The translations under genes and the position numbers were made by a program. The notes under the pieces were generated by a model, which saw nothing but the letters and a program-made list of their open reading frames with translations, was not told where the DNA came from and ran no database searches. Below are positions 1 to 64,000 of a stretch of DNA of 64,000 nucleotides, one piece after another. Within the stretch, counting starts at the first letter, position 1, and the number at the start of each line of letters is the position of its first letter. This stretch comes from Candidatus Woesearchaeota archaeon (GTDB taxonomy: Archaea; Nanobdellota; Nanobdellia; Pacearchaeales; GW2011-AR1), in NCBI GenBank assembly GCA_964573625.1, contig CAZNJU010000001.1, positions 589,879-653,878 of the forward strand, in the 5' to 3' direction.

Positions 1-209
1 CGATTGGGATTATAGTCTCGCTTCATAATATCTGCAGTAGGCTGTTGCACAATAGGCATTCCTTCTATAGTAAACAGAGTTCCCTCTGGATACGCTCTTT
101 CTGGTTCGTTTCTTCCAGGAATTTCATCGGTCATAAGAATATTCAATAAAGTCGACTTTTAAACCTATCTAAAAAACCTTTAAATACCGTTATCCTTTGT
201 TCTCATTAT

Positions 210-366
210 CCTCCCGTAGCTCAATGGTAGAGCACTCGGCTGTAGACAAAAGTCTAGCGCAGACGTTCCGTTCAGGATAAGAGTGAAGCGCGACAAGACC
301 ATACTCGTGAGAGTAGAGGCGTACGACAGTACCCGAGGCACCGCAGTTCGATTCTGCGCGGGGGGA
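210..366 (+). tRNA. tRNA-Tyr(GTA) with an 86-nt intron (246-331) at the canonical 37/38 position
   Basis: Acceptor CCTCCCG/CGGGGGG with C1:G72 and A73 (archaeal Tyr identity); D arm GCTC/GAGC; anticodon stem CTCGG/CCGAG; T arm CGCAG-TTCGATT-CTGCG. BHB: CTGT(240-243)/ACAG(326-329) helix with AGA and TAC bulges. Confidence 0.93.
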
Positions 367-398
367 GTTATTACTTTAAAGTTACGTTAAAACAAAAG

Positions 399-406
399 TT
401 TAAATA
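399..406 (+). promoter_or_regulatory. Archaeal TATA box (TTTAAATA) of a probably leaderless gene; representative of several
   Basis: The same octamer ends 21 nt before the ATG at 399-406/428, 1455-1462/1484, 4762-4769/4791, 19488-19495/19517 and 24612-24619/24641; CTTAAATA at 57453-57460/57482. Confidence 0.8.
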
Positions 407-427
407 TATGTTCTACTTTTAAGAAAC

Positions 428-1141
428 ATGAGAATAAATTTCAGCAAGATTCTGCGTGACAAGGAATATCCTCAAGATCTTTTAAAGAAATTGCCTGAAG
501 ACACATATTGTGAATATAGTCGTCGTATAGAAGCCTTCTTAGAGAAATTTCGGTACAATCTTCAAGCTCTAGATGAAAGATTAACCACTGGAATTCAAGA
601 TAGACTAACCTCAAAAGGATTTGATGTTCAGAGAACCTCGTCCGCTACTTTCTACAGTGCAAATCCTGTATCAATTTCTGTTTCATTAAATTCTCAACTT
701 AATAATTTGGACGGTCGTGTAGGTGCAGACTATAGATTCTTTGATAATATTGATAAGAAAAAGATCAGTGAGAGGGCTATTCCTCGGAAAAATTTACTGT
801 TCATGAAAAGAAGCGATCGAGTTGTTCCAATATATCAGGAAGTGCCAAATGTAATTGTAAAAGGAAAAGTGCAATACGACTGGTTTAAAGAGTATGATCC
901 TTCACCAGTTATTTTCGCGTTATCTGAAGAAGGTTATGCATCTTCAGTAGTACAAACCATCGATGAGTTAAAAGAAATTGCCGCGATTGCAAGGTCTAAA
1001 AGAGACAGTGAGATTGAATCCATGCTTCGACGTGCGAGAGAGGAAGGAAGACGTCAAGGTTCTGCATCAAATGATGACAGTAGCGCGCTTTTACCTTTAG
1101 GAATAGGGGTTGTAATAGGGCTTGCCTTAGCTGATGATTAA
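428..1141 (+). CDS. Hypothetical protein with a C-terminal coiled coil and hydrophobic Gly-rich tail
   Basis: 237-aa ORF behind a TATA box; ends LLPLGIGVVIGLALADD. Confidence 0.75.
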   Translation: MRINFSKILRDKEYPQDLLKKLPEDTYCEYSRRIEAFLEKFRYNLQALDERLTTGIQDRLTSKGFDVQRTSSATFYSANPVSISVSLNSQLNNLDGRVGADYRFFDNIDKKKISERAIPRKNLLFMKRSDRVVPIYQEVPNVIVKGKVQYDWFKEYDPSPVIFALSEEGYASSVVQTIDELKEIAAIARSKRDSEIESMLRRAREEGRRQGSASNDDSSALLPLGIGVVIGLALADD

Positions 1142-1170
1142 TTCTACTAGGCGTTTTAAAGAGAGATAAC

Positions 1171-1413
1171 ATGACAGAAGAATCATATTTTGGAAGGGAA
1201 AGAAGAGTTGGTTACTTTGGGTTTTTCAGAGAGGTATTTTCCTATATCTTCACAGGCAATCGTGAAGCATATGACCGGATTCAACATGGCAGAAAATACT
1301 CTCCTCAAGATCATTCCGATACTCTCTCTTCAGTGCGACTGACTCGTATACCTCGCGCAAGACTAACTCCTATAAGGCGTATAAGACTTACCAGAATACG
1401 CAGAGTCAAATAA
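1171..1413 (+). CDS. Small hypothetical protein with an Arg-rich repeated C-terminus
   Basis: 80-aa ORF; tail RLTRIPRARLTPIRRIRLTRIRRVK. Confidence 0.6.
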   Translation: MTEESYFGRERRVGYFGFFREVFSYIFTGNREAYDRIQHGRKYSPQDHSDTLSSVRLTRIPRARLTPIRRIRLTRIRRVK

Positions 1414-1483
1414 CCATTTTCATACCCCCTATAGAGTGACAACAAATAGGAAGATTTAAATATAAATGTCACTCGTGTAGAAC

Positions 1484-2479
1484 ATGGAGCATAAGACTAT
1501 CACCGCAGGGATTATTGTGAGTATTCTATTAGTCGCAGTTTTACCTATTATTGCAATGGAAGAGCCCTATGCAGCAATATCAGGAAGCGTTATTGCTGAG
1601 CCTTCGCAACAGACATCTGCCCGTAATGTTCTTTTATCGTTTAAAGACACAAATACTAACTGCTCATTATCAGGCGATCTATATCTTAACAATCAACTCT
1701 ACGGTGCTGTCGAGGAAGGGGAAATCGCAGTAACTGAATTACCTTCTAACTCTCTCATCGCAATCACGGGTAAAACAAGTCCGTGTTTCGGAAAAGATTC
1801 AAACATGTCTTTCTTTCAGTCATGGACGCTAACGAATGGAGACTACTATTATTTCGTTAATACCTCGGTTCCATTTCACTCATATGTCAGCCCACGACAA
1901 CCACCAACATTAACGGCAATGCAACAGTTCGTCAGACCAGATGAAGCGCGCCCAGCATTAGCACGTGTTAACCTTAACGGTAATAATCCAATGGTTGAAA
2001 ATCTTGATAGAATTGCACAATTTCCTCTAGCTTACATTTCAGACAGTTCATTGTTCAATCGACGCGACTACTGGCAGACTCCCCGAGAGACACTTATGCA
2101 TAAAGAAGGAGATTGTGAAGACTGGGCAACAACTATTCTTTCACTCATGCGAGCATATTACCCTTCGGTTGAATGTTACGATGCTCTCTGGTCAACACAC
2201 GTGAGCGTGTTCTGCAGCGTAGACAACAGTTTCATTATGTATGATCAAGAACATACTCGCCAGGCAGTTTCATTTATTCCAAATCCTACACATGATGAAC
2301 TAATAACGCAGGAAAATCGTCGCGAGGCACGAGCATTCCTCAAAGGCTATTTCAGTGAGTTCGGCATTCGTTCAGATGAACGTGCACTACAAGCGTTATA
2401 CAACGATAAGTCAATAAAAACATTCGATTCTACAGAGTCTTTCATTACATGGATGTTGAATGAAAGCAATGCATTGTAA
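1484..2479 (+). CDS. Secreted or membrane-anchored transglutaminase-like cysteine peptidase
   Basis: N-terminal TM; YWQTPRETL..EGDCEDWA motif followed by His and Asp. Confidence 0.75.
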   Translation: MEHKTITAGIIVSILLVAVLPIIAMEEPYAAISGSVIAEPSQQTSARNVLLSFKDTNTNCSLSGDLYLNNQLYGAVEEGEIAVTELPSNSLIAITGKTSPCFGKDSNMSFFQSWTLTNGDYYYFVNTSVPFHSYVSPRQPPTLTAMQQFVRPDEARPALARVNLNGNNPMVENLDRIAQFPLAYISDSSLFNRRDYWQTPRETLMHKEGDCEDWATTILSLMRAYYPSVECYDALWSTHVSVFCSVDNSFIMYDQEHTRQAVSFIPNPTHDELITQENRREARAFLKGYFSEFGIRSDERALQALYNDKSIKTFDSTESFITWMLNESNAL

Positions 2480-2527
2480 TATAATTCTTCCCAACAAATC
2501 TTATAAAAGGAAGCAACATAGAAAAAT

Positions 2528-3559
2528 ATGAAATATCTTGTTATTTTCGCGTTTTTGATGCTTCTTCCATTTGCCCATGCAGCCTGTCTTACTTCATCAG
2601 ATGAGTATGCAGTTGAAGTTGTCGTCCCCAATTACACTATTTTCGGGATTAGTCAATTCGCTCAGATTAAAGGCACATCCTACCAGGCACTAAGCCAGTA
2701 TAGTCCTAAACTTCTTGCCCAGTTTAAAGAATCAAAAGATATACCTGGACTGGATGTTCGGATACAAATTCCAACTAAATCGACGCAGATCAGAAAGCCA
2801 TATACGAGACTCGTATCATTCAGCGTACCAGGAACGATACGTTCCTCAGGTGCATCCACATTTGCAGGCTGGTCTGGTGTATGTAATGATATTACCTGCG
2901 CGTATGACAAAAACAATGTGCGAGTAACGGGAGATAGATCCTCAAATCAGGTTATTGTGGAATTTAACATGGAACTTCCTGCCTGTTCATCATCCTGTCT
3001 AGGTACTTGTTTTGCAGGACCAAAAGAGTCAAAATGTCTTGCCTTACCAATAAAACGCGATCTTGATCAGATAGTAAGATATCTTAACGCGAGTTCAACA
3101 TTTGATCCGCTCCTTCAATCATATCGTAGCGGAGATTCAGATTATCTTATACTGGATGATATTGCTCCAACAGAAAGCGTCTCAACTGATTGGAGAGAAG
3201 CCATCAAGCAAGAACTAGTGTTTCTTGACGCACGAGGAATCGTTTCAATTTCACCATCAGATATACAGTCAATTTCATCAATCGCTTCACAAGGGCTTGC
3301 AGGCCACAATCATAGAATCGTGTACGATTCGTCTGATAATTCATGGAAACAATACAGTCAAGCAAATGGAAGCACACTCACCACAGATATAGATTGTTCA
3401 ACATACACTCTTCCAATTATTAAAGAACCAGCAAAACTTAAAACATATTACTTGATTCCGCTCATTCTTATTATCTTTGGCCTTGTTCTTTTGATCATAC
3501 TCGTTATAACAGCACGTATAGTCAGTCACAATAGAAAACATGTCCGCAAAAAGATTTAA
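2528..3559 (+). CDS. Secreted protein with a C-terminal TM anchor
   Basis: Signal peptide, paired Cys, C-terminal hydrophobic helix plus basic tail. Confidence 0.75.
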   Translation: MKYLVIFAFLMLLPFAHAACLTSSDEYAVEVVVPNYTIFGISQFAQIKGTSYQALSQYSPKLLAQFKESKDIPGLDVRIQIPTKSTQIRKPYTRLVSFSVPGTIRSSGASTFAGWSGVCNDITCAYDKNNVRVTGDRSSNQVIVEFNMELPACSSSCLGTCFAGPKESKCLALPIKRDLDQIVRYLNASSTFDPLLQSYRSGDSDYLILDDIAPTESVSTDWREAIKQELVFLDARGIVSISPSDIQSISSIASQGLAGHNHRIVYDSSDNSWKQYSQANGSTLTTDIDCSTYTLPIIKEPAKLKTYYLIPLILIIFGLVLLIILVITARIVSHNRKHVRKKI

Positions 3560-3604
3560 AAACTTCTTGCGTGTCAAAGCACTAACTAAAATATCTTTTT
3601 TACC

Positions 3605-3712
3605 ATGAAAGGAAAAAATAACTGGGAAGAAGAGCTGGACGATGATGACGCCGACGATGATGAAGACGAAGGCGAAGATTCTTCGGATGGCGACAGCTTC
3701 GCCGACGAATAA
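3605..3712 (+). CDS. 35-aa highly acidic micropeptide (not in the ORF track)
   Basis: MKGKNNWEEELDDDDADDDEDEGEDSSDGDSFADE; fills the gap between two genes. Confidence 0.55.
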   Translation: MKGKNNWEEELDDDDADDDEDEGEDSSDGDSFADE

Positions 3713-3721
3713 AGTTCGTTT

Positions 3722-4738
3722 CTAGTTTGAAATCATAAGCTCAAATTGATTGTTGCTCTCTGAGAGCTCGCTAATTTGATGATCTGGATCAAGTACAAAT
3801 GTGACTCTGGTCGCTGATCGTGGAATCTTTAGATTTTCAACCGTAAGTGTTTTCTTAGTACCAATTTCTAAGTTGTCTAGATAGAACTCTTTCACAGTCT
3901 GACCGTCAGCCTGAACAACAAGTTTTACTTTATCAGCAGATGCAAGTCCCTGGTTAATCATCTCAACAGCAAAATTGAGATACGGTCCTGATTTGCTTGC
4001 ATTAGCACTAACAAAAGAAAGATCCGAGCTCGTCGGTACAGAATACAGCTTATTTATTTTGTCAATAAAATAATCATCCACTTTTTGATCGCAATCAAGT
4101 GTTGGATACAATATGCTTCCAGGATTAGTATTATGGTCAAATCCAAGAACGTGAAGCAACTCGTGAAGGGCAATAGCGGGCTGAGAGCATCGCTCATCAC
4201 GGTAAAGAGATATTTTGCCTGATAGTATGACTGCATACACAGAAGTATTGAGAACTTCCGTAGGACCACCCTCTCCTGCAACGAAATGATTCTTTATCTG
4301 AGGTTCCGGAGCAAGTTGCGAACACGTAATAGTAAGCTCTGCATCATCGCGGGAAACCATATCAAATGTCAGGCTTGTCTTATCTTCAAAATAATCCATA
4401 GCCGCACGTACTTGCGTTTTCTTATTATCATTGCATGCAGACTCAATATAATAAGTGATTGTAGATGAGGGGAATCGCATATTAGGATAAAACTGTTGGC
4501 TCTCATCAGATGCTTGATCTGAAGGTCTTTGTGGCCGCTCAACATCAGCTGGAACAACGGGAACAAGCGCGTGCATTTCGCCGGGAGCGTTTGAGTAAAT
4601 AATATAGCCTATAGCACTGACTGCGAGAAGAGAAATTACAAGAAGAAAGACCGTTGCTGCGCGCATATCTATGAGATAGACTAGGATTATATAAACGATT
4701 CGCTGGAAAAATTCATACGTATTCATGCTCAGCTTCAA
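3722..4738 (-). CDS. Matrixin-like (M10/metzincin) metalloprotease with a C-terminal CARDB-like domain
   Basis: HELLHVLGFDH zinc motif; N-terminal TM; C-terminal LDPDHQISELSESNN. The true start may lie further downstream. Confidence 0.85.
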   Translation of the reverse strand: MKLSMNTYEFFQRIVYIILVYLIDMRAATVFLLVISLLAVSAIGYIIYSNAPGEMHALVPVVPADVERPQRPSDQASDESQQFYPNMRFPSSTITYYIESACNDNKKTQVRAAMDYFEDKTSLTFDMVSRDDAELTITCSQLAPEPQIKNHFVAGEGGPTEVLNTSVYAVILSGKISLYRDERCSQPAIALHELLHVLGFDHNTNPGSILYPTLDCDQKVDDYFIDKINKLYSVPTSSDLSFVSANASKSGPYLNFAVEMINQGLASADKVKLVVQADGQTVKEFYLDNLEIGTKKTLTVENLKIPRSATRVTFVLDPDHQISELSESNNQFELMISN

Positions 4739-4790
4739 ACTCGCTTGAAGCTATCTCTATGTTTAAATAGAATATATTCTACAAAAGAAC

Positions 4791-7019
4791 ATGAAAAAAG
4801 CATATCTTATTGCAGGAATTGTCGTAGTGCTCTTTGCAGCGGCAGTACTCTATCAGTCACAATCTCCGGCTGTTGCAGGTAAAACGTTTTCATCTGTTGA
4901 TGAACTTAAGAATATCCTTGAACAGAGCAATACATATTCAAACGAAAGAGGTTATAATACGATGGGTGGACAGGGAGCAGCACTCACAAGCGCTGAAAAA
5001 GACTCTGTAGGCACGCCCGCACCAACCGCTCCTGCTTCAGACGCAGCTTCAACATCTTCACATTACGGCACGACTAACGTCCAAGTCGAAAATGTCGATG
5101 AGCCTGATATTATGAAGAATGACGGACGTTATCTATACGTCGTATCAGAAGGCTACGTTTCAATTATCGATCCTTCATCACACTCTTTGATCTCCAAGAT
5201 AAAAATAAATGGAACTGTTCAAAATATATTTATCAGCAATGATAAACTCATTGTCTTCGGTCAAGAATCATATGGATATGGAAGATGCTTTGATTGTGTC
5301 GAACCAGCAGTAGCCGTTGACGCCACAGCACCAACAGTAGACTCAAAAATCGCTCCAGGTATTCTCCCAACACGTTACGGTTCAGCAAAATCATTCATTC
5401 TTGTATATGACATTTCCTCTCGTTCAGAACCGATAGAGGAACAGGACATAACGTATGATGGAACAATGTATGATGCACGTATGATTGGCTCACGAGTGTA
5501 CGCTATAACGCAACAGCCTATTTTCACACAGGGCGGAAATGTAGTTTTCCCAGCTGTTGCGTATCGTGGAGCAGAATCAAAGATTGCCCTAGGAGATATA
5601 TCTTACTTTGGCGTTCCAGACTCATCTTATCAGCTTACAACGATATTCACGTTTGACGCCTCCGATTCAGAGAATGTTAATCATGCAACATTCCTTACAG
5701 GCTCAACGCAAACAATCTACGTTTCAGAGAATAATATCTATCTGGCTTCGCAAAAATATCTCTCATACCCTTCATATGAGAAAGAGTTTATGAGCAGAGT
5801 CTATCTTGATAGTGTAGACAGCGCCACACGTAATGACATTGAAGCAATACTTGCTCGAGATCCATTTACCACACAAGATGCGCAGGATATTCAAGAACGT
5901 TTTGCAGAGTACTATAATCATCTTTCACAAGAAGAGAGAGATACATTCAATCAAGACATAACTACTAAACAACAGGATTTTGATGCGTGGGTTGCCAAAG
6001 AAACACAAAAGACGATCATCGATAAAATCGCTCTTGATGGCTCCCGTATTGATTATGTTGGAAAGGCTGAAGTTCCAGGCACATTAATCAACCAATTTGC
6101 TCTTGACGAACATAAGGGTTATTTGAGAATTGCAACAACCACTGGAGACACGTGGTCACAATCCTCTCTTAATCATGTATACGTTCTCGACACAGATATG
6201 AATATCGTAGGCAGCCTCGAAAACCTTGCCAAAACAGAGCGTATCTATGCTGTACGATTCATCGGCGACCGTGCGTACATGGTTACGTTTAAGCAGATTG
6301 ATCCACTCTTCGTTATTGATTTAAGTGATGAAACAAACCCTCGCGTTCTCGGCGAACTTAAGATACCAGGTTATTCAACATATCTTCATCCGTATGATGC
6401 AACACATATCATCGGAATAGGTCAAGACACCTCAGGAGATATTCAGGAAGGCTCAATTCGTGCAGCTATTCCAGCAGGTCTCAAGATCGCACTGTTCGAT
6501 GTAAGTGACGTCGAGCATCCTCAAGAGCTCGCGCACACTACTATTGGAAGTCAAGGCACGTACTCACAAGCACTTTACGATCACAAAGCCTTTCTCTTTG
6601 ATGCTCAGACAGGGCTACTTGCTCTTCCCGTAAACGAGTATGTTTTGTCAAATAACTATGGTTCACGGGAGACGTTCAACGGATTATATGTCTATCACGT
6701 TGATACGACAGACGGATTTACTTTAAAGGGAAAGATAACTCACCTTAATGCTTCTGAACTGGTTGAAATGAGCACACAAGGATACGCTTCATATGGTTAC
6801 GAAGCTCAAATTGCACGAAGTACTTACATTGATGAAACACTTTACACGCTGTCCTCGCGTACTATCCAGGCAAACAGCCTTTCAACATTTGAGAAAGTGT
6901 TCTCAATAAATCTTCCTCGTGATACACCTAATGTAATCTATTACGCGCAGGGCGGTGCAAGTTCAGCAGGTTCACCAGGTAATATCGATGCAGTTGCCGT
7001 TGCCCCTCCGAGCGGATAA
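4791..7019 (+). CDS. Secreted beta-propeller domain protein (COG4880-like)
   Basis: TNVQVENVDEPDIMKNDG, INQFALDEH, ERIYAVRF, TFKQIDPLFVIDL, GELKIPGYSTYLHP motifs. Confidence 0.88.
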   Translation: MKKAYLIAGIVVVLFAAAVLYQSQSPAVAGKTFSSVDELKNILEQSNTYSNERGYNTMGGQGAALTSAEKDSVGTPAPTAPASDAASTSSHYGTTNVQVENVDEPDIMKNDGRYLYVVSEGYVSIIDPSSHSLISKIKINGTVQNIFISNDKLIVFGQESYGYGRCFDCVEPAVAVDATAPTVDSKIAPGILPTRYGSAKSFILVYDISSRSEPIEEQDITYDGTMYDARMIGSRVYAITQQPIFTQGGNVVFPAVAYRGAESKIALGDISYFGVPDSSYQLTTIFTFDASDSENVNHATFLTGSTQTIYVSENNIYLASQKYLSYPSYEKEFMSRVYLDSVDSATRNDIEAILARDPFTTQDAQDIQERFAEYYNHLSQEERDTFNQDITTKQQDFDAWVAKETQKTIIDKIALDGSRIDYVGKAEVPGTLINQFALDEHKGYLRIATTTGDTWSQSSLNHVYVLDTDMNIVGSLENLAKTERIYAVRFIGDRAYMVTFKQIDPLFVIDLSDETNPRVLGELKIPGYSTYLHPYDATHIIGIGQDTSGDIQEGSIRAAIPAGLKIALFDVSDVEHPQELAHTTIGSQGTYSQALYDHKAFLFDAQTGLLALPVNEYVLSNNYGSRETFNGLYVYHVDTTDGFTLKGKITHLNASELVEMSTQGYASYGYEAQIARSTYIDETLYTLSSRTIQANSLSTFEKVFSINLPRDTPNVIYYAQGGASSAGSPGNIDAVAVAPPSG

Positions 7020-7050
7020 GATTTATAAATCTTAAACTCCAGGATATTCA

Positions 7051-7827
7051 ATGAAATATGCGTCGATTGCATTTGCAGCGTTCATTATAGTAATTCTTTT
7101 TGTGATTCCATCCGTCGCAGCAATTACTTCTGTAATCACTGTTCAGACAAAGAGCCCACTACACGGAGTAATTATTCGAGTCAAAAGTCCTCCAAGTCAA
7201 GAAATCATCGACAGTGTTTACGGGTACACTGACGCTTCAGGGAAGGCAGTCATGAATTATACAACCTCTCTTACTCGCGCAGCTTTCACAATTAACGTTG
7301 TCAAGGAAGGAATCGTAAAAGATACAAAAGAGATTGATAATGTCACGTTAACCTCTCAGCTGGCATATTCATTCTTTGATGAACCAACGACTCCTCCTGT
7401 AACTACTCCAACAAGCACATCTACTAACGTAACTCCTGCAACTACCACTACCACTACGACTGAGCCAGCAACAGAAACAGGCACAATAACGGGCAAGGTA
7501 ACCGGTTCTGAAGGATCCTACCCAGCTATCATGTGGTACATTCTTGTTGGAACATTATTACTAGGTATTGCCGGATTTTTTGTGACTCGATATGTGCGCA
7601 CAAGCAAGACGCACTCATCACCTGGTCCACGCCCTCCAACACGTAATGAAATTCTTAAGAGTCAGAAAACAGCGCCAAGTCCAACAATGGAAGCAAGTCT
7701 TCGTCAAGCACAGATAAAAGTCAAGCAAGCCCAGGAAGAGCTTGATAAAATAACGCGTGTTCGAGAAGCCGAACAGCGAATGCAGGATGCAGCTCGTGAA
7801 CTAGAACGCGCTAAGAAAGGATTCTAA
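7051..7827 (+). CDS. Membrane protein with a Thr/Pro-rich linker and cytoplasmic coiled coil
   Basis: Signal peptide, PTTPPVTTPTST linker, TM helix, coiled-coil tail. Confidence 0.75.
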   Translation: MKYASIAFAAFIIVILFVIPSVAAITSVITVQTKSPLHGVIIRVKSPPSQEIIDSVYGYTDASGKAVMNYTTSLTRAAFTINVVKEGIVKDTKEIDNVTLTSQLAYSFFDEPTTPPVTTPTSTSTNVTPATTTTTTTEPATETGTITGKVTGSEGSYPAIMWYILVGTLLLGIAGFFVTRYVRTSKTHSSPGPRPPTRNEILKSQKTAPSPTMEASLRQAQIKVKQAQEELDKITRVREAEQRMQDAARELERAKKGF

Positions 7828-7995
7828 CGTCTTCTTGTTAATTCAGGAGTTCTAATTTGTTTAGTAAGCCAGGTTATCCAGAGGGCGACGATTAACAGAA
7901 GCAATAAAAGAACTAACCCGCTTATAATCGCGTTTTGGTAAGGAAAATACATATACCTTCTATGAGTATGCGTATTAAATAGATTTCCGTGAGTT

Positions 7996-8247
7996 CTATT
8001 TTACACGGTAGTGAAAAAATAAAGATTCCTCTTGATCGACACGCTCTACTACTCTTCCTTTGCTAACATGATAACTCCGACGTAGTTCCTGAATTCCTTT
8101 ATTCCCTAGTGCTGCTCCAAGCATACAAACCCCTCCTACAAAAATCCCTATACTTACAAAAGGAGCCGTTAATAATGTTTCAAGCAAAGAATCTGTTTCC
8201 TGGCTTCCAGGAATGTCCATATCAACTCCATAGTTGTTTGAATCCAT
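7996..8247 (-). CDS. Small hypothetical membrane protein, paralog of 11442-11750
   Basis: Shared NKGxQExxRxYHxxxGRxVER motif. Confidence 0.65.
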   Translation of the reverse strand: MDSNNYGVDMDIPGSQETDSLLETLLTAPFVSIGIFVGGVCMLGAALGNKGIQELRRSYHVSKGRVVERVDQEESLFFHYRVK

Positions 8248-8335
8248 GATAAAAAAGATATAATTCTAGTTATAAATCCTTTGATGCACTCGTAGTTAGC
8301 AAAACCTTTATTAGGGCACGTATTTCCCTAGCTTT

Positions 8336-9088
8336 ATGAAAGATGAAAGGAGGACATCACATATGGAATCCAAACAAGTAGCCTCTTCAGAGTCAGGCAA
8401 TCCCTGGAAATGGGCATTTATTGTTCTTGTAGGGTTTGTTATAGTAGGTGTTCTAGCCTTTATAGGCGGACGCTATACCGGAAATGTCGTTTCTGACAAT
8501 CCACAACCTGTCCCTGCCGTCGTAAAAGACGTTTCAATAGATGACGATGCTATACTCGGTGATAAAGATGCACCTGTCACAATTATCTCTTTCTCTGATG
8601 ATCAATGTCCATTCTGCAGAAAATTCTCTACAGAAACATTGCCTCTTATTAAGAAAGATTATATTGACACGGGAAAGGTCCGCTTCGTATTGCGAGATTT
8701 CCCCCTACCGTTCCATCCTGCAGCTGAAATATCAGCAGAAGCAGCTGAATGCGTACGTGAAAAGGGCGGAGATGGCGCATACTGGAAAATGCAGGACATA
8801 ATTCTTGCAGAGCAAAATAAGCTCGATAGCGGAAGCCCAACAGGCGCAGTCACAAAGACCGTAGAGTATGGAGAAGCCGAACTTAAGACCTGGGCACAAT
8901 CATTGGGATATGATATATCCTCATGCCTCTCAAGTCATAAGTACAAGGACGAGATTGCAAAAGATCTTGCCGACGGACAAGCTGCAGGAGTTCAAGGAAC
9001 CCCTACATTCTTCGTAAATGGAGAAATGCTCTCAGGAGCACAGCCTTACTCATCGTTCAAGAGCGCAATTGAAGCCGCTCTCAAGTAA
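8336..9088 (+). CDS. DsbA-family thioredoxin-fold oxidoreductase
   Basis: CPFC active site, RDFPL and GVQGTPTFFVNG motifs, N-terminal TM. Confidence 0.9.
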   Translation: MKDERRTSHMESKQVASSESGNPWKWAFIVLVGFVIVGVLAFIGGRYTGNVVSDNPQPVPAVVKDVSIDDDAILGDKDAPVTIISFSDDQCPFCRKFSTETLPLIKKDYIDTGKVRFVLRDFPLPFHPAAEISAEAAECVREKGGDGAYWKMQDIILAEQNKLDSGSPTGAVTKTVEYGEAELKTWAQSLGYDISSCLSSHKYKDEIAKDLADGQAAGVQGTPTFFVNGEMLSGAQPYSSFKSAIEAALK

Positions 9089-9137
9089 CGTTATTTTTTA
9101 TTTATTTTTATTTTTTTATAGTAATCTCTTTAAAAAA

Positions 9138-9728
9138 ATGAACCCTCGTAACATAGCCAGGCAAAAAAAGTATTGGATTGTTCTATTAGGGATTATCTTA
9201 ATAGGCGGCGCGGTAACCTTTGCTTTCTATTCTAACGATCATATTCTAGGCGAAACACATATACATGCAGATTTCAAAGTTTACCTCGAAGGAAAGGCCT
9301 ACAACTTCTCTCAGCTGAAATATATGTCAAATGATACGTTCTCAACAAACCGTTTTATTCATATGCACGATGGTAAAGGAAACATCATCCACCAGCATAT
9401 AAACGGTGTAACTCTAGGGAATTTCTTCAAAGGGCTGAACATGACTTTTAACAGTACATGCTTTGTAACGGACACTTCTTTCTGCAATAGTAAAACAAAA
9501 ACACTTAAATTCTATGTAAACGGTAATCGTAACATGGAATTTAACCTCTACGAGCTTAAAGATGATGATCGTATCCTTATTACCTACGGAAACGAGTCTT
9601 CCGAAGAAATAGATCTACAACTCGCGTCCATAACTGCTGATGCATGTATTCAATCAGGTACCTGCCCCGAGCGAGGCACACCAAGCAATGAATCAAGCTG
9701 CACTACCTCAGGAGGATGTGTCATATGA
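9138..9728 (+). CDS. Conserved membrane-anchored hypothetical protein
   Basis: HIHADFKVY and IHMHD motifs, Cys-rich C-terminus. Start refined to the ATG at 9138. Confidence 0.7.
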   Translation: MNPRNIARQKKYWIVLLGIILIGGAVTFAFYSNDHILGETHIHADFKVYLEGKAYNFSQLKYMSNDTFSTNRFIHMHDGKGNIIHQHINGVTLGNFFKGLNMTFNSTCFVTDTSFCNSKTKTLKFYVNGNRNMEFNLYELKDDDRILITYGNESSEEIDLQLASITADACIQSGTCPERGTPSNESSCTTSGGCVI

Positions 9729-10180
9729 TAACATGTCCCGTATGTAGTAAACAATTTTCCTCGCAAGAAGCACTGACAGAGCACACAAAGGTAGCTCATC
9801 CATCCTACAAGCCTAAGGAATCAAAAAAGTATATTTTCTATTTCGTCTTACTCGGAATAGCAGCTATTGTAATGTATTTTCTATTTCTTGCACCAGGCAA
9901 GTACGACTCATTTGCACAATGTATAACTGAGAAAGGCGCAACTATGTATGGTGCATGGTGGTGTCCACATTGCAAGGATCAAGAGGCACTATTCGGTTCC
10001 TCGTTCAAACATATAAATTACGTAGAGTGTTCAACACCAGACGGCAATTCTCAATATCCTGTATGCGACAATATTGGAATAAAGAGCTATCCTACATGGA
10101 TATTCGCAGATGGTTCGCGAACAAATCAGCTCACGCTTGAAGAATTAAGCCAGAAAACGTCCTGTCCTCTTCCAGCATAA
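9716..10180 (+). CDS. C2H2 zinc finger + TM + thioredoxin-like domain (VKOR-partner type)
   Basis: CPVC..H..H finger; YGAWWCPHC motif; SYPTW. Confidence 0.8.
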   Translation: MCHMITCPVCSKQFSSQEALTEHTKVAHPSYKPKESKKYIFYFVLLGIAAIVMYFLFLAPGKYDSFAQCITEKGATMYGAWWCPHCKDQEALFGSSFKHINYVECSTPDGNSQYPVCDNIGIKSYPTWIFADGSRTNQLTLEELSQKTSCPLPA

Positions 10181-10750
10181 CTACGTTTGAGGGTTTATCC
10201 ATCCGTCAAAACCATCAAAAAATTCATCATCGCCTCCCATTTCATCATAGGCTCTCTCATCATTTTCCTGGATAGCTTTTCTTTTATTTTCAGATTCCAT
10301 ATACGTAAGATGATACTCTTCTTGATCAATATGTCCGTTTAGAATTCCATACGTTATCTCATTTCTCCTAGTGAGACCTCTATGTCCGTCGCGTGTCTCT
10401 TTAAGCAAGTATTCTGCTCTATCTCTAATGCTTCGAGGTAACTCTCTTTGTTCTCTCTCCAATTCACGTTTTTTCTTATGCTGAGAGCGACTGTAGATAA
10501 CGGGAACAAAGGACAATCCCCAACCAACAAATCCATTTTCAGTAAATCGAAAATAAGGAGACTCCGTCAAATCCATACCTGCTGCAAAAGAAAGCGAGAG
10601 GAGACCTGCAAGAGAGGAAGCATAAGCTCTGCGTTTAGCCCACGGGTATTTTTTGCGAGCTTTTTTCAACTGAGCATCTAAGTCCTGTAAAGAACTCATA
10701 CTAAAACAGCTCTTTTCATGATTAAAAACATTTCTATCATGATAATCCAT
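10181..10750 (-). CDS. Hypothetical membrane protein
   Basis: ORF with two hydrophobic segments; start uncertain. Confidence 0.55.
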   Translation of the reverse strand: MDYHDRNVFNHEKSCFSMSSLQDLDAQLKKARKKYPWAKRRAYASSLAGLLSLSFAAGMDLTESPYFRFTENGFVGWGLSFVPVIYSRSQHKKKRELEREQRELPRSIRDRAEYLLKETRDGHRGLTRRNEITYGILNGHIDQEEYHLTYMESENKRKAIQENDERAYDEMGGDDEFFDGFDGWINPQT

Positions 10751-10776
10751 AAAAACTACTCTTTCTTCAAAAGTTC

Positions 10777-11331
10777 ATGAAAGAAATGAAACAACACGGT
10801 CTCGGATTCGTACAAGTATTCTGGGGCGATGGCAAAGGTAAAACAACAAGCGCATTAGGGACGGCATTACGCGCATGCGGCAATGGATATCGTGTACATC
10901 TTATTCAATTCATGAAAAATGGCGCAGATACGTTAGAAGAGCAAATACCTGGTGAAATCAAAGCGCTCGTACATTTTCCACAATTCACGTACAAACGATT
11001 CGGTACAGGAGGATGGGTCGTTAAGAAACCAACAGACGCGCAGATAGCTGCGTGCAAAGACGCCTTAGCATACGTCAAGTCATGTTTCAAAAAAGATTAT
11101 GATATTATCATCGCAGATGAAATATTATATGCAATTCAGCTCGGTCTACTAACTGAAGATGATATTCTTAATTTAATCGATAGCAAACCTGCAGATAAAG
11201 AGCTTATTCTCACCGGCTCTCACAAGCCCTACGAACGCATTTTCCAACGTGCAGATCTCGTTACTGAAATCAAGAAAATTAAACATCCATATGACTCGGG
11301 ATTTATAGCCCGAAAAGGCTTAGAATACTGA
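10777..11331 (+). CDS. btuR: Cob(I)alamin adenosyltransferase, CobA/BtuR type
   Basis: GDGKGKTTSALG P-loop, IQFMK, DEI, ELILTG, ADLVTEI..IKHPY..G..ARKGLEY. Confidence 0.9.
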   Translation: MKEMKQHGLGFVQVFWGDGKGKTTSALGTALRACGNGYRVHLIQFMKNGADTLEEQIPGEIKALVHFPQFTYKRFGTGGWVVKKPTDAQIAACKDALAYVKSCFKKDYDIIIADEILYAIQLGLLTEDDILNLIDSKPADKELILTGSHKPYERIFQRADLVTEIKKIKHPYDSGFIARKGLEY

Positions 11332-11332
11332 G

Positions 11333-11403
11333 TGGACCCACCGAGAATCGAACTCAAGCCTCTCGACTGCCAGCCGAGCGTACTACCACTGTACTATGGG
11401 CCC
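11333..11403 (-). tRNA. tRNA-Ala(GGC)
   Basis: Full cloverleaf: GGGCCCA...CTCGG-CTGGCAG-TCGAG...TGGGTCC A; G3:U70 present. Confidence 0.95.
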
Positions 11404-11441
11404 TAACAATTCTGAGAAATCAAGGTATTAAAAGATGACTA

Positions 11442-11750
11442 TCAGTGCGCACGATCAGCGGCGACGTACTCAAAAAGAAGTTCGTCATGATCTTGTAAAC
11501 GTTCTACACTTCGCCCACGGAGGCTATGATAGGCTCGTTTAGCCTCTTGAAAACCTTTATTCACAATCATTGTTGCACAGATGGTCGGTACATAAACGCA
11601 AGATAGAGCAATCGCTACACCCGTACTGATGACTTTCACAAGACCTGAAGTTTCAGGATATTGCCCAATTACATCTGCCTCAGTGATTTCTTCAGCGGCG
11701 AATGGACGATATGATCCAGGTTCTATCATAAAAACACGTGTTTTAGACAA
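11442..11750 (-). CDS. Small hypothetical membrane protein, paralog of 7996-8247
   Basis: Shared motif; lies next to the 5' end of tRNA-Ala. Confidence 0.65.
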   Translation of the reverse strand: MSKTRVFMIEPGSYRPFAAEEITEADVIGQYPETSGLVKVISTGVAIALSCVYVPTICATMIVNKGFQEAKRAYHSLRGRSVERLQDHDELLFEYVAADRAH

Positions 11751-11808
11751 ATTTAAACGTATCGTTTTTCACCGAAATCTTTAAAAGTTTATTCCTTTCC
11801 AGAAAGGT

Positions 11809-12081
11809 ATGACTATAAAACCAATCGGTGACCGCGTATTACTCAAAACAATTGAACGAGAAGAACGCACAAAATCAGGAATTTATCTGCCTAAAGACGC
11901 AGAAAAAGAAAAGAAAGAAGGAATCGTGGAAGACGTCGGCACAGATAAAGACGGACGCGCGTTACCTCTGAAAAAAGGAGATCGCGTCATGTATGGAGGA
12001 TATAGCTCTGAAGAGTTCGAATTTGAAGGGAAAACCTATTTAATCATTGACTTTAAGGATATCTTAGCGAGGTTAGAATAA
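11809..12081 (+). CDS. groES: Co-chaperonin GroES
   Basis: IKPIGDRVLLK, TKSGIYLP, GDRVMYGGY motifs. Confidence 0.93.
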   Translation: MTIKPIGDRVLLKTIEREERTKSGIYLPKDAEKEKKEGIVEDVGTDKDGRALPLKKGDRVMYGGYSSEEFEFEGKTYLIIDFKDILARLE

Positions 12082-12426
12082 ATGGTTCAAGCAAACACAG
12101 GATTAGAAAAAAATGTAACAGCTCGTGTCTGGGGAATACCTGTAGAACTTATTCCAGAACAGACAGAAATATCCCGATACGGATTCGGAGGTCAACGCCT
12201 AAAGTATATCGGTGACGAGTTTGCCGACGGAGGAAGCAGACGTTCAATATTTCTCTCTCACGATCAAGACGGAAGTCAACCATATATTTCACGAGTAGTT
12301 ATTCCACACCAAAACGATGCTCACGGAACGTCACTCGCGATGACTGCGGCCGTAGAGACAAGAACTCTTCAAAGTATGCCTGGATACGAACAGCTGTTCA
12401 ACATATTATTCAAAAACAAAAGATGA
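12082..12426 (+). CDS. Hypothetical protein between groES and groEL
   Basis: 114-aa ORF abutting the groES stop and overlapping the groEL start. Confidence 0.65.
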
Positions 12427-14030
12427 CAAAACAAATAATTTTTAGCGAAGAAGCACGACGCGCATTACAACGCGGTATTGACAAAGTTGCAAACATTGTC
12501 AAAGTTACACTCGGTCCACGTGGACGTACCGTTATCCTTGATAAAGCTACAACTCCACTTGTTTCTAATGATGGGGTTACAATAGCGAAAGAAATCGAGT
12601 TGAAAGACAAGTTTGAAAATATTGGTGCTAAACTTGTCAAGGAAGTAGCTTCACAAACACAGGATAAAGCAGGCGACGGAACAACAACTGCCACGGTTCT
12701 CGCACAATCAATGATTACTGAAGGTCTAAAAAACATTGCAGCAGGTTCTAATCCTGTCGAAATAAAACGAGGGATAGAAATTGCAACCGAAAAAGTAGTC
12801 CAGTACATAAAGTCACAATCAACGGAAGTTAAGGACAAGCAGAAGATAGCACAGGTTGCAACTATCTCTGCAAATAATGATGAGAAAATAGGCTTCCTTA
12901 TTGCTGAAGCAATGCACAAGGTAGGCAATCACGGCGTTATCACCGTAGAAGAAGCTCAGAGCATAGATACAACTCTTGATGTCGTAGAAGGCATGCAATT
13001 TGATCGAGGCTATCTGAGCCCGTACTTTGTCACGGACCATGAAAAAATGGAAAGCTCGTACGAAAATCCTTACCTTCTTATTACCGATCAGAAAATATCC
13101 AAAGTTAAAGAAATTCTTCCTATTTTAGAGATGTGTGCACAGGAAAGCAGACCCCTCGTAATTATAGCCGACGAACTAGAGGGCGAAGCACTCACAGCGT
13201 TGGTTATCAACTCAATTCGCGGCGCGTTGAAAGTATGCGCGGTAAAGGCCCCAGGATTCGGAGACGAACGTAAAGACATTCTGGACGATATCTCTATACT
13301 TACAGGAGCAACAGTAGTTGCATCAGATCGCGGAGACAAATTAGAAGAAATGGATATCACTTCACTAGGTAGCGCAAAAAAGATTAAAGTAACTAAAGAT
13401 GCAACAACTATTATTGAAGGAAAAGGTTCAAAAGACAATATCGATAAACGCGTTCAGAGCATACAATCTCAGATAAAATCAGCTGACGCAGAGTATAAAC
13501 GAGATGAATTACAAAAACGCCTTGCAAAGTTAAGCGGCGGAGTTGCAGTCATAAATGTTGGTGCTGCTACAGAAACCGAGCTCAAAGAGAAAAAATTGAG
13601 AATTGATGATGCCTTACATGCAACGAAAGCGGCAGTGGAAGAAGGCGTCGTTATTGGTGGCGGTCTCACACTGTTCCATTCAATAAAAGTTCTAGACAAT
13701 CTCAATCTATCACTAGGTGAGACTATCGGAATATCAATCGTACGTCGCGCTCTCGAAGAACCGCTCCGTCAAATTGCGTTCAATGCAGGTAAGGAAGGTT
13801 CAGAGGTTGTTGCAACTATCAAATCTCAAAAAGACCCTGCGTACGGATTTAACGCAAAGTCAAGCACGTATGAAGATCTCTTTAAAGCCGGAGTTATTGA
13901 TCCTACGAAAGTAGTTCGCACTGCCCTCCAAAACGCCGCAAGCATAACAGGGATGGTTGTCACAACCGAAGGCCTAATAGCAGATTTCGATGATGAGAAG
14001 GACGAAAAATCAGATCAGATCATCATCTAA
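12423..14030 (+). CDS. groEL: Group I chaperonin GroEL
   Basis: [43 protein letters not shown] motifs; no GGM tail. Confidence 0.97.
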
Positions 14031-14063
14031 TTAGCTTTATAAAATACAACGCGTTATAGTTCT

Positions 14064-14822
14064 ATGAGTAAAGAGGTTTCAATGCGTAAGCTCCTTACAA
14101 AAGGACGTTGCTTATTTCTCGCATATGACCAAGGACTTGAACATGGACCGACAGACTTCAACGACAAGAACGTTGATCCTGCATATATTATTGATATAGG
14201 AAAGAAATCACGTGTAAATGCACTTGTCTTTCAAAAAGGGATTGCGGAAAAATATCAAAAGGAAATAAAGTCCTCCAAAATTCCTCTTATTCTCAAATTA
14301 AATGGAAAGACGAGTCTTGCTTCAGGAGAGCCTTTCTCGACACAGCTCTGCACAGTAAAAGAAGCCTTGGCGTTAGGAGCTAGCGCAGTAGGATATACAA
14401 TTTACATAGGAAGCGAGCATGAAGCGCAAATGCTGGAGCAGTTCGAGCAGATAGCACGAGAAGCGCATGCAAAAGGCATTCCGGTAATTGCATGGGTTTA
14501 CCCTCGAGGAAAATCGCTTGAAGGTAAGTCAGATAGAGATTTGTTAGCGTATGCAGCCCGAGTAGGTCTCGAGATAGGTGCAGACATGGTTAAAATTCAC
14601 TGGCACGGTAAAAAAGAAGATTTGCAATGGGCAGTTAAAGCAGCAGGCAAATGCAAGATAGTTATTGCAGGCGGTCTCAAGGCGAACGAGAAAGAATTTT
14701 TAACGCAGGTTAAAGAAGCACTTTCGATAGGTGTAACCGGCCTAGCAATAGGTCGCAATATATGGCAACATCCTAAGCCAGTAGAAATAACTAAAAAGCT
14801 TCAGAGAGTCATTTGGGGATGA
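14064..14822 (+). CDS. Class I fructose-bisphosphate aldolase (DhnA/archaeal type)
   Basis: LAYDQGLEHGP, WVYPRG, ADMVK Schiff-base Lys, IAGG, GRNIWQ. Confidence 0.9.
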   Translation: MSKEVSMRKLLTKGRCLFLAYDQGLEHGPTDFNDKNVDPAYIIDIGKKSRVNALVFQKGIAEKYQKEIKSSKIPLILKLNGKTSLASGEPFSTQLCTVKEALALGASAVGYTIYIGSEHEAQMLEQFEQIAREAHAKGIPVIAWVYPRGKSLEGKSDRDLLAYAARVGLEIGADMVKIHWHGKKEDLQWAVKAAGKCKIVIAGGLKANEKEFLTQVKEALSIGVTGLAIGRNIWQHPKPVEITKKLQRVIWG

Positions 14823-15394
14823 AATTTGAAAGTAAACACATCGCAATCCTTATAATCGCTCTTGCAGTCATTGCAGTAGTTATATTCACTATGAAATCAT
14901 CACCCTCCGTATCAAATCCAACAAAAACTATCTTTGGACCTACAAAAGTTATGCTCGAAACAACGAGAGGAAACATAACTATTGAACTCTATGAAGATAT
15001 GCCTATTACTGCAGGCAACTTCAAAAAACTTGTCGAAAAAGGATTTTACAATGACACTATTTTTCATAGAGTTATACCTGGTTTCATGATTCAGGGCGGA
15101 GACCCAACAGGCACAGGAATGGGTGGACCTGGTTACGTCATAAAGGATGAGTTTACTTCTAACAACCGCAACGATCGCGGTACGATCGCAATGGCAAATG
15201 CCGGTCCAAACACAGGTGGAAGCCAGTTCTTCATAAATGTCGCAAGCAATAATTTCCTAGATACAAAACATCCTGCATTCGGAAGAGTTATTGACGGAAT
15301 GAAAGTCGTTGATGATATTTCAAGCGTCAGCAGAAACTCTCAAGACAAACCAATACGAGATGTTAAAATAATAAAAGCATACGTTATAAATTAA
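14819..15394 (+). CDS. Cyclophilin-type peptidyl-prolyl isomerase with an N-terminal anchor
   Basis: FHRVIPGFMIQGGDPTGTG, MANAGPNTGGSQFFIN. Confidence 0.95.
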   Translation: MKFESKHIAILIIALAVIAVVIFTMKSSPSVSNPTKTIFGPTKVMLETTRGNITIELYEDMPITAGNFKKLVEKGFYNDTIFHRVIPGFMIQGGDPTGTGMGGPGYVIKDEFTSNNRNDRGTIAMANAGPNTGGSQFFINVASNNFLDTKHPAFGRVIDGMKVVDDISSVSRNSQDKPIRDVKIIKAYVIN

Positions 15395-15442
15395 TTCTAT
15401 CAGTTAAAGATATATAAACCGCTATCACGTTTATAAAAAGAG

Positions 15443-16084
15443 ATGATAATCATCAACACTAAGAATTACAAAAGGGGTGCTGAGTTACTTAAATTGGCAC
15501 AGCTCGTACAACAGCACGATTTAAAGATGATCATGGCTGTTCCTGCTTCAGATGTCAGGTATATCGCAGGCAAGAGCGCACTTACGGTATTTGCACAACA
15601 CGTTGACTACGTTGCAGATGATAAAAGCACAGGCCATGTAAGTGCACAATCAATCCGTGATGCAGGAGCATTTGGGACACTACTTAATCACTCTGAACGT
15701 CCGATTTCATACGACATCCTACAGAAAACAATTGAGCAATGCACTCGTGCTAAACTTACAACGGTTGTTTGCGCAGATTCACTTCAATCTGTCAAGAAAA
15801 TTCTCCCGTTAAAGCCTTCCGCAATAGCTTTCGAAGATCCTGCACTTATTAGCACAGGAAAATCAATCACTTCCTCAAAAGCACATGATATTCAGAAATT
15901 CGTCGCTCTTCTCAAAGGCAAACCAATACTTCCTATTTGTGGCGCAGGTATATCTACCGAAGGGGACGTTCAAGCAGCGTACAAGTTAGGTTGCAAGGGA
16001 GTTTTAATTGCATCAGCTATCGCCGCAAAACCGCTCTCACAAACAGAATCACTTCTAGAAACACTCGCTTCTCTTCAGCGTTAA
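15443..16084 (+). CDS. tpiA: Triosephosphate isomerase, short archaeal type
   Basis: INTKNY, GTLLNHSER, AFEDPALISTG, ICGAGI, GVLIASA. Confidence 0.9.
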   Translation: MIIINTKNYKRGAELLKLAQLVQQHDLKMIMAVPASDVRYIAGKSALTVFAQHVDYVADDKSTGHVSAQSIRDAGAFGTLLNHSERPISYDILQKTIEQCTRAKLTTVVCADSLQSVKKILPLKPSAIAFEDPALISTGKSITSSKAHDIQKFVALLKGKPILPICGAGISTEGDVQAAYKLGCKGVLIASAIAAKPLSQTESLLETLASLQR

Positions 16085-16494
16085 GGAGATACACTCACGC
16101 GAGGGTAATCGTAATGACTGTTTACAATATTTGCAAGACGTGAGAGTCTTTCTTTTGAAAGAGTAATAGCAAACAGGTCAATATAACTAATAACCCTGTC
16201 TCCATCAACATCCGCAGTCTCAAGTAACTCACCCATCTTACACGGCTTTGCTAGTCTCTCCATATCTCTGTCTTCAATTCGCGACTTAATCATGCCGTAT
16301 ATCGAGGGTTGTACACGATATATTTTCTTCTCTTCGTCTTTCAAAGTTACAAAGGCATATTCTTTATTCTCTGAAATAGTAAACGAAGGCGCATCAAGCA
16401 CGAGATGTCGATTTTGGGAGAGAGAAGGGTTATAGCAAGAAGAGGAAGCAATTATAGAACCAACAAGGCCTAAACCAAGAAGCCGTTTCATCAA
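16081..16494 (-). CDS. Hypothetical lipoprotein-like protein
   Basis: Signal-like N-terminus followed by Cys; DVDGDRVIS loop. Confidence 0.6.
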   Translation of the reverse strand: MMKRLLGLGLVGSIIASSSCYNPSLSQNRHLVLDAPSFTISENKEYAFVTLKDEEKKIYRVQPSIYGMIKSRIEDRDMERLAKPCKMGELLETADVDGDRVISYIDLFAITLSKERLSRLANIVNSHYDYPRVSVSP

Positions 16495-16567
16495 TTAGCT
16501 AATTAGTTTTTCTATATAAGCATTGTGTTTCCACAACCCTTATAATATGCAATTACTGTCACGTATC

Positions 16568-17956
16568 ATGGCTCCTATGATTATGCTCTTAGGTGCGACA
16601 GGTGATCTTGCAAAGAAAAAATTGATTCCTGCACTCGCACTATTGTTCAAGAAAAAGAAACTTGTTAATGTGCCCATTGTTTGCATAGGGAGACGTGAGT
16701 TAACAAAAGATCAATATCTCGATTTGATAGAGTTTACGAAATTACAAAGTCTTTCGTATGAAGATGTACGTCGTTTCAAAGACAGTATTTATTATGTCCG
16801 CCTCGACCTTGAAAAAACTAGCCATGATGCGTTTGCACATGATATTTCATATATAGATCAGCAATATCAATGCAAAGGAGACAAAATCATGTACTTTGCT
16901 TTGAGCGCAGATCTCTTCAGTCCAACAATCAAAACGCTTGAGCAGGCAAAGGTTTTCTCAGGAGAGGGTTTCAAGCGAATCGCGTTTGAAAAACCATTTG
17001 GATTTGATCTTGCTTCAGCAGAATCTCTCAACAAAACTCTAACACGTGTTTTCACAGAAGATCAGATTTATCGCGTTGACCATTATCTAGGCAAAGAGCT
17101 TGTTGACAATATTCTTACAATCCGCTCAAATTATCTTTTCAATACTCTCTGGAGCGCCAAACACATTGACAATGTCCAAATTGTTATCTCGGAAGACATG
17201 GGAATTGAAGGACGAGGAGAGTATTACGATAAGTCAGGAGCAATCAGAGACGTTATTCAAAACCATGCGTTGCAGATGCTCTCTCTTATTTCGATGGAAC
17301 TCCCCAAAAAAACTGACGCATATTCAATTCAGAAAGCAAAGTGCGATGTACTAAAAAAAGTTACCTCTGTACGAGCTCAGGACATTATACTCGGACAGTA
17401 TAAAGATTATGCAAGCGACTCTCACGTTTCTAACTCGCAAACCGAGACGTTTGCCGCATTTAAAACAGGCATAAACACTCCAAGATGGAAAAATGTTCCA
17501 TTCTATATTAAATCAGGAAAATATCTTGATAAAAGATATACTGAAATAAATCTCGTACTCAAGAACCATAACTCGCGCGGTAACAACGTGATAAGTATAC
17601 GTATTAATCCACAGGAAGGAGTTGCAGTCCAGTTCGATATGAAGTCAGCAGCGAATAATCAATTAAAACCAGTAGCCATGGAGTTCTGTCACAGATGCGA
17701 GTTCGGAGTCAATACTCCGGAGGCGTACGAGCGTCTCTTCTCTGAAATGATAGACGGCAATCATATGCTCTTCCCAAGTTGGCAAGAAATAAGGCAAAGC
17801 TGGATAATCACTGATGCACTTAAGAAGGTTATCACACAGACAAGAGTTCCATTACATGATTATGCAAAAAATACGAATGGTCCGCGTGAATCACACGATC
17901 TTCTAAAGAAAGATAAAAGAGAGTGGATATACTTTGAGAGGAAACTGACAACATGA
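16568..17956 (+). CDS. zwf: Glucose-6-phosphate dehydrogenase
   Basis: GATGDLAKKK, FEKPFG, RVDHYLGKE, RDVIQNH, PEAYERL. Start refined from the TATA position. Confidence 0.95.
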   Translation: MAPMIMLLGATGDLAKKKLIPALALLFKKKKLVNVPIVCIGRRELTKDQYLDLIEFTKLQSLSYEDVRRFKDSIYYVRLDLEKTSHDAFAHDISYIDQQYQCKGDKIMYFALSADLFSPTIKTLEQAKVFSGEGFKRIAFEKPFGFDLASAESLNKTLTRVFTEDQIYRVDHYLGKELVDNILTIRSNYLFNTLWSAKHIDNVQIVISEDMGIEGRGEYYDKSGAIRDVIQNHALQMLSLISMELPKKTDAYSIQKAKCDVLKKVTSVRAQDIILGQYKDYASDSHVSNSQTETFAAFKTGINTPRWKNVPFYIKSGKYLDKRYTEINLVLKNHNSRGNNVISIRINPQEGVAVQFDMKSAANNQLKPVAMEFCHRCEFGVNTPEAYERLFSEMIDGNHMLFPSWQEIRQSWIITDALKKVITQTRVPLHDYAKNTNGPRESHDLLKKDKREWIYFERKLTT

Positions 17957-18516
17957 AACCAATTTTTATCATAGAACATCTCGAGCCGCGTGTCTGGAGA
18001 TGGTGTGAAATAGAATACGAAAGCATATCTAAAATAGTTGATCACGTATGGTTCACTAATCTTGCACGTGGTAGCAAACCTCTTGAAAAATATGGGAAAG
18101 TCATTAAGCGCTCAGTCCGTGAACTCGATTTGAAAAGAGTGTGCGTGCTTGATCCAGAAGCTACACAGACGCTAACGTCTGAAGACAAAAATAAATTTGA
18201 TTATTTTGTATTTGGAGGCATTTTAGGAGATTATCCTCCAAAGAAAAGAACAAAAAAAGAACTCACAAAATTTCTTCCCAATGCGTCTGTGAGAAATATT
18301 GGAAAGAAACAGTTTAGCACAGATAACGCAGTCTATGTGACGCATGAAATTCTTAATGGCAAAAAACTTGAGGATATTCCATTTCAGAACAAGATAACTA
18401 TCCAACTAAATAAAATAGAATCCATTGATCTCCCCTATTATTATCCAATAGTCGACGGAAAACCTCGGATGAGTCCCAAGCTTCTCACTTATTTAAAAAA
18501 GAAGAAAGGTTTCTAA
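17953..18516 (+). CDS. SPOUT-class SAM-dependent methyltransferase (Sfm1/COG2428-like)
   Basis: IIEHLEP..W..IEY, VLDPEA, FVFGGILGDYPP, QFSTDNAV. Confidence 0.85.
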   Translation: MKPIFIIEHLEPRVWRWCEIEYESISKIVDHVWFTNLARGSKPLEKYGKVIKRSVRELDLKRVCVLDPEATQTLTSEDKNKFDYFVFGGILGDYPPKKRTKKELTKFLPNASVRNIGKKQFSTDNAVYVTHEILNGKKLEDIPFQNKITIQLNKIESIDLPYYYPIVDGKPRMSPKLLTYLKKKKGF

Positions 18517-18755
18517 TATCGTATCTCAAGTCTCTTTATTTTAGCTTCCATTACAAGTGACGCAGGACATTTTGTCTTTGAGAAAGCACAAATAGCGCAG
18601 CATTGCGCCAGGGGTGTCACAATACGTTGTTCACACTTAGGACAATTGAAGAACGGCAAGCTAGCCTCGTACGCTATTTCTAATCTGGATTTTTCATTGC
18701 ATAACGGACAGAGCAACGTAACTCTTTTAGGAATTCGCATCACTTTTTTTCGCAT
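18513..18755 (-). CDS. Cys-rich zinc-finger protein (GDCCVxC-like)
   Basis: CPLC, CPKC, CCAIC, KCP. Confidence 0.7.
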   Translation of the reverse strand: MRKKVMRIPKRVTLLCPLCNEKSRLEIAYEASLPFFNCPKCEQRIVTPLAQCCAICAFSKTKCPASLVMEAKIKRLEIRY

Positions 18756-18806
18756 AATTCAAATAAAAAGATGAGATTTTTATATCTGTGCTTTTTTACT
18801 CGCTCA

Positions 18807-18880
18807 GGGGACATGGTCCAACTTGGTTAGGATTTGCGCATGGGGTGTGCACGGTCCGGGTTCAAATCCCGGTGTTCCCA
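18807..18880 (+). tRNA. tRNA-Pro(GGG)
   Basis: GGGGACA...TGCGC-ATGGGGT-GTGCA...CCGGG-TTCAAAT-CCCGG-TGTTCCC A. Confidence 0.92.
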
Positions 18881-18932
18881 TTAACAGAGAAACCTGATTT
18901 TTCATTCTTTTAAAAATATTAGATTATTCAGA

Positions 18933-19412
18933 TTACTTACTTTTATTTTTTGGAAAGTATAGATCGAAAGATTTACTCATTAAGTAGAAAATAGCTAATA
19001 TACCTGTTACCAAAGGAGCAATTAGTAATAAACCTCCAAGAATCAAATGCCTCGTAAAAAATATTGGAAAGATATTAATTATATTTGCTAAGAGTGCTAA
19101 ACCTGTGGCAATTAATAAAGAAATAAAGGTTACAGTCATTCCTAAGTCATAGGAAAAAGCTTCAAACTTTTTTAGTTTCAAAGAATTTTCCAAAGAACGA
19201 TCATAACCTGCGCGAAACGCAACAATTATAGTATATATGAAGAAAATAAAAAGAGCCGTGGGAAAAAGAGTTTGTGATAAAACAAATAGAACTCCTTCTA
19301 CAGTAAAAACTTCGTATTTAGTCCCCTTAGGAATATATTGTAAAATTCCAAACAACATAGCTAGTAAAACAGCAATTATCGTAAGACGCAAAGTTGTTTT
19401 GTTTTCGCCCAT
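18933..19412 (-). CDS. AT-rich multi-TM hypothetical protein
   Basis: Four hydrophobic segments; lies downstream of tRNA-Pro. Confidence 0.65.
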   Translation of the reverse strand: MGENKTTLRLTIIAVLLAMLFGILQYIPKGTKYEVFTVEGVLFVLSQTLFPTALFIFFIYTIIVAFRAGYDRSLENSLKLKKFEAFSYDLGMTVTFISLLIATGLALLANIINIFPIFFTRHLILGGLLLIAPLVTGILAIFYLMSKSFDLYFPKNKSK

Positions 19413-19516
19413 ATTTATTCTTTTTTAGTCAGTTTAAAAATTTTTATATACTTTAAAAAATAGGAATTCAGTTATATTTCAAACACGTTTAAATAGAATA
19501 CTCTCCATAATTATAG

Positions 19517-20113
19517 ATGGTGAAACAAAAGACATTTTTCAAATTCTTTGGCGCATTGTTCATAGTAACAGGAGCCGTAGCCATAACCTACAGCATTACA
19601 ACGGGAATGACTACGCAGGTAATCTGGTACTGCTATGCCGCACTCATAATCAATGGAATCGCGTTACTCAGAAGAGATGGAACACTCATAGGAAGTCAAC
19701 TCATGGTGCTAACCGTGCCGTATATTGCATGGAACGTTGATTTCTTCTATCAGCTCATTACAGACACACCCTTATGGGGAATTACAAGTTACTTCTTCAT
19801 ACCAGGTTTATGGCTTCCTAAATTAACTACCTTGCAACACATAATTACTATTCCAATACTGCTTTACGCACTATCGCACACAAAAATGCGCAACAAAGAT
19901 GCATGGAAACTAGGAAGCATGACTATTGTAATAGTCTTTATCCTCTCGCGAGCATTCACACAACGCATTGACAATGTAAACTGCGTATATCATTCGTGCA
20001 TCACATTCATCACGTTGACAGTATGGTATCCTCTTTTCTGGTTTATTGCAATGTTAGCAATGATGGGGGCAACCTATTACTTCCTTATACGTTTCGAATT
20101 GACTGAAACGTAA
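19517..20113 (+). CDS. Integral membrane protein
   Basis: Several TM helices, VFWYC-like and NVNCVY motifs, TATA box. Confidence 0.75.
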   Translation: MVKQKTFFKFFGALFIVTGAVAITYSITTGMTTQVIWYCYAALIINGIALLRRDGTLIGSQLMVLTVPYIAWNVDFFYQLITDTPLWGITSYFFIPGLWLPKLTTLQHIITIPILLYALSHTKMRNKDAWKLGSMTIVIVFILSRAFTQRIDNVNCVYHSCITFITLTVWYPLFWFIAMLAMMGATYYFLIRFELTET

Positions 20114-20191
20114 GCTTTTTAAAATGAGAATTTCTTATAAAGAGGTAATAGAGAAATAGAAGTCGTATAATACGCTTTTTTCATTATCATC

Positions 20192-21733
20192 ATGGAAACA
20201 TCCATAAAAGATTTAACACAAGAACACACAAACAAGTCGTTTAACGTAAGAGGGCTTGTAATGAAAGTCGTCCAGACAGGTGGACCTACGTTATTCGTCG
20301 TTTCAGACGGTACCGGCACACTTGCGCTAAAAGGATTTGACGGAGCAGGCGTCCGTGCATTCCCACAGGTTAATGAGGGAGACGCTATTGATGCACTCAT
20401 AAAACTCCAAGAGTACAACGGAGAAATTGAGGGAGAAATAAAGAAACTCCATAAACTTCCTCCACACGAACGACAGAAAGTGCATGATATGATTGAAAGC
20501 GAATTCAGAAAGAACGCTCGCCCAACAAATACTAATTTTATGGCTTCAAGTCCACTACTTGAGAAAATGAAAGATCGTTTCATTGCCGCAGCTACCGAGA
20601 TACGCATGGCTATTCTTAAAGGACGTCCTATTATTGTCAGACATCATAACGACTGTGACGGTTACAGCTCAGGATATACCTTAGAACGCGCAATCATCCC
20701 CCTTATTCAGCAGCATCACACCGATCCAAAAGCAGCATGGGAACACTTTGCTCGAGCACCATGTGCCGCGCCATTCTATGAAATCGAAGATTCCATCAAA
20801 GATATATCTCGCGCATTATCCAATGTAGCAAAATTCTCTGAAACAATGCCTCTTATTGTCATCGTTGATAATGGTTCAGGTATGGAAGACTTACTCGGTA
20901 TACAGCAAGGCCGTGTTCATGGAGCAGATTTCATAGTCGTTGACCATCACTTCTTTGAGCAAGATGTTATTTCCTCTCAAGTGTTAGTACATATTAATCC
21001 TTTTCTTGTCGGAGAAGATGGTAGCACGTATTCAGCAGGGATGTTATGCACAGAACTTGCTAAATTCATCAATCCAGCTGTAGATCATATCGACCATATT
21101 CCTGCAATGGCTGGATTCGCTGACAGAATAAAGAATCCAACCGTATTAGAGCAATATCTCAAAATGGCCGAGGCAAAAGGGTACTCGCGAGAAATGCTCT
21201 ACGAAATTGGCGGCTTGATAGATTATGTCAGCTCAAAACTACGATTCATGGAAGCTCGTGAATACCTACGGGCAGTTTTCGGTGAAAATATGGAAAAGCA
21301 GAAAGCACTTCTAGCGATTATGACTCCACACATTCGTCGCCTTGAGGCAAACGGACTTGCTGTAGCACGTTCAGCGTTCCAGAAAGAGCATATTCATGAG
21401 ACTACTTTTGCCATCTTGCCTATTGAAGAGACGTTCTCCCGAGGCACCTATCCAAAACCAGGTAGATGTGTTGGGTTACTACATGACTCTCTTCAAGAAA
21501 TCGAGAAAATAACTAACCTTGTTACAATTGGCTTGTTAACGGATGCTATAACTATTCGTGCAACAGACGGCGCAAACTTCTCAGTTCATGACTTTATTGC
21601 ATATTTGAAAGAAATACTTCCAGAATCCTTCCCAGAAGGTGGCGGACACAAGAACGCAGGCTCTATCAAGTTCATACCTTCACAGCAGAAACACGTACTT
21701 AACGCATTACGTTCATTTATTAAGAAAAGATAA
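20192..21733 (+). CDS. Archaeal RecJ-like DHH phosphoesterase with an N-terminal OB fold
   Basis: HHNDCDG, DNGSG, VDHH, GGGH motifs. Confidence 0.88.
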   Translation: METSIKDLTQEHTNKSFNVRGLVMKVVQTGGPTLFVVSDGTGTLALKGFDGAGVRAFPQVNEGDAIDALIKLQEYNGEIEGEIKKLHKLPPHERQKVHDMIESEFRKNARPTNTNFMASSPLLEKMKDRFIAAATEIRMAILKGRPIIVRHHNDCDGYSSGYTLERAIIPLIQQHHTDPKAAWEHFARAPCAAPFYEIEDSIKDISRALSNVAKFSETMPLIVIVDNGSGMEDLLGIQQGRVHGADFIVVDHHFFEQDVISSQVLVHINPFLVGEDGSTYSAGMLCTELAKFINPAVDHIDHIPAMAGFADRIKNPTVLEQYLKMAEAKGYSREMLYEIGGLIDYVSSKLRFMEAREYLRAVFGENMEKQKALLAIMTPHIRRLEANGLAVARSAFQKEHIHETTFAILPIEETFSRGTYPKPGRCVGLLHDSLQEIEKITNLVTIGLLTDAITIRATDGANFSVHDFIAYLKEILPESFPEGGGHKNAGSIKFIPSQQKHVLNALRSFIKKR

Positions 21734-21981
21734 TTACAATTTTTTCAATTTTCTCTTTAATTGATGCTTTCTTCGTGTTCTTCGTATTAGTTTTCTCATA
21801 CTATCTACAGAAAAAAGTGATTCTTAAATGTTTGCTCGTTTCTTACGGTTGCTAAAAGTCTGTTTAATAAGCTTTAAATAGCCTCCAGGTTTTTTACACG
21901 TACTAAATATAGCACTAGTCTGCTTGATTTAAACGGATGTTATCTTAAGATAGCATTTCGGCTTCAGACTTCAACTTTTAT

Positions 21982-22962
21982 ATGACTATAACACAAACCC
22001 TTCCAACTGAGAGAGAACCAGCTCACACTGCGAGCCCTTTAGAGCAAGCGCTCAAAGACCTAGAGGAAGCTCGGAAGCAAATCAAGGAGATAAAAGACGA
22101 ACTTGACGCAAGTTTTGCGTTAGTCAGGAAACACACACCACCCCCAAATTACAATGGTTTACTTCGAGGATTTGATGTATATGGACAGTCAATCCCCCTA
22201 GATGGACATGATGGAGGAGACTTAGTCAAATGCATTAATTTCAATGATCCGCAGTATAAATTGAATCTGCTTATTAACCGAGCACGAGATCGCGGCGACG
22301 ATGTAATGGCTCGAAGGCTGGAGAAGAGCCGGTCACGATTTGGACTCGTATTAATTGATGTATCAGGACATTCAAGAAGAGAGTCAATCCCTGCAGCATT
22401 CGTTTACAACTCATATTCTATGGGTATTGCTGATGAACTAGCTACCCATGGCAAGATTACGCACGGTCTAGATGAACGAGTGAACGATCAAGCCTATGTT
22501 GACCCGCTAGATGTCAAAATGGTTACCGCTGTAAGAACAATCATCAATAAAGATGGCAAGGGGATATTTACCACTGCAGGGCATCCAACACCATATATTT
22601 TTAGAGCGGGTGAAAAAAAGTTCGATATGTCTATTCAAAAACAGTGGGATAGAAGTTTTCCGTTCGGTATTTTGCCTTCTAAAGCGTACGCTGAAAGCGC
22701 AGGAATCCCCGGCCCTATGTGGGATCAACCTTCTCTGAATCGTTTCACACTTGGACGCGGAGACAGTATGCTCTTATACAGTGACGGCTTAATGGATCAC
22801 GGACCAAAAGATAAACGATGGTTCCCCGGATTTGCGGAAGGTGTTTTCAAAAGAACACACACATCATCAGCAAAAGATATAGTTGAAGCGCTCACAGAAG
22901 ATATTGTCAGTTATTCAACTCAACAAGATGATATAACGCTCTGCGTTATAAAAAGAGAGTAG
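21982..22962 (+). CDS. PP2C/SpoIIE (RsbU-like) Ser/Thr phosphatase with an N-terminal coiled coil
   Basis: GGDLV, LIDVSGH, AGHP, LYSDGL, DDITL. Confidence 0.88.
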   Translation: MTITQTLPTEREPAHTASPLEQALKDLEEARKQIKEIKDELDASFALVRKHTPPPNYNGLLRGFDVYGQSIPLDGHDGGDLVKCINFNDPQYKLNLLINRARDRGDDVMARRLEKSRSRFGLVLIDVSGHSRRESIPAAFVYNSYSMGIADELATHGKITHGLDERVNDQAYVDPLDVKMVTAVRTIINKDGKGIFTTAGHPTPYIFRAGEKKFDMSIQKQWDRSFPFGILPSKAYAESAGIPGPMWDQPSLNRFTLGRGDSMLLYSDGLMDHGPKDKRWFPGFAEGVFKRTHTSSAKDIVEALTEDIVSYSTQQDDITLCVIKRE

Positions 22963-22964
22963 CG

Positions 22965-23744
22965 TTAAAGACCAGGGTTTCCGTCAGTGCAGAATGGTCT
23001 TCCACTTGTTCCATGAGCACACGTCCCACTAGCGCAACATATCGAAGGGTAATGTGGATTCGTTCCAGGGGGTGGAGTAGGTTCTTGACTCGGACAGAGC
23101 ACTTGGCCTGTTCCGCAACTATTTGCTGAACAGACCTGAAATGAGTTGATAGGTGCAGGAGCTTGAATGGTAGTACATGTCTGAGAGGAAGTGCAACAGA
23201 ACTCATCACACGCACTAGTTCCGGTAGGACATCCGTTTTTCGTCTTTGTTGTACATATTGCATGCCCATACGCACTTGTGCATTTCGTTCCCGGCGGACA
23301 ACATGTATCCGTTGAGTAACTCCACCTACTGCAGAGAGTCCATCCAGTCCCAATAGACTCACATGACGTTTTGTTATTAGGTTGGCAGTACGGTTCACTA
23401 TCAACACTACTACATTTGTACAATCCACCATTCGTTCCCGGACAACATATTTTACCTGCTGATTTTGCACACTCAAATGTTCCGGAAGGGCATGTAAAAT
23501 TAGTGGGCGGAGTGACGCAATTTCCATTTGTACATATCCCTAAAGAGCCACCAGCTAGCACAAGGTTACCCGCAATTACTGTTTTAGCACTCTGACTGGA
23601 AAGCGCGCAAGCCGTTCCATCAGGTTGATTATCGCAACTTGAAACAGGAGGGCTAAAGTTAATTGAAGGGTATAGAATTGAAAACACTATTGCAGCAACA
23701 GCAACAAGTACTAAAAGAATTACAGTAAACTGAACCCCTTTCAT
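22965..23744 (-). CDS. Membrane-anchored Cys-rich repeat protein
   Basis: N-terminal TM, 28 Cys, four C-C-CC-C-C units. Confidence 0.8.
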   Translation of the reverse strand: MKGVQFTVILLVLVAVAAIVFSILYPSINFSPPVSSCDNQPDGTACALSSQSAKTVIAGNLVLAGGSLGICTNGNCVTPPTNFTCPSGTFECAKSAGKICCPGTNGGLYKCSSVDSEPYCQPNNKTSCESIGTGWTLCSRWSYSTDTCCPPGTKCTSAYGHAICTTKTKNGCPTGTSACDEFCCTSSQTCTTIQAPAPINSFQVCSANSCGTGQVLCPSQEPTPPPGTNPHYPSICCASGTCAHGTSGRPFCTDGNPGL

Positions 23745-24070
23745 ACAACAATCCAGTAATAAGCGTTAATAAGTTTATCGAGCCTAGAAGCAACTAATCA
23801 AAAACCAGCTTGCTTGCGAAGTGCATCTCGTGAACTTGTATCTTTCTTCACGTTCTGTTGACCCATTTCTCTTCGAGCTCTGTCACGTGCCGCCTTAAAT
23901 TCTTCAAGTTTGCGGTCGTAATCAGGATCTTTGAAATCGTTTGCTCGTGCCATTCTCTACTTTAACAAGTGGAGATTAAAAATGCTTCGGTGGTGCGATA
24001 TATCTTTCACAACAGGGTAAACAACAAACTGTGCGAACTGGATTGTTGAACTAAGACGTACAGTTTCTTC

Positions 24071-24547
24071 TTAAGGTTTAAACCAGCCCAGCATCATATC
24101 ATAGCTAAGTCTTTCCATCTTATAGAGCAGCGTTTCCCCTTCTGGGAGATCATGGATACGACTTACAGGAATATCTAAGATTGCATGGTGAGCCATATGA
24201 GCTCCGTGAGGTGTAATCGCGTGCGCAGTGAGAATATATCTTTCGGGATTAGCATCTCCCATATCTACTCTTTTACGCGTTACGGTTATACTATCTGACA
24301 AGCATCGCTCTTTAGGGCATTCTCCATACAATTCTATTTCTGCCCTCATGTCTGGCTCGCTTTGAGGAGTAAATCGTAACCAGCGTGCAATTCTTTTTTG
24401 TCCATTTTGATATAATGAAGCGTTGATTGCAGGATACGTTCCGTCTCTCACAGAGCATAGACTAACGGGTAGCTGTTCCCAAATCAAACGTACACGATTT
24501 GCTTGTGCATCTCCTAGGTCTTTAGGTAAGATTATTTTATTTTTCAT
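24071..24547 (-). CDS. Hypothetical protein
   Basis: 158-aa ORF with its own upstream AT-rich promoter-like region. Confidence 0.6.
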   Translation of the reverse strand: MKNKIILPKDLGDAQANRVRLIWEQLPVSLCSVRDGTYPAINASLYQNGQKRIARWLRFTPQSEPDMRAEIELYGECPKERCLSDSITVTRKRVDMGDANPERYILTAHAITPHGAHMAHHAILDIPVSRIHDLPEGETLLYKMERLSYDMMLGWFKP

Positions 24548-24640
24548 AGTTTAGCTCGTCTAAAACCCTATATAAATCTTGTCATATGTTACCACTTGAT
24601 AGATACATAAATTTAAATACTATCTTCTAACACTTTTTTT

Positions 24641-25855
24641 ATGGAAGAAGTAATCTCGGGTTGGCATTACGATAGAATACTTACACAGAGGAAAGGAGAA
24701 ATTCAAATAGCGTATGCTGAACAAGAGCGAATTAAAAGATTAAATAAAGAAAATCTTGCGAGATATCAAATTATTGAACGCACTAAAAGCTGGGCCAAAC
24801 ATGGATTAACCCCTGAAACTGCCGCTGAGAATGTTGCCATAGGTAAAACAACTCTAAAAAAAGATTACACTCAAAAAGCGGTTAAGGAATATGATCTTAC
24901 CAGAAAAGCTCATCCTATTCTTATTGGGCCTGCAACGCTCGATAGTTTGTTCGAATCAGAACCAGATCGTATGGACTATATTAAAGAAGGAAAATTTCCT
25001 TTTGATGATGTTTTCTTTGAATTTATGGAACCAGTTGATCATCGTTTGCCAGGTTATTCTCTCTCTGCCAAGATATGTGGTCTCCAACTTAATAAAATTC
25101 CAGTTTATCATGAAGACTCTGGCCAAAAAACTGATATATATAATCTTGCTACCTATTTCAGCTTAGAAGATGGAACGTATGGAGAAATAGTTGCGCCAAT
25201 TCTCCAAAAAGAGCAACTGTCTCTAGAAGTATGTGTAAGGCTTCCTCGTAATAAGGAAAGACTCGTCATGACAAGAGATATCAAAACAGAAGGGGAACTT
25301 GCTCAACTAGGGGCAATCTCAAACTGGAGAAGGGATAAAGATATGCCTCCGCATCATCCTTATCATTTTACTAACCAGCCTCCTGAATTTGATTTTCCTT
25401 TAGAAAATGTAGACTTAACGGAAGTCACTTCATGTATAGGTAGCTTGAATACCCTTGGAGTAAATATCATTAATTTCATTAATGCACAAAACGTTACTTT
25501 GGTTCCCCACGATAGAAAAGTAAGAACTCGAATTCTACGTCCAGGTAATCGCCCTATTGTTCACGAAGCGAACGCACCTTACCATATTGTAAGCATTGAT
25601 ACTAAATTCATTGATGTTGAAGAGGACAGAGAATCTACTGGGACCCTTCCATGGAGGGTGTACGTAAGAGGACATAATCGAAAGTACAGAGACGATCAAG
25701 GCACTATCCGATTGGTAACCTGGGTTACTCCTCATGTGCGTGGGCCAGATGGCGCTCCTTGGAGACACCACAGGTATGCGGTTTTAGCTGAAATGCTACA
25801 GAAGGAAAGAAACGATCTAACGCGATACGTTCCTAAAATTCCTCAAAATGATTGA
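24641..25855 (+). CDS. Hypothetical protein with a C-terminal VRGH..W..PHVRG motif
   Basis: 404-aa ORF with TATA box; the motif is of a type I associate with phage and MGE hypotheticals. Confidence 0.75.
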   Translation: MEEVISGWHYDRILTQRKGEIQIAYAEQERIKRLNKENLARYQIIERTKSWAKHGLTPETAAENVAIGKTTLKKDYTQKAVKEYDLTRKAHPILIGPATLDSLFESEPDRMDYIKEGKFPFDDVFFEFMEPVDHRLPGYSLSAKICGLQLNKIPVYHEDSGQKTDIYNLATYFSLEDGTYGEIVAPILQKEQLSLEVCVRLPRNKERLVMTRDIKTEGELAQLGAISNWRRDKDMPPHHPYHFTNQPPEFDFPLENVDLTEVTSCIGSLNTLGVNIINFINAQNVTLVPHDRKVRTRILRPGNRPIVHEANAPYHIVSIDTKFIDVEEDRESTGTLPWRVYVRGHNRKYRDDQGTIRLVTWVTPHVRGPDGAPWRHHRYAVLAEMLQKERNDLTRYVPKIPQND

Positions 25856-25920
25856 AAATTAAAAACGTAGCTATTCTAGATTATTTTACAACTATTTTAT
25901 CTCTGGGACATATCGTCCCT

Positions 25921-25933
25921 ACGCCCGAACCGG
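25921..25933 (+). repeat. 13-bp att-like direct repeat (reverse complement of a tRNA-Asp 3' end)
   Basis: Identical to 52141-52153. Confidence 0.75.
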
Positions 25934-26095
25934 ACAGCCTCGGTTTGTTCGATGCCCTTCTCAACATGGGGGAACGAAGCTAAATCCGAACGCCCGATGC
26001 GAACGAATAGAGATGATTGAACGCTCTCTTTGAAAGATGCGTTTTCTAATTTATTATACTCATCGTAGTATAAATACTTTTCCTTTTTACCGTCG

Positions 26096-26332
26096 CTAAT
26101 TGAGCAATCTGATTCCATGGGCAAACACGATTTCAATTACTTTTTCTTCTTTAAGTAAATACAAAACTTCACGGCATTGTACTTTAGTTATAGAAAAGTT
26201 TCTGCATATTTTCTGATAGACATCTGCAAATGGAACAATTATCTTTTTCGTATCGCGTTGAACTTCTTCCAATCTCTGAAGAAAGATAGCATACAATCCC
26301 CTTGAGGTATCAATTTGTTTTTGTTGCTGCAT
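26096..26332 (-). CDS. Small winged-HTH-like protein
   Basis: FADVYQKICRNFSITKVQCREVLYLL pattern; divergent from the pilin operon. Confidence 0.55.
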   Translation of the reverse strand: MQQQKQIDTSRGLYAIFLQRLEEVQRDTKKIIVPFADVYQKICRNFSITKVQCREVLYLLKEEKVIEIVFAHGIRLLN

Positions 26333-26611
26333 GTGGTTTGTTTAAATCAATATTACATTCTTCGCATAATTTCATAAGAACATCAACCCAATGCGGCCTT
26401 TCTACATCCTGATCTGATTTACTCTTCAATTCTTTTTCCATACTACTTTGTTTGATTAGATAGTTTATAAAAAACAGGAACAAAAAATAATGTAAAAATT
26501 AATTTTATTTCAATTCTGATCTTTTCTTATTTTTTCTATCACTTTTTGTACTTGGACATATTTAATTTGCTTTTGTATCGACCTTTTATGAAAACGTATA
26601 AGGAGGTTCGT

Positions 26612-26947
26612 ATGAAAAAACAATCCTTATTGTTAGCAGGCCTCTTAGTAGTCATGCTTTACGGCTTACCCTTAGTGGTTGCGTTTGACTTTAATCAAAC
26701 CATAACGCCTGAGCAACAAGCAACCTTTGACCACATTCTAGAGCCCGTAATGAAAATATATAATTTAGTAAAGTACACGGCAACAGGGGTAGCGGCTATG
26801 GTTCTCTTATTTGCAGGCATTAGTTATATTACTGGAGGATCAGACCCCAAGAAACGAGATAATGCCAAAGGAATGGCGATGTATACAGTAATTGGCTTAG
26901 TCGTTATTTGGGCAGCCCCGTTAGTGGTTCAATTCATAGTAGGCTAA
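26612..26947 (+). CDS. TrbC/VirB2-like pilin
   Basis: AGGAGG RBS, signal peptide, two TM helices, GSDPKKRDNAK..MY...GL motif. Start refined. Confidence 0.8.
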   Translation: MKKQSLLLAGLLVVMLYGLPLVVAFDFNQTITPEQQATFDHILEPVMKIYNLVKYTATGVAAMVLLFAGISYITGGSDPKKRDNAKGMAMYTVIGLVVIWAAPLVVQFIVG

Positions 26948-26948
26948 G

Positions 26949-27338
26949 ATGAAATGGCTTATTGCGTTGTTTCTTATAGCTGGAAGCGTGGCTCTTGCGT
27001 TATATGCAGAGCCCGCTCTAGCATGCCCTTCGCATATTTATTGTTCTAACTTTACCCAACCCGACAAGATAGAAGATTGCCACTATGTCCTTCAGCAGAA
27101 CCTTCATCACGAAGAAGAACAAGATCTCTTGTGTATTTTATGGGATCAAACGTATGGCACTAATGGTCTCTATCAACCGCCTTCTGGTTCAATCAATACA
27201 ACCGTTTCTTTACCTTATCGCGAAATAGACAATGGTTCGTTTATTCTTGCAGGTAAAATCCTAACGATCATATTAGTCAATTATTGCGTAGTCTCTATTG
27301 GCAAATCGTCACTTATACTGAGGTTATTCGGCTTATGA
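26949..27338 (+). CDS. Membrane protein of the pilin module (paralog of 63230-63619)
   Basis: AEPALACPS.IYCSNFT shared with the paralog. Confidence 0.75.
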   Translation: MKWLIALFLIAGSVALALYAEPALACPSHIYCSNFTQPDKIEDCHYVLQQNLHHEEEQDLLCILWDQTYGTNGLYQPPSGSINTTVSLPYREIDNGSFILAGKILTIILVNYCVVSIGKSSLILRLFGL

Positions 27339-27398
27339 TGTTAATTGAAAGGAGGGTGCTTTAGAAGGGCTTAAATATCGCCCCCAGAGTGGATTTTT

Positions 27399-27761
27399 AT
27401 GGTAAGAGTACCGGACTACATTAAGGCAAGACAGCGATCTCTTGAACAGGTTACTACTGCTCGAAATATGTTTGGATCAGATAATGTTGAAGTTCTCGGT
27501 AGAGACACAATGTATCCATGTCATTTCTTCGTTAAATCTCAAGAAGGACAAGAAGTAGTGAGATTTTATGTAAATCTAGATGATCAGAAGATAGATACCT
27601 TACCAAGAACATACGATTCGGCCAAGAAACTTGCTAGAAAATATGAATCTAAAGACGGGCGTGGTTCATGGAACGTAAAAAGAAATGGTCGTCGTGAAGA
27701 ATTAATTGAGAAAATAAAATTACCAAAGCACGATATACCTAATTGGTCGACTGCGGTTTAA
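27399..27761 (+). CDS. Hypothetical protein inserted in the pilin module
   Basis: Absent from the paralogous module at 63 kb. Confidence 0.6.
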   Translation: MVRVPDYIKARQRSLEQVTTARNMFGSDNVEVLGRDTMYPCHFFVKSQEGQEVVRFYVNLDDQKIDTLPRTYDSAKKLARKYESKDGRGSWNVKRNGRREELIEKIKLPKHDIPNWSTAV

Positions 27762-28552
27762 TTAATCTCGGCACGTGTCTGCCTCAAAAGCTGTTTGAGT
27801 TTCTGCTTAGTGTCATCAATGCCCCTATTCAGCCGTTCTTGCAATTAACACTTAATCTCTTATCAGAACCCATTAATCTTAACCTCTTTGTGAATATGTG
27901 GGTTATTGTCATTTATTGTTTATCGATGTTCTATGCGCTGTTGCTCTTAGCATCTGGCTTTAACTTCATGATTTCAGGTTATGACTCAGCCAAACGAGAG
28001 AACGCAAAGAGCTGGCTCAGAAACGTGGTTATTATGATTGTGCTGGTTCAAGCATCCTTCTTTATCTACCAACTCGCTATTGATTTGTCCGCAAGTGTAA
28101 CCTCTGCTACACTTACCTTAGTTGATCACAATTTCTTTCTCATCACGCTCAACAGTATTTCCGATCTGGGAATGGCGTTACTCTTCGGACTCATTTACAT
28201 CATGACGCTTATTGTAACGTCTTTGGTGTTGGTTATTCGGTATACGTTTGTAGCGATCGGCGTGGTCTTGTTTCCCGTAGCTATTTTCTTTTATTTCATG
28301 CCGCCTCTAAGATCGTATGGCTCGTTGCTCCTTAATTTCTTAGGAAGTGCTATTTTTATCACGGTTATTGATGCAATACTATTAGCCGGCTTCTCGCAAT
28401 TGGTAAACGTGAGTATCTTTGGCAATATGAAAGTAATTGTGCTTATTGCAGCCTTTCTATGTATCAGCGCCTTCATGCTCTTTATTCTCTGCTTTAGTAT
28501 TGTCAAAGCAGGCTTTAGCGTCTATCATGAAGTAAAGAGGTTCAAGTCCTAA
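27743..28552 (+). CDS. Polytopic membrane protein, VirB6/TrbL-like position
   Basis: About 6 TM segments; lies between the pilin and VirB4 genes; TTG start. Confidence 0.65.
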   Translation: MVDCGLINLGTCLPQKLFEFLLSVINAPIQPFLQLTLNLLSEPINLNLFVNMWVIVIYCLSMFYALLLLASGFNFMISGYDSAKRENAKSWLRNVVIMIVLVQASFFIYQLAIDLSASVTSATLTLVDHNFFLITLNSISDLGMALLFGLIYIMTLIVTSLVLVIRYTFVAIGVVLFPVAIFFYFMPPLRSYGSLLLNFLGSAIFITVIDAILLAGFSQLVNVSIFGNMKVIVLIAAFLCISAFMLFILCFSIVKAGFSVYHEVKRFKS

Positions 28553-31506
28553 TGGTCTACGAAATACCACAACAACTTGAGTATAAGGAAAAGATCATGT
28601 TTGGTCTTACGTTCAAGCAACTTGCATACGCGTTGCTCTTTGCACCATTTATTGCGTTCTTGTTCTTCAAAACAAGTCTTCCGTTCTATCTTAAGATGTT
28701 CTTCTCTATCAATCTGTCAGGATTGGCGGTCGGATTTATCTTTCTCGATCTAGACAAACATCTGAAGAATTGGACTATCTGGTTGAGAAGTAGAAAAATC
28801 GTAAAACCAGAGAAGCGAGCACAGCTCATTCCTATTAAAGAGATCAAAAACAACATAATTATTAATAAAAAAGGAAAGAAGATTGCGGTTCTCAAGATCA
28901 CTCCGATTAATTTCTCCATAAAGCCCGAAAATGTAAAAGAAACAATCTCGGCCATGTTTCAAAAGTTTCTCAATAGCCTTGACTTTCCCGTTCAAATCGT
29001 CATGAATACAGAAACACTGGATTTACGCGACTATCTTACCGAAGTTGATAAGAAAATACAGCAAAATAAGTTGTTTGCAGAGCTTTTTACGAAATATAAA
29101 GAACATTTAGAAGCAATTACACAACAGAATAAAGTCATGAACAGAAACTTCTACTTGGTCATTCCTGAAAAGAACGATATAGAAATTCAGCTACAATTAT
29201 GCAAGAATAAACTGGAAAGTATTGGCCTCAGAACGTCTCGTGTCCTTAATGCTGAACTGAGCAAACTAACGAATCACTTTTTTGAATGTGTAGAAGAAGA
29301 CGGATCACTTATTCCCCCTACTATAGAAAATACGCCTTCCTATGTGAAAGTAGGTACTACGTTTCATAGAACCATTGCAGCCTATGGCTATCCGAGAACC
29401 GTAGAAGCAGGTTTTCTAGATAAAATCGTAAGCAGTTCAGGTAATTTTGATCTTTCGATTCATATTGAACCGTATGATATTGAAACCATGATGGTAGATA
29501 TCAATAAAGAGCTTCAAAAGCAGCGAGCTGACCTCTTTAGTGCTAAATCCAAAGGTATTTTGAATCCGAGTTTAGAGATCAAATACAAAGACACGAAAGG
29601 AGTGCTTACCAACCTTCAGAAAGGTGTAGAGAAGCTTTTCAATGTAGGTCTCTATATTAATTGCAGAGCTGCAAGCAAAGCAGAACTTGACCTGCTTACT
29701 CGAAAAGTAGAGTCAGAACTTAATGCGTTGCTCATTATTCCTAAACAACCTTCTTTTAGGATGCTTCAAGCCTTGCAATCGTGTGCTCCTTTGGCGATGA
29801 ATCATCTGAAAATCCGTAGAAACGTGCCTACCGGTGCGTTATCGGCTTTCTTTCCCTTTACTTCTTCATTCCTACAAGCTGATGCAAATGGTATTTGGTT
29901 CGGACTCAATAAAAATAACATTCCTATTATCAAAGACATCTTTAGTTTGAGCAATCCTAATGGTTTTTGCCTTGCAAGTTCTGGTTCAGGGAAAAGCTAT
30001 ATGGCCAAACTCTTCATTGCGCGGCATTTGATGAATGGTACGAAGGTCATGGTTATTGATCCACAAGGAGAGTATCGCGGTCTGGTAGAACGGTTTAAAG
30101 GGCAACGTATTGATTTAAGCAGGTCTTCTAACACGATTATTAATCCGTTAGACCTTATGGGACATGAGTACGCGGAGAAACGTCTTGCGCTGATGGATCT
30201 GATGCCTTTAATGCTGGGTGAACTGACCGAACCCCAGAAATCGTTTATTGATGTTGCTCTTACAACCGCCTATGAAAATTGCGGCATTACAAATAATCCT
30301 GAAACATGGAATAACAAACCCCCTATTCTAGAAGATATCCTACGCGTATTGACTAGTATGGAACGAAAGGCCAGTAGCTTAGAAAAGATGACGATTCGAA
30401 GCATTTCCAATCGATTACGCATGTACGTTGATGGTGTATTCTCATTTCTCAATAAGCAAACGACAATCAATTTCAATAATCGGTTTGTTTGTTTTGATAT
30501 AGGAAGCTTACCTAAGCAAGTAAAGCCAGTCATGATGTTTCTGGTGCTTGACTATGTATACATGAAGATGAAGAGCGATCTTGAAAGAAAGCTCTTAGTA
30601 ATAGATGAAGCATGGTCTATTCTGAGCCGTGCAGAAGAAGCTTCGTACATCTTTGAAATCGTCAAAACGTGCAGGAAGTTCAATTTAGCGCTGTTCCTTA
30701 TTAATCAAGAAGTAGAAGGGCTCTTAACATCTGAAGCAGGAAAGTCAGTTCTTGCTAATAGTTCGTATACTCTATTGATGCGTCAAAAACCAGCCGTTAT
30801 CAAAAGCATCCAAAATACGTTCTCACTTAGCGAGACAGAGCGCATGTTTCTTCTTACCGCAGCCGTAGGAGAAGGCCTCCTTATCTTAGATGATGAACAC
30901 TCAGAGATTCGTATTGTTGCGTCTGAAGAAGAACATGCAGTTATAACCACTAATGCGGATGAGCGATTGAGTCAGCAAAAGACTAATCCTCAAGATCATG
31001 TTCAAAAACAAAAGTCAGTCAGTATAACCGTAGATTCAGATAAGCGATTCTATTTATCGCGTAATGTATCCAAAGATAATCGAGACTATCTTCTCTCAAA
31101 GGGCTACGTTTTAGCTGCTCATAAGAATATTCATGGAAAAAAAGAAAGCTATCTCTTAAAGAAACGAGCAAATGAGAATATGGAACATTTCTTTCTTACG
31201 TTTGACATTGCCGAGTATCTGAAGACTTTAACAGACCAAGTTTATTTGTATGAAACGACTAAACCAGATATCGTTTTCGAACTTAAGGGAAAAAGGTATG
31301 CGATTGAAGTTGAAACCGGTAAAACACTTCAGACTTTTAGAAAACAGTTAGATGAGAAAATAGCTGTACTCAATGAAGAATACGAAAAGAGATGGTGTTT
31401 TGTAGTTACGAACGAGAACTTTGCTCCAACTTACAATACATTAGGAAAAACATTCACAAGAACGACGTTTCTTAAACAATTTTCAAAATGGATTAAAAAG
31501 GTCTAA
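28552..31506 (+). CDS. PrgI/VirB3-like + VirB4-type ATPase + C-terminal PD-(D/E)xK-like domain fusion
   Basis: EKIMFGLTFKQL N-terminus; ASSGSGKS Walker A; VIDPQGEY; VIDEAW Walker B; KPDIV..YAIEVETG C-terminus. Confidence 0.85.
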   Translation: MVYEIPQQLEYKEKIMFGLTFKQLAYALLFAPFIAFLFFKTSLPFYLKMFFSINLSGLAVGFIFLDLDKHLKNWTIWLRSRKIVKPEKRAQLIPIKEIKNNIIINKKGKKIAVLKITPINFSIKPENVKETISAMFQKFLNSLDFPVQIVMNTETLDLRDYLTEVDKKIQQNKLFAELFTKYKEHLEAITQQNKVMNRNFYLVIPEKNDIEIQLQLCKNKLESIGLRTSRVLNAELSKLTNHFFECVEEDGSLIPPTIENTPSYVKVGTTFHRTIAAYGYPRTVEAGFLDKIVSSSGNFDLSIHIEPYDIETMMVDINKELQKQRADLFSAKSKGILNPSLEIKYKDTKGVLTNLQKGVEKLFNVGLYINCRAASKAELDLLTRKVESELNALLIIPKQPSFRMLQALQSCAPLAMNHLKIRRNVPTGALSAFFPFTSSFLQADANGIWFGLNKNNIPIIKDIFSLSNPNGFCLASSGSGKSYMAKLFIARHLMNGTKVMVIDPQGEYRGLVERFKGQRIDLSRSSNTIINPLDLMGHEYAEKRLALMDLMPLMLGELTEPQKSFIDVALTTAYENCGITNNPETWNNKPPILEDILRVLTSMERKASSLEKMTIRSISNRLRMYVDGVFSFLNKQTTINFNNRFVCFDIGSLPKQVKPVMMFLVLDYVYMKMKSDLERKLLVIDEAWSILSRAEEASYIFEIVKTCRKFNLALFLINQEVEGLLTSEAGKSVLANSSYTLLMRQKPAVIKSIQNTFSLSETERMFLLTAAVGEGLLILDDEHSEIRIVASEEEHAVITTNADERLSQQKTNPQDHVQKQKSVSITVDSDKRFYLSRNVSKDNRDYLLSKGYVLAAHKNIHGKKESYLLKKRANENMEHFFLTFDIAEYLKTLTDQVYLYETTKPDIVFELKGKRYAIEVETGKTLQTFRKQLDEKIAVLNEEYEKRWCFVVTNENFAPTYNTLGKTFTRTTFLKQFSKWIKKV

Positions 31507-31598
31507 ATTTCCGATACTTGATTGATTTTTATAAGCCGTAAAAAGCTCAAATTTGCCGTTTATAGGCTTTTTCCCGAGTACATGAAACAGATTATTCT

Positions 31599-32135
31599 TT
31601 ATCTAAAATAAAAAGTCCCTCTACAATTTTCCGGCATAGTGCTTGGATTTGATTTACGAATTATCTTCGAATCGACAGCCTCACCACCAATCCAAACGGG
31701 CCCGAAATCTATAGGGACCCCATTTAATTTAGTATCAATTTCTAGAGCTACAGCAAGTTTTGAAGGACCGTCAGCGTATTCTCTCAACCCTGCCTTATCC
31801 CCTACGGGAGCTCCTAAAAAAGTAACGCACGAATAGAGACCTATATCATTAGTTGCTATTCCGAACATTCTTTTACCGAAACTCGTAAAAACCATAAGCG
31901 CTCCTGGAGCACCAAGAGAATCTTTTACCATGCCTTTTTTACCTTCCCAAGCAGCCACATTTTGAATTCTACCATATAACGTGGCTCTCGATGGTCTCTC
32001 TCGCACAATAATTCTTCCTAAAAGATCCTTGGCAACATCTTCAGCAGGTCTAGCGAAAAAACTTCTATCAAGTTTGCTCTTTTCTGAAGAAATGTAAAGA
32101 TCCCCTGATTTGATATAACTCATCAATGGTAACAT
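31599..32135 (-). CDS. 3-methyladenine DNA glycosylase (MPG/AAG) homolog with a degenerate active site
   Basis: FFARPAEDVAKDLLGR and DGPSKLAVALEI are present; GRIVETEAY is replaced by GRIQNVAAW. Confidence 0.75.
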   Translation of the reverse strand: MLPLMSYIKSGDLYISSEKSKLDRSFFARPAEDVAKDLLGRIIVRERPSRATLYGRIQNVAAWEGKKGMVKDSLGAPGALMVFTSFGKRMFGIATNDIGLYSCVTFLGAPVGDKAGLREYADGPSKLAVALEIDTKLNGVPIDFGPVWIGGEAVDSKIIRKSNPSTMPENCRGTFYFR

Positions 32136-32173
32136 AACATAACCTTTATAAACTTATTGGGAGCCCTATTTCC

Positions 32174-35100
32174 ATGCAAAAAAGACCCAATTTTAATGAA
32201 CTATGTGAGGAAAAGGCAAGGGCCGGGGATAAACATGCCTCGTATATACTGAGAAGAGCGAGTGATACTGGAGGTGTTCCGTTACAGATCGAAATAGATT
32301 ATGAACGAAAAAGGCTTGAATCATACGAGCGTGCAGGTATAGAAACGTATAAAGTAGTGACAAAAACAGGCGAACAGACAAGAACACTCGGAGACTTACG
32401 AGCCCAAATAGGAAGAGCAGAAGAACTAGGGATACTTGATGGTAGCCTTTCTATGAGCTATGAAGGAGCAAAAAGAGTATATGAAAAAGTACGCGATATT
32501 ATATCAAAAAAAAATTCTAGTGATAGAAAAGGTTCTTCAGGCAAATTCCTTGAAATATTAGATGCTTTTGATCCCGCCCGAGATAGCGATCTTATTGCTA
32601 CAGGGGCTTTTGTCCTTGATCCACAAGTACGAAAATATGTTGATGGGAGATTAGAAGGATTGTATAAGGCAGTGTTAAGCGTGGGTTCGCATAAACGTTC
32701 AGGTTATACTCTACCTGTTCATGAGTCAAGACCCTCCTTTGCCGGCGGAGACGTAGTCTCTCCACGATTAAAGGCATTGTTAGAGTCCATTCCGGAAGCT
32801 AAAACAACTGAAGAAGAGGAGAATCAAAAAGCACTTAAACTACTTATACACAAAAGAGCAGAAAGAGATGTCTTCCCTCTCTTTAAGCATGATGTTGGCA
32901 GTGCATTTTCACAATTAGAGAAGCTACTAGGTAAAGAGAAAAATCTGCATCTTCGTCAAGAATATGAATCATTAAGAGATGTCTATCAAAAATATCTGGA
33001 ATTTGAAGTACCTGGTGTAAACCCTAATTTTGTCGATCCAACTACGGGGCAGAAAGATGTTTTGCCTTCGTTACATCAAAGGATTGGTATTTATGGGATT
33101 GTTAAAAGTTTAGATGATAACGGACGATTTGGAATTTGGGACGGCGGTGGGACAGGTAAAACAGCACAAGTTATTTTGGCACAGCCGCTTATAGAGCGCA
33201 AGTTAGCGGAGCGAGGACATATTTTTAACAGAGCAGTGATTGTGGGGCCCAATCCTTCAAAAAGAGCATGGAAGAAAGGATTGATAGGAAGCGATACTGA
33301 GAGATATTTAGCTGAGCCGCAAAATGTGTTTGTTATTAACGGTGAACAAAAGACTGACGAATTACTTGACAGGATGGGCAAGGCTAAGTGGATCGTAACT
33401 AATTATGAGCAACTTATAACGCGCGTTAATGGAGACGACAGACTTCTTGTAGATGTATTGACTGATATGGGTGTGGACTTAGTAGCATTTGATGAGGCGC
33501 AGCACATTAAAGGACAGAGAAATATGACTCGTGGCGGAAGCACAAGAGAGCCAACGTTAACTCAAAGCGCCGCTGCAAGACAATTAGCTCTTCAAGCAAA
33601 ATGTTTTGTTCCATTATCGGCAACTCCTATTTCAAATGGTCTTGATGATTTTGCAGTCCTCTATCATCTTATTAACCCTGAAGAACTTAAAGACCCAAAG
33701 AAATTTCAGGATAAAATTAAAGATTCTCCAAGAAAACTTTACACGTTCTTTCATGAAAAGTCAGTGCGTAGAACGGCAGAAGACATTAATGAGGAATTAG
33801 ATTGGTCAGAAGATATTTGTGAGGTCGAGTTAGACGAAGTTCAAAGGCAAATTTACGATCATATTGTTACACATCGTCCTGGAAATTGGATGACTCAAGC
33901 TCGAAAAGCGCTTACTGATCCGCGACTTGTCGATCCTGAAATTTTAAAGAATGTAGGAGTTTTAGGACAAATTACCCACAGAAATTCGGCTAAGTATAAG
34001 GCATTGGAGGAATTGTTAAAATCTGATGATGGGCCCATAGCGCGCGGAGAGAAATTCGTGGTGTTTTCTATGTTAATGGAAGGGGTAACTCAGAAAGGAA
34101 ATGAAAATCTTCAGAGGAGATATGCTGAAATGGGAATAGCACAAGAATATGATAAATTACAGCTTGACCTATCAATAGATTCATTATTAAGTCAAGCACT
34201 GAAAGACGAATATCAGCGAGACTTTAAAATAGGAGTAATTGATGGTACGGTAGACGCTTCTAAGGAAAGAGATAAGGTGGTCGAAGGCCTTGCTGGTGAA
34301 TTATCAGGTATTGTATGCACAACAAAAACCGGCGGAGAAAGTTTAGACTTTACAGCAGCTAATTGGATGTATTTCTTAGATAAAGACTTTAAACCAGACA
34401 CAGAAGAGCAAGCTATTTGGAGAGAATTAAGACGGGGACAAAAAAGAAAAGTTAATATTTGGCATCTAGAAGCCCTAGATACACTTGAAGAAAAGCTTGA
34501 TGTATATGTAGAAAAGAAAAGACTTACAGCAAAAATAGCAATGGATGGTCATCCTCCTACGAAAGAAGAATGGGAGCTGCTTGATGACACAGAAGGTAAG
34601 CGCCTAGGAGACCTAATAAAAAGAGGGCTAGGTGGAAAGTCTATTAACGTATATGATGCGCCCATCACAGAGATCTCTGACTTTGAAGCAAAGAAAAGAA
34701 CTGGTAGAGGGGGCAAGCATTATGGAACAGGTGTTTTCGATTATACTACTACTGAAGCTCAAGAAATTATGCGTCTTATTGGTCAAAAGCCACAAGAATG
34801 CTGGTTCGATCCTAACTTTGTAGAGCTTTACATGAAAGCACTTCCTAACTTATCTACACATGTTACTAATCTTGCCCGTGTTGCAGATTTAGTAGCTCGA
34901 GCAAAACGAGGAGAGATAGAGTTCCCAGGAAACGTTCTTGCTGAAGCTTCCGGGCCATCGATGCTCTATCGTGCTTACCAAGAATTAAGACCTCTTATAG
35001 AAAAACGAAGACTTGCAGTGCCTAAAGTCACCGATAGAGATTTATCTCCGATTATGTTGGCTGAAGGAACCAATCCGAACAAGATTCTCGGCGATATGAC

Positions 35101-35725
35101 TGGAAAAGATAGCACGTTACAGGCAGAAAGTTTTGATATGGTAGACAACGGATCTCTTGCTCTATTAAGAAATCCTGCAGAGGTTTATCAATCATTACTC
35201 GAATCTCATCGTATCTTGAAGCCAGAAGGGTTACTTGAACTTACTCTTAAGAATAAACGATTTTTGGACAGCGGTGAAGATGACAAAATTATTGGATTTC
35301 ATGCAGGATTAGAACGACTCGGATTTAAGGTTCTAACAGGAAAGAATGAAGGATTTGCCATAAGCAAAAATCTTACGAGAAGACTCAAAGATATGCATGG
35401 TGAACATTTTGCAGAAGCGTATGCTGCTAAATTGGCTAATACTTATCTGCTCGTAGCACAAAAAATGGACAATCCTGTTCACGTCCACTCTGATAATTTC
35501 TGGTTTGAAACCATATATCCCGAAGCAGAAGAAGATAAGGCTCATGAGCAAACCCTTCAAGGACCTTCCTCGCTATCATCTTTAAAGGTGAGGAGCAAAG
35601 GAGCGAAAATAAAGAGAGAACCAAGAGCAAAAGTTACCGAAACGAACGATTTCATTCATTTAGCGGATAGCAGCGGAAATGTTCATTCTGTGAGAAAAAA
35701 ACAAGGAGAAGATAAAAATGAGTAA
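32174..35725 (+). CDS. SNF2-family helicase/translocase fused to a class I SAM methyltransferase-like domain
   Basis: GGTGKT, DEAQ, SATP, GGESLDF, EEQAIWRE..RGQ. C-terminal VLAEASGP, DRDLS..ML, ESFDMV, HRILKPEG. Confidence 0.85.
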   Translation: MQKRPNFNELCEEKARAGDKHASYILRRASDTGGVPLQIEIDYERKRLESYERAGIETYKVVTKTGEQTRTLGDLRAQIGRAEELGILDGSLSMSYEGAKRVYEKVRDIISKKNSSDRKGSSGKFLEILDAFDPARDSDLIATGAFVLDPQVRKYVDGRLEGLYKAVLSVGSHKRSGYTLPVHESRPSFAGGDVVSPRLKALLESIPEAKTTEEEENQKALKLLIHKRAERDVFPLFKHDVGSAFSQLEKLLGKEKNLHLRQEYESLRDVYQKYLEFEVPGVNPNFVDPTTGQKDVLPSLHQRIGIYGIVKSLDDNGRFGIWDGGGTGKTAQVILAQPLIERKLAERGHIFNRAVIVGPNPSKRAWKKGLIGSDTERYLAEPQNVFVINGEQKTDELLDRMGKAKWIVTNYEQLITRVNGDDRLLVDVLTDMGVDLVAFDEAQHIKGQRNMTRGGSTREPTLTQSAAARQLALQAKCFVPLSATPISNGLDDFAVLYHLINPEELKDPKKFQDKIKDSPRKLYTFFHEKSVRRTAEDINEELDWSEDICEVELDEVQRQIYDHIVTHRPGNWMTQARKALTDPRLVDPEILKNVGVLGQITHRNSAKYKALEELLKSDDGPIARGEKFVVFSMLMEGVTQKGNENLQRRYAEMGIAQEYDKLQLDLSIDSLLSQALKDEYQRDFKIGVIDGTVDASKERDKVVEGLAGELSGIVCTTKTGGESLDFTAANWMYFLDKDFKPDTEEQAIWRELRRGQKRKVNIWHLEALDTLEEKLDVYVEKKRLTAKIAMDGHPPTKEEWELLDDTEGKRLGDLIKRGLGGKSINVYDAPITEISDFEAKKRTGRGGKHYGTGVFDYTTTEAQEIMRLIGQKPQECWFDPNFVELYMKALPNLSTHVTNLARVADLVARAKRGEIEFPGNVLAEASGPSMLYRAYQELRPLIEKRRLAVPKVTDRDLSPIMLAEGTNPNKILGDMTGKDSTLQAESFDMVDNGSLALLRNPAEVYQSLLESHRILKPEGLLELTLKNKRFLDSGEDDKIIGFHAGLERLGFKVLTGKNEGFAISKNLTRRLKDMHGEHFAEAYAAKLANTYLLVAQKMDNPVHVHSDNFWFETIYPEAEEDKAHEQTLQGPSSLSSLKVRSKGAKIKREPRAKVTETNDFIHLADSSGNVHSVRKKQGEDKNE

Positions 35726-37067
35726 GAAAAGACCAAACGGCTATTGGCAAAATAGAAGCTATCTTGAAAGAGAATTTAGAAGAATAGCAGGAGAAATGGG
35801 ACGATTTCCTACTACTACCGAATTAGACGATATGGGATATTCTAATATAGTTAGGGCAGCAGTAGTTTATCATGGAGGTGTAAACGCCGTAAGAGAATCA
35901 TTGGGATACGATAAGCCTGTAGATAAAAGAACTAGAGAATCCCTTTGGCCTGATTTTAAGAAGTGGGAACAATACGGTGTTAATAATGGCTTTGATAAGA
36001 AGAGTCCTACCGAAATAAATGATAGCAAAAAGAAGAAAGATAGAGTATGGTTCAAAAAAGGCCAGAGAGCAGGATGGATAAGTGATTTTGATTTCAAGAG
36101 AAAGAGAATTGAAGGCCAATGGAAAGATGCTCAGACGTGGATAAGCGACGGAAATGCTAGAGGATATGACAGTAAAGGCCCAAAGGAATTGGCGGATTCT
36201 AAAGATAAATACGAAAGAAGTTGGTACAATAAAGGGCAAAGAAAAGATTGGGTCAAGGATTTCAATTTTAATAGGCAGTGTGTTCCTGTTACTTGGCAAA
36301 CTCAGGAGTCTTGGAAACAATATGGCGTGGATAGAGGATACGAAGATAGAGTATGTCATACATTAAGAAAAAGTAAAGACTTTCAAGAAAGATCGTGGTT
36401 AACAAAGGGGGAACGGGAAAAATGGATAGATCATTTTCAATTTGCTGAGCGTGAGCCTTCCAATAGATTATGGACTGAAGATAAGGTTGCAGAAGAATGT
36501 AGGAGAGTGGTTGAGAAAAAAGGATATTTGCCTTCAAATGGAGAACTTATTAAATTAGGTTTAGCGCCACTAGCTTCAGCTATCCCCAAACACGGAGGCT
36601 ATCCATATTTCAGAAAAAAGCTGGGTCTTAAGCAAGTTAGCAAGTTATCGGGCTATTGGCAAGACTGGAAAAACGTACAAATTGAATTAAAGGAAGTAAT
36701 AGGGAAATTAGGTCATTTTCCTACAGCAGTGGAACTCAGTCAACTAAAAAAACATAGTCTAGCTATAGCATTACATAAATATCATAAGGGCATATTTGCA
36801 GTACGCGCAAGGATGGGATATAAAGAATCTCAAAGAGCGCATGGAACGCTTTCTACAATGCAAGATGGGGAGTTGATTGAATACGTTAGACAGCATTATG
36901 GAGGAAAAACATTAAAAGAAATGCGTAGCCTAGACGGGTCTTTGCTCGGAGTTCTCTATAAAAGAAATTTAGTGAGAGAAATAGTAGAACTTGGTCTCGT
37001 CACAGCGCGAGGTATAGCAAGTGGCGGAAATTCTTTACTTGAGCAGTATGTAGGAGAGACTATCTAA
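35718..37067 (+). CDS. Modular HTH-like repeat protein 1 (A-B-B-B-A-A-C), tail SLLEQYVGETI
   Basis: Internal ~60-aa repeats read from the translation. Confidence 0.8.
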   Translation: MSKKRPNGYWQNRSYLEREFRRIAGEMGRFPTTTELDDMGYSNIVRAAVVYHGGVNAVRESLGYDKPVDKRTRESLWPDFKKWEQYGVNNGFDKKSPTEINDSKKKKDRVWFKKGQRAGWISDFDFKRKRIEGQWKDAQTWISDGNARGYDSKGPKELADSKDKYERSWYNKGQRKDWVKDFNFNRQCVPVTWQTQESWKQYGVDRGYEDRVCHTLRKSKDFQERSWLTKGEREKWIDHFQFAEREPSNRLWTEDKVAEECRRVVEKKGYLPSNGELIKLGLAPLASAIPKHGGYPYFRKKLGLKQVSKLSGYWQDWKNVQIELKEVIGKLGHFPTAVELSQLKKHSLAIALHKYHKGIFAVRARMGYKESQRAHGTLSTMQDGELIEYVRQHYGGKTLKEMRSLDGSLLGVLYKRNLVREIVELGLVTARGIASGGNSLLEQYVGETI

Positions 37068-37768
37068 TGACCGAGCCAAAACCAGCAAAAGAAAGAAAAG
37101 TTAGAACCGGAGCAACTAAGAAAGAAGATCACTTTTGGACAAAATATGAAAATGTAACCTCAGAATTAGAAAGAGTAATGACTGCTTATAGTTTTAAAAC
37201 AATTCCTTCTAAAAAACAACTTGATGAGGCGGGAGAAAGCTCCCTGGGCAGAGCTATCGGAATGCATGGAGGATTTAGAAAAATAAGGAAGTCCTTTGGA
37301 GAGAAAAAGATAATTACGAAAGTCGGTTCGTGGAAGAGTCAAGAGTATGCTATTGCAAGGGCTCGCGAGATAATGAAAGAGCATGGGTTTGAAAAACTTC
37401 CTGGTAACAAGGAGCTCATTAAATTAGGTTATATGAATCTTGTTCGTGCTATTTATACGCATCATGGAGGGTATCAAAATTTTAGAAAACTGCTCGGAGA
37501 AGAAAGCCCCTATCATAAGAGAGGAAGATGGCAAAGTCTTGACAATTGTGTATATGAAGTAATGAAAATTATGAAGGAACAAGGATTGGAAGAAGTCCCT
37601 TCTAGACGTTATATAGCTACATTCGGGAAATACGGTGGAATGATGTCAGCAATAGATCAGAAACATGGCGGTTTCAGTCGATTTAAAGAAGAAGTACAAG
37701 CAAGACAAGGAAATAATAGAAGTTCTCTTTTAGAATCATATGTGGGAGAAGAAGCTCATGAAGAGTAA
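37067..37768 (+). CDS. Modular repeat protein 2 (A-A-A), tail SLLESYVGEEAHEE
   Basis: Three W...E....P....L...G...L..AI...HGG...FRK..G repeats. Confidence 0.8.
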   Translation: MTEPKPAKERKVRTGATKKEDHFWTKYENVTSELERVMTAYSFKTIPSKKQLDEAGESSLGRAIGMHGGFRKIRKSFGEKKIITKVGSWKSQEYAIARAREIMKEHGFEKLPGNKELIKLGYMNLVRAIYTHHGGYQNFRKLLGEESPYHKRGRWQSLDNCVYEVMKIMKEQGLEEVPSRRYIATFGKYGGMMSAIDQKHGGFSRFKEEVQARQGNNRSSLLESYVGEEAHEE

Positions 37769-38702
37769 GAAAATGATAGAAGTTGAAAGAATAATTGGAG
37801 AACCCGTTGCAGACTACTTTAGAAGAGAGTATGAAGAGAATGATAGAAGCTCGACTTGGATAGCCGACCAAACAGGGATTGGCCCAGCTACTTCGCTTAA
37901 ATGGTTAAAAAGATTTGGAATACCGATAAGAGAAAAGTATCAAAAAAATAAAATACAGCCGCCAAGGAAAAAACCATCTAGAGCGAAGTTACAAAAATTA
38001 TACGTTCAAGAAGGGTTTAGCTTAAAAGATCTAATTAAAAAGTACAAGGTCTCAGACAAAACTATAAAAAAATGGCTAGGGGATTATGAAATTACACTAA
38101 GAGATCGAAGTCAAGCAGCATTGCCTCTTGGATTTCAGCGCCCTTCTAAAGAAGAATTAAACCACTTATATAACGTTCAACGGCTTGACTTGATTGATAT
38201 TTCAGACAAATATGGAGTAGGTCAGGGCACCATTAGTAGATGGATGGAAGAGAACGGCATAAAAAGAAGAAGTATTTCGGAAGCAAAATTGCCTGCCGGC
38301 TTAAAAGTTCCATCAGAGAAAGAGATGAGAGAAAAGTATGAAGTTAAAAGATTAAGTATGTTGGCCATTGCGCAAGAATATAATGTAAATCACAGTACGG
38401 TAGGTAGCTGGCTTGCGCTCCATGGGATAAAAAAGAGAAATAACGAAGTTTCTCCAGGCGAGTGGAAGAGTCTCGATTTTGGATTAGAGCAAGGAAAACT
38501 ATTTTTAGAAGGAAACCCAGAGCATAAAGAATTGCCTAGTTCAAACGTTCTCCGACAAAGAGGGTACGGAGGTTTAGCGAAAGCTATCAATAAATATTAC
38601 GGCGGATTTCCTATTTTTAGAGAAATGTTAAAAGATCATCTGGGTAAAACAAAAGGAGTACAAAATAAATCCCTTTTAGAATCATATGTGGAGAGACAAT
38701 GA
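37758..38702 (+). CDS. Modular repeat protein 3 (D-D-D-D-A), tail SLLESYVERQ
   Basis: Four HTH repeats ending W...GI..R, plus one A repeat. Start refined. Confidence 0.8.
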   Translation: MKSKKMIEVERIIGEPVADYFRREYEENDRSSTWIADQTGIGPATSLKWLKRFGIPIREKYQKNKIQPPRKKPSRAKLQKLYVQEGFSLKDLIKKYKVSDKTIKKWLGDYEITLRDRSQAALPLGFQRPSKEELNHLYNVQRLDLIDISDKYGVGQGTISRWMEENGIKRRSISEAKLPAGLKVPSEKEMREKYEVKRLSMLAIAQEYNVNHSTVGSWLALHGIKKRNNEVSPGEWKSLDFGLEQGKLFLEGNPEHKELPSSNVLRQRGYGGLAKAINKYYGGFPIFREMLKDHLGKTKGVQNKSLLESYVERQ

Positions 38703-48885: not shown

Positions 48886-49095
48886 TTACAAGTACGTCTT
48901 ATCCTTATCCAATAAGCCCTTTTCTTTGAGATGCTTAACTAACGCCTTCCTAATGACTTCCGCATCGGAATAAGAAGGATACTTCAGTCGCTTATGCTTC
49001 ACGCGTTTCATAACTGCTTCGTAGACCGAATCAGGTACTCGAACCGTGATGGTGTGCTTATAACGTCTTCCCATAACGGGAATTATCATCTCCAA
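48886..49095 (-). CDS. Ribbon-helix-helix (CopG-like) regulator
   Basis: TITVRVPDSVYEAV..SDAEVIRKAL pattern. Confidence 0.7.
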   Translation of the reverse strand: MEMIIPVMGRRYKHTITVRVPDSVYEAVMKRVKHKRLKYPSYSDAEVIRKALVKHLKEKGLLDKDKTYL

Positions 49096-49102
49096 GGTAT
49101 TA

Positions 49103-49158
49103 AAAGGTTTCGTTAGGCAATCTTGGTTTCCAGAGCGAATCCAAGCGAAACCTTTATA
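49103..49158. promoter_or_regulatory. Back-to-back BRE/TATA promoters forming a 10-bp inverted repeat
   Basis: AAAGGTTTCG (49103-49112) and CGAAACCTTT (49146-49155), each continuing into a TATA-like run on its own strand. Confidence 0.6.
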
Positions 49159-49309
49159 TACAATCTCTCCAGTTAAAAAAGTACTTATGGCGGCACAAAA
49201 GCCACACGTACAACCTCCAGATCTACGCGATACTCTTTCTTTATTCGGTTCTGTGTGTCAATATTCCTATATTGGATCAAGCGAATCATAAAAGAGGTGT
49301 TCCTATGGA

Positions 49310-49645
49310 ATGCCTAACAAAACACGAAATCCGTTGAAGAAAGAAGCGAAGAAGGAAGAATCCTTCCTTAGTCCTTTGCGTGAGCTTATAGAGATTTCTG
49401 GACCTATGACTTATAATGAAAGCGCGCAAGCTTGGAACATCATTCGCTTGAGAAAAGACATCTTGCACGAATTTCCAGAACTTAAGGACAAACAAGCTAG
49501 TTTTACCTATAGACTCACGATCCCTCGAACGTCTAAGGCTATGAAACGCCATTTTGAGGAAGCGACTAAATCAGAAGAGATTTTACCGATATTTCTCTCA
49601 TTTGCCAAAGTTACAAAGACTGATGAAAATATTCCTAAACAATAG
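49310..49645 (+). CDS. Hypothetical protein
   Basis: GAGGTG RBS upstream. Confidence 0.6.
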   Translation: MPNKTRNPLKKEAKKEESFLSPLRELIEISGPMTYNESAQAWNIIRLRKDILHEFPELKDKQASFTYRLTIPRTSKAMKRHFEEATKSEEILPIFLSFAKVTKTDENIPKQ

Positions 49646-49706
49646 GATTAATTGATTTATCTATCTAAGAAGTTAACTTTTTATAGATGGTTTAATTCAA
49701 TCAACC

Positions 49707-50186
49707 ATGAATATAGCCATGATTACTATTGCATTGATAATTTGGGCAATATGTATGATTTTAGTCTCAGCAATGACTTTTGGTGCAAGAAGATTCGGAA
49801 TAAAAGACAAATATCTCGGATTCGCTTGGGATATTTTCAAATACGTTACTGGCGCATTGTTTGGCTCGATAATAGGAGGCATAAATGGTTAATCAACAAG
49901 AGCTTTTATTCAATTATAGCTTGATTGTAATATTGATATCTATCGCCTTTACACTAACCGGATTTTTTGATTTTCCTAAATATTTTGTTAATCTGTTTAC
50001 AATAATATTTGTAATCTGGCTTGTTATAGCTTTGATTATATTATGGAGAGTTATAAGGTTTAGAAGATGACAAACAATATAATTACTGGAATTGGTGTAG
50101 CTGCGTTCGTAGGAGGAATAATATCAAGAAGAAAAGATATTGCCGGAATAGGCATTGCTATAATGATTCTAGGCGCATTCCTTTAA
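49707..50186 (+). CDS. Three overlapping tiny membrane-protein ORFs (49707-49892, 49885-50070, 50067-50186)
   Basis: Hydrophobic 39-61 aa ORFs with overlapping stop and start codons. Confidence 0.5.
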
Positions 50187-50197
50187 TTTCAATCCCC

Positions 50198-50569
50198 CTA
50201 CTTCACAAACTCAACACCAACCATCTTCTCAAACTGCCGATCACCTGTTAAAAACTTCAGATTATACTTAAGCGCAGTCACATACCCAATTGAGTCGGCA
50301 TATGATATCTTCAATTTCTTATTGCGATACCGAAAGCGAGAGGCTTCGATAGCGATCTCTTTACTTATTTCTATAAGGCTAAACGACAGTTGATTGAGAA
50401 ACGCCTCAGCCGTCTTTTCATTATGTAATTGCAGTAAATGATAGTACACTTCGGCAACATTCAACGTATTCGTGACGATCGCGTCTCCATCGTACCCTAA
50501 ATAATTCTGATTACCATTCAAAATCTCAATAATCGCATACGAATCAAAGAAATAACCAGAACTACTCAT
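50198..50569 (-). CDS. vapC: VapC-like PIN toxin
   Basis: FFDSYAIIE, LNVAEV, ISYADS, FLTGD..F. Confidence 0.88.
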   Translation of the reverse strand: MSSSGYFFDSYAIIEILNGNQNYLGYDGDAIVTNTLNVAEVYYHLLQLHNEKTAEAFLNQLSFSLIEISKEIAIEASRFRYRNKKLKISYADSIGYVTALKYNLKFLTGDRQFEKMVGVEFVK

Positions 50570-50810
50570 TGTCAGGCCAGAAGTCTCTGTCTATCTCGCG
50601 CATCACTTCTTCCGTAGACTTACGAGACTTACCAAGTTTCATCGACTGTGCAAACGCAAATACATCTCCTACCGTAGACACTTTACCTTTATTGACCATG
50701 AGTTCCACTTCAGAGCCTTCGCTCAGGTCTTGCTGCTCTACCACATGCTTAGGGAGAATAACTCCAAGTGAGTTTCCCCATCGTTTGACTCGAGCTATTA
50801 CTGGTTTCAT
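50562..50810 (-). CDS. vapB: AbrB/MazE-type antitoxin (VapB)
   Basis: VKRWGNSLGVILPK..EGSEVEL; overlaps vapC. Start refined. Confidence 0.88.
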   Translation of the reverse strand: MKPVIARVKRWGNSLGVILPKHVVEQQDLSEGSEVELMVNKGKVSTVGDVFAFAQSMKLGKSRKSTEEVMREIDRDFWPDNE

Positions 50811-50865
50811 ATAGTTATACTTGTATAACTTATATTTAAATGTTTCGACCTCGACTATTTCTACG

Positions 50866-52068
50866 TTAGGGAGAGACTGCATGTTCCTTAAGCTTACGAA
50901 CCAGAACTTCGTACACCTCCTTATCATTAATGAGCATATCGAGCATACTATTGATTCCTTTCGTTTCCGCTTCCTTGACTAATATCTCTTGCGCTGCCTC
51001 TTTGTGTAATACGAAGCCACAAACATTACAGAACTTGTTAGTTGTAGGATTAGACTGATGACAGCGTAAGCATGAAAGAGGCTTAAGCTTTGGTTCAATA
51101 ATCGTTTGTGCAGTCGCAATGTTATTCGCACGCAAGATTGCATCATCTGCATCTCTGCCCGACATGTGCACGTAAATGCCTGCCATCTTAGATCCCTGTG
51201 TCCACCCAAAGTAATGCTTCATAGCTGCTTCACTCATAATCTTAGCAAGATGTGTGGCTCTGCTATGTCTAAACAAGTGTGCATGCACATGTTTCTTAAT
51301 GCCTGCGCGTGATGCAGCCAGTTTAATCACATCTACCATACGAGTATAGGTCAAAAAACCGTTAGAGCTTTGCGGATTCCACCAGACCGGTGCTTCAGGA
51401 TCGAAATTCTTCGGATGCACATTAATCCATTGTTGTAAATACGGCGCACTATTAATCACTAATATCTTGCGCATACCGGTTTTACCATTGACAGTAAGGC
51501 GAGCACCATGTTGTTCAAACGAAATATGCTTAATACGCATGGTTCCAATCTCAGAAATCCTGCATCCCGATTCAGCAAGCGACGCAATCAAAGCCTTATT
51601 GCGGAAGGTATCGCACGCTTGTATCATTTGAAGTGATTCTTCTTCAGTTAGCAGCTCTTCAGGCAATTTTCGAGTGCTTTCATGCAGCGCAATAGAAATC
51701 CACTTGACTTCCAACGGATAAACGCCTTTATCAGTGATGCCTCGCATGTACCGATAGAGCTTACGAGTCATAACTTTGAAGCACTTCTTACTTTCAGGAG
51801 CTAAATCTGTCTGTTCAAGATCAGCAATAACGCGTCGTAAGTCCTTCTCAGTCGCATCTCCAAACGGCATGCCCAACATCTTGCTTAATTTTCGTACATC
51901 AAGCAAATACCGTCCAATCTTAGCGACACCAATCCCTTCACTTAGAAGATAATCCTTGAACGCGATAGCCGTTTCTTTATTAATGGGGCTCATATCTATA
52001 GAATTCTTAATGAGTGCAATCTGGCGATCCAGCTGCCCTTTGTAATCGTGTAAGTCTATCGTCATCAT
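50866..52068 (-). CDS. Tyrosine recombinase/integrase with a C-terminal zinc ribbon
   Basis: ESGCRISE, GKTG, HLFRHSR, FGW, IYVH; CLRC..CNVC. Start refined. Confidence 0.92.
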   Translation of the reverse strand: MMTIDLHDYKGQLDRQIALIKNSIDMSPINKETAIAFKDYLLSEGIGVAKIGRYLLDVRKLSKMLGMPFGDATEKDLRRVIADLEQTDLAPESKKCFKVMTRKLYRYMRGITDKGVYPLEVKWISIALHESTRKLPEELLTEEESLQMIQACDTFRNKALIASLAESGCRISEIGTMRIKHISFEQHGARLTVNGKTGMRKILVINSAPYLQQWINVHPKNFDPEAPVWWNPQSSNGFLTYTRMVDVIKLAASRAGIKKHVHAHLFRHSRATHLAKIMSEAAMKHYFGWTQGSKMAGIYVHMSGRDADDAILRANNIATAQTIIEPKLKPLSCLRCHQSNPTTNKFCNVCGFVLHKEAAQEILVKEAETKGINSMLDMLINDKEVYEVLVRKLKEHAVSP

Positions 52069-52140
52069 CGTGTCATGTGATAACGCATCCTCGGTGCTTT
52101 TTATAGCACGATCATCAGACGGGCGTGCAACCAACTCTAA

Positions 52141-52184
52141 ACGCCCGAACCGGGAATCGGACCCGGGTCTCCTGCGCGACAGCG
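52141..52184 (-). pseudogene. 3' half of a tRNA-Asp(GTC): att-site remnant
   Basis: Minus strand CTGTCGC-GCAGG-AGAC-CCGGG-TCCGATT-CCCGG-TTCGGGC-G. No matching 5' half seen; T-loop is degenerate. Confidence 0.8.
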
Positions 52185-52266
52185 CGATACCTCTTGAGGA
52201 ACCTAAGGGACTCGTTAAAAGCAGAGAATAGCAAACTGCTTTTTAAGAAAGCAGCCTTAGAGTCCG

Positions 52267-53418
52267 ATGAAAATAGATCCAAAGAAAAACAAAGAACGCT
52301 ACCTCGGGTGGCAGGAAAGCATCAAGCACGGCATTTCTGACATGAGTAAGGAGAACGCGGATATTCTGTTGCGTTACCTTGCAGACATGCAGTTAGGCGT
52401 TAATATTGCGTCGAAAAGCCCCAAAGGTGCACGAAGTTACGGGCGTTTAAACGATTTAAAAGATAAGATGCGCTTTTTCTCCAAACGATTCAAGGAGCAA
52501 TTAGGTCTTGATCACATTATCGATATTAACGAAGATCAGCTTATCCGTTTCTTCGCAGATATGCGAAACGGGGTATTCAAAAAAGCTGACGGTAGGCCCT
52601 ATACCGGAATAGATACCTTTGGACGCGTGTTCAAAGCGTTTTGGCACTGGCATATGAAATCCAATAAGAAAAAAGGTATTGACATCCCCGATATTACGAT
52701 AGATTTGGATACGCGTGGAGAAAAGCCCGATTGGGTCTATTTAACCGAAGAACAAGTCAAGCATCTGGCAGAGACTGCAAAATACAAGTATAAAGTCCTT
52801 ATTTTGTTCTTATTCGATTCAGGCATACGAGCACCTACGGAATTGGTAAACGTGCGTGTTTCCGATTTATACAATGACTGTAAAGAACTCAATATTCGGG
52901 AAGAATCCGCGAAAACGTTTGGAAGAAGAATAAAGCTTTTACTGTGTTCTGAACTGGTAAAACAATACATCAAAGATAATAATCTCAAGCCTGAAGACCA
53001 ACTCTTTCCGATCAATGCAACGGTTGCCAATAGACAACTCAAGCGATTTGCTAAGCGCATATTCAAAGACGAACCAAGTCCTGCGGGCCAGAGCTATTGG
53101 CAATTAAGCATGTATGATTTCAGGCACTGCTCGTGTTGTTATTGGTTACCTCGCTATAAGTCTGAAAGTGCATTAAAGTATCGCTTCGGCTGGAAAAAAT
53201 CGGACAAGATTCATTATTACTCGGAGTTGTTAGGTATGAAGGATACGATTTCAGAGGAAGATATGCTAATCGATACCACTAAAACTGATATTGAGAAGAG
53301 CCTCCAAAGAGCCGAAAATGAAAAAGCTCTTATGGAAGAAAAGATGCATGCAATGGAGTTACAAATGGCAACCGTTATGGAATTGGTTAAGCAGGTTGGA
53401 AGTTTGAAGAAAGAATAA
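52267..53418 (+). CDS. Second tyrosine recombinase-like integrase (divergent family)
   Basis: DSGIR, KTFG, YDFRH, FGW, HYY; C-terminal coiled coil. Confidence 0.82.
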   Translation: MKIDPKKNKERYLGWQESIKHGISDMSKENADILLRYLADMQLGVNIASKSPKGARSYGRLNDLKDKMRFFSKRFKEQLGLDHIIDINEDQLIRFFADMRNGVFKKADGRPYTGIDTFGRVFKAFWHWHMKSNKKKGIDIPDITIDLDTRGEKPDWVYLTEEQVKHLAETAKYKYKVLILFLFDSGIRAPTELVNVRVSDLYNDCKELNIREESAKTFGRRIKLLLCSELVKQYIKDNNLKPEDQLFPINATVANRQLKRFAKRIFKDEPSPAGQSYWQLSMYDFRHCSCCYWLPRYKSESALKYRFGWKKSDKIHYYSELLGMKDTISEEDMLIDTTKTDIEKSLQRAENEKALMEEKMHAMELQMATVMELVKQVGSLKKE

Positions 53419-53426
53419 ACTTGTCT

Positions 53427-54626
53427 CTATAAATTAATTTTAATAACGCTGGAGCGATTAAGATACGCACGAGTGCGTGGGAAAAAAGATCCGGATTTGA
53501 GATACAATGTCGTAATCTGTGACATGCGTGACTCGCTAAGGGATGGTTCTGCTTCATCACCTGCTTGTGCCAACGTAATTCCATCCATAATAACGCGACG
53601 TATGGGATCACGATAGCGCTCAGGTATAGCGCGTAAATCTCGTTCGAAACAATTCATCAAGTCATTATTCTCACATTCTACAACAGGGTTATCCTTTAAA
53701 GGCGCGGTAACTCTCTCAGATAATTGATAGTCGTTTCTTGAATGCCCATTGCGTTGCTTTCGATCTGCATCAAGACTTGCGATACTTCCACCGCGTATCC
53801 ACACATCACTATAGAAATGTTCAAAGGAATCAATCGGAAGTGCTCGTCGTTCCCACTCAGCATACAAATCTTCTTTAGAGGGAACAATTCCTTGAGATTC
53901 CTTGAACGTATGAGCAAATTTGGAAAATTCATCAAGACGCGTTCGATCTAAACGGGGTAAATGATCGCTTGCACGAATGCCATCTAATATGGCTCCGCGT
54001 ATACGGGGAGCGCAATACGTTTCAAATCGCACATTGCATGCAGGATCATATTTTTCTATCGCATCAAGCAGACCAACATTTCCTTCTCCTATCAAATCCT
54101 CCAAATCAACAAAATCAGGCAATTTAGTGTGCATTCGCTGAGCCACGTCACGTACGATTTTCTGTCCTTCAACCGCAAGTTTACTCCGATAGAGTTGATT
54201 ATGCGTTGTTGCATAGAGGTTTGCCAGATTAGTAAGTCCTTTAGCACCCGTCTCTGGAACACAAATATGAACATCCCCAACGTGAATGTACAAGTCAGGA
54301 ACACCTTCAATCGTATGTTCTTCAACGATTCTTCTTCCATCACGTTCAAGATTAAGTAATCCGTCAAAAGGCGCACCTACCTGCTCAGCAAGGAGATACG
54401 CTGAGACGAGAGGTGTTTGTTCAGGAGGTATATTTGACTGCCGCGATAGTAAATTGGCGACAAGCGCCCCTAAATATCCTTTTTTCTTATCTTGATGTGC
54501 TTGAAAAGAATCATCACGTAACGTCTGCATGAAGGTTCCGTTTAATCCTCGAGCTTTCAAGTCCGCTTCCGAAAGAATCGCGAGTAAGTCTTGCTCAGCT
54601 ATCTCACGATTTGGTCGTTCGCTCAT
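53427..54626 (-). CDS. Sigma-70 family (FliA/WhiG-like) protein with an N-terminal extension
   Basis: Region 2 DLEDLIGEGNVGLLDAIEKYDP..RFETYCAPRIRGAILD; region 4 GITLAQAG..LSESRMSQI. Start refined to MSERP. Confidence 0.85.
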   Translation of the reverse strand: MSERPNREIAEQDLLAILSEADLKARGLNGTFMQTLRDDSFQAHQDKKKGYLGALVANLLSRQSNIPPEQTPLVSAYLLAEQVGAPFDGLLNLERDGRRIVEEHTIEGVPDLYIHVGDVHICVPETGAKGLTNLANLYATTHNQLYRSKLAVEGQKIVRDVAQRMHTKLPDFVDLEDLIGEGNVGLLDAIEKYDPACNVRFETYCAPRIRGAILDGIRASDHLPRLDRTRLDEFSKFAHTFKESQGIVPSKEDLYAEWERRALPIDSFEHFYSDVWIRGGSIASLDADRKQRNGHSRNDYQLSERVTAPLKDNPVVECENNDLMNCFERDLRAIPERYRDPIRRVIMDGITLAQAGDEAEPSLSESRMSQITTLYLKSGSFFPRTRAYLNRSSVIKINL

Positions 54627-56638
54627 AAGCTTCTTTCCGTCCAACTTGATAGACTCTAATAAAATCACCAAACCTAAACCTCACAGGGGTTGATTTATTA
54701 TTAAGAGCAATATTCAATCCTCGTTGCTTGGCAAACCCTAACACTTTGGTGACTTCGTCAATTTTAATGCCGCTTGCTCGTGCAAGTTCAGGAATCGTAT
54801 AGGCTTGATTATATGCCTCAGTAAACGCTTGTTCAGGGTTAGCATCGGATCGCCGCATGTCTACTGCAGGAGAGCGTAACAAAGAATACACGCGATCAAT
54901 ACAGGTCTGTTCAACAACGTAAGCATGATGATCTGTTTTTTCTCCTGCTCGATACACAAACGGTTCAACTTTTTTCCCTACTTGATTAAGAATACCATGG
55001 AATCGTTCCATTACTGTCGTAAGATTAGCAGCTCCACGGGATGAACCATTGGCTTCAGCGAGTTTGTCATGAACCACTTCATAAAGTGTGGTGAATCCAT
55101 GCATCATTTTCTGTGCTTCCAAAAAGTCCTTCCCCAGCACTCCTTCCTCTTGTACATGGAATGCACTTCCTTCAGCCAAATACCGAATAGCACCAAGACC
55201 TTTCTCTGATAAACGTCCGAGATCAGTAAGTTGATACATCACCATCGGATGAATCTCACTTTTCAACGTTTCTCGCTCAGAAGTTGCTTGTAATTGTTCC
55301 CAGAGCTCTCCGCGTCGTTTAAGGAAATCTTGCAACGGGCTTTTTCCGCGCTCAGTATCTTCGAGTGCGAGTGCATCGATAACTGCTCCAATGACGGCTT
55401 GTTCATATCGCGGAACGGTAGTTACGGATGTAGGAACTAACGAAGGATGCTTATTATTGAGATAAATTGCATTTGTATCAGGATAGTGTCTGCCAGGAAT
55501 GATGGCATCAATATCATCTGAAAATTCTACTGATGTATTCTTATCAATACCCTCGACTTTGGCGCGTACTAATTGTGAGAGTGCTTTTTGTGTAATACGA
55601 TTGCGCTGTCCTTGTACTTTGGTAACCATAGAACGCTCGCTCGTATCGCGAGTATATTGTTCAACGACTCCGACGGCCTTTGCAAGAGTCTTTCCGAGTT
55701 CTACAACGCCCGGATGATCTTCTCTAAAGCGTCCACGATCAAAGAGAATTGCTTCCTCGAGACTGTCTGCATGGACAATGCCAATAATGCGGTCTCGCAT
55801 CGATAATCGATCTTGTCTCAAGAACGTTTTAGGATCTCCAATCTTGCGACCATTGACATACACATGTACTCCCGTCATGAGTGCTTTTTTGTTAGTTAAA
55901 TATAAATTACCTCTAATAGAACCCATGTGTTTGCCTTCGGTATCCAGTTTGAAGATGGTGGCACTTTCAATTTGTTTGGATTGTACTGCTTCTCCATTAA
56001 CGTAGACTTTGAAATCAGGAAGCAACGGAAGATCCCATTGAATACGGCGTTTTAATTCAGCAAGCGAGAAATTATCTCCTTCAGCAAATTTAAGGCCCTT
56101 AAGTAATAAACTGGTTCCATGCGCGTTGGGATCGGTTGAAACTTCTCTTCCCATAATAGGCTTATCAGAAGATACGCGCTCTTCAAGCTGTTCATGAATA
56201 ATGGTTTTTCTACCCTCTTGCTCAGTCGTTAACTTATAGCCGTTACATAACGAACGTAAAAGAATCGTTGCAACTCCAAACTTTCCAATGCGCATTCGTC
56301 CCGCCGCGCTAATCGGTTCTTTGATTTTAGGGCTGTCGCCTAATCGATAAAATGATTCAAGACCTTTTTCGGCCGTCATGCCTGAACCATTATCTTTGAG
56401 CCGCAGTGCATCCAATTCAGGACGGTAGTCGATATCAACGCGTGTTGCATCAGCATCGTACGCATTTGCGATTAATTCTTCTAATGCAGGAATAGTACCC
56501 GTTACAACGAGATTGGCAATAAGATCAGGAGCATTGCTTCCGAGATTACGCGTAAATGTTACGTCCCTTTCGCGAGGGGGGGGGGGCGATCAGGGTTTTT
56601 GAATTACTTTGAGCCGCGGAAACCGTAGATTTTGCCAT
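54604..56638 (-). CDS. GHKL (MORC/HATPase_c_3-like) ATPase, frameshifted at a C11 tract near its 5' end
   Basis: ELIANAYDADA, DNGSGM and GKFGVA lie in one frame; the ATG at 56638 joins it only with C10 or C13 (677 aa with C10). Confidence 0.82.
56576..56586 (+). repeat. G11 homopolymer (candidate phase-variation tract)
   Basis: Direct read; lies after codon 17 of the GHKL gene. Confidence 0.9.
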
Positions 56639-56910
56639 GCTAAAAGGTCTTCTTAATGGTTTTTAAGCATTTCTACAATGCTTCTTCTAAACTTTATTCT
56701 TAGTGCGTTGCTCTCACAACTATAATAATTCCAGATAATAGGAAAGCAATGATTGTAACGATATAGATCGAGGGATCGTTAAATCCAGCGAATAGGTTAA
56801 TCAATCCCGTAATTAAACTTACAAAAAAGACAATCCACAGAAGAACATCTAATTTTTTCATGGACACTTAAGAAAGAGTAACTTTATAAATTTCGCCTCT
56901 CTCGAATTAT

Positions 56911-57408
56911 ATGCCTCTCCTGCAACCTCGGAAGATACGCGGTTCGATGGATGATGGGTATTACACTCCTAATGATACGACTGATGCTTTTGCAACAACT
57001 GTGTATCGAGATATTGTTAGCGGACTACCTTTTACGTTTAGGGAAGAGATACGTGATGGAGTGCTTCTAACGAGAACTAAATTTGGTGTTTCAGCAGATA
57101 CGAGTCTTGAATTTTGGATGACGACTTCAGATCGTCGAGAGCAGTTCCCGCTATTTGGAGATGTATGTTTTCACCAGCCTAAATCAGCTATGGATGGGCA
57201 TGCATATCCGTACACGTTTTCAAAAGGCGAACGTTTCGCAGAAATGCTTAGATTAAAAGAACCGCCGTTCTATAGAATTGCTCATTTTACAGATACGCCT
57301 CTTGTCATTACTTCAGAAGCTTCCGATACTGTTCCTCTCGTTATACCCCAACCGCAATCAATGGTTAGATTACATCAGAAATTAAAAGCCCGCGGCGTCA
57401 TGCAATAA
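56911..57408 (+). CDS. Hypothetical protein
   Basis: 165-aa ORF with an upstream TTTATAAA. Confidence 0.6.
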   Translation: MPLLQPRKIRGSMDDGYYTPNDTTDAFATTVYRDIVSGLPFTFREEIRDGVLLTRTKFGVSADTSLEFWMTTSDRREQFPLFGDVCFHQPKSAMDGHAYPYTFSKGERFAEMLRLKEPPFYRIAHFTDTPLVITSEASDTVPLVIPQPQSMVRLHQKLKARGVMQ

Positions 57409-57481
57409 TTGCCAATTTAGTTACTACTCTTAAGATACAATGTATCGAAAAGCTTAAATACCTATTATTTGTAGAGAAAAT

Positions 57482-58219
57482 ATGGCCTTAAACCTCAATG
57501 ATCAGGCAGTACGATTGCCGTATGAAGAATTCTACGGAGAAGTACGAGCACAAATGCCAAAGCTCTTGGCGGACAAGCGTATGCCTCTTTCGGTAGCCGG
57601 TCTTATGGAACGACGCCTCAATTCTACTCAAACCGCTGAATGGAGAGATAATTATTTTGGCATGGGCGATGCCATTGCGTACAAAGGAGATGCTTTCAAA
57701 GTTGTTGCTGATGCACCTCTCTTGAGAGAACTAACTGCAAACACTCGGTTGAAAGCAGGCGCGGTACTGCTTGCCGATGGATTATATGAAACATTTGACG
57801 GCACTGAATTCTCACGTAAGGATTTGTCTAAAGTAATGGGTCGAGATTTGACTGCTGCCGATGCTAAGAAACATCCCGTCTGGCAAGCGCTTGCTCGCGG
57901 TGATCAAGGATTACTTGATGCTTATACGGATATGACGTTTGCTGATACAAAAGCTCGTTTTGGTTACACTGAAAACATGGGTGTTTATCTCGATGACTCG
58001 AAAGAACCACATGCACGGGCTTGGTTTGTCGGCAGGGCGTACTACAGGTCGCAGGCCAGTGGCGACTGTGATCTTGACTACAGGAGCGGTCGCTTGGTCG
58101 GGGTAGCGCCGGAGGCGCTCAGTGCGCCGGGTAAGGCTATTGTAATGCCTTCCCTTGAAACTGCATTGACTGTTGTGAACCAACATATAGGAAACAAATT
58201 GAAATTGCAACAGCAATAA
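57482..58219 (+). CDS. DGR target (variable) protein, probably CLec-fold
   Basis: Contains the VR (RAWFVGRAYYRSQASGDCDLDYRSGRLVGV) followed by 37 more codons. The fold is inferred from other DGR targets. Confidence 0.9.
   Translation: MALNLNDQAVRLPYEEFYGEVRAQMPKLLADKRMPLSVAGLMERRLNSTQTAEWRDNYFGMGDAIAYKGDAFKVVADAPLLRELTANTRLKAGAVLLADGLYETFDGTEFSRKDLSKVMGRDLTAADAKKHPVWQALARGDQGLLDAYTDMTFADTKARFGYTENMGVYLDDSKEPHARAWFVGRAYYRSQASGDCDLDYRSGRLVGVAPEALSAPGKAIVMPSLETALTVVNQHIGNKLKLQQQ
58017..58107 (+). repeat. DGR variable region (VR)
   Basis: Matches 58943-59032 except 13 substitutions, all at TR adenines, and one 1-nt indel. Confidence 0.95.
58105..58119 (+). promoter_or_regulatory. DGR target-recognition hairpin AGCGCC-GGA-GGCGCT
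   Basis: Perfect 6-bp stem with a GRA loop immediately after the VR. Confidence 0.8.
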
Positions 58220-58738
58220 ATGAATTCTAACGAAGAAGCACTTAGATTATTTTATCTAGACCATCTCTTTACTAAGTCAACAAAAAATGTAGAACCTATC
58301 TCTTTGGAATTCCTTTCTTCTACTTTCAATGAACTATCTGAAAGAGTTTTTTCTATGTCTTTTGAAGACATCTTAAAACAGATTCGTCTTTCTGAGACTT
58401 TAACTTTTTGGTCGTGTGCTTATTTGAACAAAAATTGTACTCAGATTGAACTTCCTATAGAAAAAGCATGTGCGGATGATAGACATATAGCCATAGATAG
58501 CCATCTTGTTTCTCAAGGGACTCTTTTATCAAGCCTCTTGGAAAAAGCATATCTCTTATCTGAATTGCGTGAAAGGATTGATTTTCCTAAAAAGTTTTCT
58601 CCATTTTTCTTAGATGAAGCATTCCCCATAGTACGAAAGTACGGAGAGTTATATGAGGTTTTAATGGGTAATCATCGAGTCATGGCTGCAATTGAACTTG
58701 GTCTAGAAAAAATTAAAGCGATATGTTTAGAAGAATAA
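58220..58738 (+). CDS. ParB/Srx-like domain protein within the DGR
   Basis: C-terminal PIVRKYGELYEVLMGNHRVMAAIELG motif; abuts the target stop codon. Confidence 0.65.
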   Translation: MNSNEEALRLFYLDHLFTKSTKNVEPISLEFLSSTFNELSERVFSMSFEDILKQIRLSETLTFWSCAYLNKNCTQIELPIEKACADDRHIAIDSHLVSQGTLLSSLLEKAYLLSELRERIDFPKKFSPFFLDEAFPIVRKYGELYEVLMGNHRVMAAIELGLEKIKAICLEE

Positions 58739-58812
58739 TCTTTTTTCAACATACATAATTGAGTATCATCTATCTTTTATAGCTCATTTCTAAACTCTTC
58801 TATCCTAGCTAA

Positions 58813-59034
58813 CTATGCAACAAGGATGCATAGAGTATCTGGGGCTACACGTCCTTTCATGACGGCGCTTCGGCGTCATAAAATACAGCTGCAACAGAAA
58901 TGAAGCGGCAGTGAAGGGGTATCCATGAAAGGGCTATTCCTGGGGCTTGGTTTGTCAACAGGGCGAACAACAGGTCGCAGGCCAATGGCAACAATAATCT
59001 TGACAACAGGAACGGTCGCTTGGTCGAATAGCCC
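58813..59034 (+). ncRNA. Putative DGR template RNA: structured leader plus TR
   Basis: Stems at 58813-58819/58827-58833, 58851-58861/58924-58934 and 58931-58939/59026-59034; a cUUCGg hairpin near 58870. Boundaries are approximate. Confidence 0.65.
58943..59032 (+). repeat. DGR template repeat (TR)
   Basis: AAC/AAT-rich copy of the VR. Confidence 0.95.
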
Positions 59035-60520
59035 ATGATGCTGCTAGGATATCATACTATGTACGAACAACTGTGCTCAGAAGAAAATCTTCTTAGTGCA
59101 TTTTACAAAGCGCGGAAAGGCAAGACACAGCGACATTATGTGCAAGTATTTGAAAAAGAGCTAGATAAAAATCTAAAGCAGCTAGAACAGGAGTTACGTA
59201 CTCAGACCTATCAACCTAAGCCCCTAACAACATTTGTTATTCGTGATCCAAAGACGCGTAAAATTTCTAAATCTCGATTCAGAGATCGAGTAGTACATCA
59301 CGCACTCATTAATGTTATCGGCCCCGTTCTACAAAAACGCTTTATTTATGATTCACATGCGAATCAGGTTGGTAAAGGAACGTTAAAAGCAGTTCAACGT
59401 TTCGAGCTCTTTAAACGAAAAGTGTCTCGTAATAATACTCGTCCCTGTTACGTGCTTAAATCAGACATTAGGCATTATTTTGAAGAAGTCGATCATGCTA
59501 TTCTTCTCAAGCTTATTAGTAAATATGTTCGAGACGAGCGCGTGATGTGGCTCATTCAACAGATTCTCGCTAACAATGTACATCTTTCCTTTAATGCGAA
59601 CTTTAGGACGCAGAGAGAGAGAGAGTACTAACAAGGGAATGCCCTTAGGCAATCATACTTCACAGTTCTTTGCGAATGTCTATCTGAATGAACTAGATCA
59701 ATTTGCAAAACACGTTCTTAAAGCACCGTATTACTTACGATACGTTGACGATTTTGCCATTTTATCTAACTCGTATTCAATGCTTCTACAGTACAAGGAA
59801 CGCATCAATGTGTTTCTAAAAGAGCATCTTAAACTTGAATTGCATCCTCAAAAATCTCATATTCTCTCGTTACATTCGGGCGTTTCTTTTCTTGGGTATC
59901 GCATTTTTCCGCATCACAAACTATTACGAAAACGTAACGCGCGTGCGTTTGAACGAAAGATGGGAAAATTGAGAGTTTTATACCACGAAAAGCAAGTTTC
60001 ACGAGATCAAGTGGTTGATCGACTTCAAGGATGGTTGGCTTATGCCGAACACGCCGATACGTACACTTATCGAAAAGAAATATTACGAAACTTTAATCGG
60101 TTTTTTCCCTTTAAAATAGAAAAAGCACTGTTGTCCAAAAGAGCGAGAAATTTCTATAAAAAAGTAGCTGCAAGTAAAATACAAGGAAGCGTTCAAAAAA
60201 CGCTCGACCTAGCAAGAAAAAAGATGTCAGTCACAGAAATAGCTACGCTTCGTAAAATAAAAGAAGGAACGGTCTGGGAACATTATGCAGAATTAATTGA
60301 ATACGGATGGTTGTCTATTTGGTCTATTCTTCCGCGTAAAACTATTGTAACGGTTTTACCCTATATACGAAACTCAAGTGATACTCTCACAACAATAAAG
60401 AGTCGGTTAAAAGTAAGCGGCATATCTTATGATAGTATTATGTGCGTTCGCGCCCATATACGATACAAGGAAAAAATAAAACGATGGTCAAGACGATATC
60501 ACAAAAATTATTTGGGATAA
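59035..60520 (+). CDS. DGR reverse transcriptase, split by a frameshift at (AG)7, with a C-terminal HTH
   Basis: Frame 1: RDPKTRKI, FRDRVVHHA, KSDIRHYF. Frame 2: GMPLGNHTSQFFANVYL, RYVDDF, FLGY. (AG)8 gives one 495-aa ORF. Confidence 0.93.
59612..59625 (+). repeat. (AG)7 dinucleotide tract at the RT frameshift
   Basis: Direct read CAGAGAGAGAGAGAGTACTAA. Confidence 0.92.
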
Positions 60521-60592
60521 AATAAAACATGAATAATCCAAGTAGAGAAAAGTCTATTAAATGCTAAATATCTCTTTTTCAGGGTATAAACG

Positions 60593-61609
60593 ATGAAAAA
60601 TCCACAAGGAATACCGTTAGGATTAGACCCAGAAGCGAAATCAGCTTCTAAAAACTTGCCCGCATTTCTTACTCCGCCTAAGGGTTCAAAGGCTTATCAT
60701 GGATTTCCACTTGTAAAGGACATAAGTGAGGACGGATTTACGTATGGAATGATTACCCAATTTGAGTCAAACACTAAAGAAGGCTACGACTCTGGAGATG
60801 CCTATGTAGAGGCTCCAGACGGCTCACGTGCAGGCATCGTGTGGGGAAGAGAAACCGCCTTTTCTCATAATATCATTACAAAAATAGAGAAAAATCGCTG
60901 GGGAGTTTATTACTTTGCAATCCCGTTTAAAATAAAAACGAAAGATGACATGAGAAAGGCATTCGATTTGATGCTCCCTTACCTAAAAGAATATTACCGC
61001 ATATCTAAGGCACACATAACGTGGAAAGATAATTTCAGAAGACTCAACAAAGAATTACATTCAATGCAGCGAGGGCCTGTACCCGATAACGAAATTGAAA
61101 AAGATATTTACATAGAACTTGATCAAATAACCTCCTATCTTTATTCTCGCCTCGGCTTGAAAGCACGATGGATAGGACTGATTAGATATCTCCCAAGCTT
61201 AAATGTGACTCTCCTCAAAAGAGATTTGTTAAACGTGAATCAATTGATCGAACAAAGAGGATGGTCTCACTTTAGGAAAAATAGGTTATTGCTTAAGGAG
61301 TATCTCCTGGTAACAGAAATAGTTGAAGTTGTCAAGACCGTTAAAGGAAAAGGAGTTTTCGAGTCTCAAGGAATAAAGAGCCGTAGCCAATTAGGACTTG
61401 AGGAAGAAGAGATTTACAGCAATCATATTATGGGGCTAGTTAAAGTAGCTACTGAAAGAAAAATGCCTATTGAGAAGTTCACCTTAGATAAAGAACTGAC
61501 TCATCATCTTTTCGAATTGTCAAAAGCTGAATGTAGAAAAGATACAAAAACAACTAAAATTTTATTGAAAAAAGTTCAGGATAGGATAAAGGTTCTTTGC
61601 AAAAAGTAG
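60593..61609 (+). CDS. Hypothetical two-domain protein
   Basis: N-terminal YHGFP..GDAYVEAPDGSRAGIVW motif of an uncharacterised family. Confidence 0.7.
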   Translation: MKNPQGIPLGLDPEAKSASKNLPAFLTPPKGSKAYHGFPLVKDISEDGFTYGMITQFESNTKEGYDSGDAYVEAPDGSRAGIVWGRETAFSHNIITKIEKNRWGVYYFAIPFKIKTKDDMRKAFDLMLPYLKEYYRISKAHITWKDNFRRLNKELHSMQRGPVPDNEIEKDIYIELDQITSYLYSRLGLKARWIGLIRYLPSLNVTLLKRDLLNVNQLIEQRGWSHFRKNRLLLKEYLLVTEIVEVVKTVKGKGVFESQGIKSRSQLGLEEEEIYSNHIMGLVKVATERKMPIEKFTLDKELTHHLFELSKAECRKDTKTTKILLKKVQDRIKVLCKK

Positions 61610-61676
61610 TCGTTTTAAGACGTAGAATATTTTGAGAGGTAAGATTTAAAAGTCTATAAAAACAAGGTATTTTGTT

Positions 61677-61748
61677 GCTCGCTTCGTATAGTGGTTAGTA
61701 CACGACCCTGTCGCGGTCGGAACGCGGGTTCGATTCCCGCAGCGGGCG
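61677..61748 (+). tRNA. tRNA-Asp(GTC)
   Basis: GCTCGCT...CGACC-CTGTCGC-GGTCG...GCGGG-TTCGATT-CCCGC-AGCGGGC G73. Confidence 0.95.
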
Positions 61749-61767
61749 ATTTTATCGTCGATAAATA

Positions 61768-61947
61768 CTAACTTAACTTCTTATTAATTTCAGTCAGAAG
61801 CAATTCAATCTTGGCAAGATGTGACTGCCCTTTCAGTTTCTGCCTGCATAATTCTCCTAATGAAGTTCCACTGTCTAGCGCTTGTTTTCGTAATGACTCT
61901 ATAACGTCTGTTTCTATTCTAAGATGGATTTGAAAGTTTTTTCTCAT
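61768..61947 (-). CDS. Small RHH/CopG-like protein (not in the ORF track)
   Basis: MRKNFQIHLRIETDVIESLRKQALDSGTSLGELCRQKL, 59 aa. Confidence 0.6.
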   Translation of the reverse strand: MRKNFQIHLRIETDVIESLRKQALDSGTSLGELCRQKLKGQSHLAKIELLLTEINKKLS

Positions 61948-62030
61948 CAGGATTTGTTACAATCTTCTTTTCTATTTTGAGCCGGTCAATTATCCTTCGC
62001 AATTCTTCAATAATGGTATCAGGATCAACT

Positions 62031-62594
62031 TTATTGTATTCCATGCACACTCCTGTTGAATTTCCTCGTCTCGTTCCCCCAGCAATCCCATCCTTTGACC
62101 GTTTGCCGTGCAAAAAGCTCAATACGCGGAAGATCTCCGAGCAATTCAACAATCTGATCGCGTATTTCGTCAGGCTTTCGACTGTGTTCACGCAGTGGAG
62201 AAAGGACGACCTGTCGGACTTTATTCGATTTTCGCTTCAGATTTCCTTTTAGTCCTAAGAGACAAACTTCTGCGTTAGCTCGCGTCCAGTTTCCCATACC
62301 CATAAAAGGTCGACCGTTATTCTTGTTCGTCTTAATCCATGTAAAGGCTACCGTAATATACCTAAATCCCCAACTCTTTAGCGTTTCAATACACTCAGGG
62401 AGGATCGGATAGGCTGCCCACATAAAGAGTGCACAATCCTCGTCAGCAATTTGTTGAGCGGGAAATTGCTTAATGATTTCAATCGGAATAGTAGGATATT
62501 TGACTTTCGTGCTATACTTCCACGGAGGATCAGCATAGATAATATTGTACTTCTTACGAAGATTGACCTTCCACGTAACGGTTTCTTTCGTCAT
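62031..62594 (-). CDS. MT-A70 family adenine methyltransferase
   Basis: IIYADPPW, CALFMW, SWGFRY..FTW.K, EHSRKP, IELFAR, WGNE. Confidence 0.93.
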   Translation of the reverse strand: MTKETVTWKVNLRKKYNIIYADPPWKYSTKVKYPTIPIEIIKQFPAQQIADEDCALFMWAAYPILPECIETLKSWGFRYITVAFTWIKTNKNNGRPFMGMGNWTRANAEVCLLGLKGNLKRKSNKVRQVVLSPLREHSRKPDEIRDQIVELLGDLPRIELFARQTVKGWDCWGNETRKFNRSVHGIQ

Positions 62595-62716
62595 GCTAAC
62601 TACTATCCAGAATTGCTTAAAACAAATCGGGGAAAAGTTAGTTATCTAACCAGTAGTCCATTGAGTAGTCTGTTTTCTCCCCGACTCGTTTTATAATATG
62701 TTACGAATAGGTAATC

Positions 62717-62902
62717 ATGAAAGATTGCTGCTTGGTTTGTGACGTTGAACTCGGAAACTATGAAACTGATTTGTGCAGCACCTGTTTTGGCTTCTTTCAT
62801 AAAAAATACAAAAATAGACTCAAGAAAGGCTTGGGACGCTTCAGAAAACACAAAGCGTTCTTGAATACATGGCGATCAACTGAAAAGGAGGTGGAAGAAT
62901 GA
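62717..62902 (+). CDS. Small zinc-finger-like protein
   Basis: CLVC..CSTC; coupled to the pilin gene with a GGAGG RBS. Confidence 0.6.
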   Translation: MKDCCLVCDVELGNYETDLCSTCFGFFHKKYKNRLKKGLGRFRKHKAFLNTWRSTEKEVEE

Positions 62903-63228
62903 AACAGCACTTACTGGCTTTTATGGTTGTGGCAATCTTGCTTATTATGCCTCACGTTAGAGCAGATCCGTTCAATCAAACAATAACTCCTGAAGAACAG
63001 GCAACGTTTGACCATATTCTGGAGCCCGTGATGAAAGTGTACAATATGGTAAAATATATTGCGACCTTCATTGCCGTAATTATTCTGTTATTTGCGGGTA
63101 TTAGCTATATGGTAAGCGGTTCTGACCCTAAAAGACGGGAGAACGCAAAGAGCACGGTTATGTACGTTATTATTGGACTGATTGTGATCTGGGCAGCGCC
63201 ATTAGTGGTACAATTTATTGTAGGTTGA
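62899..63228 (+). CDS. TrbC/VirB2-like pilin, second copy
   Basis: 65/85 residues identical to 26612-26947 over the mature part (hand count). Confidence 0.82.
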   Translation: MKQHLLAFMVVAILLIMPHVRADPFNQTITPEEQATFDHILEPVMKVYNMVKYIATFIAVIILLFAGISYMVSGSDPKRRENAKSTVMYVIIGLIVIWAAPLVVQFIVG

Positions 63229-63229
63229 T

Positions 63230-63619
63230 ATGAATAAACTCCTTATAGCAGGGATAGTCGCGTGGAGTCTGGCTCTTGCGTGTGCGGAGCCAGCTCTCGC
63301 ATGCCCTTCCCGTATTTATTGCTCCAACTTTACTGATCCGATGAAGCGAACTGATTGTAATACCATCGTTTCGCAGCATTTTCCGTTTGAAGAACAACAT
63401 GAAATACTCTGTACCCTATGGGACTATGGGTACGAATGGCGGGGCTACGAACCGCCGCACTACCCTCCGTTAAACACGAGTCTTGTGTTATCGTATAAAG
63501 AAATAGATACGAGTCGGTTCCTCACCGCTATGAAAATAACTACTTTTATTGTATTCAATTATTTTCTTTATTGTTTTCTCACTCGCTCTTCCTTTACAAC
63601 GAGATGGCGTGCAGCTTAG
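63230..63619 (+). CDS. Membrane protein of the second pilin module
   Basis: Paralog of 26949-27338. Confidence 0.75.
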   Translation: MNKLLIAGIVAWSLALACAEPALACPSRIYCSNFTDPMKRTDCNTIVSQHFPFEEQHEILCTLWDYGYEWRGYEPPHYPPLNTSLVLSYKEIDTSRFLTAMKITTFIVFNYFLYCFLTRSSFTTRWRAA

Positions 63620-64000
63620 TTAATCTCGGCTCGTGTCTGCCGCAGATGTTCTTTGAGTTCGTACTCGGAATCATTAACGCACCGATTCAGCCGTTTCTGC
63701 AGCTCACGCTCCATTTGCTATCAGAACCAATCAATCTACACCTGTTCATGCACTTTTGGGCGATTATTGTGTACATGCTATCGATGTTCTACGCACTATT
63801 GCTCGTGTCTGCAGGGTTTAGCATGATGCTCGCAGGCCCCGATGTAGAAAAACGAGAGAAATCGAAAGAGTGGCTCAAAAACGTCGTGATTATGATTATT
63901 CTTGTGCAAGCATCGTTCTTTATTTATCAGCTTATCTTAGACCTAGCGGCAGCCATGACCTCTGCTACACTAACGCTTGTCGATGGTAATTTCTTCCTCA
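63604..64000 (+). CDS. VirB6-like polytopic membrane protein, second copy (truncated by the window end)
   Basis: MACSLVNLGSCLPQMFFEF..INAPIQPFLQLTL matches 27743-28552. Confidence 0.8.
   Translation, partial: MACSLVNLGSCLPQMFFEFVLGIINAPIQPFLQLTLHLLSEPINLHLFMHFWAIIVYMLSMFYALLLVSAGFSMMLAGPDVEKREKSKEWLKNVVIMIILVQASFFIYQLILDLAAAMTSATLTLVDGNFFL

Follow-up and report, generated by a model that had tools for sequence, protein, structure and literature searches.

Based on profile searches, structure modelling and gene-neighbourhood comparison across archaeal genomes, we identified in the 64,000-nucleotide stretch of DNA analysed (the window) a four-gene cassette which, with close to an even chance in our judgement, is a DNA-transfer module of tRNA-integrating elements of Nanoarchaeota (Woese-/Pacearchaeales), with a nuclease tethered to VirB4 that would process the DNA. 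All four genes lie on the plus strand where an earlier sequence-only reading had placed them, and the same gene order was found again in dozens of genomes, so that the arrangement is far from chance. The cassette and its parts are:

26.5-31.5 kb, plus strand: four-gene cassette (pilin, small membrane-anchored protein, polytopic protein, 984-aa VirB4 fusion)
26612-26947, plus strand: VirB2-like T4SS pilin by Pfam, 111 aa from ATG 26612 (the ORF opens with TTG at 26546)
26949-27338, plus strand: small secreted protein containing Cys and membrane-anchored at its C-terminus, by hydrophobic segments and position
27399-27761, plus strand: soluble 120-aa protein, a singleton in clustering
27743-28552, plus strand: polytopic membrane protein, seven predicted TM helices, VirB6/CedA position
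28552-31506, plus strand: 984-aa fusion protein, with a VirB3/PrgI-like part of two TM helices at the N-terminus, then a VirB4 ATPase, then a domain of nuclease fold at the C-terminus
28564-28812, plus strand: PrgI/VirB3-like segment, residues 5-87, two TM helices (PF12666)
29947-30975, plus strand: VirB4/TraG-type P-loop ATPase domain, residues 466-808 (PF19044)
31015-31503, plus strand: residues 822-984, the C-terminal domain, in which a PD-(D/E)xK-fold core comes after a small alpha/beta subdomain

The pilin matched PF18895 T4SS_pilin (52 bits, cut-off 26.6, E 7.4e-14) and PF04956 TrbC/VirB2 (33.8 bits, cut-off 27.9, E 4e-8), has a predicted topology of a signal/TM segment plus two TM helices, and 63 of the 85 clustered loci have its gene. 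The polytopic gene, directly upstream of VirB4, was found in 73 of these loci, and residues ~51-105 of its product are homologous to the pilin (hhalign of pilin against polytopic protein, 96.7% probability, E 3.6e-10). This protein had no TrbL/VirB6 match in Pfam and no PDB match, and is presumed to be a channel component. The slot between the two genes is taken by a member of cluster 5 (25 loci) or cluster 4 (28 loci). In the window, the protein encoded there carries a predicted hydrophobic segment at its N-terminus and another at its C-terminus; its counterparts in relatives occur in a ~130-aa or a ~455-aa form with a common N-terminal Cys motif. It matched nothing in any family library scanned and is a candidate surface or adhesin component.

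The soluble 120-aa ORF inside the cassette was missing from the gene list of the sequence-only reading. Its product gave no family matches in Pfam or further family libraries, neither the in-genome paralogue nor relatives have the ORF, and the contigs of the paralogous copy jump over 27376-27739 at full genome depth. The ORF is a copy-specific insertion and stands outside the conserved cassette.

VirB3-VirB4 fusions are commonplace. Here the PrgI/VirB3-like segment matched PF12666 PrgI with 27.1 bits, barely above the cut-off of 27.0, and it is a separate ORF of ~105 aa in six related loci. The ATPase domain was recognised by PF19044 TraG/VirB4 P-loop (E 1.3e-27) and by the DUF87/HerA central domain (E 1.9e-15), and both Walker A (A475..G478.G480-K481-S482) and Walker B (LLVIDE, 681-686) are invariant in the aligned relatives. 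For the 984-aa protein as a whole, the closest solved structure is VirB4 chain 4ag5 (E 3.6e-32). It reached 317.8 bits against the conjugative VirB4 model conju_CD1110 of NCBIfam, below the cut-off of 325, while the mycoplasma ICE VirB4 model Mbov_0397 gave 306 bits, below its cut-off of 590; among plasmids, the nearest homologues come from monoderm bacteria and are annotated as VirB4 of conjugal transfer. An in-genome paralogue (P0002) on the same 760-kb contig is 78% identical. The closest homologues outside the genome are only ~66% identical, so that recent horizontal spread is not evidenced.

The cassette is kept across Woese-, Pace- and Nanoarchaeota genomes. We confirmed 207 cassette stretches, some of them second copies within one genome, among 185,579 species representatives, which suggests a patchy distribution, the denominator being all species representatives and not the Nanoarchaeota alone. 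A genome often has two copies, as was seen in at least eight. The usual neighbours of the cassette are a tyrosine integrase and a tRNA gene, in most cases tRNA-Asp, together with variable cargo such as metal resistance, type I restriction-modification, Fic and reverse transcriptase genes. A tyrosine integrase was detected in 22 of the 48 loci having at least 8 kb of upstream sequence, and in many integrase loci it directly follows the tRNA gene, tRNA-Asp being the usual target. One complete element (L035) spans 14.7 kb between tRNA-Asp and a 15-bp direct repeat; besides the four cassette genes it has cargo and genes for an integrase and a methyltransferase. Location on integrase-bearing, tRNA-targeting elements makes an excised circle plausible as the substrate. 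In the window the mobile-element setting comprises the following features:

26096-26332, minus strand: 78-aa protein of cluster c26, which related elements also have directly before the pilin gene
48889-49089, minus strand: ~66-aa protein of cluster c20, which together with the c6 protein delimits related elements on the right-hand side
49310-49645, plus strand: 111-aa protein of cluster c6, whose gene is the last conserved one in related elements
50866-52134, minus strand: tyrosine recombinase of XerA/phage-integrase type (PF00589, NCBIfam XerA_Arch)
52141-52182, minus strand: 3' half of tRNA-Asp(GTC), read directly, abutting the integrase start
61676-64000, plus strand, running off the window: first part of a second element belonging to this family (tblastn, in-genome paralogue)
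62899-63228: pilin of the second element
63230-63619: small protein of the second element

By tblastn, the c26 protein is 43-49% identical to the genes that precede the pilin in L001 and L022, and the c20 protein is 36-52% identical to c20 genes of L001, L020 and L074. A c26 family gene lies between integrase and pilin in L091, and the c20 gene of L035 lies just inside the attR repeat. The c6 protein gave 25 tblastn matches (best E 3.5e-24). Its gene is found downstream of VirB4 in 25 loci, and in L035 it is followed, ~150 nt further on, by the 15-bp att repeat; its position suggests a right end of element 1 at about 49.7-50.0 kb. The tyrosine recombinase (PF00589, E 8e-19; XerA_Arch, E 7.9e-26) shares 37-50% identity with the L022, L059 and L049 integrases, and other genomes have members of its family upstream of the cassette. 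Metagenome contigs with the same 42 nt as the tRNA-Asp 3' half run on into the 5' half, and the fragment is likely an att-site remnant. Element 1 is atypical among its relatives, as the integrase lies 20 kb from the cassette in an orientation inverted relative to typical relatives, the tRNA is a fragment only and no att repeats were found there; no circular junction was seen in the assembled contigs examined. The second element contains an intact tRNA-Asp, a c7-like gene and a DNA methyltransferase gene (both on the minus strand), a Zn-ribbon protein, the pilin and the small protein.

Nearly all ORFs of at least 100 aa at 24-56 kb were scanned against Pfam, and subsets of them also against NCBIfam, PHROGs and PADLOC. 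Neither a relaxase nor VirD4 was found among the ORFs scanned in this region, in agreement with the sequence-only reading, and the fully delimited element L035 likewise gave no relaxase, T4CP or Rep. As to the accompanying premise that conjugation normally needs both proteins, absence of the relaxase is the known norm in archaeal conjugative elements (PMC9905601). A VirD4-like coupling ATPase may have its gene at another place in the 760-kb genome, by analogy with CedD of the Ced system, which is encoded at a separate locus in Sulfolobus (PMC11823120).

The lack of a relaxase also agrees with an alternative that we regard as unlikely, namely that the cassette is a Ced/Ted-like importer which would pull neighbours' DNA into the DPANN cell, the nuclease processing the incoming DNA in the cytoplasm. 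Such processing could consist of degradation of one strand or trimming of the ends, analogous to bacterial competence membrane nucleases. The gene set corresponds to that described for Ced, with its polytopic CedA, small 2-TM CedA1/A2, of which CedA1 forms a pilus, and membrane-bound VirB4-like CedB (PMC11823120, PMC9905601), and reduced DPANN genomes could gain from imported DNA. However, elements that bear an integrase, target tRNA genes, vary in cargo and occur in several copies per genome have the cassette as their main conserved backbone, a pattern expected for a self-transfer function and not for host repair. Also, the ATPase with its 318 and 306 bits against bacterial conjugative VirB4 models reached only 41.9 bits (cut-off 600) against CedD, the sole Ced model compared, and the VirD4-like CedD that Ced needs has no counterpart found at the cassette.

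At the C-terminus of the fusion, the AlphaFold2 model and Foldseek identified ~160 aa with the PD-(D/E)xK fold proposed earlier, and the motif quoted for it was exact (KPDIV-FELKGKRY-AIEVETG, with an 8-residue spacer). The last 163 residues, modelled with an alignment, gave a pLDDT of 93.6 and a pTM of 0.88, with secondary structure in the order alpha-beta-beta-beta-alpha-beta. Almost all Foldseek matches are PD-(D/E)xK nucleases, in the PDB NucS/EndoMS, YaeQ, Cdn1, R.BspD6I, RecU, McrC, Hjc, PspGI and TnsA, and the top BFVD matches are viral endonucleases; E-values were modest (1e-3 to 1e-1) and TM-scores were 0.3-0.46. The domain had no sequence match in Pfam, NCBIfam or the PDB, and none among the 72,556 plasmids searched. 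A Glu occupies the canonical lysine position of the (D/E)xK motif (E919-x-E921). BamHI has a motif of this E-x-E type, and by analogy nuclease activity of the domain is plausible.

All 80 complete VirB4 relatives examined carry the C-terminal nuclease-fold domain, and in a split form (L091, L085, L086) an 866-aa VirB4 is directly followed by a gene for a 2TM-coiled-coil-nuclease protein; this fusion/fission pattern indicates a functional link. The domain also adjoins integrases in L088, L098, L104, L143 and L161, and L132 has it in a restriction-modification setting as a fusion with an HsdS-like half, which fits a DNA-cutting module used by mobile elements. Its occurrence beside integrases without a visible T4SS and in the restriction-modification locus, the Glu in place of the canonical Lys and the wealth of defence cargo in the elements would suit a role other than transfer processing, either as an entry-exclusion or defence nuclease that would destroy competing DNA coming in through the channel or as a catalytically dead DNA-binding or oligomerisation module. 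We consider this improbable: E875, H879, D906, E919, E921 and K936 are invariant in 24 full-length relatives with 45-78% identity to the window protein, and the strict invariance of the acidic set and K936 argues for a conserved active site, while the obligatory coupling of the domain to VirB4, whether fused to it or encoded by a neighbouring gene that overlaps, speaks for a part within the machine.

The least probable reading is a host-interaction device of an episymbiont, that is an adhesion pilus or a conduit for uptake of host macromolecules or delivery of effectors, for which speak the non-conjugative roles proposed for relaxase-less, chromosomally fixed T4SSs of Patescibacteria (PMC12102498), the giant nanohaloarchaeal SPEARE proteins with VirB4/TraG-like ATPase domains that are proposed to act on hosts (PMC10266531) and a secreted component that varies from 130 to 455 aa, as expected of a host-recognition protein, but against which stand the patchy distribution suggested by the 207 stretches among all species representatives, the location within integrative elements beside defence and cargo genes and not in the core genome, and a nuclease that, by predicted topology, would be cytoplasmic and ATPase-tethered and not secreted. 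The nuclease in such a device might break down acquired host nucleic acid for nucleotides.

If the cassette is a DNA-transfer module, the pilin and the pilin-derived polytopic protein would build a conduit of VirB2/VirB6 type, and the variable secreted protein may have a surface or recognition role. A membrane-anchored VirB3-VirB4 hexamer would be the only motor, although we know of no system in which VirB4 has been demonstrated to be a DNA pump. The PD-(D/E)xK-fold domain on the cytoplasmic end of VirB4, or in the split form a neighbouring nuclease held in the membrane through two TM helices of its own, would nick or cut the element DNA at the channel. The substrate would most likely be the circle excised by the tyrosine integrase, and the cut would make a DNA end for feeding into the machine and for export. 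The nuclease-fold domain would then stand in for the relaxase and VirB4 would double as the coupling protein, in a motor-plus-nuclease logic akin to HerA-NurA or terminase.

Among known systems, the bacterial (monoderm) and archaeal MPF-FATA conjugative T4SSs (Tn916/CD1110-family, mycoplasma ICE) share the VirB4 type, the PrgI-like N-terminal module and the location on integrative elements with the window cassette. The latter differs by its clear VirB2-like pilin and by the C-terminal PD-(D/E)xK-fold domain on its VirB4, which is unmatched in the 72,556 plasmids searched, and neither a relaxase or T4CP nor any further MPF accessory protein was recognised in it. Conjugative plasmids and ICEs of Sulfolobales and Nitrososphaeria encode VirB4-like (TrbE) and VirD4-like (TraG) ATPases and many more genes, and no nuclease fusion has been reported for them in the literature searched. 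They are archaeal and self-transmissible without a recognisable relaxase (PMC9905601), as is proposed for the cassette. Ced (Sulfolobales) and Ted (Thermoproteales) have in common with it a minimal relaxase-less set of a polytopic protein, 2-TM pilin-like proteins and a membrane-bound VirB4/HerA-like ATPase (PMC9905601, PMC11823120). However, Ced is chromosomal, UV-induced and DNA-importing and needs the VirD4-like CedD, whereas the cassette is borne by mobile elements, with a fused nuclease-fold domain and no second ATPase nearby.

The T4SSs of Patescibacteria (CPR) likewise belong to ultra-small episymbionts, with MPF-FATA-related VirB4, PF18895/PF04956 pilins and usually no relaxase (PMC12102498). 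They are described as nearly universal and chromosomally fixed, and the word 'nuclease' is absent from the text of that paper, whereas the DPANN cassette appears patchy, integrase/tRNA-linked and always nuclease-associated. SPEARE proteins of Nanohaloarchaeota are also DPANN proteins with a TM segment followed by a VirB4/TraG-like ATPase, but they are giant adhesins, in which a restriction-endonuclease domain was once claimed and has since been disputed (PMC10266531); the window protein is an ordinary-sized VirB3-VirB4 with a nuclease fold by a confident model.

HerA-NurA and terminase machines similarly pair a hexameric ATPase of the FtsK-HerA superfamily with a nuclease. The HerA-NurA complex, which acts in end resection, is soluble, whereas the cassette nuclease is covalently fused to the T4SS ATPase or membrane-anchored next to it. 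NurA is a separate nuclease of RNase-H fold, in contrast to the PD-(D/E)xK fold here, and for archaeal DNA transfer it has been proposed that a nuclease of HerA-NurA type generates the substrate (PMC9905601). For such transfer with no relaxase or coupling protein found nearby, the cassette provides a testable candidate for the step of DNA cutting.

Based on the ORF listing and family matches, we found five tightly packed co-directional genes at 26.6-31.5 kb of the window, in agreement with the T4SS-like module that a sequence-only reading had placed there.

Genes of the cassette (window coordinates)
26546/26612-26947: VirB2-type pilin
26949-27338: small protein with an N-terminal signal-like segment and a C-terminal anchor
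27399-27761: soluble 120-aa ORF between the small protein and the polytopic gene
27743-28552: polytopic protein with seven predicted TM segments
28552-31506: 984-aa fusion protein with a VirB3/PrgI-like segment, a VirB4/TraG-type P-loop domain and a C-terminal domain

The pilin has three hydrophobic segments and matched both T4SS_pilin (PF18895, 52 bits with a cut-off of 26.6, E 7.4e-14) and TrbC/VirB2 (PF04956, 33.8 bits with a cut-off of 27.9, E 4e-8), each above the curated Pfam cut-off, as expected of the VirB2-like pilin of a VirB4-based T4SS or mating-pair-formation apparatus. A PDB profile search of the pilin returned only chance RNase-kappa membrane matches (E 0.04). The small protein had no family match in Pfam or NCBIfam. 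No family match was found either for the 120-aa ORF, which had gone unmentioned in the sequence-only reading; it is missing from the in-genome paralogue, where the contig joint runs 27375->27740 at full depth, and also from L001 and L003, two of the related loci in other genomes (L numbers). Residues ~51-105 of the polytopic protein form a pilin-homologous module with a common SG-D-KRE-AK motif (hhalign 96.7%, E 3.6e-10), and this presumed channel protein may have arisen by pilin duplication. A 7-TM protein takes the VirB6/TrbL position in 73/85 loci; the window protein had no TrbL/VirB6 match in Pfam, NCBIfam or PDB, and its PDB profile search returned nothing.

The 984-aa protein starts with a PrgI/VirB3-like segment (residues 5-87) that scored 27.1 bits against PF12666, marginally over the cut-off of 27.0, and contains two TM helices within residues 21-67, which at this marginal score supplies the VirB3/PrgI-like small membrane component of a T4SS apparatus. 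This part is a separate ORF of ~105 aa in six loci, and VirB3-VirB4 fusions as such are ordinary. The VirB4/TraG-type P-loop domain (residues 466-808, PF19044, E 1.3e-27) has intact Walker A and Walker B motifs with invariant residues, as in VirB4-family ATPases. The best solved relative of the 984-aa protein was the VirB4 C-terminal domain (PDB chain 4ag5, E 3.6e-32), and the nearest NCBIfam models were of monoderm conjugative VirB4, with conju_CD1110 at 317.8 bits (cut-off 325, E 1.4e-94) and the Mbov_0397 ICE VirB4 model at 306 bits. The HerA central domain also matched the window VirB4 (E 1.9e-15); the motor is an FtsK-HerA-superfamily ATPase that is physically coupled to a nuclease-fold domain.

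This C-terminal domain (residues ~810-984) was recognised by no sequence library, with a spurious DUF1993 match as the only Pfam result, and nothing was found in the PDB profile search, in NCBIfam or by tblastn against plasmids. The KPDIV(x8)AIEVETG motif quoted from it in the sequence-only reading was exact. Single-sequence AlphaFold2 of residues 788-984 was unusable (pLDDT 43), and a run based on an alignment of 29 homologous C-termini was used instead (pLDDT 93.6, pTM 0.88). The modelled domain consists of a small alpha/beta subdomain followed by the alpha-beta-beta-beta-alpha-beta core of the PD-(D/E)xK fold. Foldseek matches in the PDB (E 1e-3 to 1e-1, probabilities <= 0.97) were mostly PD-(D/E)xK-fold nucleases, namely EndoMS/NucS, YaeQ, Cdn1, R.BspD6I, RecU, McrC, Hjc, PspGI, TnsA, Can2 and MUS81/XPF. 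Among viral models (BFVD) the matches were a 'competence protein', Vsr-like endonucleases, restriction endonucleases, Holliday-junction resolvases and VRR-NUC, with probabilities over both collections of up to 0.97-1.0. The model and these matches bear out the nuclease fold that had been suspected from the sequence.

E875, H879, D906, E919, E921 and K936 do not vary across 24 full-length proteins (45-78% identical to the window protein), and P905 hardly varies. In the model D906 lies at the start of strand 2 and E919-x-E921 at the end of strand 3, as is canonical for the motif. Where the motif normally has Lys there is the invariant Glu E921, with the invariant K936 on the following helix and E875/H879 on helix 1. 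Based on the AlphaFold2 model, the Foldseek matches and these invariant residues with their Lys to Glu exchange, the PD-(D/E)xK fold assignment is well supported and catalytic competence of the domain is plausible.

A word-indexed search yielded 780 VirB4 relatives. The best 120 of these were 56-78% identical, all but two were 950-1,134 aa long, and their named sources were Nano-, Pace- or Woesearchaeota. Scanning one genome per species gave 207 encoding stretches, the best 80 of which came almost all from Woese-/Pace-/Nanoarchaeota MAGs, with two copies in at least 8 genomes. Conservation of the fusion in DPANN, proposed earlier as a check, was borne out by the presence of the C-terminal domain in 80/80 complete VirB4 ORFs. 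When the domain was searched by itself, its profile picked up 690 cluster representatives out of 1.84 billion proteins, and tblastn gave no match in 72,556 plasmids. Within the collections searched, the VirB4-nuclease-fold fusion appears confined to Woese-/Pace-/Nanoarchaeota.

The domain profile also matched proteins of 290-420 aa with two N-terminal TM helices, a coiled coil and the nuclease-fold domain. In L091, L085 and L086 such a gene directly follows a VirB4 that lacks the domain; the one in L091 (866 aa) shares a stop/start overlap with the nuclease-fold gene, in a cassette of otherwise typical order (integrase, c26, pilin, small protein, polytopic protein, VirB4; c numbers are gene clusters from the related loci). 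In L088, L098, L104, L143 and L161 the nuclease-fold gene adjoins an integrase, and in the first four of these (for example L088 1476-2435 and L104 8001-9071) it often lies opposite a reverse transcriptase. Whether fused or separate, the domain is predicted to be anchored on the cytoplasmic side of the membrane. A domain that is fused to VirB4 in most genomes and encoded by the neighbouring gene in a few shows, at the level of gene arrangement, the classic signature of a putative functional partnership between the two.

To describe the neighbourhood, ORFs were called and clustered in 85 loci. The VirB4 fusion had the polytopic protein alongside it in 73 of them and the pilin in 63. The second cassette gene came in two lengths, ~130 aa in 25 loci and ~455 aa in 28, with a common N-terminal Cys motif. 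The upstream side commonly carried an N4/N6 DNA methyltransferase in opposite orientation (35 loci), a 64-aa protein, a Zn-ribbon protein and a tyrosine integrase from one of two families (24 and 4 loci). Downstream, variable cargo is followed by the small genes c20 and c6, the latter in 25 loci. Where at least 8 kb of upstream sequence was available, an integrase preceded the cassette in 22/48 loci. Many loci have a tRNA gene immediately before the integrase (ARAGORN), mostly tRNA-Asp(GTC) (L003/L015, L019, L024, L025, L031, L035, L043, L051 and L054), while tRNA-Glu and tRNA-Gly also occur. The conserved backbone of this element family comprises a tRNA gene, an integrase and a methyltransferase, then the four-gene cassette and cargo, and finally c20/c6 as end genes.

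A 15-nt copy of the end of the tRNA-Asp region lies ~150 nt after c6 in L035 and delimits an element of 14.7 kb; among the loci in which att repeats after c6 were sought, this was the only one found. The L035 element holds the integrase, the methyltransferase, the four cassette genes, a reverse transcriptase, four proteins without assignment (one with a Walker A motif), c20 and c6. The cargo of L001 includes Fic and resistance to copper and heavy metals, and that of L003 a type I restriction-modification system; the family is a probable carrier of defence and resistance genes between members of the Woese-/Pacearchaeales. L041 and L082, on the same 697-kb contig, are two elements in tandem, where c6 of one is followed within 17 nt by a tRNA-Ile gene that precedes the next element, an arrangement that points to tandem arrays at tRNA hot-spots.

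The window itself holds the following markers of such elements.

Markers of element 1, the cassette-bearing element, and its flank
26096-26332: c26
48889-49089: c20 homologue (end marker)
49310-49645: c6 homologue (end marker)
50866-52134 (-): tyrosine integrase
52141-52182 (-): 3' half of tRNA-Asp(GTC), 42 nt, directly upstream of the integrase start

Judged by its end-marker homologues, element 1 probably spans from ~26.0 kb to ~49.7-50.0 kb. Beyond it lie a PIN/MazE pair and the integrase, which is 37-50% identical to the pre-cassette integrases of L022, L049 and L059. The recombinase linkage of an integrative element was thereby seen both in the window and in the upstream integrases of relatives. 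The window integrase is inverted relative to typical related elements and no convincing att direct repeats were found in the window, so that the boundaries of element 1 are given as approximate. There was also no second copy of the tRNA-Asp core in the window at up to 3 mismatches, and no attP junction was seen in the assembled contigs of the three runs holding the sequence. The 42-nt fragment and the intact tRNA-Asp at 61.7 kb have different T-arms, and the two were for this reason rejected as an inverted att pair. Other contigs of the same metagenomes share the 42 nt and then continue into a tRNA 5' half; the fragment was likely left as an att remnant when an element integrated into another tRNA-Asp allele.

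The position of the relatives' integrase, upstream of c26, is occupied in the window by a 404-aa ORF (24641-25855, +). It carries no integrase, relaxase or Rep signature and matched only phrog_15934 weakly (E 2.8e-5, function unassigned); as a divergent integrase or relaxase it found no support in Pfam, NCBIfam, PHROGs or integrase HMMs.

A second element of the family starts at the intact tRNA-Asp(GTC) and runs off the window (61676-64000).

Genes of the second element
61676: intact tRNA-Asp(GTC)
61753-61956 (-): c7-like gene
62031-62594 (-): DNA methyltransferase
62717-62899: Zn-ribbon protein
62899-63228: pilin
63230-63619: small protein

No integrase lies between this tRNA and the methyltransferase. 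The second element accounts for the 78%-identical VirB4 paralogue on the same 760-kb contig and for the doubled contig depth over 26.6-30 kb in two wastewater metagenomes holding this genome.

Several further observations concern the window. The 67-nt intergenic stretch 49099-49165, just upstream of c6, also occurs on a further, equally deep contig in both metagenomes, so that the genome has another copy of it, possibly at the second element. In X2, one metagenome run holding this genome, one contig (depth 51 vs 101) apparently skips 46782-49966 (3.2 kb, with c20 and c6), a weak case with only 21 nt on one side of the joint, and a loose contig end lies at 49987. The genes at 32174-39709 form one co-directional operon whose GC and AT skews are both strongly positive. 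Its products are a 1183-aa SNF2 helicase-methyltransferase fusion, proteins of 449 aa (with a faint HNH-repeat match), 233 aa and 320 aa (multi-HTH), and a 336-aa protein without assignment, and it looks like anti-restriction or defence cargo of the element. A 414-aa protein (53427-54671, -) has a Sigma-70 region 2 domain (E 5e-13) in an otherwise archaeal genome and may be of bacterial or mobile-element origin; it is adjoined by a 603-aa protein with a weak HATPase_c_3 match. Next to tRNA-Pro (18807-18880), an X2 contig (depth 33 vs ~120) has the 645 nt at 18843-19487 replaced by 40 nt that restore the tRNA 3' end, and these depths indicate that most of the population has a small insertion, including ORF 18933-19412, at tRNA-Pro.

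Nearly all ORFs of at least 100 aa at 24-56 kb were compared with Pfam, and subsets with NCBIfam, PHROGs and PADLOC. The matches were a methylpurine glycosylase, the SNF2 helicase-methyltransferase giant, HTH proteins, a SAM methyltransferase, an M42 peptidase, PIN/MazE and the integrase. Neither a relaxase nor a VirD4/TraG/FtsK-type ATPase was found among these scanned ORFs, for which the earlier remark that both are lacking therefore holds. Likewise, none of the ORFs of 449 aa or more in the 64-kb window was a type IV coupling protein (T4CP), the 10 kb around VirB4 on either side held no second recurrent P-loop ATPase in 80 loci, and Pfam gave no relaxase, coupling protein or replication initiator in the L035 element. 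Of the components of a strictly defined conjugative system (relaxase, T4CP and VirB4), the scanned ORFs of the window and the L035 element thus gave VirB4 only. Because the gene for the VirD4-like CedD of Sulfolobus stands apart from the rest of the ced genes (PMC11823120), the absence of a T4CP is stated here for the window and the relatives' flanks.

Self-transfer is the most economical role of the cassette, because the conserved backbone consists essentially of integration functions and the cassette. It is already known that archaeal elements lack a relaxase, and how they prepare and move their DNA without one is an open question (PMC9905601). We favour, at close to an even chance, a 'cut-and-feed' model with the cassette as the DNA-transfer module of tRNA-integrating elements. 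The integrase would excise the element, the VirB4-tethered nuclease would nick or open it at the channel, and VirB4 would drive the DNA through the pilin/polytopic conduit. This model is favoured because the arrangement of motor and nuclease-fold domain parallels HerA-NurA, which Beltran et al. suggested as the generator of the transfer substrate in relaxase-less archaea (PMC9905601). A bolder and more doubtful proposal is that VirB3-VirB4-nuclease is a self-contained 'cut-and-pump' DNA translocase that replaces both relaxase and coupling protein. If true, it would form a third mechanistic class beside relaxase-led ssDNA and FtsK-like TraB dsDNA transfer, and would give archaeal conjugation a first concrete candidate for its missing DNA-processing enzyme.

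That the cassette is a DNA import machine like Ced is unlikely. It is similar to Ced/Ted in gene count and, compared by description, in architecture, with polytopic and small 2-TM pilin-like proteins and a membrane VirB4-like ATPase (PMC11823120). However, Ced/Ted need the VirD4-like CedD/TedD and the cassette has none: only VirB4 touches the CedD model (41.9 bits vs a cut-off of 600), with no other candidate in the window or in the relatives' flanks. Moreover, Ced is host chromosomal, whereas the cassette is part of integrase/tRNA-bounded elements, which differ in cargo and occur in several copies per genome. Still less probable is a C-terminal domain that is an exclusion or defence nuclease or inactive; in L132 (1869-3116) the domain is fused to an HsdS-like half at a type I restriction-modification locus, and on VirB4 it keeps its invariant residues. 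A device for host interaction or uptake, set in a backbone of integration functions, is the least probable.

As far as literature searches reach, in which no described VirB4-nuclease fusion or DPANN ICE family was found, the obligatory PD-(D/E)xK-fold domain on VirB4, the pilin-derived polytopic protein and the compact tRNA-Asp-targeting element family in Nanoarchaeota are new. In this lineage, a nuclease-fold domain that sits obligatorily on the sole ATPase of a four-gene apparatus names a candidate enzyme for archaeal DNA processing, with D906, E919, E921 and K936 as specific residues open to in-vitro tests that need no culture of the organism. The cassette falls outside both the strict conjugative definition (no relaxase or T4CP) and the Ced definition (no CedD, borne on a mobile element). 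It works like an MPF-FATA-type conjugative T4SS stripped to VirB2, VirB3, VirB4 and a VirB6-like protein, its VirB4 and fused nuclease-fold domain paralleling the ATPase and nuclease of HerA-NurA, and provides a natural minimal model of a T4SS.

What the first reader, a model, noticed from the sequence alone, without database searches (positions are those of the whole stretch)
32174..35725. SNF2 translocase fused to a non-DNA-type class I methyltransferase domain
Seen: a complete SNF2 motif set plus a C-terminal Rossmann domain (EASGP, DRDLS..ML, ESFDMV, HRILKPEG) with no DPPY/NPPY motif. Knowledge: defence-system SNF2 proteins usually pair with amino-DNA methyltransferases or nucleases, whereas this domain resembles small-molecule/RNA methyltransferases. 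Inference: an unusual effector for the repeat-protein quartet downstream, with unknown substrate or using SAM as an allosteric ligand.
Basis: partly seen in the sequence, partly recalled or inferred. Interest (0 to 1): 0.65.

Follow-up and report, generated by a model that had tools for sequence, protein, structure and literature searches.

The report
SNF2-methyltransferase hub of archaeal module
A tiny symbiotic (DPANN) archaeon encodes a DNA motor fused to a methyltransferase of the RNA/small-molecule type. This protein is the core of a rare, undescribed gene set that always includes a DNA-repair glycosylase look-alike lacking its catalytic residue and a variable set of DNA-binding helper proteins, so it probably marks DNA in an unfamiliar way.

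Summary
ORF 32174-35725 is an intact 1183-aa protein with four parts:
- an orphan all-alpha N-domain;
- a complete SNF2 ATPase;
- a C-terminal class I SAM-methyltransferase fold (AlphaFold2 pLDDT 86; more than 1000 Foldseek hits, none of the top 50 a DNA amino-methylase);
- a disordered tail.

The methyltransferase domain belongs to the Methyltransf_11 / Rrp8 (Methyltransf_8) kind. It has no (D/N/S)PP(Y/F/W) motif, and no DNA-methylase Pfam family matches any of 27 relatives. Its SAM-binding motifs (GSGPS-type motif I, DRD-S--ML) are conserved family-wide.

SNF2 followed by this methyltransferase is an old, rare unit: 183 representatives among 1.84 billion proteins, including giant bacterial proteins.

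In DPANN archaea it heads a patchy accessory module, found in 8 of 401 genomes of the phylum. A divergently transcribed MPG/AAG-like gene has Ala or Ser in place of its catalytic Glu in 18 of 18 copies. One to eight translationally coupled repeat proteins share a C-terminal LLExY tail.

No match to DISARM, Dpd, BREX, Zorya or DarB-type dyads passes a membership test, and the papers searched held no description.

Function is untested. Best guess: adaptor-targeted, motor-driven methylation of DNA, read by the pseudo-glycosylase.

The parts
31599..32135 (-). MPG/AAG-like protein (P0006, 178 aa) lacking the catalytic glutamate. Likely a base-flipping reader rather than a glycosylase.
   Evidence: Pfam Pur_DNA_glyco 41.2 bits against a cut-off of 27. 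The profile-to-PDB alignment puts an invariant Ala under Glu125 of human AAG, the residue that is Q in the E125Q structure 1ewn. The position is Ala or Ser in 18 of 18 module-linked copies, while three stand-alone homologues in related genomes keep (V/I)ETEAY. It is the only MPG homologue in this genome.
32136..32173 (.). 38-nt divergent intergenic region with a palindromic TATA-like box TTTATAAA at 32145-32152, 21 nt before the hub ATG. Probably a shared bidirectional promoter giving a leaderless hub mRNA.
   Evidence: Sequence read. The same CTTTATAAAC box sits 21-22 nt before the hub ATG in L001, G004 and G005 and lies in the same divergent spacer in G375, although the proteins are only about 47-50% identical. 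Promoter function is inferred.
32174..35725 (+). Hub gene (P0001, 1183 aa): N-terminal alpha domain, SNF2 ATPase, helical linker, class I methyltransferase, disordered tail.
32174..33073 (+). Residues 1-300: conserved all-alpha domain with one beta-hairpin and no known relative. Candidate docking scaffold.
   Evidence: AlphaFold2 pLDDT 86.6, pTM 0.78. No Foldseek hit at E<=1e-3 in the PDB or BFVD. No Pfam hit. The docking role is inferred only.
33140..34438 (+). SNF2 ATPase core, residues 323-755 (lobe 1 323-568, lobe 2 674-755), with all helicase motifs intact.
   Evidence: Best library match is phrog_62 'DNA helicase', E 9.8e-43.
34571..34918 (+). Residues 800-915: linker plus a helical cap preceding the Rossmann fold. 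Contains the invariant T-x-AQ, CW and LYM motifs.
34919..35488 (+). Residues 916-1105: class I SAM-methyltransferase fold of the Methyltransf_11 / Rrp8 kind. Motif I is EASGPS 924-929, motif II DRDLSPIML 954-962, motif IV FDMVDNGS 987-994, and post-IV LLESHRILKPEG 1008-1019. A family-specific helical hairpin (HGEHFAEAY 1075-1083) follows.
35489..35722 (+). Residues 1106-1183: poorly conserved, charged C-terminal tail, predicted disordered where it was modelled.
35718..37067 (+). Adaptor 1 (P0002, 449 aa). Built of repeats and ends in SLLEQYVGETI. Overlaps the hub stop by 8 nt.
37067..37768 (+). Adaptor 2 (P0003, 233 aa). Three type-A repeats, ends in SLLESYVGEEAHEE.
37740..38702 (+). Adaptor 3 (P0004, 320 aa). 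Four HTH repeats of the kind found in phage HNH homing endonucleases, plus one type-A repeat. Ends in SLLESYVERQ. No nuclease domain.
   Evidence: phrog_7545 and phrog_8446 'HNH endonuclease', E about 1e-28; Pfam HTH_23 and HTH_28.
38699..39709 (+). Adaptor 4 (P0005, 336 aa). Repeats, ends in SLLEQYIED. Last gene of the coupled operon.

Best explanation
Shown:
- P0001 is an intact fusion of an SNF2 dsDNA-translocase core and a SAM-methyltransferase fold of the Methyltransf_11/Rrp8 type.
- It is the constant, central gene of a rare accessory three-part module of DPANN archaea. The parts are (i) the hub, (ii) a divergently transcribed MPG/AAG-like protein whose catalytic Glu is replaced by Ala or Ser, and (iii) one to eight translationally coupled repeat proteins with a shared C-terminal phi-L-x-x-Y-phi tail. 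At least one of these proteins is built of DNA-binding modules like those of homing endonucleases, without a nuclease.

Inferred mechanism:
- The repeat proteins act as interchangeable DNA-recognition adaptors, held to the hub through the shared tail. The tail either docks on the orphan alpha-helical N-domain or self-associates.
- The SNF2 motor tracks along duplex DNA from those entry sites.
- The methyltransferase transfers methyl groups from SAM to DNA. The target is most plausibly a purine ring nitrogen rather than an exocyclic amine. Three leads point that way: there is no amino-methylase motif; the closest solved relative by sequence is Rrp8/nucleomethylin, which from my knowledge is an rRNA N1-adenine methylase; and the obligate partner derives from a methylpurine-binding enzyme.
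- The Glu-less MPG-like protein then flips out and holds the marked purine without cutting it, as a reader or cap.
- The biological role is probably genome conflict, marking or disabling particular DNA. Locus-specific regulation is the second possibility.
For: - Fusion and fold.
- SAM-binding motifs conserved from DPANN to giant bacterial relatives: GSGPS, or ASGP in some; D at the end of beta-2; FD-V after beta-4.
- No DNA amino-methylase family in any of 27 relatives, against 26 of 27 for Methyltransf_11 and 16 of 27 for Methyltransf_8. A2 profile against the PDB: the best hit is 2zfu, nucleomethylin, E 6.8e-6. Among the Foldseek hits it also has the highest target-normalised TM-score, 0.59.
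- MPG-like gene inside the cluster in 16 of 20 loci. The other four are cut at or near the hub's 5' end.
- Catalytic Glu replaced in 18 of 18 module-linked copies, while three stand-alone homologues in sister genomes keep ETEAY.
- In this genome SLLE[QS]Y[VI] occurs exactly four times among 2817 six-frame ORFs, at the four adaptor C-termini. Equivalent tails occur in all other modules read. In variants the tail also sits on the MPG-like protein (L007, G038) and on the hub (G038).
- Adaptor 3 matches the HTH arrays of phage HNH endonucleases, E about 1e-28.
- Patchy distribution: 8 of 401 genomes of the phylum, 2 of 9 in the genus, and a deletion remnant in G005.
Against:
- The methyl acceptor is not indicated by any direct evidence. 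Methyltransf_11-type enzymes act on small molecules, lipids, proteins and RNA. I know of no characterised enzyme of this type that methylates DNA.
- The Rrp8 match covers only the C-terminal half of the domain, and Foldseek TM-scores are modest (0.38-0.40 on the query).
- The window protein has Ala at the first glycine of motif I.
- The type-A repeats match PF18780 only weakly: 2 of 9, E 0.018. DNA binding is therefore well supported for adaptor 3 only.
- Docking of the tail to the N-domain is untested. The hub itself carries the tail in G038, which fits self-association better.
Confidence: 0.4

Rival explanations
1. The methyltransferase domain acts on a protein or an RNA, not on DNA. Candidate proteins are the adaptors, a chromatin protein or the hub itself. 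The SNF2 motor only brings the enzyme to chromatin or to a transcription complex.
For: All structural neighbours are small-molecule, lipid, protein or RNA methyltransferases. The nearest by sequence is Rrp8/nucleomethylin, which from my knowledge methylates rRNA. No target-recognition domain typical of DNA methylases was found.
Against: Every other part of the module points to duplex DNA: the SNF2 core, HTH arrays like those of homing endonucleases, and a partner derived from a DNA base-flipping enzyme that has specifically lost hydrolysis. No RNA-binding domain was detected.
Confidence: 0.2
2. A transfer-associated, DarB-like role. The hub modifies or protects DNA that moves through the neighbouring VirB4-type apparatus, as the methylase-helicase dyads of phages and conjugative elements are thought to do.
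For: In this window the module lies directly after a VirB4/PrgI-type ATPase gene (28552-31506). In G005 a deletion has fused the hub's first ~60 codons to the 3' part of a VirB4-like gene, so the two were neighbours there too. The best SNF2 match is a phage family (phrog_62). Distant relatives are giant multi-domain proteins.
Against: No VirB4 homologue lies within about 10 kb of the module in any locus outside this genus. Flanks there are housekeeping genes. The DarB-type dyad has an EcoKI/TaqI-like adenine methylase N-terminal to the helicase (PMC5512222); here both the order and the methylase class differ.
Confidence: 0.15
3. The Rossmann domain is a non-catalytic SAM (or SAH) sensor that gates the SNF2 motor.
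For: The cofactor-binding motifs are the best-conserved part. The residues after beta-4, where catalytic motifs usually lie, vary across the wider family: DNES, DNGS, ECSS, VNMS. The window protein has Ala at the first motif-I glycine.
Against: Within the DPANN clade the post-beta-4 D-N-x-S and many surface positions of the cap are invariant, which is more than cofactor binding needs. A dedicated reader of alkylated purines would have no product to read.
Confidence: 0.1
4. An ordinary restriction-modification, DISARM, BREX, Dpd or Zorya-type defence helicase with a degenerate amino-methylase.
For: Weak SNF2-level similarity to ZorD, DpdE, DrmD, BrxH and HmaA.
Against: NCBIfam scores are 15-19 bits against cut-offs of 500-610. 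No partner gene of those systems turned up in what was scanned: the five module neighbours against Pfam, NCBIfam and PADLOC, and a sample of ORFs further out against Pfam. There is no nuclease, no (D/N/S)PP(Y/F/W) motif and no DNA-methylase Pfam hit.
Confidence: 0.03

Closest known systems
DNA methylase-helicase dyad of polyvalent proteins (archetype DarB of phage P1; Iyer et al. 2017, PMC5512222)
   Same: One polypeptide joins a SWI2/SNF2-clade ATPase to a SAM methyltransferase. It occurs in accessory or mobile contexts, and relatives are embedded in giant multi-domain proteins. The proposed logic is motor-driven processive methylation of DNA.
   Different: In DarB-type dyads the methylase is an EcoKI/TaqI-like N6-adenine enzyme placed N-terminal to the helicase and preceded by LPD36. 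Here the methylase is C-terminal and of the Methyltransf_11/Rrp8 type, without an amino-methylase motif. It is preceded by an orphan alpha domain. It also comes with a pseudo-glycosylase and tailed adaptors, which that paper does not describe.
DISARM (SNF2 helicase DrmD with methylase DrmMI/MII, DrmA/B/C); also Dpd (DpdE), BREX (BrxHII with PglX) and Zorya II (ZorD)
   Same: A prokaryotic SNF2-family ATPase works with a DNA-modifying activity in a multi-gene accessory cluster.
   Different: Scores lie far below the family cut-offs. Helicase and methylase are one protein here. No DrmA/B/C, DpdA-K, PglZ or ZorA/B gene and no nuclease turned up in what was scanned of the neighbourhood.
Rrp8 / nucleomethylin (Pfam Methyltransf_8; PDB 2zfu). 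From my knowledge it is the N1-adenine methylase of large-subunit rRNA.
   Same: Best solved relative of the C-terminal domain by sequence profile (E 6.8e-6), and the highest target TM-score by fold. It shares the post-motif-IV segment L-EA-R-LKPGG and the following LGF strand-helix unit. 16 of 27 relatives touch PF05148.
   Different: Only the C-terminal half aligns. The hub domain has its own helical cap and an inserted helical hairpin. Rrp8 is a stand-alone nucleolar RNA enzyme with no motor. Membership is not established.
Type I restriction-modification enzymes (HsdS specificity subunit, HsdM, HsdR motor)
   Same: Division of labour: exchangeable DNA-recognition subunits direct a methylase coupled to an SF2 translocase.
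   Different: Different motor clade, an amino-methylase, a nuclease domain, and a single HsdS rather than 1-8 tailed adaptors. This is a resemblance of logic only.
Human AAG / bacterial Mpg (Pfam Pur_DNA_glyco), for the partner protein
   Same: Same fold family. The aromatic at the DNA-intercalating Tyr162 position is kept.
   Different: Catalytic Glu125 is Ala or Ser in all module-linked copies, and about 11 residues after it, the His136 region, are deleted. The protein is obligately linked to the hub.

Membership tests
SWI2/SNF2 ATPases | SNF2-related N-lobe and Helicase_C lobe above the curated thresholds | tested here: met
   41.1 bits against 24.9 and 34.3 against 23.5. 57 solved SNF2 proteins match.
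SWI2/SNF2 ATPases | Intact motifs I, II, III, V and VI | tested here: met
   GGGTGKT, DEAQH, SATP, TGGESLDF and QxxxRxxRxGQ are present and nearly invariant in 36 homologues.
SWI2/SNF2 ATPases | DNA-stimulated ATPase and translocation | not testable with these tools
   Needs purified protein.
Class I SAM-dependent methyltransferases (Methyltransf_11-like) | Seven-stranded Rossmann-like methyltransferase fold | tested here: met
   AlphaFold2 pLDDT 86.3. 1055 PDB hits at E<=1e-3; the top 50 are class I SAM-dependent enzymes.
Class I SAM-dependent methyltransferases (Methyltransf_11-like) | Motif I (GxGxG-like loop after beta-1) and an acidic residue at the end of beta-2 | tested here: met
   E-A-S-G-P-S 924-929, GSGPS in most relatives; D956 is invariant in DRD-S--ML.
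Class I SAM-dependent methyltransferases (Methyltransf_11-like) | Pfam gathering score for PF08241 | tested here: inconclusive
   The window protein scores 18.2-18.5 bits, below 21.2. 26 of 27 close relatives hit at E<=1, best 4.7e-6. Distant family members pass, for example P0133 at 42.5 bits.
Class I SAM-dependent methyltransferases (Methyltransf_11-like) | SAM binding and methyl transfer | not testable with these tools
   Needs binding and transfer assays.
DNA amino-methyltransferases (N6A/N4C: N6_Mtase, N6_N4_Mtase, MethyltransfD12, Eco57I, MT-A70) | Catalytic (D/N/S)PP(Y/F/W) motif after beta-4 | tested here: not met
   No such tetrapeptide occurs in 1183 residues. The post-beta-4 sequence is D-N-G-S.
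DNA amino-methyltransferases (N6A/N4C: N6_Mtase, N6_N4_Mtase, MethyltransfD12, Eco57I, MT-A70) | Match to a DNA-methylase profile | tested here: not met
   None of 27 relatives matches any such Pfam family at E<=1. None appears in the Foldseek top 50.
DarB-like methylase-helicase dyad (polyvalent proteins) | EcoKI/TaqI-like adenine methylase N-terminal to the SNF2-clade helicase, with LPD36 in front | tested here: not met
   The order is SNF2 then methylase, and the methylase class differs. The N-domain has no known relative.
DISARM DrmD / Dpd DpdE | NCBIfam equivalog score and the system's partner genes | tested here: not met
   DrmD 15.4 bits against 610; DpdE 19.2 against 500. No partner gene turned up in what was scanned.
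Rrp8 / Methyltransf_8 | Full-length match to PF05148 or 2zfu | tested here: inconclusive
   Partial profile match, E 6.8e-6 over profile positions 201-249. 16 of 27 relatives hit, best E 0.0012.
MPG/AAG glycosylases (partner P0006) | Pur_DNA_glyco fold family | tested here: met
   41.2 bits against 27. A3 profile against AAG structures, E 2.9e-13.
MPG/AAG glycosylases (partner P0006) | Catalytic general base (Glu125 of human AAG) | tested here: not met
   Ala or Ser in 18 of 18 module-linked copies. Three stand-alone homologues keep ETEAY.

The most novel reading that the evidence does not exclude
The module is a nuclease-free writer-reader system for DNA. Tailed adaptors choose loci. An SNF2-driven, Rrp8-like methyltransferase writes a ring-nitrogen methylpurine (m1A, m3A or m7G type) into duplex DNA. 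A glycosylase that evolved into a non-cutting base-flipper reads or caps the mark. This would be a new kind of enzymatic DNA base modification and a new immune or epigenetic logic in archaea and ultra-small bacteria.
Probability: 0.2. Interest if true: 0.9.

Novelty: new variant of a known kind. Interest (0 to 1): 0.62.

Why it matters
- Motor-methylase pairs are a recurring theme of prokaryotic genome conflict, but the described ones I know of use amino-methylases.
- Here the same theme uses a different methylase class. It is locked to a repair glycosylase that has lost hydrolysis, and to a swappable set of DNA-binding proteins with a private docking tail.
- If the product is a methylated DNA base, it would most likely be one that is otherwise known only as damage. 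The pseudo-glycosylase would then be a natural 'reader' evolved from a repair enzyme.
- The system occurs in DPANN archaea, and related forms occur in other ultra-small, host-dependent lineages whose biology is almost untouched experimentally.
- The parts are few, soluble-looking and easy to express, so the question is directly testable.

Tried and rejected
- A single-sequence PDB search of the C-terminal 375 aa found nothing.
- Fold searches of the N-terminal domain against the PDB and viral models gave no significant match, so its role stays open.
- tblastn of the hub against 50,697 phage and 72,556 plasmid records gave only generic SNF2 similarity. Nothing covered the methyltransferase part.
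- PADLOC gave only sub-threshold helicase matches and nothing for the partners.
- Type-A repeats against the PDB and Pfam gave no significant match; PF18780 was hit by only 2 of 9 repeats at E 0.018. The 'homing-endonuclease repeat' label is therefore a weak lead for adaptors 1, 2 and 4.
- A search for att-like direct repeats around the module found none that bracket it.
- Insertion boundaries could not be defined by synteny with same-genus genomes. They are too diverged (about 60% identity for a housekeeping protein) and rearranged.
- No MPG-like domain is fused inside any of the 191 proteins fetched up to that call, mostly hub relatives.
- Literature searches on SNF2 with methyltransferase and DPANN terms returned no description of the module. 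One search was badly framed and uninformative.
- A standard R-M, DISARM, BREX, Dpd or Zorya assignment was considered and rejected on the membership tests.

Full report
**The gene**

The window is archaeal, from a 773-kb, four-contig DPANN genome; named homologues come from Woese-, Pace- and Nanoarchaeota. ORF 32174-35725 (+) is open and encodes 1183 aa.

Pfam finds SNF2-rel_dom (residues 323-568) and Helicase_C (674-755), both above threshold. 57 solved SNF2 ATPases match, and SsoRad54 matches across both lobes. Helicase motifs I, II, III, V and VI are intact and nearly invariant in 36 full-length homologues.

**The C-terminal domain**

There is no (D/N/S)PP(Y/F/W) motif anywhere.

Sequence evidence for the single protein is weak. 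Methyltransf_11 scores 18 bits, below its cut-off of 21.2, and phmmer finds no PDB hit. The claim was therefore tested in other ways.

- An alignment of 27 relatives (A2) gave an AlphaFold2 model with pLDDT 86.3 and pTM 0.84, showing the strand-helix order of a class I methyltransferase.
- Foldseek returned 1055 PDB hits at E<=1e-3. The top 50 are class I SAM-dependent enzymes acting on small molecules, lipids or RNA, or of unassigned function, and none is a DNA amino-methylase. Nucleomethylin/RRP8 (2zfu) ranks 3-4 and has the best target-normalised TM-score, 0.59.
- The A2 profile's best PDB sequence hit is also 2zfu, at E 6.8e-6, but it covers only the segment after motif IV.
- Scanned one by one, 26 of 27 relatives touch Methyltransf_11 and 16 of 27 touch Methyltransf_8, the Rrp8 family. 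None touches a DNA-methylase family.

Aligning distant family members corrected one detail. 'EASGPS' is the near-canonical motif I: relatives carry L-D-L-G-S-G-P-S or E-G-S-G-P-S, and the window protein has Ala at the first glycine. This loop, the acidic end of beta-2 (DRD-S--ML) and FD-V after beta-4 are kept from DPANN proteins to giant bacterial ones, and also in a very divergent hub in G038. That pattern argues for real SAM binding.

**The rest of the protein**

Residues 1-300 fold confidently (pLDDT 86.6) into an all-alpha domain with one hairpin. It has no significant structural neighbour in the PDB or in viral models. Residues 1106-1183 are variable and probably disordered.

**How common and how old the fusion is**

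Against 1.84 billion representative proteins, the methyltransferase-domain profile finds only 183 at E<=1e-3.

The close ones are 1100-1280-aa DPANN proteins with the same architecture. The distant ones include proteins of 2400-7000 aa. All four of the giants (2400 aa or more) scanned show the same order, SNF2-rel_dom then Helicase_C then Methyltransf_11, and where a source names them they come from Omnitrophota; a 1669-aa Saganbacteria protein has the same order, and a 1530-aa Margulisiibacteriota relative carries the SNF2 domains and the same C-terminal domain. SNF2 followed by this methyltransferase is therefore a conserved unit and not a chance fusion.

Within the window's phylum it is rare and patchy. 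It occurs in 8 of 401 high-quality genomes, in 8 genera, and in 2 of 9 genomes of the window's own genus.

In G005 only a scar remains. The hub's first ~60 codons are fused to the 3' part of a VirB4-like gene, and an intact MPG-like gene lies next to it. The module is thus accessory and can be lost.

**The constant neighbours**

I read 20 loci: the window, loci found through encoding contigs, loci from whole-genome searches, and a scan of GTDB genomes. Two partners always come with the hub.

The first is a Pur_DNA_glyco (MPG/AAG) homologue.
- It lies inside the cluster in 16 of the 20 loci, mostly divergent from the hub as here.
- The other four contigs end at, or within 1.1 kb of, the hub's 5' end.
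- Profile alignment to human AAG places an invariant Ala under Glu125. This is the very position that is Gln in the E125Q structure 1ewn.
- The residue is Ala or Ser in 18 of 18 module-linked copies. An 11-residue stretch after it is also missing.
- Three stand-alone homologues in related genomes that lack the module keep (V/I)ETEAY and the longer loop.
- The window's genome has no other MPG homologue.

The second partner is a set of one to eight genes translationally coupled to the hub. Here there are four, with overlaps of 8, 1, 29 and 4 nt.
- They are built from repeats and end in a shared tail: SLLE(Q/S)Y(V/I) here, with LEGLLESYAGE, LDGMLNDYIQG, LENFLEKYIGG, LLESLVGDL and others elsewhere.
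- In this genome the strict motif occurs four times among 2817 six-frame ORFs, and only at these four C-termini.
- In variants the same motif also sits at adaptor N-termini, on the MPG-like protein (L007, G038) and on the hub itself (G038). It may therefore be a self-associating helix rather than a plug for a fixed socket.
- Adaptor 3 matches the HTH arrays of phage HNH homing endonucleases strongly, at E about 1e-28. None of the four has a nuclease domain.
- The type-A repeat of the other adaptors resembles PF18780 only weakly.

A palindromic TTTATAAA box sits in the 38-nt divergent spacer, 21 nt before the hub ATG. The same box sits 21-22 nt before the hub ATG in L001, G004 and G005 and lies in the same spacer in G375. 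This fits a shared bidirectional promoter and a leaderless hub mRNA; that reading is an inference.

**What it is not**

- NCBIfam equivalogs for DrmD and DpdE score 15-19 bits against cut-offs of 500-610.
- PADLOC gives only helicase-level similarity, and nothing for the partners.
- Phage and plasmid collections hold nothing that covers the methyltransferase part.
- The described 'DNA methylase-helicase dyad' of polyvalent proteins (DarB type) has an EcoKI/TaqI-like adenine methylase N-terminal to the helicase (PMC5512222). Here both the order and the methylase class differ.
- Literature searches found no description of this module.

**Mechanism**

The architecture, conservation and linkage above are shown. 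The mechanism is inferred.

All parts except the methyltransferase speak for duplex DNA. The partner derives from an enzyme that flips alkylated purines and has lost only the hydrolytic residue. The methyltransferase has no amino-methylase motif. Its nearest solved relative by sequence is Rrp8/nucleomethylin, which from my knowledge methylates adenine N1 in rRNA.

The most economical reading has four steps. Adaptors select DNA. The motor translocates along it. The Rossmann domain methylates a purine ring nitrogen. The pseudo-glycosylase reads or caps the product. I give this about 0.4.

The rivals are:
- a protein or RNA substrate (0.2);
- a DarB-like role tied to the adjacent VirB4-type apparatus, a neighbourhood seen only in this genus (0.15);
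- a SAM-sensing, non-catalytic domain (0.1);
- a conventional defence helicase-methylase (0.03).

**Earlier notes of this scan**

Notes on other genomes describe the same module, also in CPR bacteria. They agree with the results here, but I treated them as leads and not as evidence. The tail, the Glu loss and the linkage were re-derived here.

**Verdict**

This is an undescribed variant of the motor-methylase theme, with an unusual methylase class and a pseudo-glycosylase partner. Its function is untested.

Noticed in passing
L030:12269-13285 (G005, same genus): A 338-aa ORF joins the first ~60 residues of the hub to residues 720-970 of a VirB4-like ATPase (48% identical to P0007). An intact Glu-less MPG-like gene lies divergently upstream. 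This looks like a deletion scar that removed the hub and the adaptors, and it shows that module and VirB4 operon were neighbours in this genus.
   Followed up: partly
window 28552-31506: The VirB4-like ATPase (P0007, 984 aa) carries a PrgI-like N-terminus. It also has about 170 extra C-terminal residues containing an AIEVETGK stretch that recalls a PD-(D/E)xK nuclease core. No Pfam hit covers that part.
   Followed up: no
L031:6095-15966 (G038, same order): A very divergent version of the module. It has a 1269-aa hub with an ASGP motif I and its own ...SYVQGGYK tail, two MPG-like genes (one tailed), and five adaptors ending in LLGKLYMEGD-type tails.
   Followed up: partly
L032:7988-9048 (G034): An MPG homologue that keeps the Glu (IETEVH) but has lost the Tyr. 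It is followed by a 146-aa protein ending in a tail-like LIEILKIYVKK, and no hub lies nearby. It may be an intermediate or a minimal form.
   Followed up: no
window 32000-40000: The module's coding strand is strongly purine-rich (GC skew +0.14 to +0.28, AT skew +0.13 to +0.25), against about 0 in the flanks. This reflects the Lys/Glu/Arg/Gly-rich proteins.
   Followed up: no
window 28100-28142 and 63958-64000: A 43-nt direct repeat, 79% identical, 35.9 kb apart. It lies in the gene before VirB4 and again at the window's end, which suggests a second paralogous secretion or pilus operon.
   Followed up: no
L045:1-3379: The hub homologue of a Pacearchaeota bin is split into two overlapping frames (1-597 and 557-3379). 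This is either a frameshifted pseudogene or an assembly error. Its five downstream adaptors are intact.
   Followed up: no
window 43869-44654 (-) and 50866-52134 (-): A generic stand-alone class I methyltransferase (Methyltransf_31, _25 and _11 above threshold) and a tyrosine integrase lie downstream of the module. Neither recurs next to the module elsewhere.
   Followed up: no
L007, L038, L046: Contigs carrying the module are labelled Acidobacteriota, Gammaproteobacteria and Methanosarcinales in their records. The Acidobacteriota and Methanosarcinales contigs appear to be the same contigs as G265 and G054 (matching contig lengths), which the whole-genome search placed in the window's archaeal phylum, so the record labels probably reflect mis-binning. 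The Gammaproteobacteria contig was not cross-checked.
   Followed up: partly

Follow-up and report, generated by a model that had tools for sequence, protein, structure and literature searches.

A sigma-70-family protein encoded with a GHKL ATPase in archaea, and a candidate slippage switch at the start of the ATPase gene

The window, the whole 64-kb stretch of DNA that was analysed, carries on its minus strand a pair of genes, the upstream encoding an ATPase (54604-56638) and the downstream a sigma-like protein (53427-54626). The ATPase stop codon is located at 54604-54606 and the sigma-like gene starts at 54626, giving an overlap of 23 nt, which implies translational coupling of the two genes. 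The open reading frame of the sigma-like gene extends from 53427 to 54671 if a TTG start is used; the real start is the ATG at 54626, which yields a 399 aa protein identical to the database protein P0001. An earlier note on this DNA had described an overlapping two-gene operon, and both genes were found on the minus strand where it had placed them. It had also run the ATPase gene to 56638; the gene and its coordinates were borne out, but a frameshift at a C11 tract had been overlooked. The features of the locus are listed in Table 1.

Table 1. Features of the gene pair and its immediate surroundings (positions are those of the window)
Feature	Position	Strand	Remarks
BRE/TATA-like box GCTTAAAAACC	56658..56668	-	21-31 nt upstream of ATPase ATG
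ATPase start codon and first 17 codons, MAKSTVSAAQSNSKTLI...	56587..56638	-	out of frame with rest of gene
C11 homopolymer (G11 on plus strand), +1 frameshift	56576..56586	-	candidate slipped-strand on/off switch
ATPase gene body: ATPase domain, beta-rich second domain, helical hairpins, C-terminal HTH modules	54604..56575	-	
Bergerat-fold core, ATP binding	56182..56490	-	N-box ELIANAYDADA, G1 DNGSGM, lid YRLGDSPK, G2 GRxRIGKFGVA
First helix-turn-helix module, ATPase C-terminal half	55138..55242	-	model secondary structure
Second helix-turn-helix module YTIPELARASGIKIDEVTKVLGFAKQRGL..., near ATPase C-terminus	54673..54840	-	
ATPase/sigma-like overlap, 23 nt	54604..54626	-	purine-rich (GGA/AGG) stretch just 5' of sigma-like ATG
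Family-specific N-terminal domain, aa 1-128	54243..54626	-	best-conserved part of sigma-like protein
Sigma region 2, aa 131-220	53967..54236	-	Pfam Sigma70_r2, WhiG/FliA alignment, model
Sigma region 3, aa 225-279	53790..53954	-	WhiG/FliA alignment, model
Disordered, poorly conserved linker, aa 280-312, at sigma region 3.2 position	53691..53789	-	pLDDT ~30
Sigma region 4, aa 314-377	53496..53687	-	HTH motif ...SESRMSQI...
Family-specific C-terminal tail	53430..53495	-	SGSFFxRTRAYL...VIxLKL
Tyrosine recombinase, 383 aa, convergent with pair	52267..53418	+	PHROG integrase E=3e-13; NCBIfam XerA_Arch E=1e-11
tRNA-Asp 3' half, att-like integration scar bounding pair segment	52142..52182	-	same fragment in L001

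The 41 nt 5' of the ATPase ATG are identical in the orthologous locus L001, and (C/T)TTAAAAA-like boxes were detected at a comparable distance in L004, L007, L008, L009, L174 and L175. The BRE/TATA-like box suggests an archaeal promoter giving a leaderless or short-leader transcript, and is presumably active.

The ATPase is a GHKL protein of the MORC/MutL/Hsp90 class (Pfam HATPase_c_3, E=6e-12; PF13589, 46.2 bits against a cut-off of 25), and the Pfam hits of both proteins of the pair exceed curated cut-offs. The best sequence matches were to MORC2, MutL and HtpG, with similarity confined to the ATPase core. Foldseek comparison of the structure model (pLDDT 85) ranked TRAP1, GRP94 and HtpG highest (E ~1e-13, TM 0.25-0.37), with MORC2 placed below Hsp90 (E ~1e-11, TM 0.2-0.3) and GyrB also matched; sequence and structure matches both place the protein in the MORC/MutL/Hsp90 class, to which the MORC-like GHKL ATPases of the earlier note belong. 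The ATPase body has 86% protein identity to the intact 677-aa orthologue from L001. The Bergerat motifs are invariant across 25 family members, as are residues E54, N58, D61, D63, D82, G84, G86, G118, G121 and T175 and the triplet FDR(299-301), of which R301 could correspond to the catalytic arginine of the Hsp90 middle domain, acting as a sensor. No Pfam match was found for the C-terminal half. The two helix-turn-helix (HTH) modules are related to one another (hhalign probability 77%, E=2e-5), and the first, by reading of its residues, resembles an excisionase-type HTH. The GHKL domain resembles that of the BbrUII/HgiDII restriction enzymes (68 bits), and no restriction-modification genes adjoin the pair. 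One ATPase variant, P0157, ends in a weakly matched PcrA/UvrD Tudor-like domain (E=0.001, below cut-off). A candidate ATPase-sigma fusion, P0158, was rejected: the Pfam hits were sub-threshold (E=0.006 and 0.04), an hhalign comparison with the sigma family found no relationship and the C-terminus in L176 was unrelated.

The sigma-like protein matches Pfam Sigma70_r2 (PF04542) with E=5e-13 and 49.1 bits (cut-off 24), and residues 130-373 align with residues 28-263 of Streptomyces WhiG across regions 2, 3 and 4 (PDB 6pfv, E=9e-26). The cut-off of the sigma-70 superfamily model TIGR02937 was passed (56.7 against 42.9 bits) and those of the FliA/WhiG subfamily models were missed (TIGR02479, 107 against 189.6 bits; WhiG NF004935, 119.5 against 343 bits). 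The closest relatives of the sigma part are bacterial FliA and WhiG proteins, with 33-36% identity, and the top Foldseek matches of the model (pLDDT 77) were the sigma factors WhiG, FliA and SigA. Judged by its sequence, the protein is a complete FliA/WhiG-like sigma with regions 2, 3 and 4. The earlier note had recognised regions 2 and 4 and an N-terminal part of ~150 aa; both regions stand, region 3 is present too and the N-terminal part is shorter, at ~130 aa.

The N-terminal domain holds nine of the 18 positions conserved at ≥90% (L23, G27, D39, G53, N58, R62, A76, D111 and H120); Q370 in region 4 is conserved at the same level. No Pfam match was found for this domain, and the PDB profile search returned only a HepN toxin (E=0.18), an identity that was rejected because the predicted strands clash with the all-helical HEPN fold. 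Comparison with the HTH modules of the ATPase gave hhalign probabilities of 5% or less. The C-terminal tail is shared by the whole family and lacking in bacterial FliA, and the linker has a dN of 0.45, compared with ~0.12 in other parts of the protein. In one Woesearchaeota orthologue, L008, regions 2.4 and 3 are missing, but the N-terminal domain, region 4 and the tail remain. The core-polymerase residues of sigma-70 region 2.2 were also inspected; these positions vary even among genuine FliA proteins and thus cannot discriminate core-polymerase binding. The archaeal host is expected to lack a bacterial-type core polymerase.

The order of ATPase followed by sigma recurs in 12 distinct archaeal loci, mostly from DPANN, with overlaps of 17-29 nt in 10 of the 11 other complete loci (11 of 12 with the window locus). 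A neighbourhood check of ~230 loci with generic HATPase_c_3 genes found a sigma-like neighbour in none. Five family ATPase loci have no sigma partner (L011, L091, L093, L176 and L255), so the ATPase can work alone; in L011, from a Woesearchaeota metagenome-assembled genome, the ATPase copy is itself split. A profile scan of genome contigs recovered at least one family member (L011), and a scan of metagenomes with the ATPase profile at least three more family loci. The same profile found no full-length member in IMG/VR viral contigs among the matches listed. A word-index profile search for the sigma family gave one extra sequence among the matches, the rest being dominated by bacterial FliA. 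The family is rare and patchy in distribution, and most DPANN copies lie amid housekeeping genes (EF-1alpha, tRNA synthetase, TGT, Rad50/Mre11) and not in obvious defence islands.

The earlier note had allowed that the contig might be chimeric with bacterial DNA, that the two genes might not occur together elsewhere or that the sigma gene might be decaying, and none of these proved to be the case. The contig carries an intron-containing tRNA, HAN nuclease, a short archaeal-type TIM and XerA-type recombinases, which together with the BRE/TATA-like box mark it as archaeal; judging by GroEL, many orphan ORFs and the DPANN relatives of both genes of the pair, the host is probably DPANN-like. The junction of the pair segment to host genes is the same in other assemblies. 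The shared gene order is described above, and both genes are under purifying selection (dN/dS of 0.10 in the sigma-like gene, 0.06 in that of the ATPase). The pair is thus real, archaeal and conserved, and is neither chimeric nor decaying.

In the window the pair occupies a hotspot of integration at tRNA-Asp, together with recombinases, a PIN-MazE pair and a reverse transcriptase. The reverse transcriptase gene is itself split, at an (AG)7 repeat. The tyrosine recombinase adjoins the pair in L001 and L002 also, with 70% protein identity to the L001 copy. The pair segment is 75% identical to its counterpart in L001, compared with 93-95% for the flanking host genes. In L003 the sigma gene and an integrase are separated by a whole tRNA-Asp. 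A simple attL/attR model was rejected, because the fragment and the whole tRNA-Asp are inverted with respect to each other; a single insertion is too simple to account for the island. Next to the pair are genes of conjugation type (VirB4, a TrbC-like pilin and MT-A70). The pair is itself bounded by tRNA-Asp sequences and so appears to lie outside the flanking conjugative elements.

No continuous open reading frame runs from the ATG at 56638, as this codon is out of frame with the ATPase body. The first 17 codons match the N-terminus of the intact L001 orthologue, and a tract of C10 or C13 in place of C11 would put the ATPase back in frame. The first canonical in-frame start is a TTG at 56415, downstream of the N-box of the ATP-binding site; therefore the ATPase gene is, as sequenced, switched off in the window. 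The C11 tract is the only G/C run of at least 7 in the 64 kb. It separates the start codon from the N-terminal strap of the ATPase. The tract at this 5' position is C9, in frame, in L001 and L002 and C11, out of frame, in L092. The difference between C9 in L001 and L002 and C11 in the window sits in an otherwise conserved region. At the equivalent site L005 has (GA)19 and L006 (GA)17, these being two assemblies from one location with identical flanks. No other such repeats were found in 217 kb of family loci, and their density over 2.35 Mb of DNA was 0.006 per kb. A simple repeat is therefore present in the 5' coding region, and its length varies among close relatives and shifts the frame, which looks like the signature of a phase-variable locus. 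To our knowledge, repeat switches are little documented in archaea. The arrangement resembles bacterial contingency loci (restriction-modification, surface and regulator genes), which likewise have a long tract just 3' of the start codon that differs in length between close relatives and alters the frame; it differs in that the hosts are archaeal, mainly DPANN, and that the variation is known here from assemblies rather than from within-population switching. Long repeats near N-termini are a recognised device of phase variation (PMC3315296).

Several known systems bear comparison with the pair. In the SpoIIAB-SigF and RsbW-SigB operons a GHKL gene immediately precedes the gene for a group-3 sigma factor. 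The same order is found in the 12 archaeal loci, and an ATP-dependent partner of sigma is the working idea for both. However, the archaeal ATPase is a 677-aa HATPase_c_3 protein with HTH modules and not a 150-aa HATPase_c_2 kinase, the operon includes no STAS antagonist or PP2C partner, and no STAS antagonist gene was found in any neighbourhood examined. The ATP fold, second domain and helical regions are like those of MORC/paraMORC and Hsp90-type ATPases (Iyer et al., 2008, PMC2292703), which share the patchiness and lateral mobility of the family, but the TM-scores are only 0.2-0.3 and the C-terminal half lacks a Pfam match. That paper mentions no sigma partner, and the word 'sigma' is absent from it.

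The bacterial MZA anti-phage system is the nearest precedent in composition, with MzaA a sigma-70-family protein and MzaB a GHKL/MutL-like ATPase, accompanied by Z1 and AIPR proteins (NCBIfam NF041931 and NF041932; PADLOC 'mza'); in both cases a conflict-type, non-housekeeping locus encodes a sigma-70-family protein alongside an ATPase of the HATPase_c_3 class. The MZA models match the archaeal pair weakly, MzaA giving 28.4 bits in the window and 57.9 bits in L009 against a cut-off of 800, and MzaB 18.4 bits on the ATPase against a cut-off of 850. Z1-domain and AIPR genes were not found among the neighbouring ORFs (PADLOC, NCBIfam). MZA comprises five genes in bacteria, compared with two here in archaea, and MzaA has 726 aa, whereas the 399-aa sigma-like protein has an N-terminal domain of its own and a sigma part closer to FliA/WhiG (119 bits) than to MzaA. 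On these tests the pair fails to qualify as an MZA system. In metagenomes mzaA reportedly carries an unusual wealth of SNPs and indels (bioRxiv 10.1101/2023.08.12.553040), and a literature search on the mechanism of MZA gave nothing informative.

Sigma-70 genes have been reported in DPANN (fam00359, Woesearchaeota and relatives), with mis-binning excluded, no partner, regulator or anti-sigma factor identified, and a mechanism that was called unclear (Castelle et al., 2021, PMC8204110). The gene set fam00359 is probably the same as the sigma-like family or overlaps it. That report is extended here by an ATPase partner, by an N-terminal domain and a tail in the sigma-like protein, and by a candidate repeat switch. 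No paper on the archaeal two-gene family was found in a literature search. The claim in the earlier note of an undescribed pair thus holds for the archaeal two-gene family, but not for DPANN sigma-70 genes or for the combination of sigma and GHKL proteins, already known in MZA.

A contingency or genetic-conflict function appears most likely, and housekeeping transcription initiation is probably not the role of the pair. The reading we favour, tentatively and at somewhat less than even chances, is that the two proteins form one machine, an ATP-gated DNA-binding complex toggled by repeat slippage. The ATPase would dimerise on ATP in the manner of MORC, MutL and Hsp90 clamps and would grip DNA through its two C-terminal HTH modules, while the sigma-like protein would dock on it through the family-specific N-terminal domain and C-terminal tail and provide sequence recognition, region 4 reading duplex DNA and region 2 an unwound strand. 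In a fraction of cells, slippage would switch the ATPase on or off, and the complex might, for example, silence or exclude particular foreign or mobile DNA, analogous to MZA defence. ATPase activity, DNA binding and an interaction between the two proteins are all predictions here, and the proposal in the earlier note that the sigma domain serves the ATPase as a DNA-binding or melting module is plausible.

Conserved linkage, purifying selection, intact ATP residues, the HTH modules and the 5' repeats are consistent with such a machine, and the weak MzaA/MzaB matches, the BbrUII/HgiDII resemblance, the tRNA-Asp hotspot, the divergent segment and the patchy family point to a role in conflict. Against it, Pfam and profile searches found no recognisable effector domain, such as a nuclease, in either protein; most DPANN copies have housekeeping neighbours, Z1 and AIPR partners are missing, five ATPase loci have no sigma gene and the differences in repeat length may in part be artefacts.

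It is possible, though doubtful, that the sigma-like protein works with the archaeal RNA polymerase as a transcription factor, binding the conserved clamp coiled-coil or flap and steering or modulating initiation at selected promoters. The ATPase would then be its ATP-dependent controller, an anti-sigma-like sequestering or loading partner, and slippage would switch a whole regulon. Regions 2, 3 and 4 are complete and retain the motifs of regions 2.2 and 2.3 and the HTH of region 4.2, the gene order is that of anti-sigma kinase operons and many copies lie amid housekeeping genes. The weak end domain of P0157 is of a Tudor-like fold that binds RNA polymerase in bacteria. The finding of DPANN sigma genes without an anti-sigma factor (Castelle et al., 2021, PMC8204110) also fits. 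This reading is weakened by the size and class of the ATPase and the missing STAS antagonist, by L008, which has dispensed with region 2.4 and region 3 yet keeps the N-terminal domain, region 4 and tail, and by conservation that is highest in the non-sigma N-terminal domain; the family is also rare and patchy for a basal factor. Furthermore, we know of no sigma factor that binds an archaeal polymerase. A domesticated bacterial-type sigma that binds the archaeal clamp and serves its own promoter class, with the ATPase as an ATP-driven anti-sigma or loader and slippage toggling the regulon as a stochastic 'phasevarion', is improbable.

A different objection is that the repeats are no switches, either because the frameshifts in the window, L092, L005 and L006 are homopolymer or dinucleotide errors of sequencing or assembly, or because the repeats simply encode a flexible N-terminal linker that is tolerated, so that the operon is constitutive. 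Errors are common in homopolymers of 11 and in dinucleotide runs of 34-38 nt, the repeats are out of frame in four of the five repeat-bearing assemblies and the Hainich contigs have only 6-8x coverage; differences in repeat length could in part be artefacts of sequencing or assembly. In the window just two genes are frameshifted, each of them at a repeat, as error would also produce, and repeats are tolerated at protein termini (PMC3315296). We nevertheless consider this objection unlikely to hold, as repeats have arisen independently three times at one position and are not found elsewhere across the family loci, the in-frame C9 and out-of-frame C11 tracts differ amid conserved sequence, and long repeats mutate fast however exact any one assembly may be.

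The second idea of the earlier note, action of the sigma-like protein on a bacterial polymerase in another cell, is very unlikely, whether the element were to move into a bacterium or the protein were to act in a bacterium partnered with the archaeon. Its nearest sigma relatives are bacterial and conjugation-type genes adjoin the pair in the window, but the conserved promoter box is of archaeal type, most copies sit in DPANN chromosomes away from any transfer genes, the tRNA-Asp bounds appear to place the pair outside the conjugative elements, no export signal was seen and the listed viral matches held no full-length member. That the pair is an artefact of a chimeric contig, or the debris of decaying horizontally acquired genes, is scarcely credible despite the frameshifted ATPase and the split, sigma-less copy in L011, given the repeated host junction, the 12 loci in archaeal contexts, the dN/dS values of 0.06-0.10 and the invariant catalytic motifs.

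Archaeal transcription initiation depends on TBP and TFB and not on sigma factors, so a conserved, selected and complete sigma-70-family protein in these genomes is a long-standing oddity. To the 2021 report are now added a dedicated GHKL ATPase partner with DNA-binding modules, a probable control device in the slippery repeat at the start of the ATPase gene and, in the bacterial MZA defence system, a precedent that hints at function; two proteins now suffice to test the question. Should the pair prove to be a defence or exclusion module, sigma-plus-GHKL immunity would extend to archaea in a minimal form. If the sigma-like protein contacts the archaeal polymerase, the textbook division between sigma and TBP/TFB would change, and a domesticated sigma would mean that transcription in Archaea can depend on sigma. 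In either case, switching driven by repeats in DPANN would give organisms with tiny genomes a form of bet-hedging that is little documented.

The ATPase gene and the sigma-like gene that follows it overlap, as the earlier note had observed, but a frameshift within the ATPase gene was overlooked there. The ATPase gene ends at 54604 and therefore overlaps the sigma-like start by 23 nt; ORF calling began the sigma-like ORF at a TTG (414 aa), while translation really begins with the ATG at 54626, giving a 399 aa product identical to the database protein P0001. The ATG at 56638 starts a frame of 30 codons, the ATPase body sits in a different frame and there is no unbroken ORF. The frames join at 56576-56586, where the coding strand has 11 consecutive C; 10 or 13 would be needed for an intact gene. 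Within the frame of the body, a canonical start first occurs at 56415, a TTG 3' of the ATP-binding N-box, so the window allele is unable to make a working ATPase.

Simple repeats that separate the conserved N-terminal strap of the ATPase (R.xG.N) from the sole usable start codon have arisen independently in three lineages, and their lengths are polymorphic (see the table). The L005 and L006 assemblies come from a single groundwater site and have identical flanks; their in-frame length would be (GA)18. In these two and in locus L092 the gene callers chose an internal Met, truncating the strap in the annotation, while the upstream sequence still encodes it in frame. Repeats of such size numbered 15 in 2.35 Mb of retrieved DNA (0.006 per kb), and within 217 kb of family loci they were the four ATPase 5' tracts only. 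Long repeats are generally counter-selected, and N-terminal placement is a recognized route to phase variation (PMC3315296). Only three simple repeats were found in the window at the thresholds used. One is an A/T run; the other two fall at the breaks of the ATPase gene and of a nearby reverse transcriptase gene, and the window has no further frameshifted gene. The length of any single tract might be a sequencing error, but the tracts as such are not artefactual. On the sequence evidence, the ATPase 5' repeat is probably a switch.

Features of the window, of the two predicted proteins and of the ATPase 5' repeats (window positions unless residues are stated)
Feature	Position	Remarks
Conjugation-type integrative element 1	24010-52137	on one flank of the pair-bearing segment
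VirB4-like ATPase	28552-31506	element 1
SNF2 helicase	32174-35725	element 1
PIN (VapC-like) toxin gene overlapping MazE/AbrB-type antitoxin gene	50198-50927	element 1; adjoins the 422-aa integrase
Integrase, 422 aa	50866-52134	element 1
Methylpurine glycosylase, methyltransferase		element 1
tRNA-Asp 3' fragment, 41 nt	52142-52182	bounds the pair-bearing segment
Tyrosine recombinase, 383 aa		inside the segment, abuts the pair
Sigma-like gene and ATPase gene	53427-56638	both on the minus strand
Variable cargo of the segment		three orphan ORFs, then RT-16 RNA and reverse transcriptase
Orphan ORF, 172 aa, C-terminal ParB-like motif (GNHRV...)	58220-58738	PHROG ParB-like, E=4e-5
tRNA-Asp, whole	61676-61749	other boundary, inverted relative to the fragment
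Conjugation-type integrative element 2	61750-64000	opposite flank of the pair-bearing segment
MT-A70	62031-62594	element 2
Sigma-like protein, alpha/beta N-terminal domain	residues 10-125	structure model; regions 2 and 3 next
Sigma-like protein, disordered linker	residues 279-311	model; occupies the sigma region 3.2 position
Sigma-like protein, region 4 and short tail	C-terminal end	structure model
ATPase, order of domains in the model		ATP-binding fold, beta-rich domain, two long helical hairpins, helix-turn-helix units
ATPase repeat, window		C11, out of frame
ATPase repeat, L001 and L002		C9, in frame
ATPase repeat, L092		C11, out of frame
ATPase repeat, L005		(GA)19, out of frame
ATPase repeat, L006		(GA)17, out of frame

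The linkage of the two genes recurs outside the window. In a search of 5.8 billion proteins the sigma-like protein had just three close relatives (79, 50 and 42% identity), all three with the ATPase gene upstream and an overlap of 23-29 nt; the next matches were bacterial FliA/WhiG proteins at 33-36% identity over the sigma part only. With the intact ATPase of locus L001 as query, ∼30 full-length relatives were recovered, the named ones belonging to Nanoarchaeota, Woesearchaeota and Pacearchaeota, and in readable neighbourhoods most of the family ATPases were followed by a sigma-like protein of 343-411 aa. An HMM scan of 253 retrieved loci, together with two later look-ups, placed the pair in 12 distinct loci, bearing out the expectation that the genes co-occur elsewhere. 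It was absent from five divergent or variant ATPase loci (L011, L091, L093, L176 and L255), and in the HMM scan ∼230 loci with generic HATPase_c_3 genes had no sigma-like neighbour. A short tandem duplication (…GRTPLGRTPLG…) breaks the ATPase of L011 (3040-4975, Woesearchaeota MAG ARS74), no sigma gene follows it, and this copy may be decaying. When 1.84 billion representative proteins were searched exhaustively by HMM, ∼27 clusters had the family N-terminal domain; the family is real, yet rare and patchy. Two large relatives from that search combine its parts differently: in P0307 (1550 aa) several HTH_17/excisionase/MerR-type HTH repeats are joined to both a family-type sigma module and a complete RpoD-like sigma, and P0343 (688 aa) has the family N-terminal domain between two sigma modules.

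Neither gene shows the decay that had been raised as a concern: between the window and L001, the sigma-like gene has a dN/dS of 0.10 and the ATPase gene one of 0.06. Across 26 sigma-like proteins 18 positions were conserved at ≥90%, half of them (L23, G27, D39, G53, N58, R62, A76, D111 and H120) inside the N-terminal domain. Regions 2.4 and 3 are gone from the orthologue in the Woesearchaeota locus L008, where the N-terminal domain, region 4 and the tail persist. It is thus the non-sigma parts of the protein that are under the strongest selection.

The sigma architecture stood with respect to regions 2 and 4, but the unmatched N-terminal part spans 130 residues, not ∼150, and region 3 is also present. 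Sigma70_r2 scored 49 bits against a Pfam cut-off of 24, and residues 130-373 aligned end to end with Streptomyces WhiG (28-263), and also with E. coli FliA, which places all of regions 2, 3 and 4 in the protein. The top NCBIfam models were WhiG and FliA, both under their subfamily cut-offs, and the sigma-70 superfamily model was passed. Comparison with bacterial sigma factors found nothing corresponding to the first 130 or last 22 residues, and the N-terminal domain had no match in Pfam. PDB matches to the predicted structure (mean pLDDT 77) were sigma factors, with WhiG, FliA and SigA at the top.

The catalytic and DNA-reading parts of the pair are intact. In the ATPase, HATPase_c_3 was identified by Pfam, which matched nothing in the C-terminal half. 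The predicted structure (mean pLDDT 85) gave Hsp90-family proteins (TRAP1, GRP94, HtpG) as top matches (E ∼1e-13) and GyrB and MORC2 next, with TM-scores low overall (0.2-0.37); sequence likeness to MORC2, MutL, PMS2 and HtpG was confined to the ATPase core. An hhalign comparison (77%, E=2e-5) showed the ATPase's two C-terminal HTH units to be related. Invariant across 25 ATPases were the N-box (E54, N58, D61, D63), the G1 box (D82, G84, G86), the lid, the G2 box, T175 and an FDR motif (299-301), of which R301 may be the gamma-phosphate sensor.

The contig proved archaeal rather than a chimera with bacterial DNA. The window encodes an intron-containing tRNA, a HAN nuclease, a triosephosphate isomerase of archaeal length (213 aa) and XerA-type recombinases, and in the L001 and L002 assemblies the pair-bearing segment is joined to the same host genes. 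A tRNA model match (210-366) spans 157 nt, implying a long intron, and was not called by ARAGORN. A GroEL of bacterial type (799 bits; 12423-14030) and a SpoIIE/PP2C phosphatase gene (21982-22962) are also present. Bacterial PP2C phosphatases are parts of sigma partner-switching circuits; no connection between this gene and the pair was found. Archaea in which GroEL is known are Methanosarcina and many Woesearchaeota and Pacearchaeota (PMC8204110). The host here is probably DPANN-like.

A promoter-like box, GCTTAAAAACC, sits 21-31 nt 5' of the ATPase ATG. It looks like an archaeal BRE/TATA element serving a leaderless or short-leader transcript, and is a putative promoter. The 41 nt 5' of the ATG are the same in the window and L001, and comparable boxes precede the gene in six more loci. 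Just upstream of the box, on the same strand, lies a 55-aa ORF with two hydrophobic helices (56700-56867), which is not conserved in L001.

The pair lies between two integrative elements. Identity to L001 was 93-95% for host genes left of ∼24.0 kb and 75% for the pair-bearing segment, whose tRNA-Asp layout is shared with L001; in L003 a whole tRNA-Asp lies between the sigma gene and an integrase. The tRNA-Asp fragment had >3 mismatches against the resident tRNA-Asp and ≤1 against that of L003. This arrangement is not explained by a single insertion. The two flanking elements point to tRNA-Asp as an integration hotspot used in tandem in an archaeon. TrbC-like pilin genes of element 2 were assigned by similarity to the pilin/MT-A70 region of L001. 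The SNF2 helicase gene carries, near its 5' end, the third simple repeat of the window, an A9 run (32506-32514) that is in frame. Within the segment, ORFs at 56911-57408, 57482-58219 and 60593-61609 (338 aa) had no match in any library. An RT-16 RNA motif (Rfam RF03019, 72 bits) lies directly 5' of the reverse transcriptase gene, within 58803-60520; the enzyme has a C-terminal HTH_40, and its top PADLOC matches were defence-type RTs (UG17, UG4, DRT). The gene is broken into two ORFs exactly at (AG)7 (59612-59625) and may be the island's second gene with a repeat switch. In DPANN genomes the usual neighbours of the pair are housekeeping genes.

The claim that the pair is undescribed holds in that a literature search found no paper tying DPANN sigma genes to a GHKL partner, but both sigma genes in DPANN and a sigma-plus-ATPase system precede it. 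Sigma-70-class genes in DPANN, and in Woesearchaeota above all, were described by Castelle et al. (2021), who ruled out mis-binning, saw no anti-sigma factor and regarded the mode of control as unclear (PMC8204110). Iyer et al., in their survey of MORC/paraMORC proteins, do not mention sigma (PMC2292703). The closest described system is the anti-phage system MZA, in which, by NCBIfam definition, MzaA is a sigma-70-family protein and MzaB the associated ATPase. The pair scored 28-58 bits against the MzaA model (cut-off 800) and 18 bits against MzaB (cut-off 850; NCBIfam, PADLOC), and no Z1 or AIPR genes occur near it; it is therefore not MZA, although by analogy it may work along similar lines. 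The N-terminus of the BbrUII/HgiDII restriction enzymes resembles the GHKL core (68 bits).

These data tentatively favour an ATP-gated DNA-binding complex switched by repeat slippage, most likely with a conflict or contingency role. The ATPase and the sigma-like protein would form a physical complex that would clamp DNA, and slippage would switch it; its target and its role, in conflict or contingency, we infer. The main rival, a sigma-like protein acting as regulator of the archaeal polymerase under the control of the ATPase, seems unlikely, if a serious contender: anti-sigma kinase operons have the same gene order, but here the ATPase differs in GHKL class and size and a STAS partner is lacking. 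Action on a bacterial polymerase, which the FliA/WhiG likeness might suggest, is poorly supported and very improbable. Artefact or decay, for which the broken reading frame could be cited, is likewise poorly supported and the least credible of all, given the dN/dS values and the 12 loci. The earlier interpretation, a sigma domain repurposed as a DNA-binding or melting module for the ATPase or acting on a bacterial polymerase in another cell, is thus partly supported. The pair varies the wider sigma-plus-GHKL theme, with a probable repeat-based switch, in archaea, a domain of life where sigma factors are not expected.

Follow-up and report, generated by a model that had tools for sequence, protein, structure and literature searches.

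A homopolymeric tract near the 5′ end of a gene encoding a GHKL ATPase in a DPANN archaeon is best explained, with a probability of roughly 60%, as a slipped-strand phase-variable switch that heritably turns the ATPase ON and OFF, with a probable polar effect on the overlapping gene for a sigma-70-like protein. In the window (the whole stretch of DNA that was analyzed, 64,000 nt in length) the gene is in its truncated OFF form, and the same strain carries an intact ON form in a second public sample. The slipped-strand mechanism is a textbook means of bet-hedging in bacteria, and what is new here is the lineage of the host and the target. For archaea, and above all for the uncultivated DPANN episymbionts, hardly anything has been charted of the existence and targets of phase variation. 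A 2025 review describes how such loci are distributed across archaea as an open question (PMC11868660), and our literature search found no description of phase variation in DPANN. The locus offers a concrete and checkable case, since public data for one strain contain the ON allele in one sample and the OFF allele in another. Its features are the following:

56576–56586, G11 on the plus strand and C11 on the coding minus strand: poly-C tract, at its OFF length in the window
56546–56638, minus strand: OFF-state product, starting at ATG 56638, with 30 codons followed by TAA
54604–56589, minus strand: main part of the GHKL ATPase, read when the tract is C10 or C13 (677 or 678 aa from ATG 56638)
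56639–56679, minus strand: upstream block of 41 nt that abuts the ATG, 100% identical to the ortholog with 79% nucleotide identity
53427–54626, minus strand: sigma-70-family gene, 399 aa, FliA/WhiG-like, extended at the N-terminus by about 130 aa

The Poly-C Tract and the Reading Frame of the ATPase Gene

With the C11 tract of the window, the frame that opens at ATG 56638 is translated to MAKSTVSAAQSNSKTLIAPPPSRKGRNIYA (30 aa) and then stops. When a series of tract lengths was translated in silico, C10 gave an ORF of 677 aa and C13 an ORF of 678 aa, both ending at 54604; C9, C11 and C12 were all out of frame and gave products of 25–30 aa. Unit changes between C9 and C13 toggle the gene in silico between an intact and a truncated form, as is expected of a phase-variable locus. 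The initial annotation of this DNA had placed a G11 tract here and had proposed that C11 leads to a stop and that C10 or C13 restores the gene, and both its translation and its frame logic proved correct. The tract is placed 17 codons past ATG 56638, and the proline run that it encodes occupies residues 19–21 of a 21-residue leader. Contingency tracts classically sit a few codons into the ORF, and the earlier remark that a position so near the 5′ end resembles that of contingency loci holds for a tract 17 codons from the start in a leader predicted to be disordered.

In the long frame, a TGA (56592–56590) stands one codon 5′ of the tract, with TCG between them, and the first ATG, GTG or TTG is TTG 56415 (residue 75). 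A start at this TTG would delete the N-box (E54, N58 and D61), and therefore the ATP-binding N-box is not rescued by any in-frame start. TTG 56415 and Met87 were both considered as the native start and rejected, because both drop the invariant N-box and because orthologs use the upstream ATG.

The number of G and C runs in the 64-kb window drops about 5–6-fold with each extra base. The tract apart, G and C runs in the 64 kb reach at most 6 nt, and only about 0.0009 runs of at least 11 are expected over this length. C11 is longer than the composition of the window predicts, which is a property of phase-variable loci, and the tract is not attributable to chance. CCC is the least used proline codon here (13%).

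Start Codon, Promoter and Orthologs

The assignment of ATG 56638 as the putative native start is supported because the ortholog with 86% amino acid identity uses this ATG, because the 41-nt upstream block is fully conserved and because distant orthologs also have an N-terminal leader. Farther upstream of 56679, the sequences of the window and of the ortholog are unrelated. Within the 41-nt block, GCTTAAAAAC is found at −30 to −21, and similar A/T boxes (gcttaaaaaa and ccttaaaaac) precede the distant orthologs on contigs L008 and L174. We infer from these features that the block is an archaeal promoter of the TATA/BRE type, from which a leaderless or near-leaderless (short-leader) mRNA would be transcribed.

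A search with the intact protein returned 57 relatives, and those with a named source come mostly from Woesearchaeota, Nanoarchaeota or Pacearchaeota. The nearest ortholog (P0002; 677 aa, 86% amino acid and 79% nucleotide identity) is represented by four contigs and has the same ATG and the same MAKS...SNSKTLIAPP leader. Its tract, which begins at the corresponding codon, is C9, and a 1-nt difference beyond it compensates so that the gene stays in frame: the distance from the tract to a conserved GTAAC is 14 nt in P0002 versus 13 nt in the window. The predicted ON length is thereby 9 in the P0002 lineage and 10 here, the tract having been kept and the downstream frame reset. Presence of the tract in orthologs at a variable length, another property of phase-variable loci, was found in this one lineage (four contigs), and, taken alone, the survival of a nine-base tract at 79% identity has only weak significance (about 0.1). 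Orthologs that lack the tract and use a downstream start had been named beforehand as an outcome that would speak against a switch, and the nearest ortholog, with its C9 and its shared ATG, is not of this kind. All four contigs of the P0002 lineage are ON, but they were retrieved via the intact protein, which creates a bias against OFF alleles. An exact-sequence look-up of the sigma partner, as a route to OFF alleles in either lineage, returned no contigs beyond those known.

Orthologs with at most 52% identity have a leader that is similar in length and not conserved, without prolines and without the tract; the proline run is therefore not needed by the protein. An ortholog with 60% identity (L173) falls outside the comparison of tracts, as it is cut by the end of its contig. 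Protein-guided scans of metagenome and genome contigs recovered relatives with at most 44% identity, mostly bacterial GHKL domains, and no additional ortholog that bears the tract. In the leader of a distant ortholog (P0011, 39–40% identity), a T8 run (GTTGTTTTTTTTAG; 6031–6045 of L008) occupies codons 10–13, at about the same position. This run may be a coincidence in a genome of 33% GC or a second, independent homopolymer at the site.

Tract Length in Different Samples of One Strain

Five public runs contain the sequence, and these were compared as assembled Logan contigs. X1 (107x) and X2 (26x) are two wastewater samples of one study that were assembled independently. The X1 contig (13,409 nt) is the same as the window and has G11 (OFF), and the X2 contig (13,978 nt) has one G fewer at 56576, which yields G10 (ON). 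Between 29607 and 64000, the main-strain contigs of X1 and X2 display 0 substitutions and 0 further indels relative to the window, and the A9 run and all 7-nt runs in this region have the same length in both samples. Between 4001 and 29600, the listed main contigs are without differences; this region is fragmented and contains strain variants in both samples. In X3–X5, the organism or a relative is present at 2–4x, and the tract is spanned by no contig. A search for RNA runs returned none.

The 90% protein cluster of the gene consists of three gene calls, of 603, 677 and 591 aa. The 603-aa call comes from the X1 contig (OFF). The 677-aa call (P0058) comes from the X2 contig (L005, SRR16481183) and is identical to the product predicted for C10, exactly as the initial annotation had forecast; when L005 was compared directly with 52153–59637 of the window, it was C10 and identical in all else. 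The 591-aa call comes from a 760,348-bp NCBI contig, where the gene call is truncated, and this assembly is presumably out of frame as well (as judged from the 591-aa protein record). Exact DNA-pattern scans of metagenome and genome contigs for the 5′ flank of the tract gave no match. In one strain, then, the OFF allele is the consensus in one sample and the ON allele in another. Isogenic populations with differing repeat numbers are expected at a phase-variable locus, and G11 in X1 and G10 in X2 present this at the contig level; a uniform G10, which had been put forward as the result that would speak against a switch, was not observed.

The two lengths could be produced by sequencing or assembly from a single true length, most likely the intact C10, if stutter and the path chosen by the assembler gave G11 in one case and G10 in the other. 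Long G/C homopolymers are error-prone, and in PCR-based Illumina libraries no context gives more errors than those of 10–11 nt. Moreover, an assembler outputs one path and contigs lose minor variants, and the depth of X2 is modest. However, stutter from library preparation shifts only a minority of the reads at such tracts by ±1 and does not flip the majority; where the majorities differ, the dominant alleles must differ too. G11 is also the consensus at the 107x depth of X1, the truncated 591-aa call is found in the separate 760-kb NCBI assembly, and no other homopolymer in the compared stretch, A9 included, differs between assemblies. On this evidence, an artefact is unlikely.

The polymorphism could instead be real without being a switch, in which case C11 would be a one-way loss of function at a mutational hotspot, that is, a pseudogene in the making that spreads through one sample. 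Genes do decay in this island, as the RT gene of the neighboring diversity-generating retroelement (DGR) is frameshifted and invariant between the samples. Against decay of the ATPase gene, the remaining 2-kb ORF of the OFF allele is fully intact and matches that of the ON allele without a difference, and a ±1 change at C10–11 is reversible by nature. In addition, the ortholog with 79% nucleotide identity keeps the tract with its ON length reset, which hardly fits a deleterious hotspot that point substitutions could readily have broken up. We regard a one-way loss as distinctly unlikely.

A further explanation is recoding, by which C11 would be functional through a +1 ribosomal shift on CCC-CCC-CCC-C, with tRNA-Pro slipping at a poly-proline stall, or through slippage of RNA polymerase; the full GHKL protein would then arise with the DNA unaltered. 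It is known that tRNA-Pro can slip by +1 on CCC-C runs and that RNA polymerase slips on long homopolymers, and a gene for tRNA-Pro(GGG) is present at 18807–18880. Because this strain also has an in-frame C10 allele and the C9 ortholog is in frame as well, however, a frameshift is not a conserved requirement of this gene as it would be under programmed recoding, which leaves recoding highly improbable as an account of the locus. The OFF state may plausibly be somewhat leaky.

The GHKL ATPase

The intact product matches Pfam HATPase_c_3 (6e-12, 46 bits versus a cut-off of 25), and residues N58, D82, G84 and G86 are invariant in 28 homologs. A PDB profile search returned MORC2/3 and MutL. The best family match in NCBIfam is to restriction enzymes of the BbrUII/HgiDII type (71 bits, residues 52–222), and MutL and, weakly, MzaB are also matched. 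The AlphaFold (AF2) model has a pLDDT of 85; residues 1–21, including the PPP, are below 50 (disordered), and the fold starts at residue 24. Foldseek matched this model to the N-terminal and middle domains of Hsp90/TRAP1, MORC2 and MutL with a probability of 1.0, with low TM-scores over the whole chain (0.2–0.3), the proteins being comparable in the N-terminal half only. In the predicted layout, a Bergerat ATP-binding fold comes first, then a transducer-like domain and lastly a C-terminal region of helices. Neither a nuclease nor another effector domain was recognized in the protein, and its C-terminal 350 aa are without a family match. By its domain matches, invariant residues and modeled fold, the protein is assigned to the MORC/MutL/Hsp90 branch of the GHKL ATPases; the proposal of a GHKL/MORC-like ATPase is one on which Pfam, the PDB profile and Foldseek agree.

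A Two-Gene Module With a Sigma-70-Like Partner

The partner gene matches Pfam Sigma70_r2 and the WhiG/FliA family of NCBIfam (2e-34, 119 bits), and its ATG overlaps the stop of the GHKL gene by 23 nt. This overlap makes it probable that expression of the GHKL ATPase and of the sigma-like protein is coupled. The pair of a GHKL gene and an overlapping sigma gene is present on L001, L002, L005–L008, L173 and L174, and it was found on every ortholog contig examined that is long enough except L009, in surroundings that are very different. Its members are a GHKL protein of about 630–690 aa and then an overlapping FliA/WhiG-like sigma-70 protein of about 400 aa. As judged from gene order on these contigs, the GHKL–sigma pair is a conserved two-gene module, and a predicted operon, of DPANN archaea. 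At ortholog loci, the pair lies beside TrbC/VirB4-like genes and an MT-A70 methylase.

Sigma-70 proteins have been reported in DPANN Woesearchaeota, for which neither an anti-sigma factor nor a control mechanism was found (Castelle et al., 2021, PMC8204110). The gene downstream of the ATPase encodes a protein of this kind, and the GHKL ATPase is a candidate for the partner or regulator that had been missing for the sigma-like proteins of DPANN.

The Neighboring Retroelement and the Genomic Setting

A retroelement neighbors the ATPase gene:

57482–60520: DGR, with VR at 58017–58100, RT-16 RNA at 58803–58942, TR at 58943–59026 and RT at 59035–60520

The 84-nt repeat pair of the DGR is 87% identical, and all 11 mismatches (11/11) have an A in the RT-proximal TR versus another base in the VR. 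The VR is at the 3′ end of a 245-aa ORF, and the Rfam match to RT-16 RNA (72 bits) is directly upstream of the TR. The repeat (AG)7 at 59612–59625 breaks the RT, for which (AG)8 would give 495 aa and (AG)5 would give 493 aa. The initial annotation had described this repeat, too, as a switch that is OFF here; the repeat exists and does break the gene, but X1 and X2 share the same VR and the same (AG)7, each homogeneous within both samples, which provides no evidence of switching and is consistent with an inactive DGR.

Besides the retroelement, the surroundings of the locus contain tyrosine recombinases, an MT-A70 methylase and T4SS-like genes, and the window also encodes an archaeal-type TIM and class I aldolase together with GroEL. 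The presence of sigma-70 and GroEL suggested a bacterial (CPR) origin, which was rejected in view of the GHKL homologs that are named as Woesearchaeota, Nanoarchaeota and Pacearchaeota. The archaeal-type TIM and aldolase and a tRNA match of 157 nt also argue against it, and both GroEL and sigma-70 are known DPANN acquisitions. The DPANN (Woesearchaeota-like) host proposed earlier is plausible from the GHKL homologs and the archaeal-type genes. The tRNA match, from Rfam, spans the 157 nt of 210–366 for a model of 71 nt and has no ARAGORN call; it is probably an intron-containing tRNA, which would fit an archaeal host.

The window also contains several signs of mobile or duplicated DNA. The Logan contigs of X1 and X2 both break at 49099–49165 and at 52141–52182, and the 3-kb piece between these segments carries a tyrosine integrase (50866–52134). 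The segment 49099–49165 also ends another contig of equal depth (3,223 nt), and 52141–52182 corresponds to a contig of 42 nt whose depth is about 1.5x; a small mobile element may have its repeat or att-like boundaries at these two segments. Part of a T4SS-like cluster is present as a diverged duplicate (27752–28142 and 63610–64000; 69–79% identity over 300 + 43 nt), which points to the start of a second conjugation-like module at the end of the window. Strain-variant bubbles, at about one-third of the depth, are frequent in 4–29.6 kb and nearly absent in 29.6–64 kb in both samples, and the latter region assembles into few long identical contigs. The right-hand 34 kb, with the VirB4-like gene, an SNF2 helicase, recombinases, the GHKL–sigma pair and the DGR, may have a different and more recent history, for instance as an integrated element. 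At 18842–19488, a depth-33 contig of X1 omits 645 nt beside tRNA-Pro and has a 40-nt sequence instead, which constitutes a structural variant at a tRNA-adjacent site.

Proposed Mechanism and Implications

In the slipped-strand switch that we favor for the ATPase gene, the hypermutable homopolymer would gain or lose single C:G pairs by slipped-strand mispairing during replication. C10, and also C13 or C7, would give the full GHKL ATPase, and C11 would give the 30-aa peptide without the ATP-binding domain. Switching would be reversible and would occur at a high rate. The OFF state would probably also lower expression of the sigma-like partner, because the GHKL gene is the first of the putative two-gene operon and the second ORF overlaps it by 23 nt. 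The initial annotation had the whole island controlled by phase variation, a scope that was too wide: the tract can act on the GHKL gene and, probably, on the overlapping sigma-like gene only. The role of such a switch could be adaptive bet-hedging, and the GHKL/sigma pair could have a DNA-targeting, defense-like or regulatory function.

If the switch is upheld at the read level, the locus would offer a natural genetic means of studying what the GHKL ATPase and the sigma-like protein do, with ON and OFF populations that can be compared. It would also mean that metagenome annotation pipelines mis-call such genes as truncated, as with the 591- and 603-aa calls here. A more far-reaching proposal, which we put forward as doubtful, is that the tract truly works as a heritable ON/OFF switch, that the gene under it encodes the partner so far missing for the DPANN sigma-70-like proteins, and that by toggling the GHKL ATPase and, via translational coupling, the sigma-like factor, the tract splits a clonal population into two states. 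If true, these could be transcriptional states or states of defense and DNA surveillance, and the locus would correspond, in an archaeon, to the phasevarions of bacteria or to phase-variable defense. A sigma module of the bacterial type would then have been exapted in a genome-reduced archaeon without bacterial RNA polymerase.

Comparison With Known Systems

The bacterial poly-G/C contingency loci (in Campylobacter, Neisseria, Haemophilus and Helicobacter, restriction-modification and defense genes among them) resemble this locus in having a G/C homopolymer of 9–11 nt a few codons into the ORF and a frame switch caused by ±1 nt. They are also alike in the length alleles that distinguish populations of one strain, in the retention of the tract in an ortholog and in a target that lies in a mobile or defense-like neighborhood. 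In contrast to these loci, the host here is a wastewater DPANN archaeon and not a host-adapted bacterial pathogen, and the target is a cytoplasmic GHKL ATPase, probably coupled to a sigma-70-like protein, instead of a surface or R-M gene. A further difference is that the 64 kb contain a single tract of this kind.

To our knowledge, MzaAB is the only described pairing of a sigma-family protein with a MutL-like GHKL protein. In the anti-phage system MzaABCDE, the sigma-70-family protein MzaA is paired with the GHKL/MutL-like ATPase MzaB (PMC9523054). The locus shares this domain pairing and gives weak matches to MzaA (28–30 bits) and MzaB (18 bits). These scores are far under the curated cut-offs (800 for MzaA and 850 for MzaB), the partner is better described as FliA/WhiG (119 bits), and gene order and sizes differ from those of Mza. 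Neighbors resembling MzaC (Z1), MzaD or MzaE (AIPR) were not found, the neighboring ORFs being without PADLOC matches of that kind. Membership in the Mza system was ruled out by the sub-threshold scores and the absence of MzaC–E, and the resemblance is treated as an analogy only.

With the prokaryotic MORC/paraMORC proteins, the R-M-associated GHKL ATPases such as the N-terminal domain of BbrUII/HgiDII-family restriction enzymes, eukaryotic MORC2, MutL and Hsp90, the ATPase shares the Bergerat fold, the N-box, DxGxG and a transducer-like second domain. The GHKL anti-sigma serine kinases of the SpoIIAB/RsbW type are small HATPase_c proteins of about 150 aa that bind their cognate group-3 sigma factors, and the gene next to the ATPase encodes a group-3-like sigma protein. 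Compared with these kinases, the protein described here is 677 aa long and of the HATPase_c_3/MORC type, and its best 50 structural matches are Hsp90, MORC and MutL. Finally, what distinguishes this locus from the sigma-70 proteins reported in DPANN (PMC8204110) is that a large, overlapping GHKL gene precedes the sigma-like gene and, in this lineage, carries a frame-switching tract.

Follow-up and report, generated by a model that had tools for sequence, protein, structure and literature searches.

The window, that is, the whole 64-kb stretch of DNA analysed here, contains a DGR cassette whose features are collected in Table 1. The variable region (VR) and the template region (TR) differ only where the TR has an adenine (11 of 11 mismatches), which bears out the statement of the preliminary description that the VR shows past diversification. 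A role of the hairpin behind the VR in retrohoming is inferred by analogy with the Bordetella phage DGR, and the 172-aa ORF is a putative accessory gene, inferred from its position only. Neither Pfam nor PADLOC gave a match for the target protein, the 172-aa ORF or the two neighbours of 165 and 338 aa, and no recognisable Avd was found in the cassette; the reverse transcriptase (RT) has a fused HTH_40 domain instead. When its two halves are joined, the RT protein matches RVT_1 (1.7e-22, residues 73-291, crossing the junction) as well as HTH_40 (2.4e-12). Its best match among solved structures is bRT 8ub7_A (E = 2.5e-40), to which the N-half aligns from residue 7 and in which GIPIGSLTSQLFAN is the counterpart of GMPLGNHTSQFFAN. 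Motif 4 is of the DGR type (G-x-P-x-G-N-x-T-S-Q). The C-half is identical to P0002, for which an exact look-up returned no record. The cassette shows an RT of the DGR clade, TR/VR differences confined to adenines and a 3'-terminal VR followed by a GC-rich hairpin, as expected of a DGR, while an intact RT frame, which is also expected, is missing, because it is interrupted at (AG)7. By ancestry and anatomy the cassette is a bona fide DGR, the present allele of which is OFF.

Table 1. Features of the DGR cassette and its surroundings (positions within the window; L181 is the same locus in an independent Logan assembly).
Feature	Position	Strand	Basis or remark
Second SSR, C11 at codons 19-22 of HATPase_c_3 gene, OFF	56576..56586	-	Frame analysis
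DGR target gene, 245 aa, VR at 3' end	57482..58219	+	ORF containing VR; without Pfam/PADLOC match
Variable region (VR)	58017..58100	+	84-nt direct repeat of TR, 87% identical
GC-rich hairpin GCGCC-GGA-GGCGC, candidate retrohoming hairpin (IMH region)	58106..58118	+	Just 3' of VR; read from sequence
172-aa ORF between target gene and TR, DGR accessory-gene position	58220..58738	+	ORF; identical in L181
Template region (TR)	58943..59026	+	Adenine-specific mismatches with VR; ends 8 nt before RT start codon
RT N-terminal half, motifs 1-3	59035..59631	+	Ends at TAA, 3 nt past tract
Codons of lineage-specific 18-aa loop insertion (NVHLSFNANFRTQRERE..) hosting repeat	59575..59628	+	phmmer alignment to bRT 8ub7_A
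RT C-terminal half: motif 4 GMPLGN (59636-59653), YVDD, thumb, fused HTH_40	59576..60520	+	ORF and domain matches
(AG)7 SSR, proposed switch	59612..59625	+	Now OFF; ON at 5, 8 or 11 units

The tract is a perfect (AG)7 of 14 bases reading AGAGAGAGAGAGAG, flanked by GACGC upstream and TACTAA downstream. It is the only dinucleotide run of more than four units in the window, and 100 dinucleotide-preserving shuffles gave 0 expected matches to an (AG)6 pattern. At this tract the RT gene is out of frame. The first ORF (ORF1, 198 aa) ends in FRTQREREY, and the frame of the second (ORF2), offset by +1, reads ...GRRERESTNKGMPLGN... through the same stretch. Changing the unit number in silico, we obtained a single ORF of 495 aa with eight units (...FRTQRERESTNKGMPLGN...) and of 493 aa with five, whereas with 4, 6, 7, 9 or 10 units translation terminates at aa 196-205. 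This reproduces what had been described beforehand, namely two halves in different frames that are joined again by one additional AG or by the loss of two. The unit number hence decides between a full-length and a truncated RT ORF, as is expected of an SSR contingency locus.

The preliminary description had also put the break exactly into (AG)7 ahead of TACTAA. Since the frames of ORF1 and ORF2 are both open over 59546-59628, the sequence of the window alone cannot place the break in the tract; it is the comparison with related RTs that does so. The N-half frame through NANFRTQRERE agrees with the family consensus NANF..Q(RE)n, the codons GCG AAC TTT of which are in the ORF1 frame of the window (about 170 relatives listed as well as the N-half homologues). 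A 1-nt insertion upstream of the tract, at 59591-59600, was considered as another site of the break, prompted by the closest homologue (P0001/L001, 71% identity), in which the flank GCGAACTTTAG.ACGC is read in the ORF2 frame of the window. It was rejected because the family consensus matches the ORF1 frame. L001 is the odd one and carries a compensating upstream indel. The phmmer alignment further leaves a gap of 18 residues in bRT 8ub7_A, between ..VLPD and EGVGIPIG (motif 4), opposite the loop insertion that hosts the repeat.

A survey of related RTs for RERE-coding tracts and their lengths had been proposed at the outset, and its outcome strongly supports the interpretation given there. Scanning for (AG) tracts of at least five units lying 3-30 nt upstream of GGNATGCCNYTNGGNAAY, we found 50 genome loci and at least 120 metagenome loci, while the same scan of viral contigs gave 0 matches. 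Scans of genome_contigs and metagenome_contigs for the exact flanking DNA gave no match. A tract of 5-25 units is thus present in the same loop before motif 4 in at least about 170 loci, which come from 134 lineages among the matches listed; the hosts of these are nearly all DPANN MAGs, with some CPR. The alleles that are ON, in frame +1 and in frame +2 number 9, 20 and 18 in the genome set and, among the matches listed, 15, 48 and 47 in the metagenome set. After removal of duplicates the 134 lineages listed hold 137 alleles, 21 of them ON and 58 in each of the two wrong frames. Hence 85% of the unique alleles listed are OFF, and the ON share is 15% where chance would give 33% (p = 2.8e-6). 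Only perfect tracts of five or more units enter into this share, which leaves out stabilised ON genes in which the tract is interrupted.

Both halves of the gene, which had been regarded as otherwise intact in the window, are likewise preserved in the relatives. Among the matches listed, nearly all loci have an intact N-half of about 180-250 aa and a C-half of at least 150 aa, although the fused proteins have a median pairwise identity of only 60%. The tract-bearing genes are therefore not decaying. In 130 of the 133 OFF loci listed, the tract lies inside a short stretch in which both frames are open. Between tract and motif 4, the downstream frame is open at 37 of 38 loci (the other two frames at 18 and 17 of 38), and over the 60 nt that precede the tract the upstream frame is open at all 38 (the others at 1-2 of 38). 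There are three exceptions, in which a change of the tract alone gives no rescue: L027, with a stop between tract and motif 4, L093 and L138.

Moreover, the excess of broken genes is seen without any conditioning on the tract. From the union of two protein-search lists, re-scored, the closest homologues of the N-half (at least 260 bits) are N-half-only in 38 cases and full-length in 7; at 240 bits or more the counts are 75 and 39. The truncated homologues end after GGG runs (59) or after RERE (20), and in the protein collection the majority of the nearest homologues appear as two separately annotated genes. Sister RTs carry poly-G (G12-G16) at the same loop, with OFF genes split into 186+304 aa and 186+291 aa and an ON gene of 481 aa. 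About 990 kb of fetched loci contain no other homopolymers of G or C of at least nine. Poly-G at the loop of the sister RTs is, as far as can be read from their sequences, a case of convergence.

The preliminary description had invoked phase variation at an SSR, and alleles that differ in unit number alone lend support to this. Allele pairs were either nearly identical or shared at most about 80% of their protein sequence (dS saturated). Among the matches listed, 29 lineages are represented two or more times, and 11 of them have tracts of more than one length. Lineages with several lengths came from groundwater series such as Ga0180007/Ga0180008, Ga0209541/Ga0209542 and Hainich H41-H52. Without a single substitution, L068 and L135 have 19 and 16 units (9,446 nt), L017 and L149 16 and 18 (3,224 nt), and L059 and L151 9 and 8 (1,004 nt). 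The related L051, L084 and L148 have 11, 10 and 9. An OFF and an ON allele were found within one lineage: L066 (9 units, OFF) and L132 (10 units, ON) are 97.7% identical over 2,303 nt, the tract is their sole gap, and the 500 nt flanking it are identical. Length polymorphism that includes ON and OFF alleles of one lineage, a further mark of a contingency locus, is therefore met in the relatives. In the organism studied here, no length polymorphism of the RT tract was found; the window and the independent Logan assembly (SRR16481183, locus L181), compared over window positions 53058-64000 (10,943 nt, 0 substitutions), both have seven units and identical VRs, and these are consensus sequences only, without reads.

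The tract-bearing cassettes also show signs of activity. A TR/VR pair adjoins the RT in 81 of 116 loci, and in 68 of these 81 at least 80% of the mismatches fall on TR adenines. Between L033 (8 units, OFF) and L088 (10 units, OFF) there are 12 substitutions in 2,602 nt, and all 12 lie in the VR; between L051 and L148 it is 3 of 4. The VR has thus been diversified recently in lineages that are now OFF. L034 and L113, both with (AG)7 and OFF, are 15 VR substitutions apart. This counts against a switch; to explain it, the tract must have slipped to ON and back again, or an OFF allele must have been expressed. Differences confined to the VR between alleles that are both OFF give an indirect hint of high, reversible switching.

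We consider it likely that the tract is a heritable, stochastic ON/OFF switch, operated by slipped-strand mispairing, which gates the mutagenesis by the DGR and which is OFF in the allele of the window. The repeat is predicted to sit in a lineage-specific insertion that forms a surface loop between motifs 3 and 4 of the RT; it encodes (Arg-Glu)n in every frame and never a stop, so that any in-frame length may be tolerated in the loop. Mispairing during replication would add or remove AG units. Of the three length classes, one (n = 5, 8 or 11 in the window) would be ON and yield full-length RT, whereas the other two would be OFF, with termination a few codons past the tract, and each OFF state would be one unit away from ON. 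Mutagenic retrohoming from TR to VR would then be confined to those cells or lineages in which the tract has slipped to an ON length, making hypermutation by the DGR a heritable, reversible and stochastic trait. The rate of switching, its reversibility in this population and the absence of active RT from OFF alleles are inferred, and so is the adaptive rationale, namely to limit the cost of hypermutation and to hedge bets. That only a subpopulation expresses the RT, as the preliminary description had proposed, likewise remains an inference, because the consensus sequences show no length polymorphism in this organism.

The OFF alleles might be bypassed at the level of RNA. RNA polymerase would slip by 1-2 AG units (or on poly-G), or the P-site tRNA would re-pair ±2 nt on AGA/GAG; every allele would then yield a little full-length RT, and the variation in DNA length would be a by-product or would set the level of expression. 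We think this improbable as the main explanation, but expression from OFF alleles by slippage at the RNA level is not excluded. It would agree with the OFF majority and the equal numbers in the two wrong frames among the matches listed, with the diversified VRs of L034 and L113, and with the perfect re-pairing of (AG)n after a shift of 2 nt. Moreover, about 9-10 of 131 unique segments have a strong hairpin of 7-10 bp, with co-varying stems, 3-7 nt downstream of the tract, and a hairpin shortly downstream is in the classical position of a frameshift stimulator. However, such a hairpin is not found family-wide (mean z = 0), there is none of note in the window, and as a general frameshift stimulator of the family it was rejected; in one sub-clade it might assist slippage. 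A programmed frameshift normally uses a fixed, short slippery site and a single direction, whereas the tracts have 5-25 units and would have to be corrected in both directions (+1 and +2 at 58 and 58 among the matches listed). If phase were neutral, about a third of the alleles should be ON, which is well above the share seen among the matches listed. Transcriptional slippage is known from A/T homopolymers and is not known to use AG or G runs. ON and OFF alleles of one lineage differ in their DNA, with the tract as the sole indel over kilobases, and therefore a heritable switch exists whether or not RNA bypass occurs. Beyond the switch in the DNA, (AG)n and poly-G could be a new kind of recoding site, at which slippage of RNA polymerase or ribosome by 2 nt leaks full-length RT in all phases; the tract would then be a three-level dial and the DGR never fully off. 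To this extension, too, we give only a small chance.

Much less credible is that the repeat is a non-adaptive hotspot, a fragile site that kills RT genes, and that the RT of the window is dead and being lost. The preponderance of out-of-frame alleles among those listed is what such a process would leave behind, and four loci (L027, L037, L024 and L043) carry extra damage. Yet nearly all of the 133 OFF loci listed keep both halves intact across lineages that are only about 60% identical, and stop codons are kept out of the downstream frame from the tract on. A perfect tract has been retained in the 134 lineages listed, a second type of SSR occupies the same loop, and the VRs of OFF lineages show very recent changes.

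Slightly weaker still is the notion of a split RT, in which OFF alleles make two polypeptides that join as an active enzyme, the C-half being translated by termination-reinitiation at the Met of GMPLGN. In 98 of the 116 OFF alleles listed, the stop of the N-half does lie within ±30 nt of this ATG (the median offset is +1 nt), but this closeness follows from geometry in AT-rich DNA. Before motif 4, the downstream frame contains an ATG in only 15 of the 116 and any start codon in 44. Reinitiation at the motif-4 Met would not need the open downstream frame between tract and motif 4 (37 of 38 loci), and the conservation of a hypermutable repeat would be left unexplained.

The least tenable reading is a sequencing or assembly error, with a true tract of eight (or five) units and an intact RT, a caveat of the preliminary description that we set aside as unlikely because L181 also has (AG)7, without a substitution over 10.9 kb, and because out-of-frame tracts are the rule (about 116 unique alleles) in many unrelated short-read assemblies (SPAdes NODE_, MEGAHIT k141), even though dinucleotide and homopolymer tracts are error-prone on some platforms; the tracts are, moreover, far shorter than assembly k-mers.

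The proposed slipped-strand switch resembles the SSR contingency loci known from the poly-G/C tracts of Neisseria, Campylobacter and Haemophilus and from the CT/AG tracts in outer-membrane protein genes of Helicobacter pylori. As in these, a perfect intragenic repeat sets the reading frame by its unit number, ON and OFF alleles occur per lineage, the tract is far more mutable than its flanks, and homopolymer and dinucleotide versions both exist. However, those tracts lie near the 5' end of genes for surface antigens or restriction-modification, whereas here the tract is in mid-gene, in a loop of the catalytic domain where it codes for tolerated (Arg-Glu)n or Gly-n, the gated gene is the polymerase of a second diversity generator, and the hosts are CPR bacteria and DPANN archaea. 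Phasevarions, based on phase-variable Type III/I methyltransferase genes, are alike in that an SSR toggles one enzyme affecting many phenotypes and thereby acts on a generator of variation; there the outcome is epigenetic regulation of a regulon, while here it would be a permanent rewriting of the target gene by mutagenic retrohoming.

Canonical DGRs (bRT/Avd/TR/VR of Bordetella phage BPP-1; bRT 8ub7) share with this cassette the RT alignment, motif 4, the adenine-only TR/VR differences and the VR at the 3' end of the target. They differ from it in lacking the SSR-bearing 18-aa loop insertion before motif 4, the C-terminal HTH_40 fusion and the interrupted RT ORF, and in having an Avd, of which none is recognisable here. 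In dnaX, in the transposases of IS elements and in the poly(A) rescue of endosymbionts, programmed ribosomal frameshifting or transcriptional slippage similarly joins two overlapping frames of one enzyme at a repeat, also in organisms with small genomes. The sites used there are fixed in sequence, length and direction, whereas here 5-25 units, all three phases and ON/OFF alleles differing in DNA are found.

To our knowledge, DGRs are the only prokaryotic systems for targeted protein hypermutation. CPR bacteria and DPANN archaea are particularly rich in them, and we know of essentially nothing on the control of DGR activity in these groups. If most RT genes there sit behind a hypermutable repeat, hypermutation would be a stochastic, heritable trait at the level of the population, and a second diversity generator would be gated by a contingency locus. 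Phase variation by SSRs would then also be widespread among archaea whose genomes are ultra-small. Pipelines that require an intact RT ORF would miss such DGRs or label them 'inactive'. The literature searched contained no account of such a repeat in the RT of a DGR, although an earlier mention in Paul et al. 2017 (PMC5436926) cannot be excluded.

A second SSR lies beside the cassette (Table 1). The extended ORF of this neighbouring gene matches HATPase_c_3 with 46 bits. The tract is G11 in the window and G10 in L181, where the gene forms one ORF of 677 aa. This could be an error of the kind to which homopolymers are prone; it is the sole difference between L181 and the window in 10,943 nt.

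The RT gene belongs to a complete DGR (diversity-generating retroelement) cassette, in which 11 of the 84 positions shared by the template region (TR) and the variable region (VR) are mismatched, every one of them a TR adenine. Within the 64-kb window, the (AG)7 repeat of the RT gene is the sole dinucleotide run to exceed four units; for an (AG)6 pattern, 0 are expected per 100 dinucleotide-preserving shuffles. When the number of AG units (n) was edited in silico, n = 8 gave a single ORF of 495 aa and n = 5 one of 493 aa, and at all other values from 4 to 10 the RT stopped at residues 196-205. The RVT_1 match of the fused protein spans the junction, and an HTH_40 domain lies at the C-terminus. 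The preliminary description had placed the RT halves in different frames split at (AG)7, to be rejoined by one AG more or two fewer, and had read past diversification in the VR. It is correct throughout, since ORFs, unit edits and domain matches agree, and the family comparison confirms the split.

Features of the window and poly-G tracts of sister RT loci
Feature	Position	Remarks
GroEL equivalog	12423-14030	799 bits
VirB4/TraG-like ATPase	28552-31506	
Two tyrosine recombinases	50866-52134 and 52267-53418	
FliA/WhiG-like sigma factor	53427-54671	
HATPase_c_3 gene	about 54604-56640	minus strand; homopolymer at codons 19-22, C11 on coding strand
DGR target ORF	57482-58219	VR at its 3' end
VR	58017-58100	inside target ORF, 3' end
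GC hairpin	58106-58118	
172-aa ORF	58220-58738	no assigned function
TR	58943-59026	ends 8 nt ahead of RT start codon
ORF1 (RT N-half)	59035-59631	198 aa; ends ...NANFRTQREREY, then stop
RT downstream frame	59576-60520 (open)	...GRRERESTNKGMPLGN...
Perfect (AG)7 repeat	59612-59625	GACGC-(AG)7-TACTAA
tRNA-Asp	61676	
TrbC-like pilin	62899-63228	
L172-174	L172 tract 3525-3536	G12, OFF; split genes, 186 + 304 aa
L175	tract 3532-3547	G16, OFF; 186 + 291 aa
L176-180	L176 tract 3537-3548	G12, ON; 481 aa

Relatives read GCG AAC TTT (..NANF..Q) and then (RE)n, exactly as ORF1 does, and therefore the frame of the window changes at the tract. The closest homologue, P0001 of locus L001 (71% identity), has (AG)10 in frame at the same place, and the L001 reading of GCGAACTTTAG.ACGC, the conserved flank, follows the downstream frame of the window (L001 2370-2412 versus window 59585-59625). 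A lesion upstream of the tract in the window, as this flank might imply, was ruled out by the wider family consensus. It is the flank and (AG)10 of L001 that differ in frame from the consensus, and a 1-nt difference upstream restores the frame. This apparent compensated frameshift is a footprint of past frame slippage.

We regard slipped-strand phase variation of the RT as the best-supported mechanism, and as a likely one. Slipped-strand changes in AG unit number would flip the RT between one full-length ORF (ON) and an out-of-frame state (OFF), and the window RT, putatively OFF, would need one unit of change to be ON.

A survey of related RTs for RERE-coding tracts, already proposed in the preliminary description, found the tract at the same site, with 5-25 units. 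Scanning for (AG)n of at least 5 units sited 3-30 nt upstream of the GMPLGN codons (motif 4) gave 50 loci in species-representative genomes, nearly all Woese-, Pace- and Nanoarchaeota MAGs with one Patescibacteria, and at least 120 matches in metagenome contigs; the same pattern had no match in viral contigs. Among the matches listed, the median length is 8 units. Phases were called by comparing the frames of motif 3 (DIxxYF) and motif 4. The genome set contained 9 ON, 20 (+1) and 18 (+2) loci, and the metagenome set, among the matches listed, 15 ON, with 48 and 47 in the OFF phases. Collapsing near-identical flanks left 134 lineages and 137 scorable alleles among the matches listed, 21 of them ON (15%) and 58 in each OFF phase, an ON share significantly smaller than one third (p = 2.8e-6). 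In some genomes, two DGR RT genes have the tract: L075 and L093 lie on one contig (Ga0209542_10005738), and L005 and L007, from one MAG, are related in their flanks and have 8 and 5 units, each apparently in frame. A few further (CT)5/(AG)5 runs occur elsewhere in RT-bearing loci (L010 2586, L036 5119, L040 1040, L045 3141, L048 838).

More than one unit number was found in 11 of the 29 lineages sampled more than once (among the matches listed), where some same-length pairs are one contig present in two collections. No substitution separates L068 from L135 (19 vs 16 units; 9,446 nt), L017 from L149 (16 vs 18; 3,224 nt) or L059 from L151 (9 vs 8; 1,004 nt), and L051, L084 and L148 have 11, 10 and 9 units. 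L066 (9 units, OFF) and L132 (10 units, ON) share 97.7% identity across 2,303 nt, where the tract is the sole gap, and do not differ in the 500 nt flanking it. Judged from these alignments, the AG tract appears to be hypermutable in the DNA. Several contigs from metagenomes (L084, with the tract at nt 3, L030, L079, L089, L171 and L075) break off no more than a few dozen bases from the tract, as would be expected if length heterogeneity within a sample broke the assembly graph; enrichment was not tested statistically.

A TR/VR pair adjoins the RT at 81 of 116 loci, and in 68 of these 81 at least 80% of the mismatches are at TR adenines (both among the matches listed). L033 (8 units, OFF) and L088 (10 units, OFF) differ, apart from the tract, by 12 substitutions in 2,602 nt, all within the VR. 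Of the four substitutions between L051 and L148, three fall in the VR. L034 and L113, both (AG)7 and OFF, differ at 15 VR positions. The VR differences between near-identical OFF pairs mean that the RT acted between alleles that are now OFF, and the DGRs behind OFF alleles are, or very recently were, active. Such action fits reversible switching, and is compatible as well with OFF alleles being expressed. The main rival is slippage on the repeat at the RNA level, by which OFF alleles would leak RT. Three observations among the matches listed support it: the L034/L113 pair, OFF phases of equal frequency, and a strong hairpin with co-varying stems that follows the tract in about 9-10 of 131 unique segments. 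In a sub-group (L126, L140, L048, L010, L060, L013, L036, L152), a stem of 7-10 bp (-6 to -14 kcal/mol) lies 3-7 nt downstream of the tract. The stem sequences vary, as do the encoded peptides (SWLEEPR, SCPSGK, VAAEGGR, ICPKDK), which suggests selection at the nucleic-acid level. The hairpin is not family-wide, being found neither in most loci nor in the window. We consider RNA slippage unlikely.

Non-adaptive decay of the RT genes is a poorer fit than the slipped-strand switch and seems very improbable. Among the matches listed, N-halves of about 180-250 aa and C-halves of at least 150 aa are unbroken in almost all loci, although identity among the RT proteins of tract-bearing loci is only about 60%. 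At 37 of 38 loci of the genome set, the downstream frame runs without a stop from the tract to motif 4 (other frames, 18 and 17), and at 38 of 38 the upstream frame likewise has no stop in the 60 nt that precede the tract (others, 1-2). Because of these counts, and since the tract lies within a short zone open in both frames at 130 of 133 OFF loci (among the matches listed), the frame junction is the tract. Selection appears to keep the fused reading available, and tract-bearing RTs are not decaying genes. A split RT whose second half starts anew at the GMPLGN Met also fits less well than the slipped-strand switch and is hardly to be expected. In 98 of 116 alleles among the matches listed, the N-half stop does fall within +/-30 nt of the GMPLGN ATG, but only 15 of 116 offer the downstream frame an ATG further upstream, and the open-frame constraint is left unexplained. 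In L027, a TAG directly precedes GMPLGN in the downstream frame, so that no tract length restores the fused RT; this locus is perhaps truly a pseudogene, or else the one case in favour of a restart at the motif-4 Met. Further exceptions are L093 and L138.

Assembly error at the tract, a caveat of the preliminary description and a poorer fit than the slipped-strand switch, is scarcely credible, since an independent Logan assembly of the same organism (L181, run SRR16481183) again has (AG)7 and the OFF state is thus reproducible. Over window 53058-64000 (10,943 nt), the two assemblies show no substitution and one 1-nt gap, a G11 run at 56576-56586 that is G10 in L181. In L181 the HATPase_c_3 gene, whose codons 19-22 hold the run, is a single ORF of 677 aa (start MAKSTVSAAQSNSKTLIAPPPRERDVTF..), and in the window it is split. 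Barring homopolymer error, the same genome therefore has an SSR-dependent ON/OFF difference one gene from the cassette. The gene is a candidate for a second phase-variable gene beside the DGR, or reflects a homopolymer sequencing error.

The window N-half was searched alone, and both protein lists were merged and re-scored locally. Homologues of at least 260 bits comprised 38 N-half-only gene calls vs 7 full-length RTs (75 vs 39 at 240 bits or more), and truncated N-half homologues ended after a GGG.. run (59) or RERE (20). In sister RTs from the same HTH_40-fused clade, poly-G is found in place of (AG)n in the same loop (DNA of L172-L180), and across the roughly 990 kb of DNA fetched, no other site has a G/C run of at least 9. 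Two distinct hypermutable repeats at one loop argue for selected mutability and against accident. Among solved structures, Bordetella phage bRT matches best (8ub7_A, E = 2.5e-40), and in the alignment an 18-residue insertion without bRT counterpart, NVHLSFNANFRTQREREST in the window, directly precedes motif 4. Since (AG)n yields (Arg-Glu)n, and never a stop, whichever frame is read, an insert of variable length is plausible in this loop, the structural tolerance being inferred.

SSR phase variation and DGRs are each well known. A literature search, in which Paul et al. 2017 was not covered, found no paper that describes phase-variable DGR control or a DGR RT containing an SSR. The finding is widespread and bears on the detection of DGRs and on whether they are taken to be active, and the proposed RT phase variation can be tested with existing reads.

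The region at about 24-64 kb of the window, whose source contig measures 760 kb, looks like an integrated conjugative-type element, with recombinase, ATPase and pilin genes and the tRNA-Asp as well as an SNF2 helicase, an MT-A70 methylase and a PIN/MazE pair. In several relatives, a TraG/VirB4-like ATPase gene lies directly 3' of the RT gene (entry names L175-L181). Judging by the GroEL equivalog and the sigma factor, the host would be bacterial and probably CPR-like, whereas almost every tract-bearing relative has a DPANN archaea label; either some of the bins are wrongly labelled or the element moves between domains.
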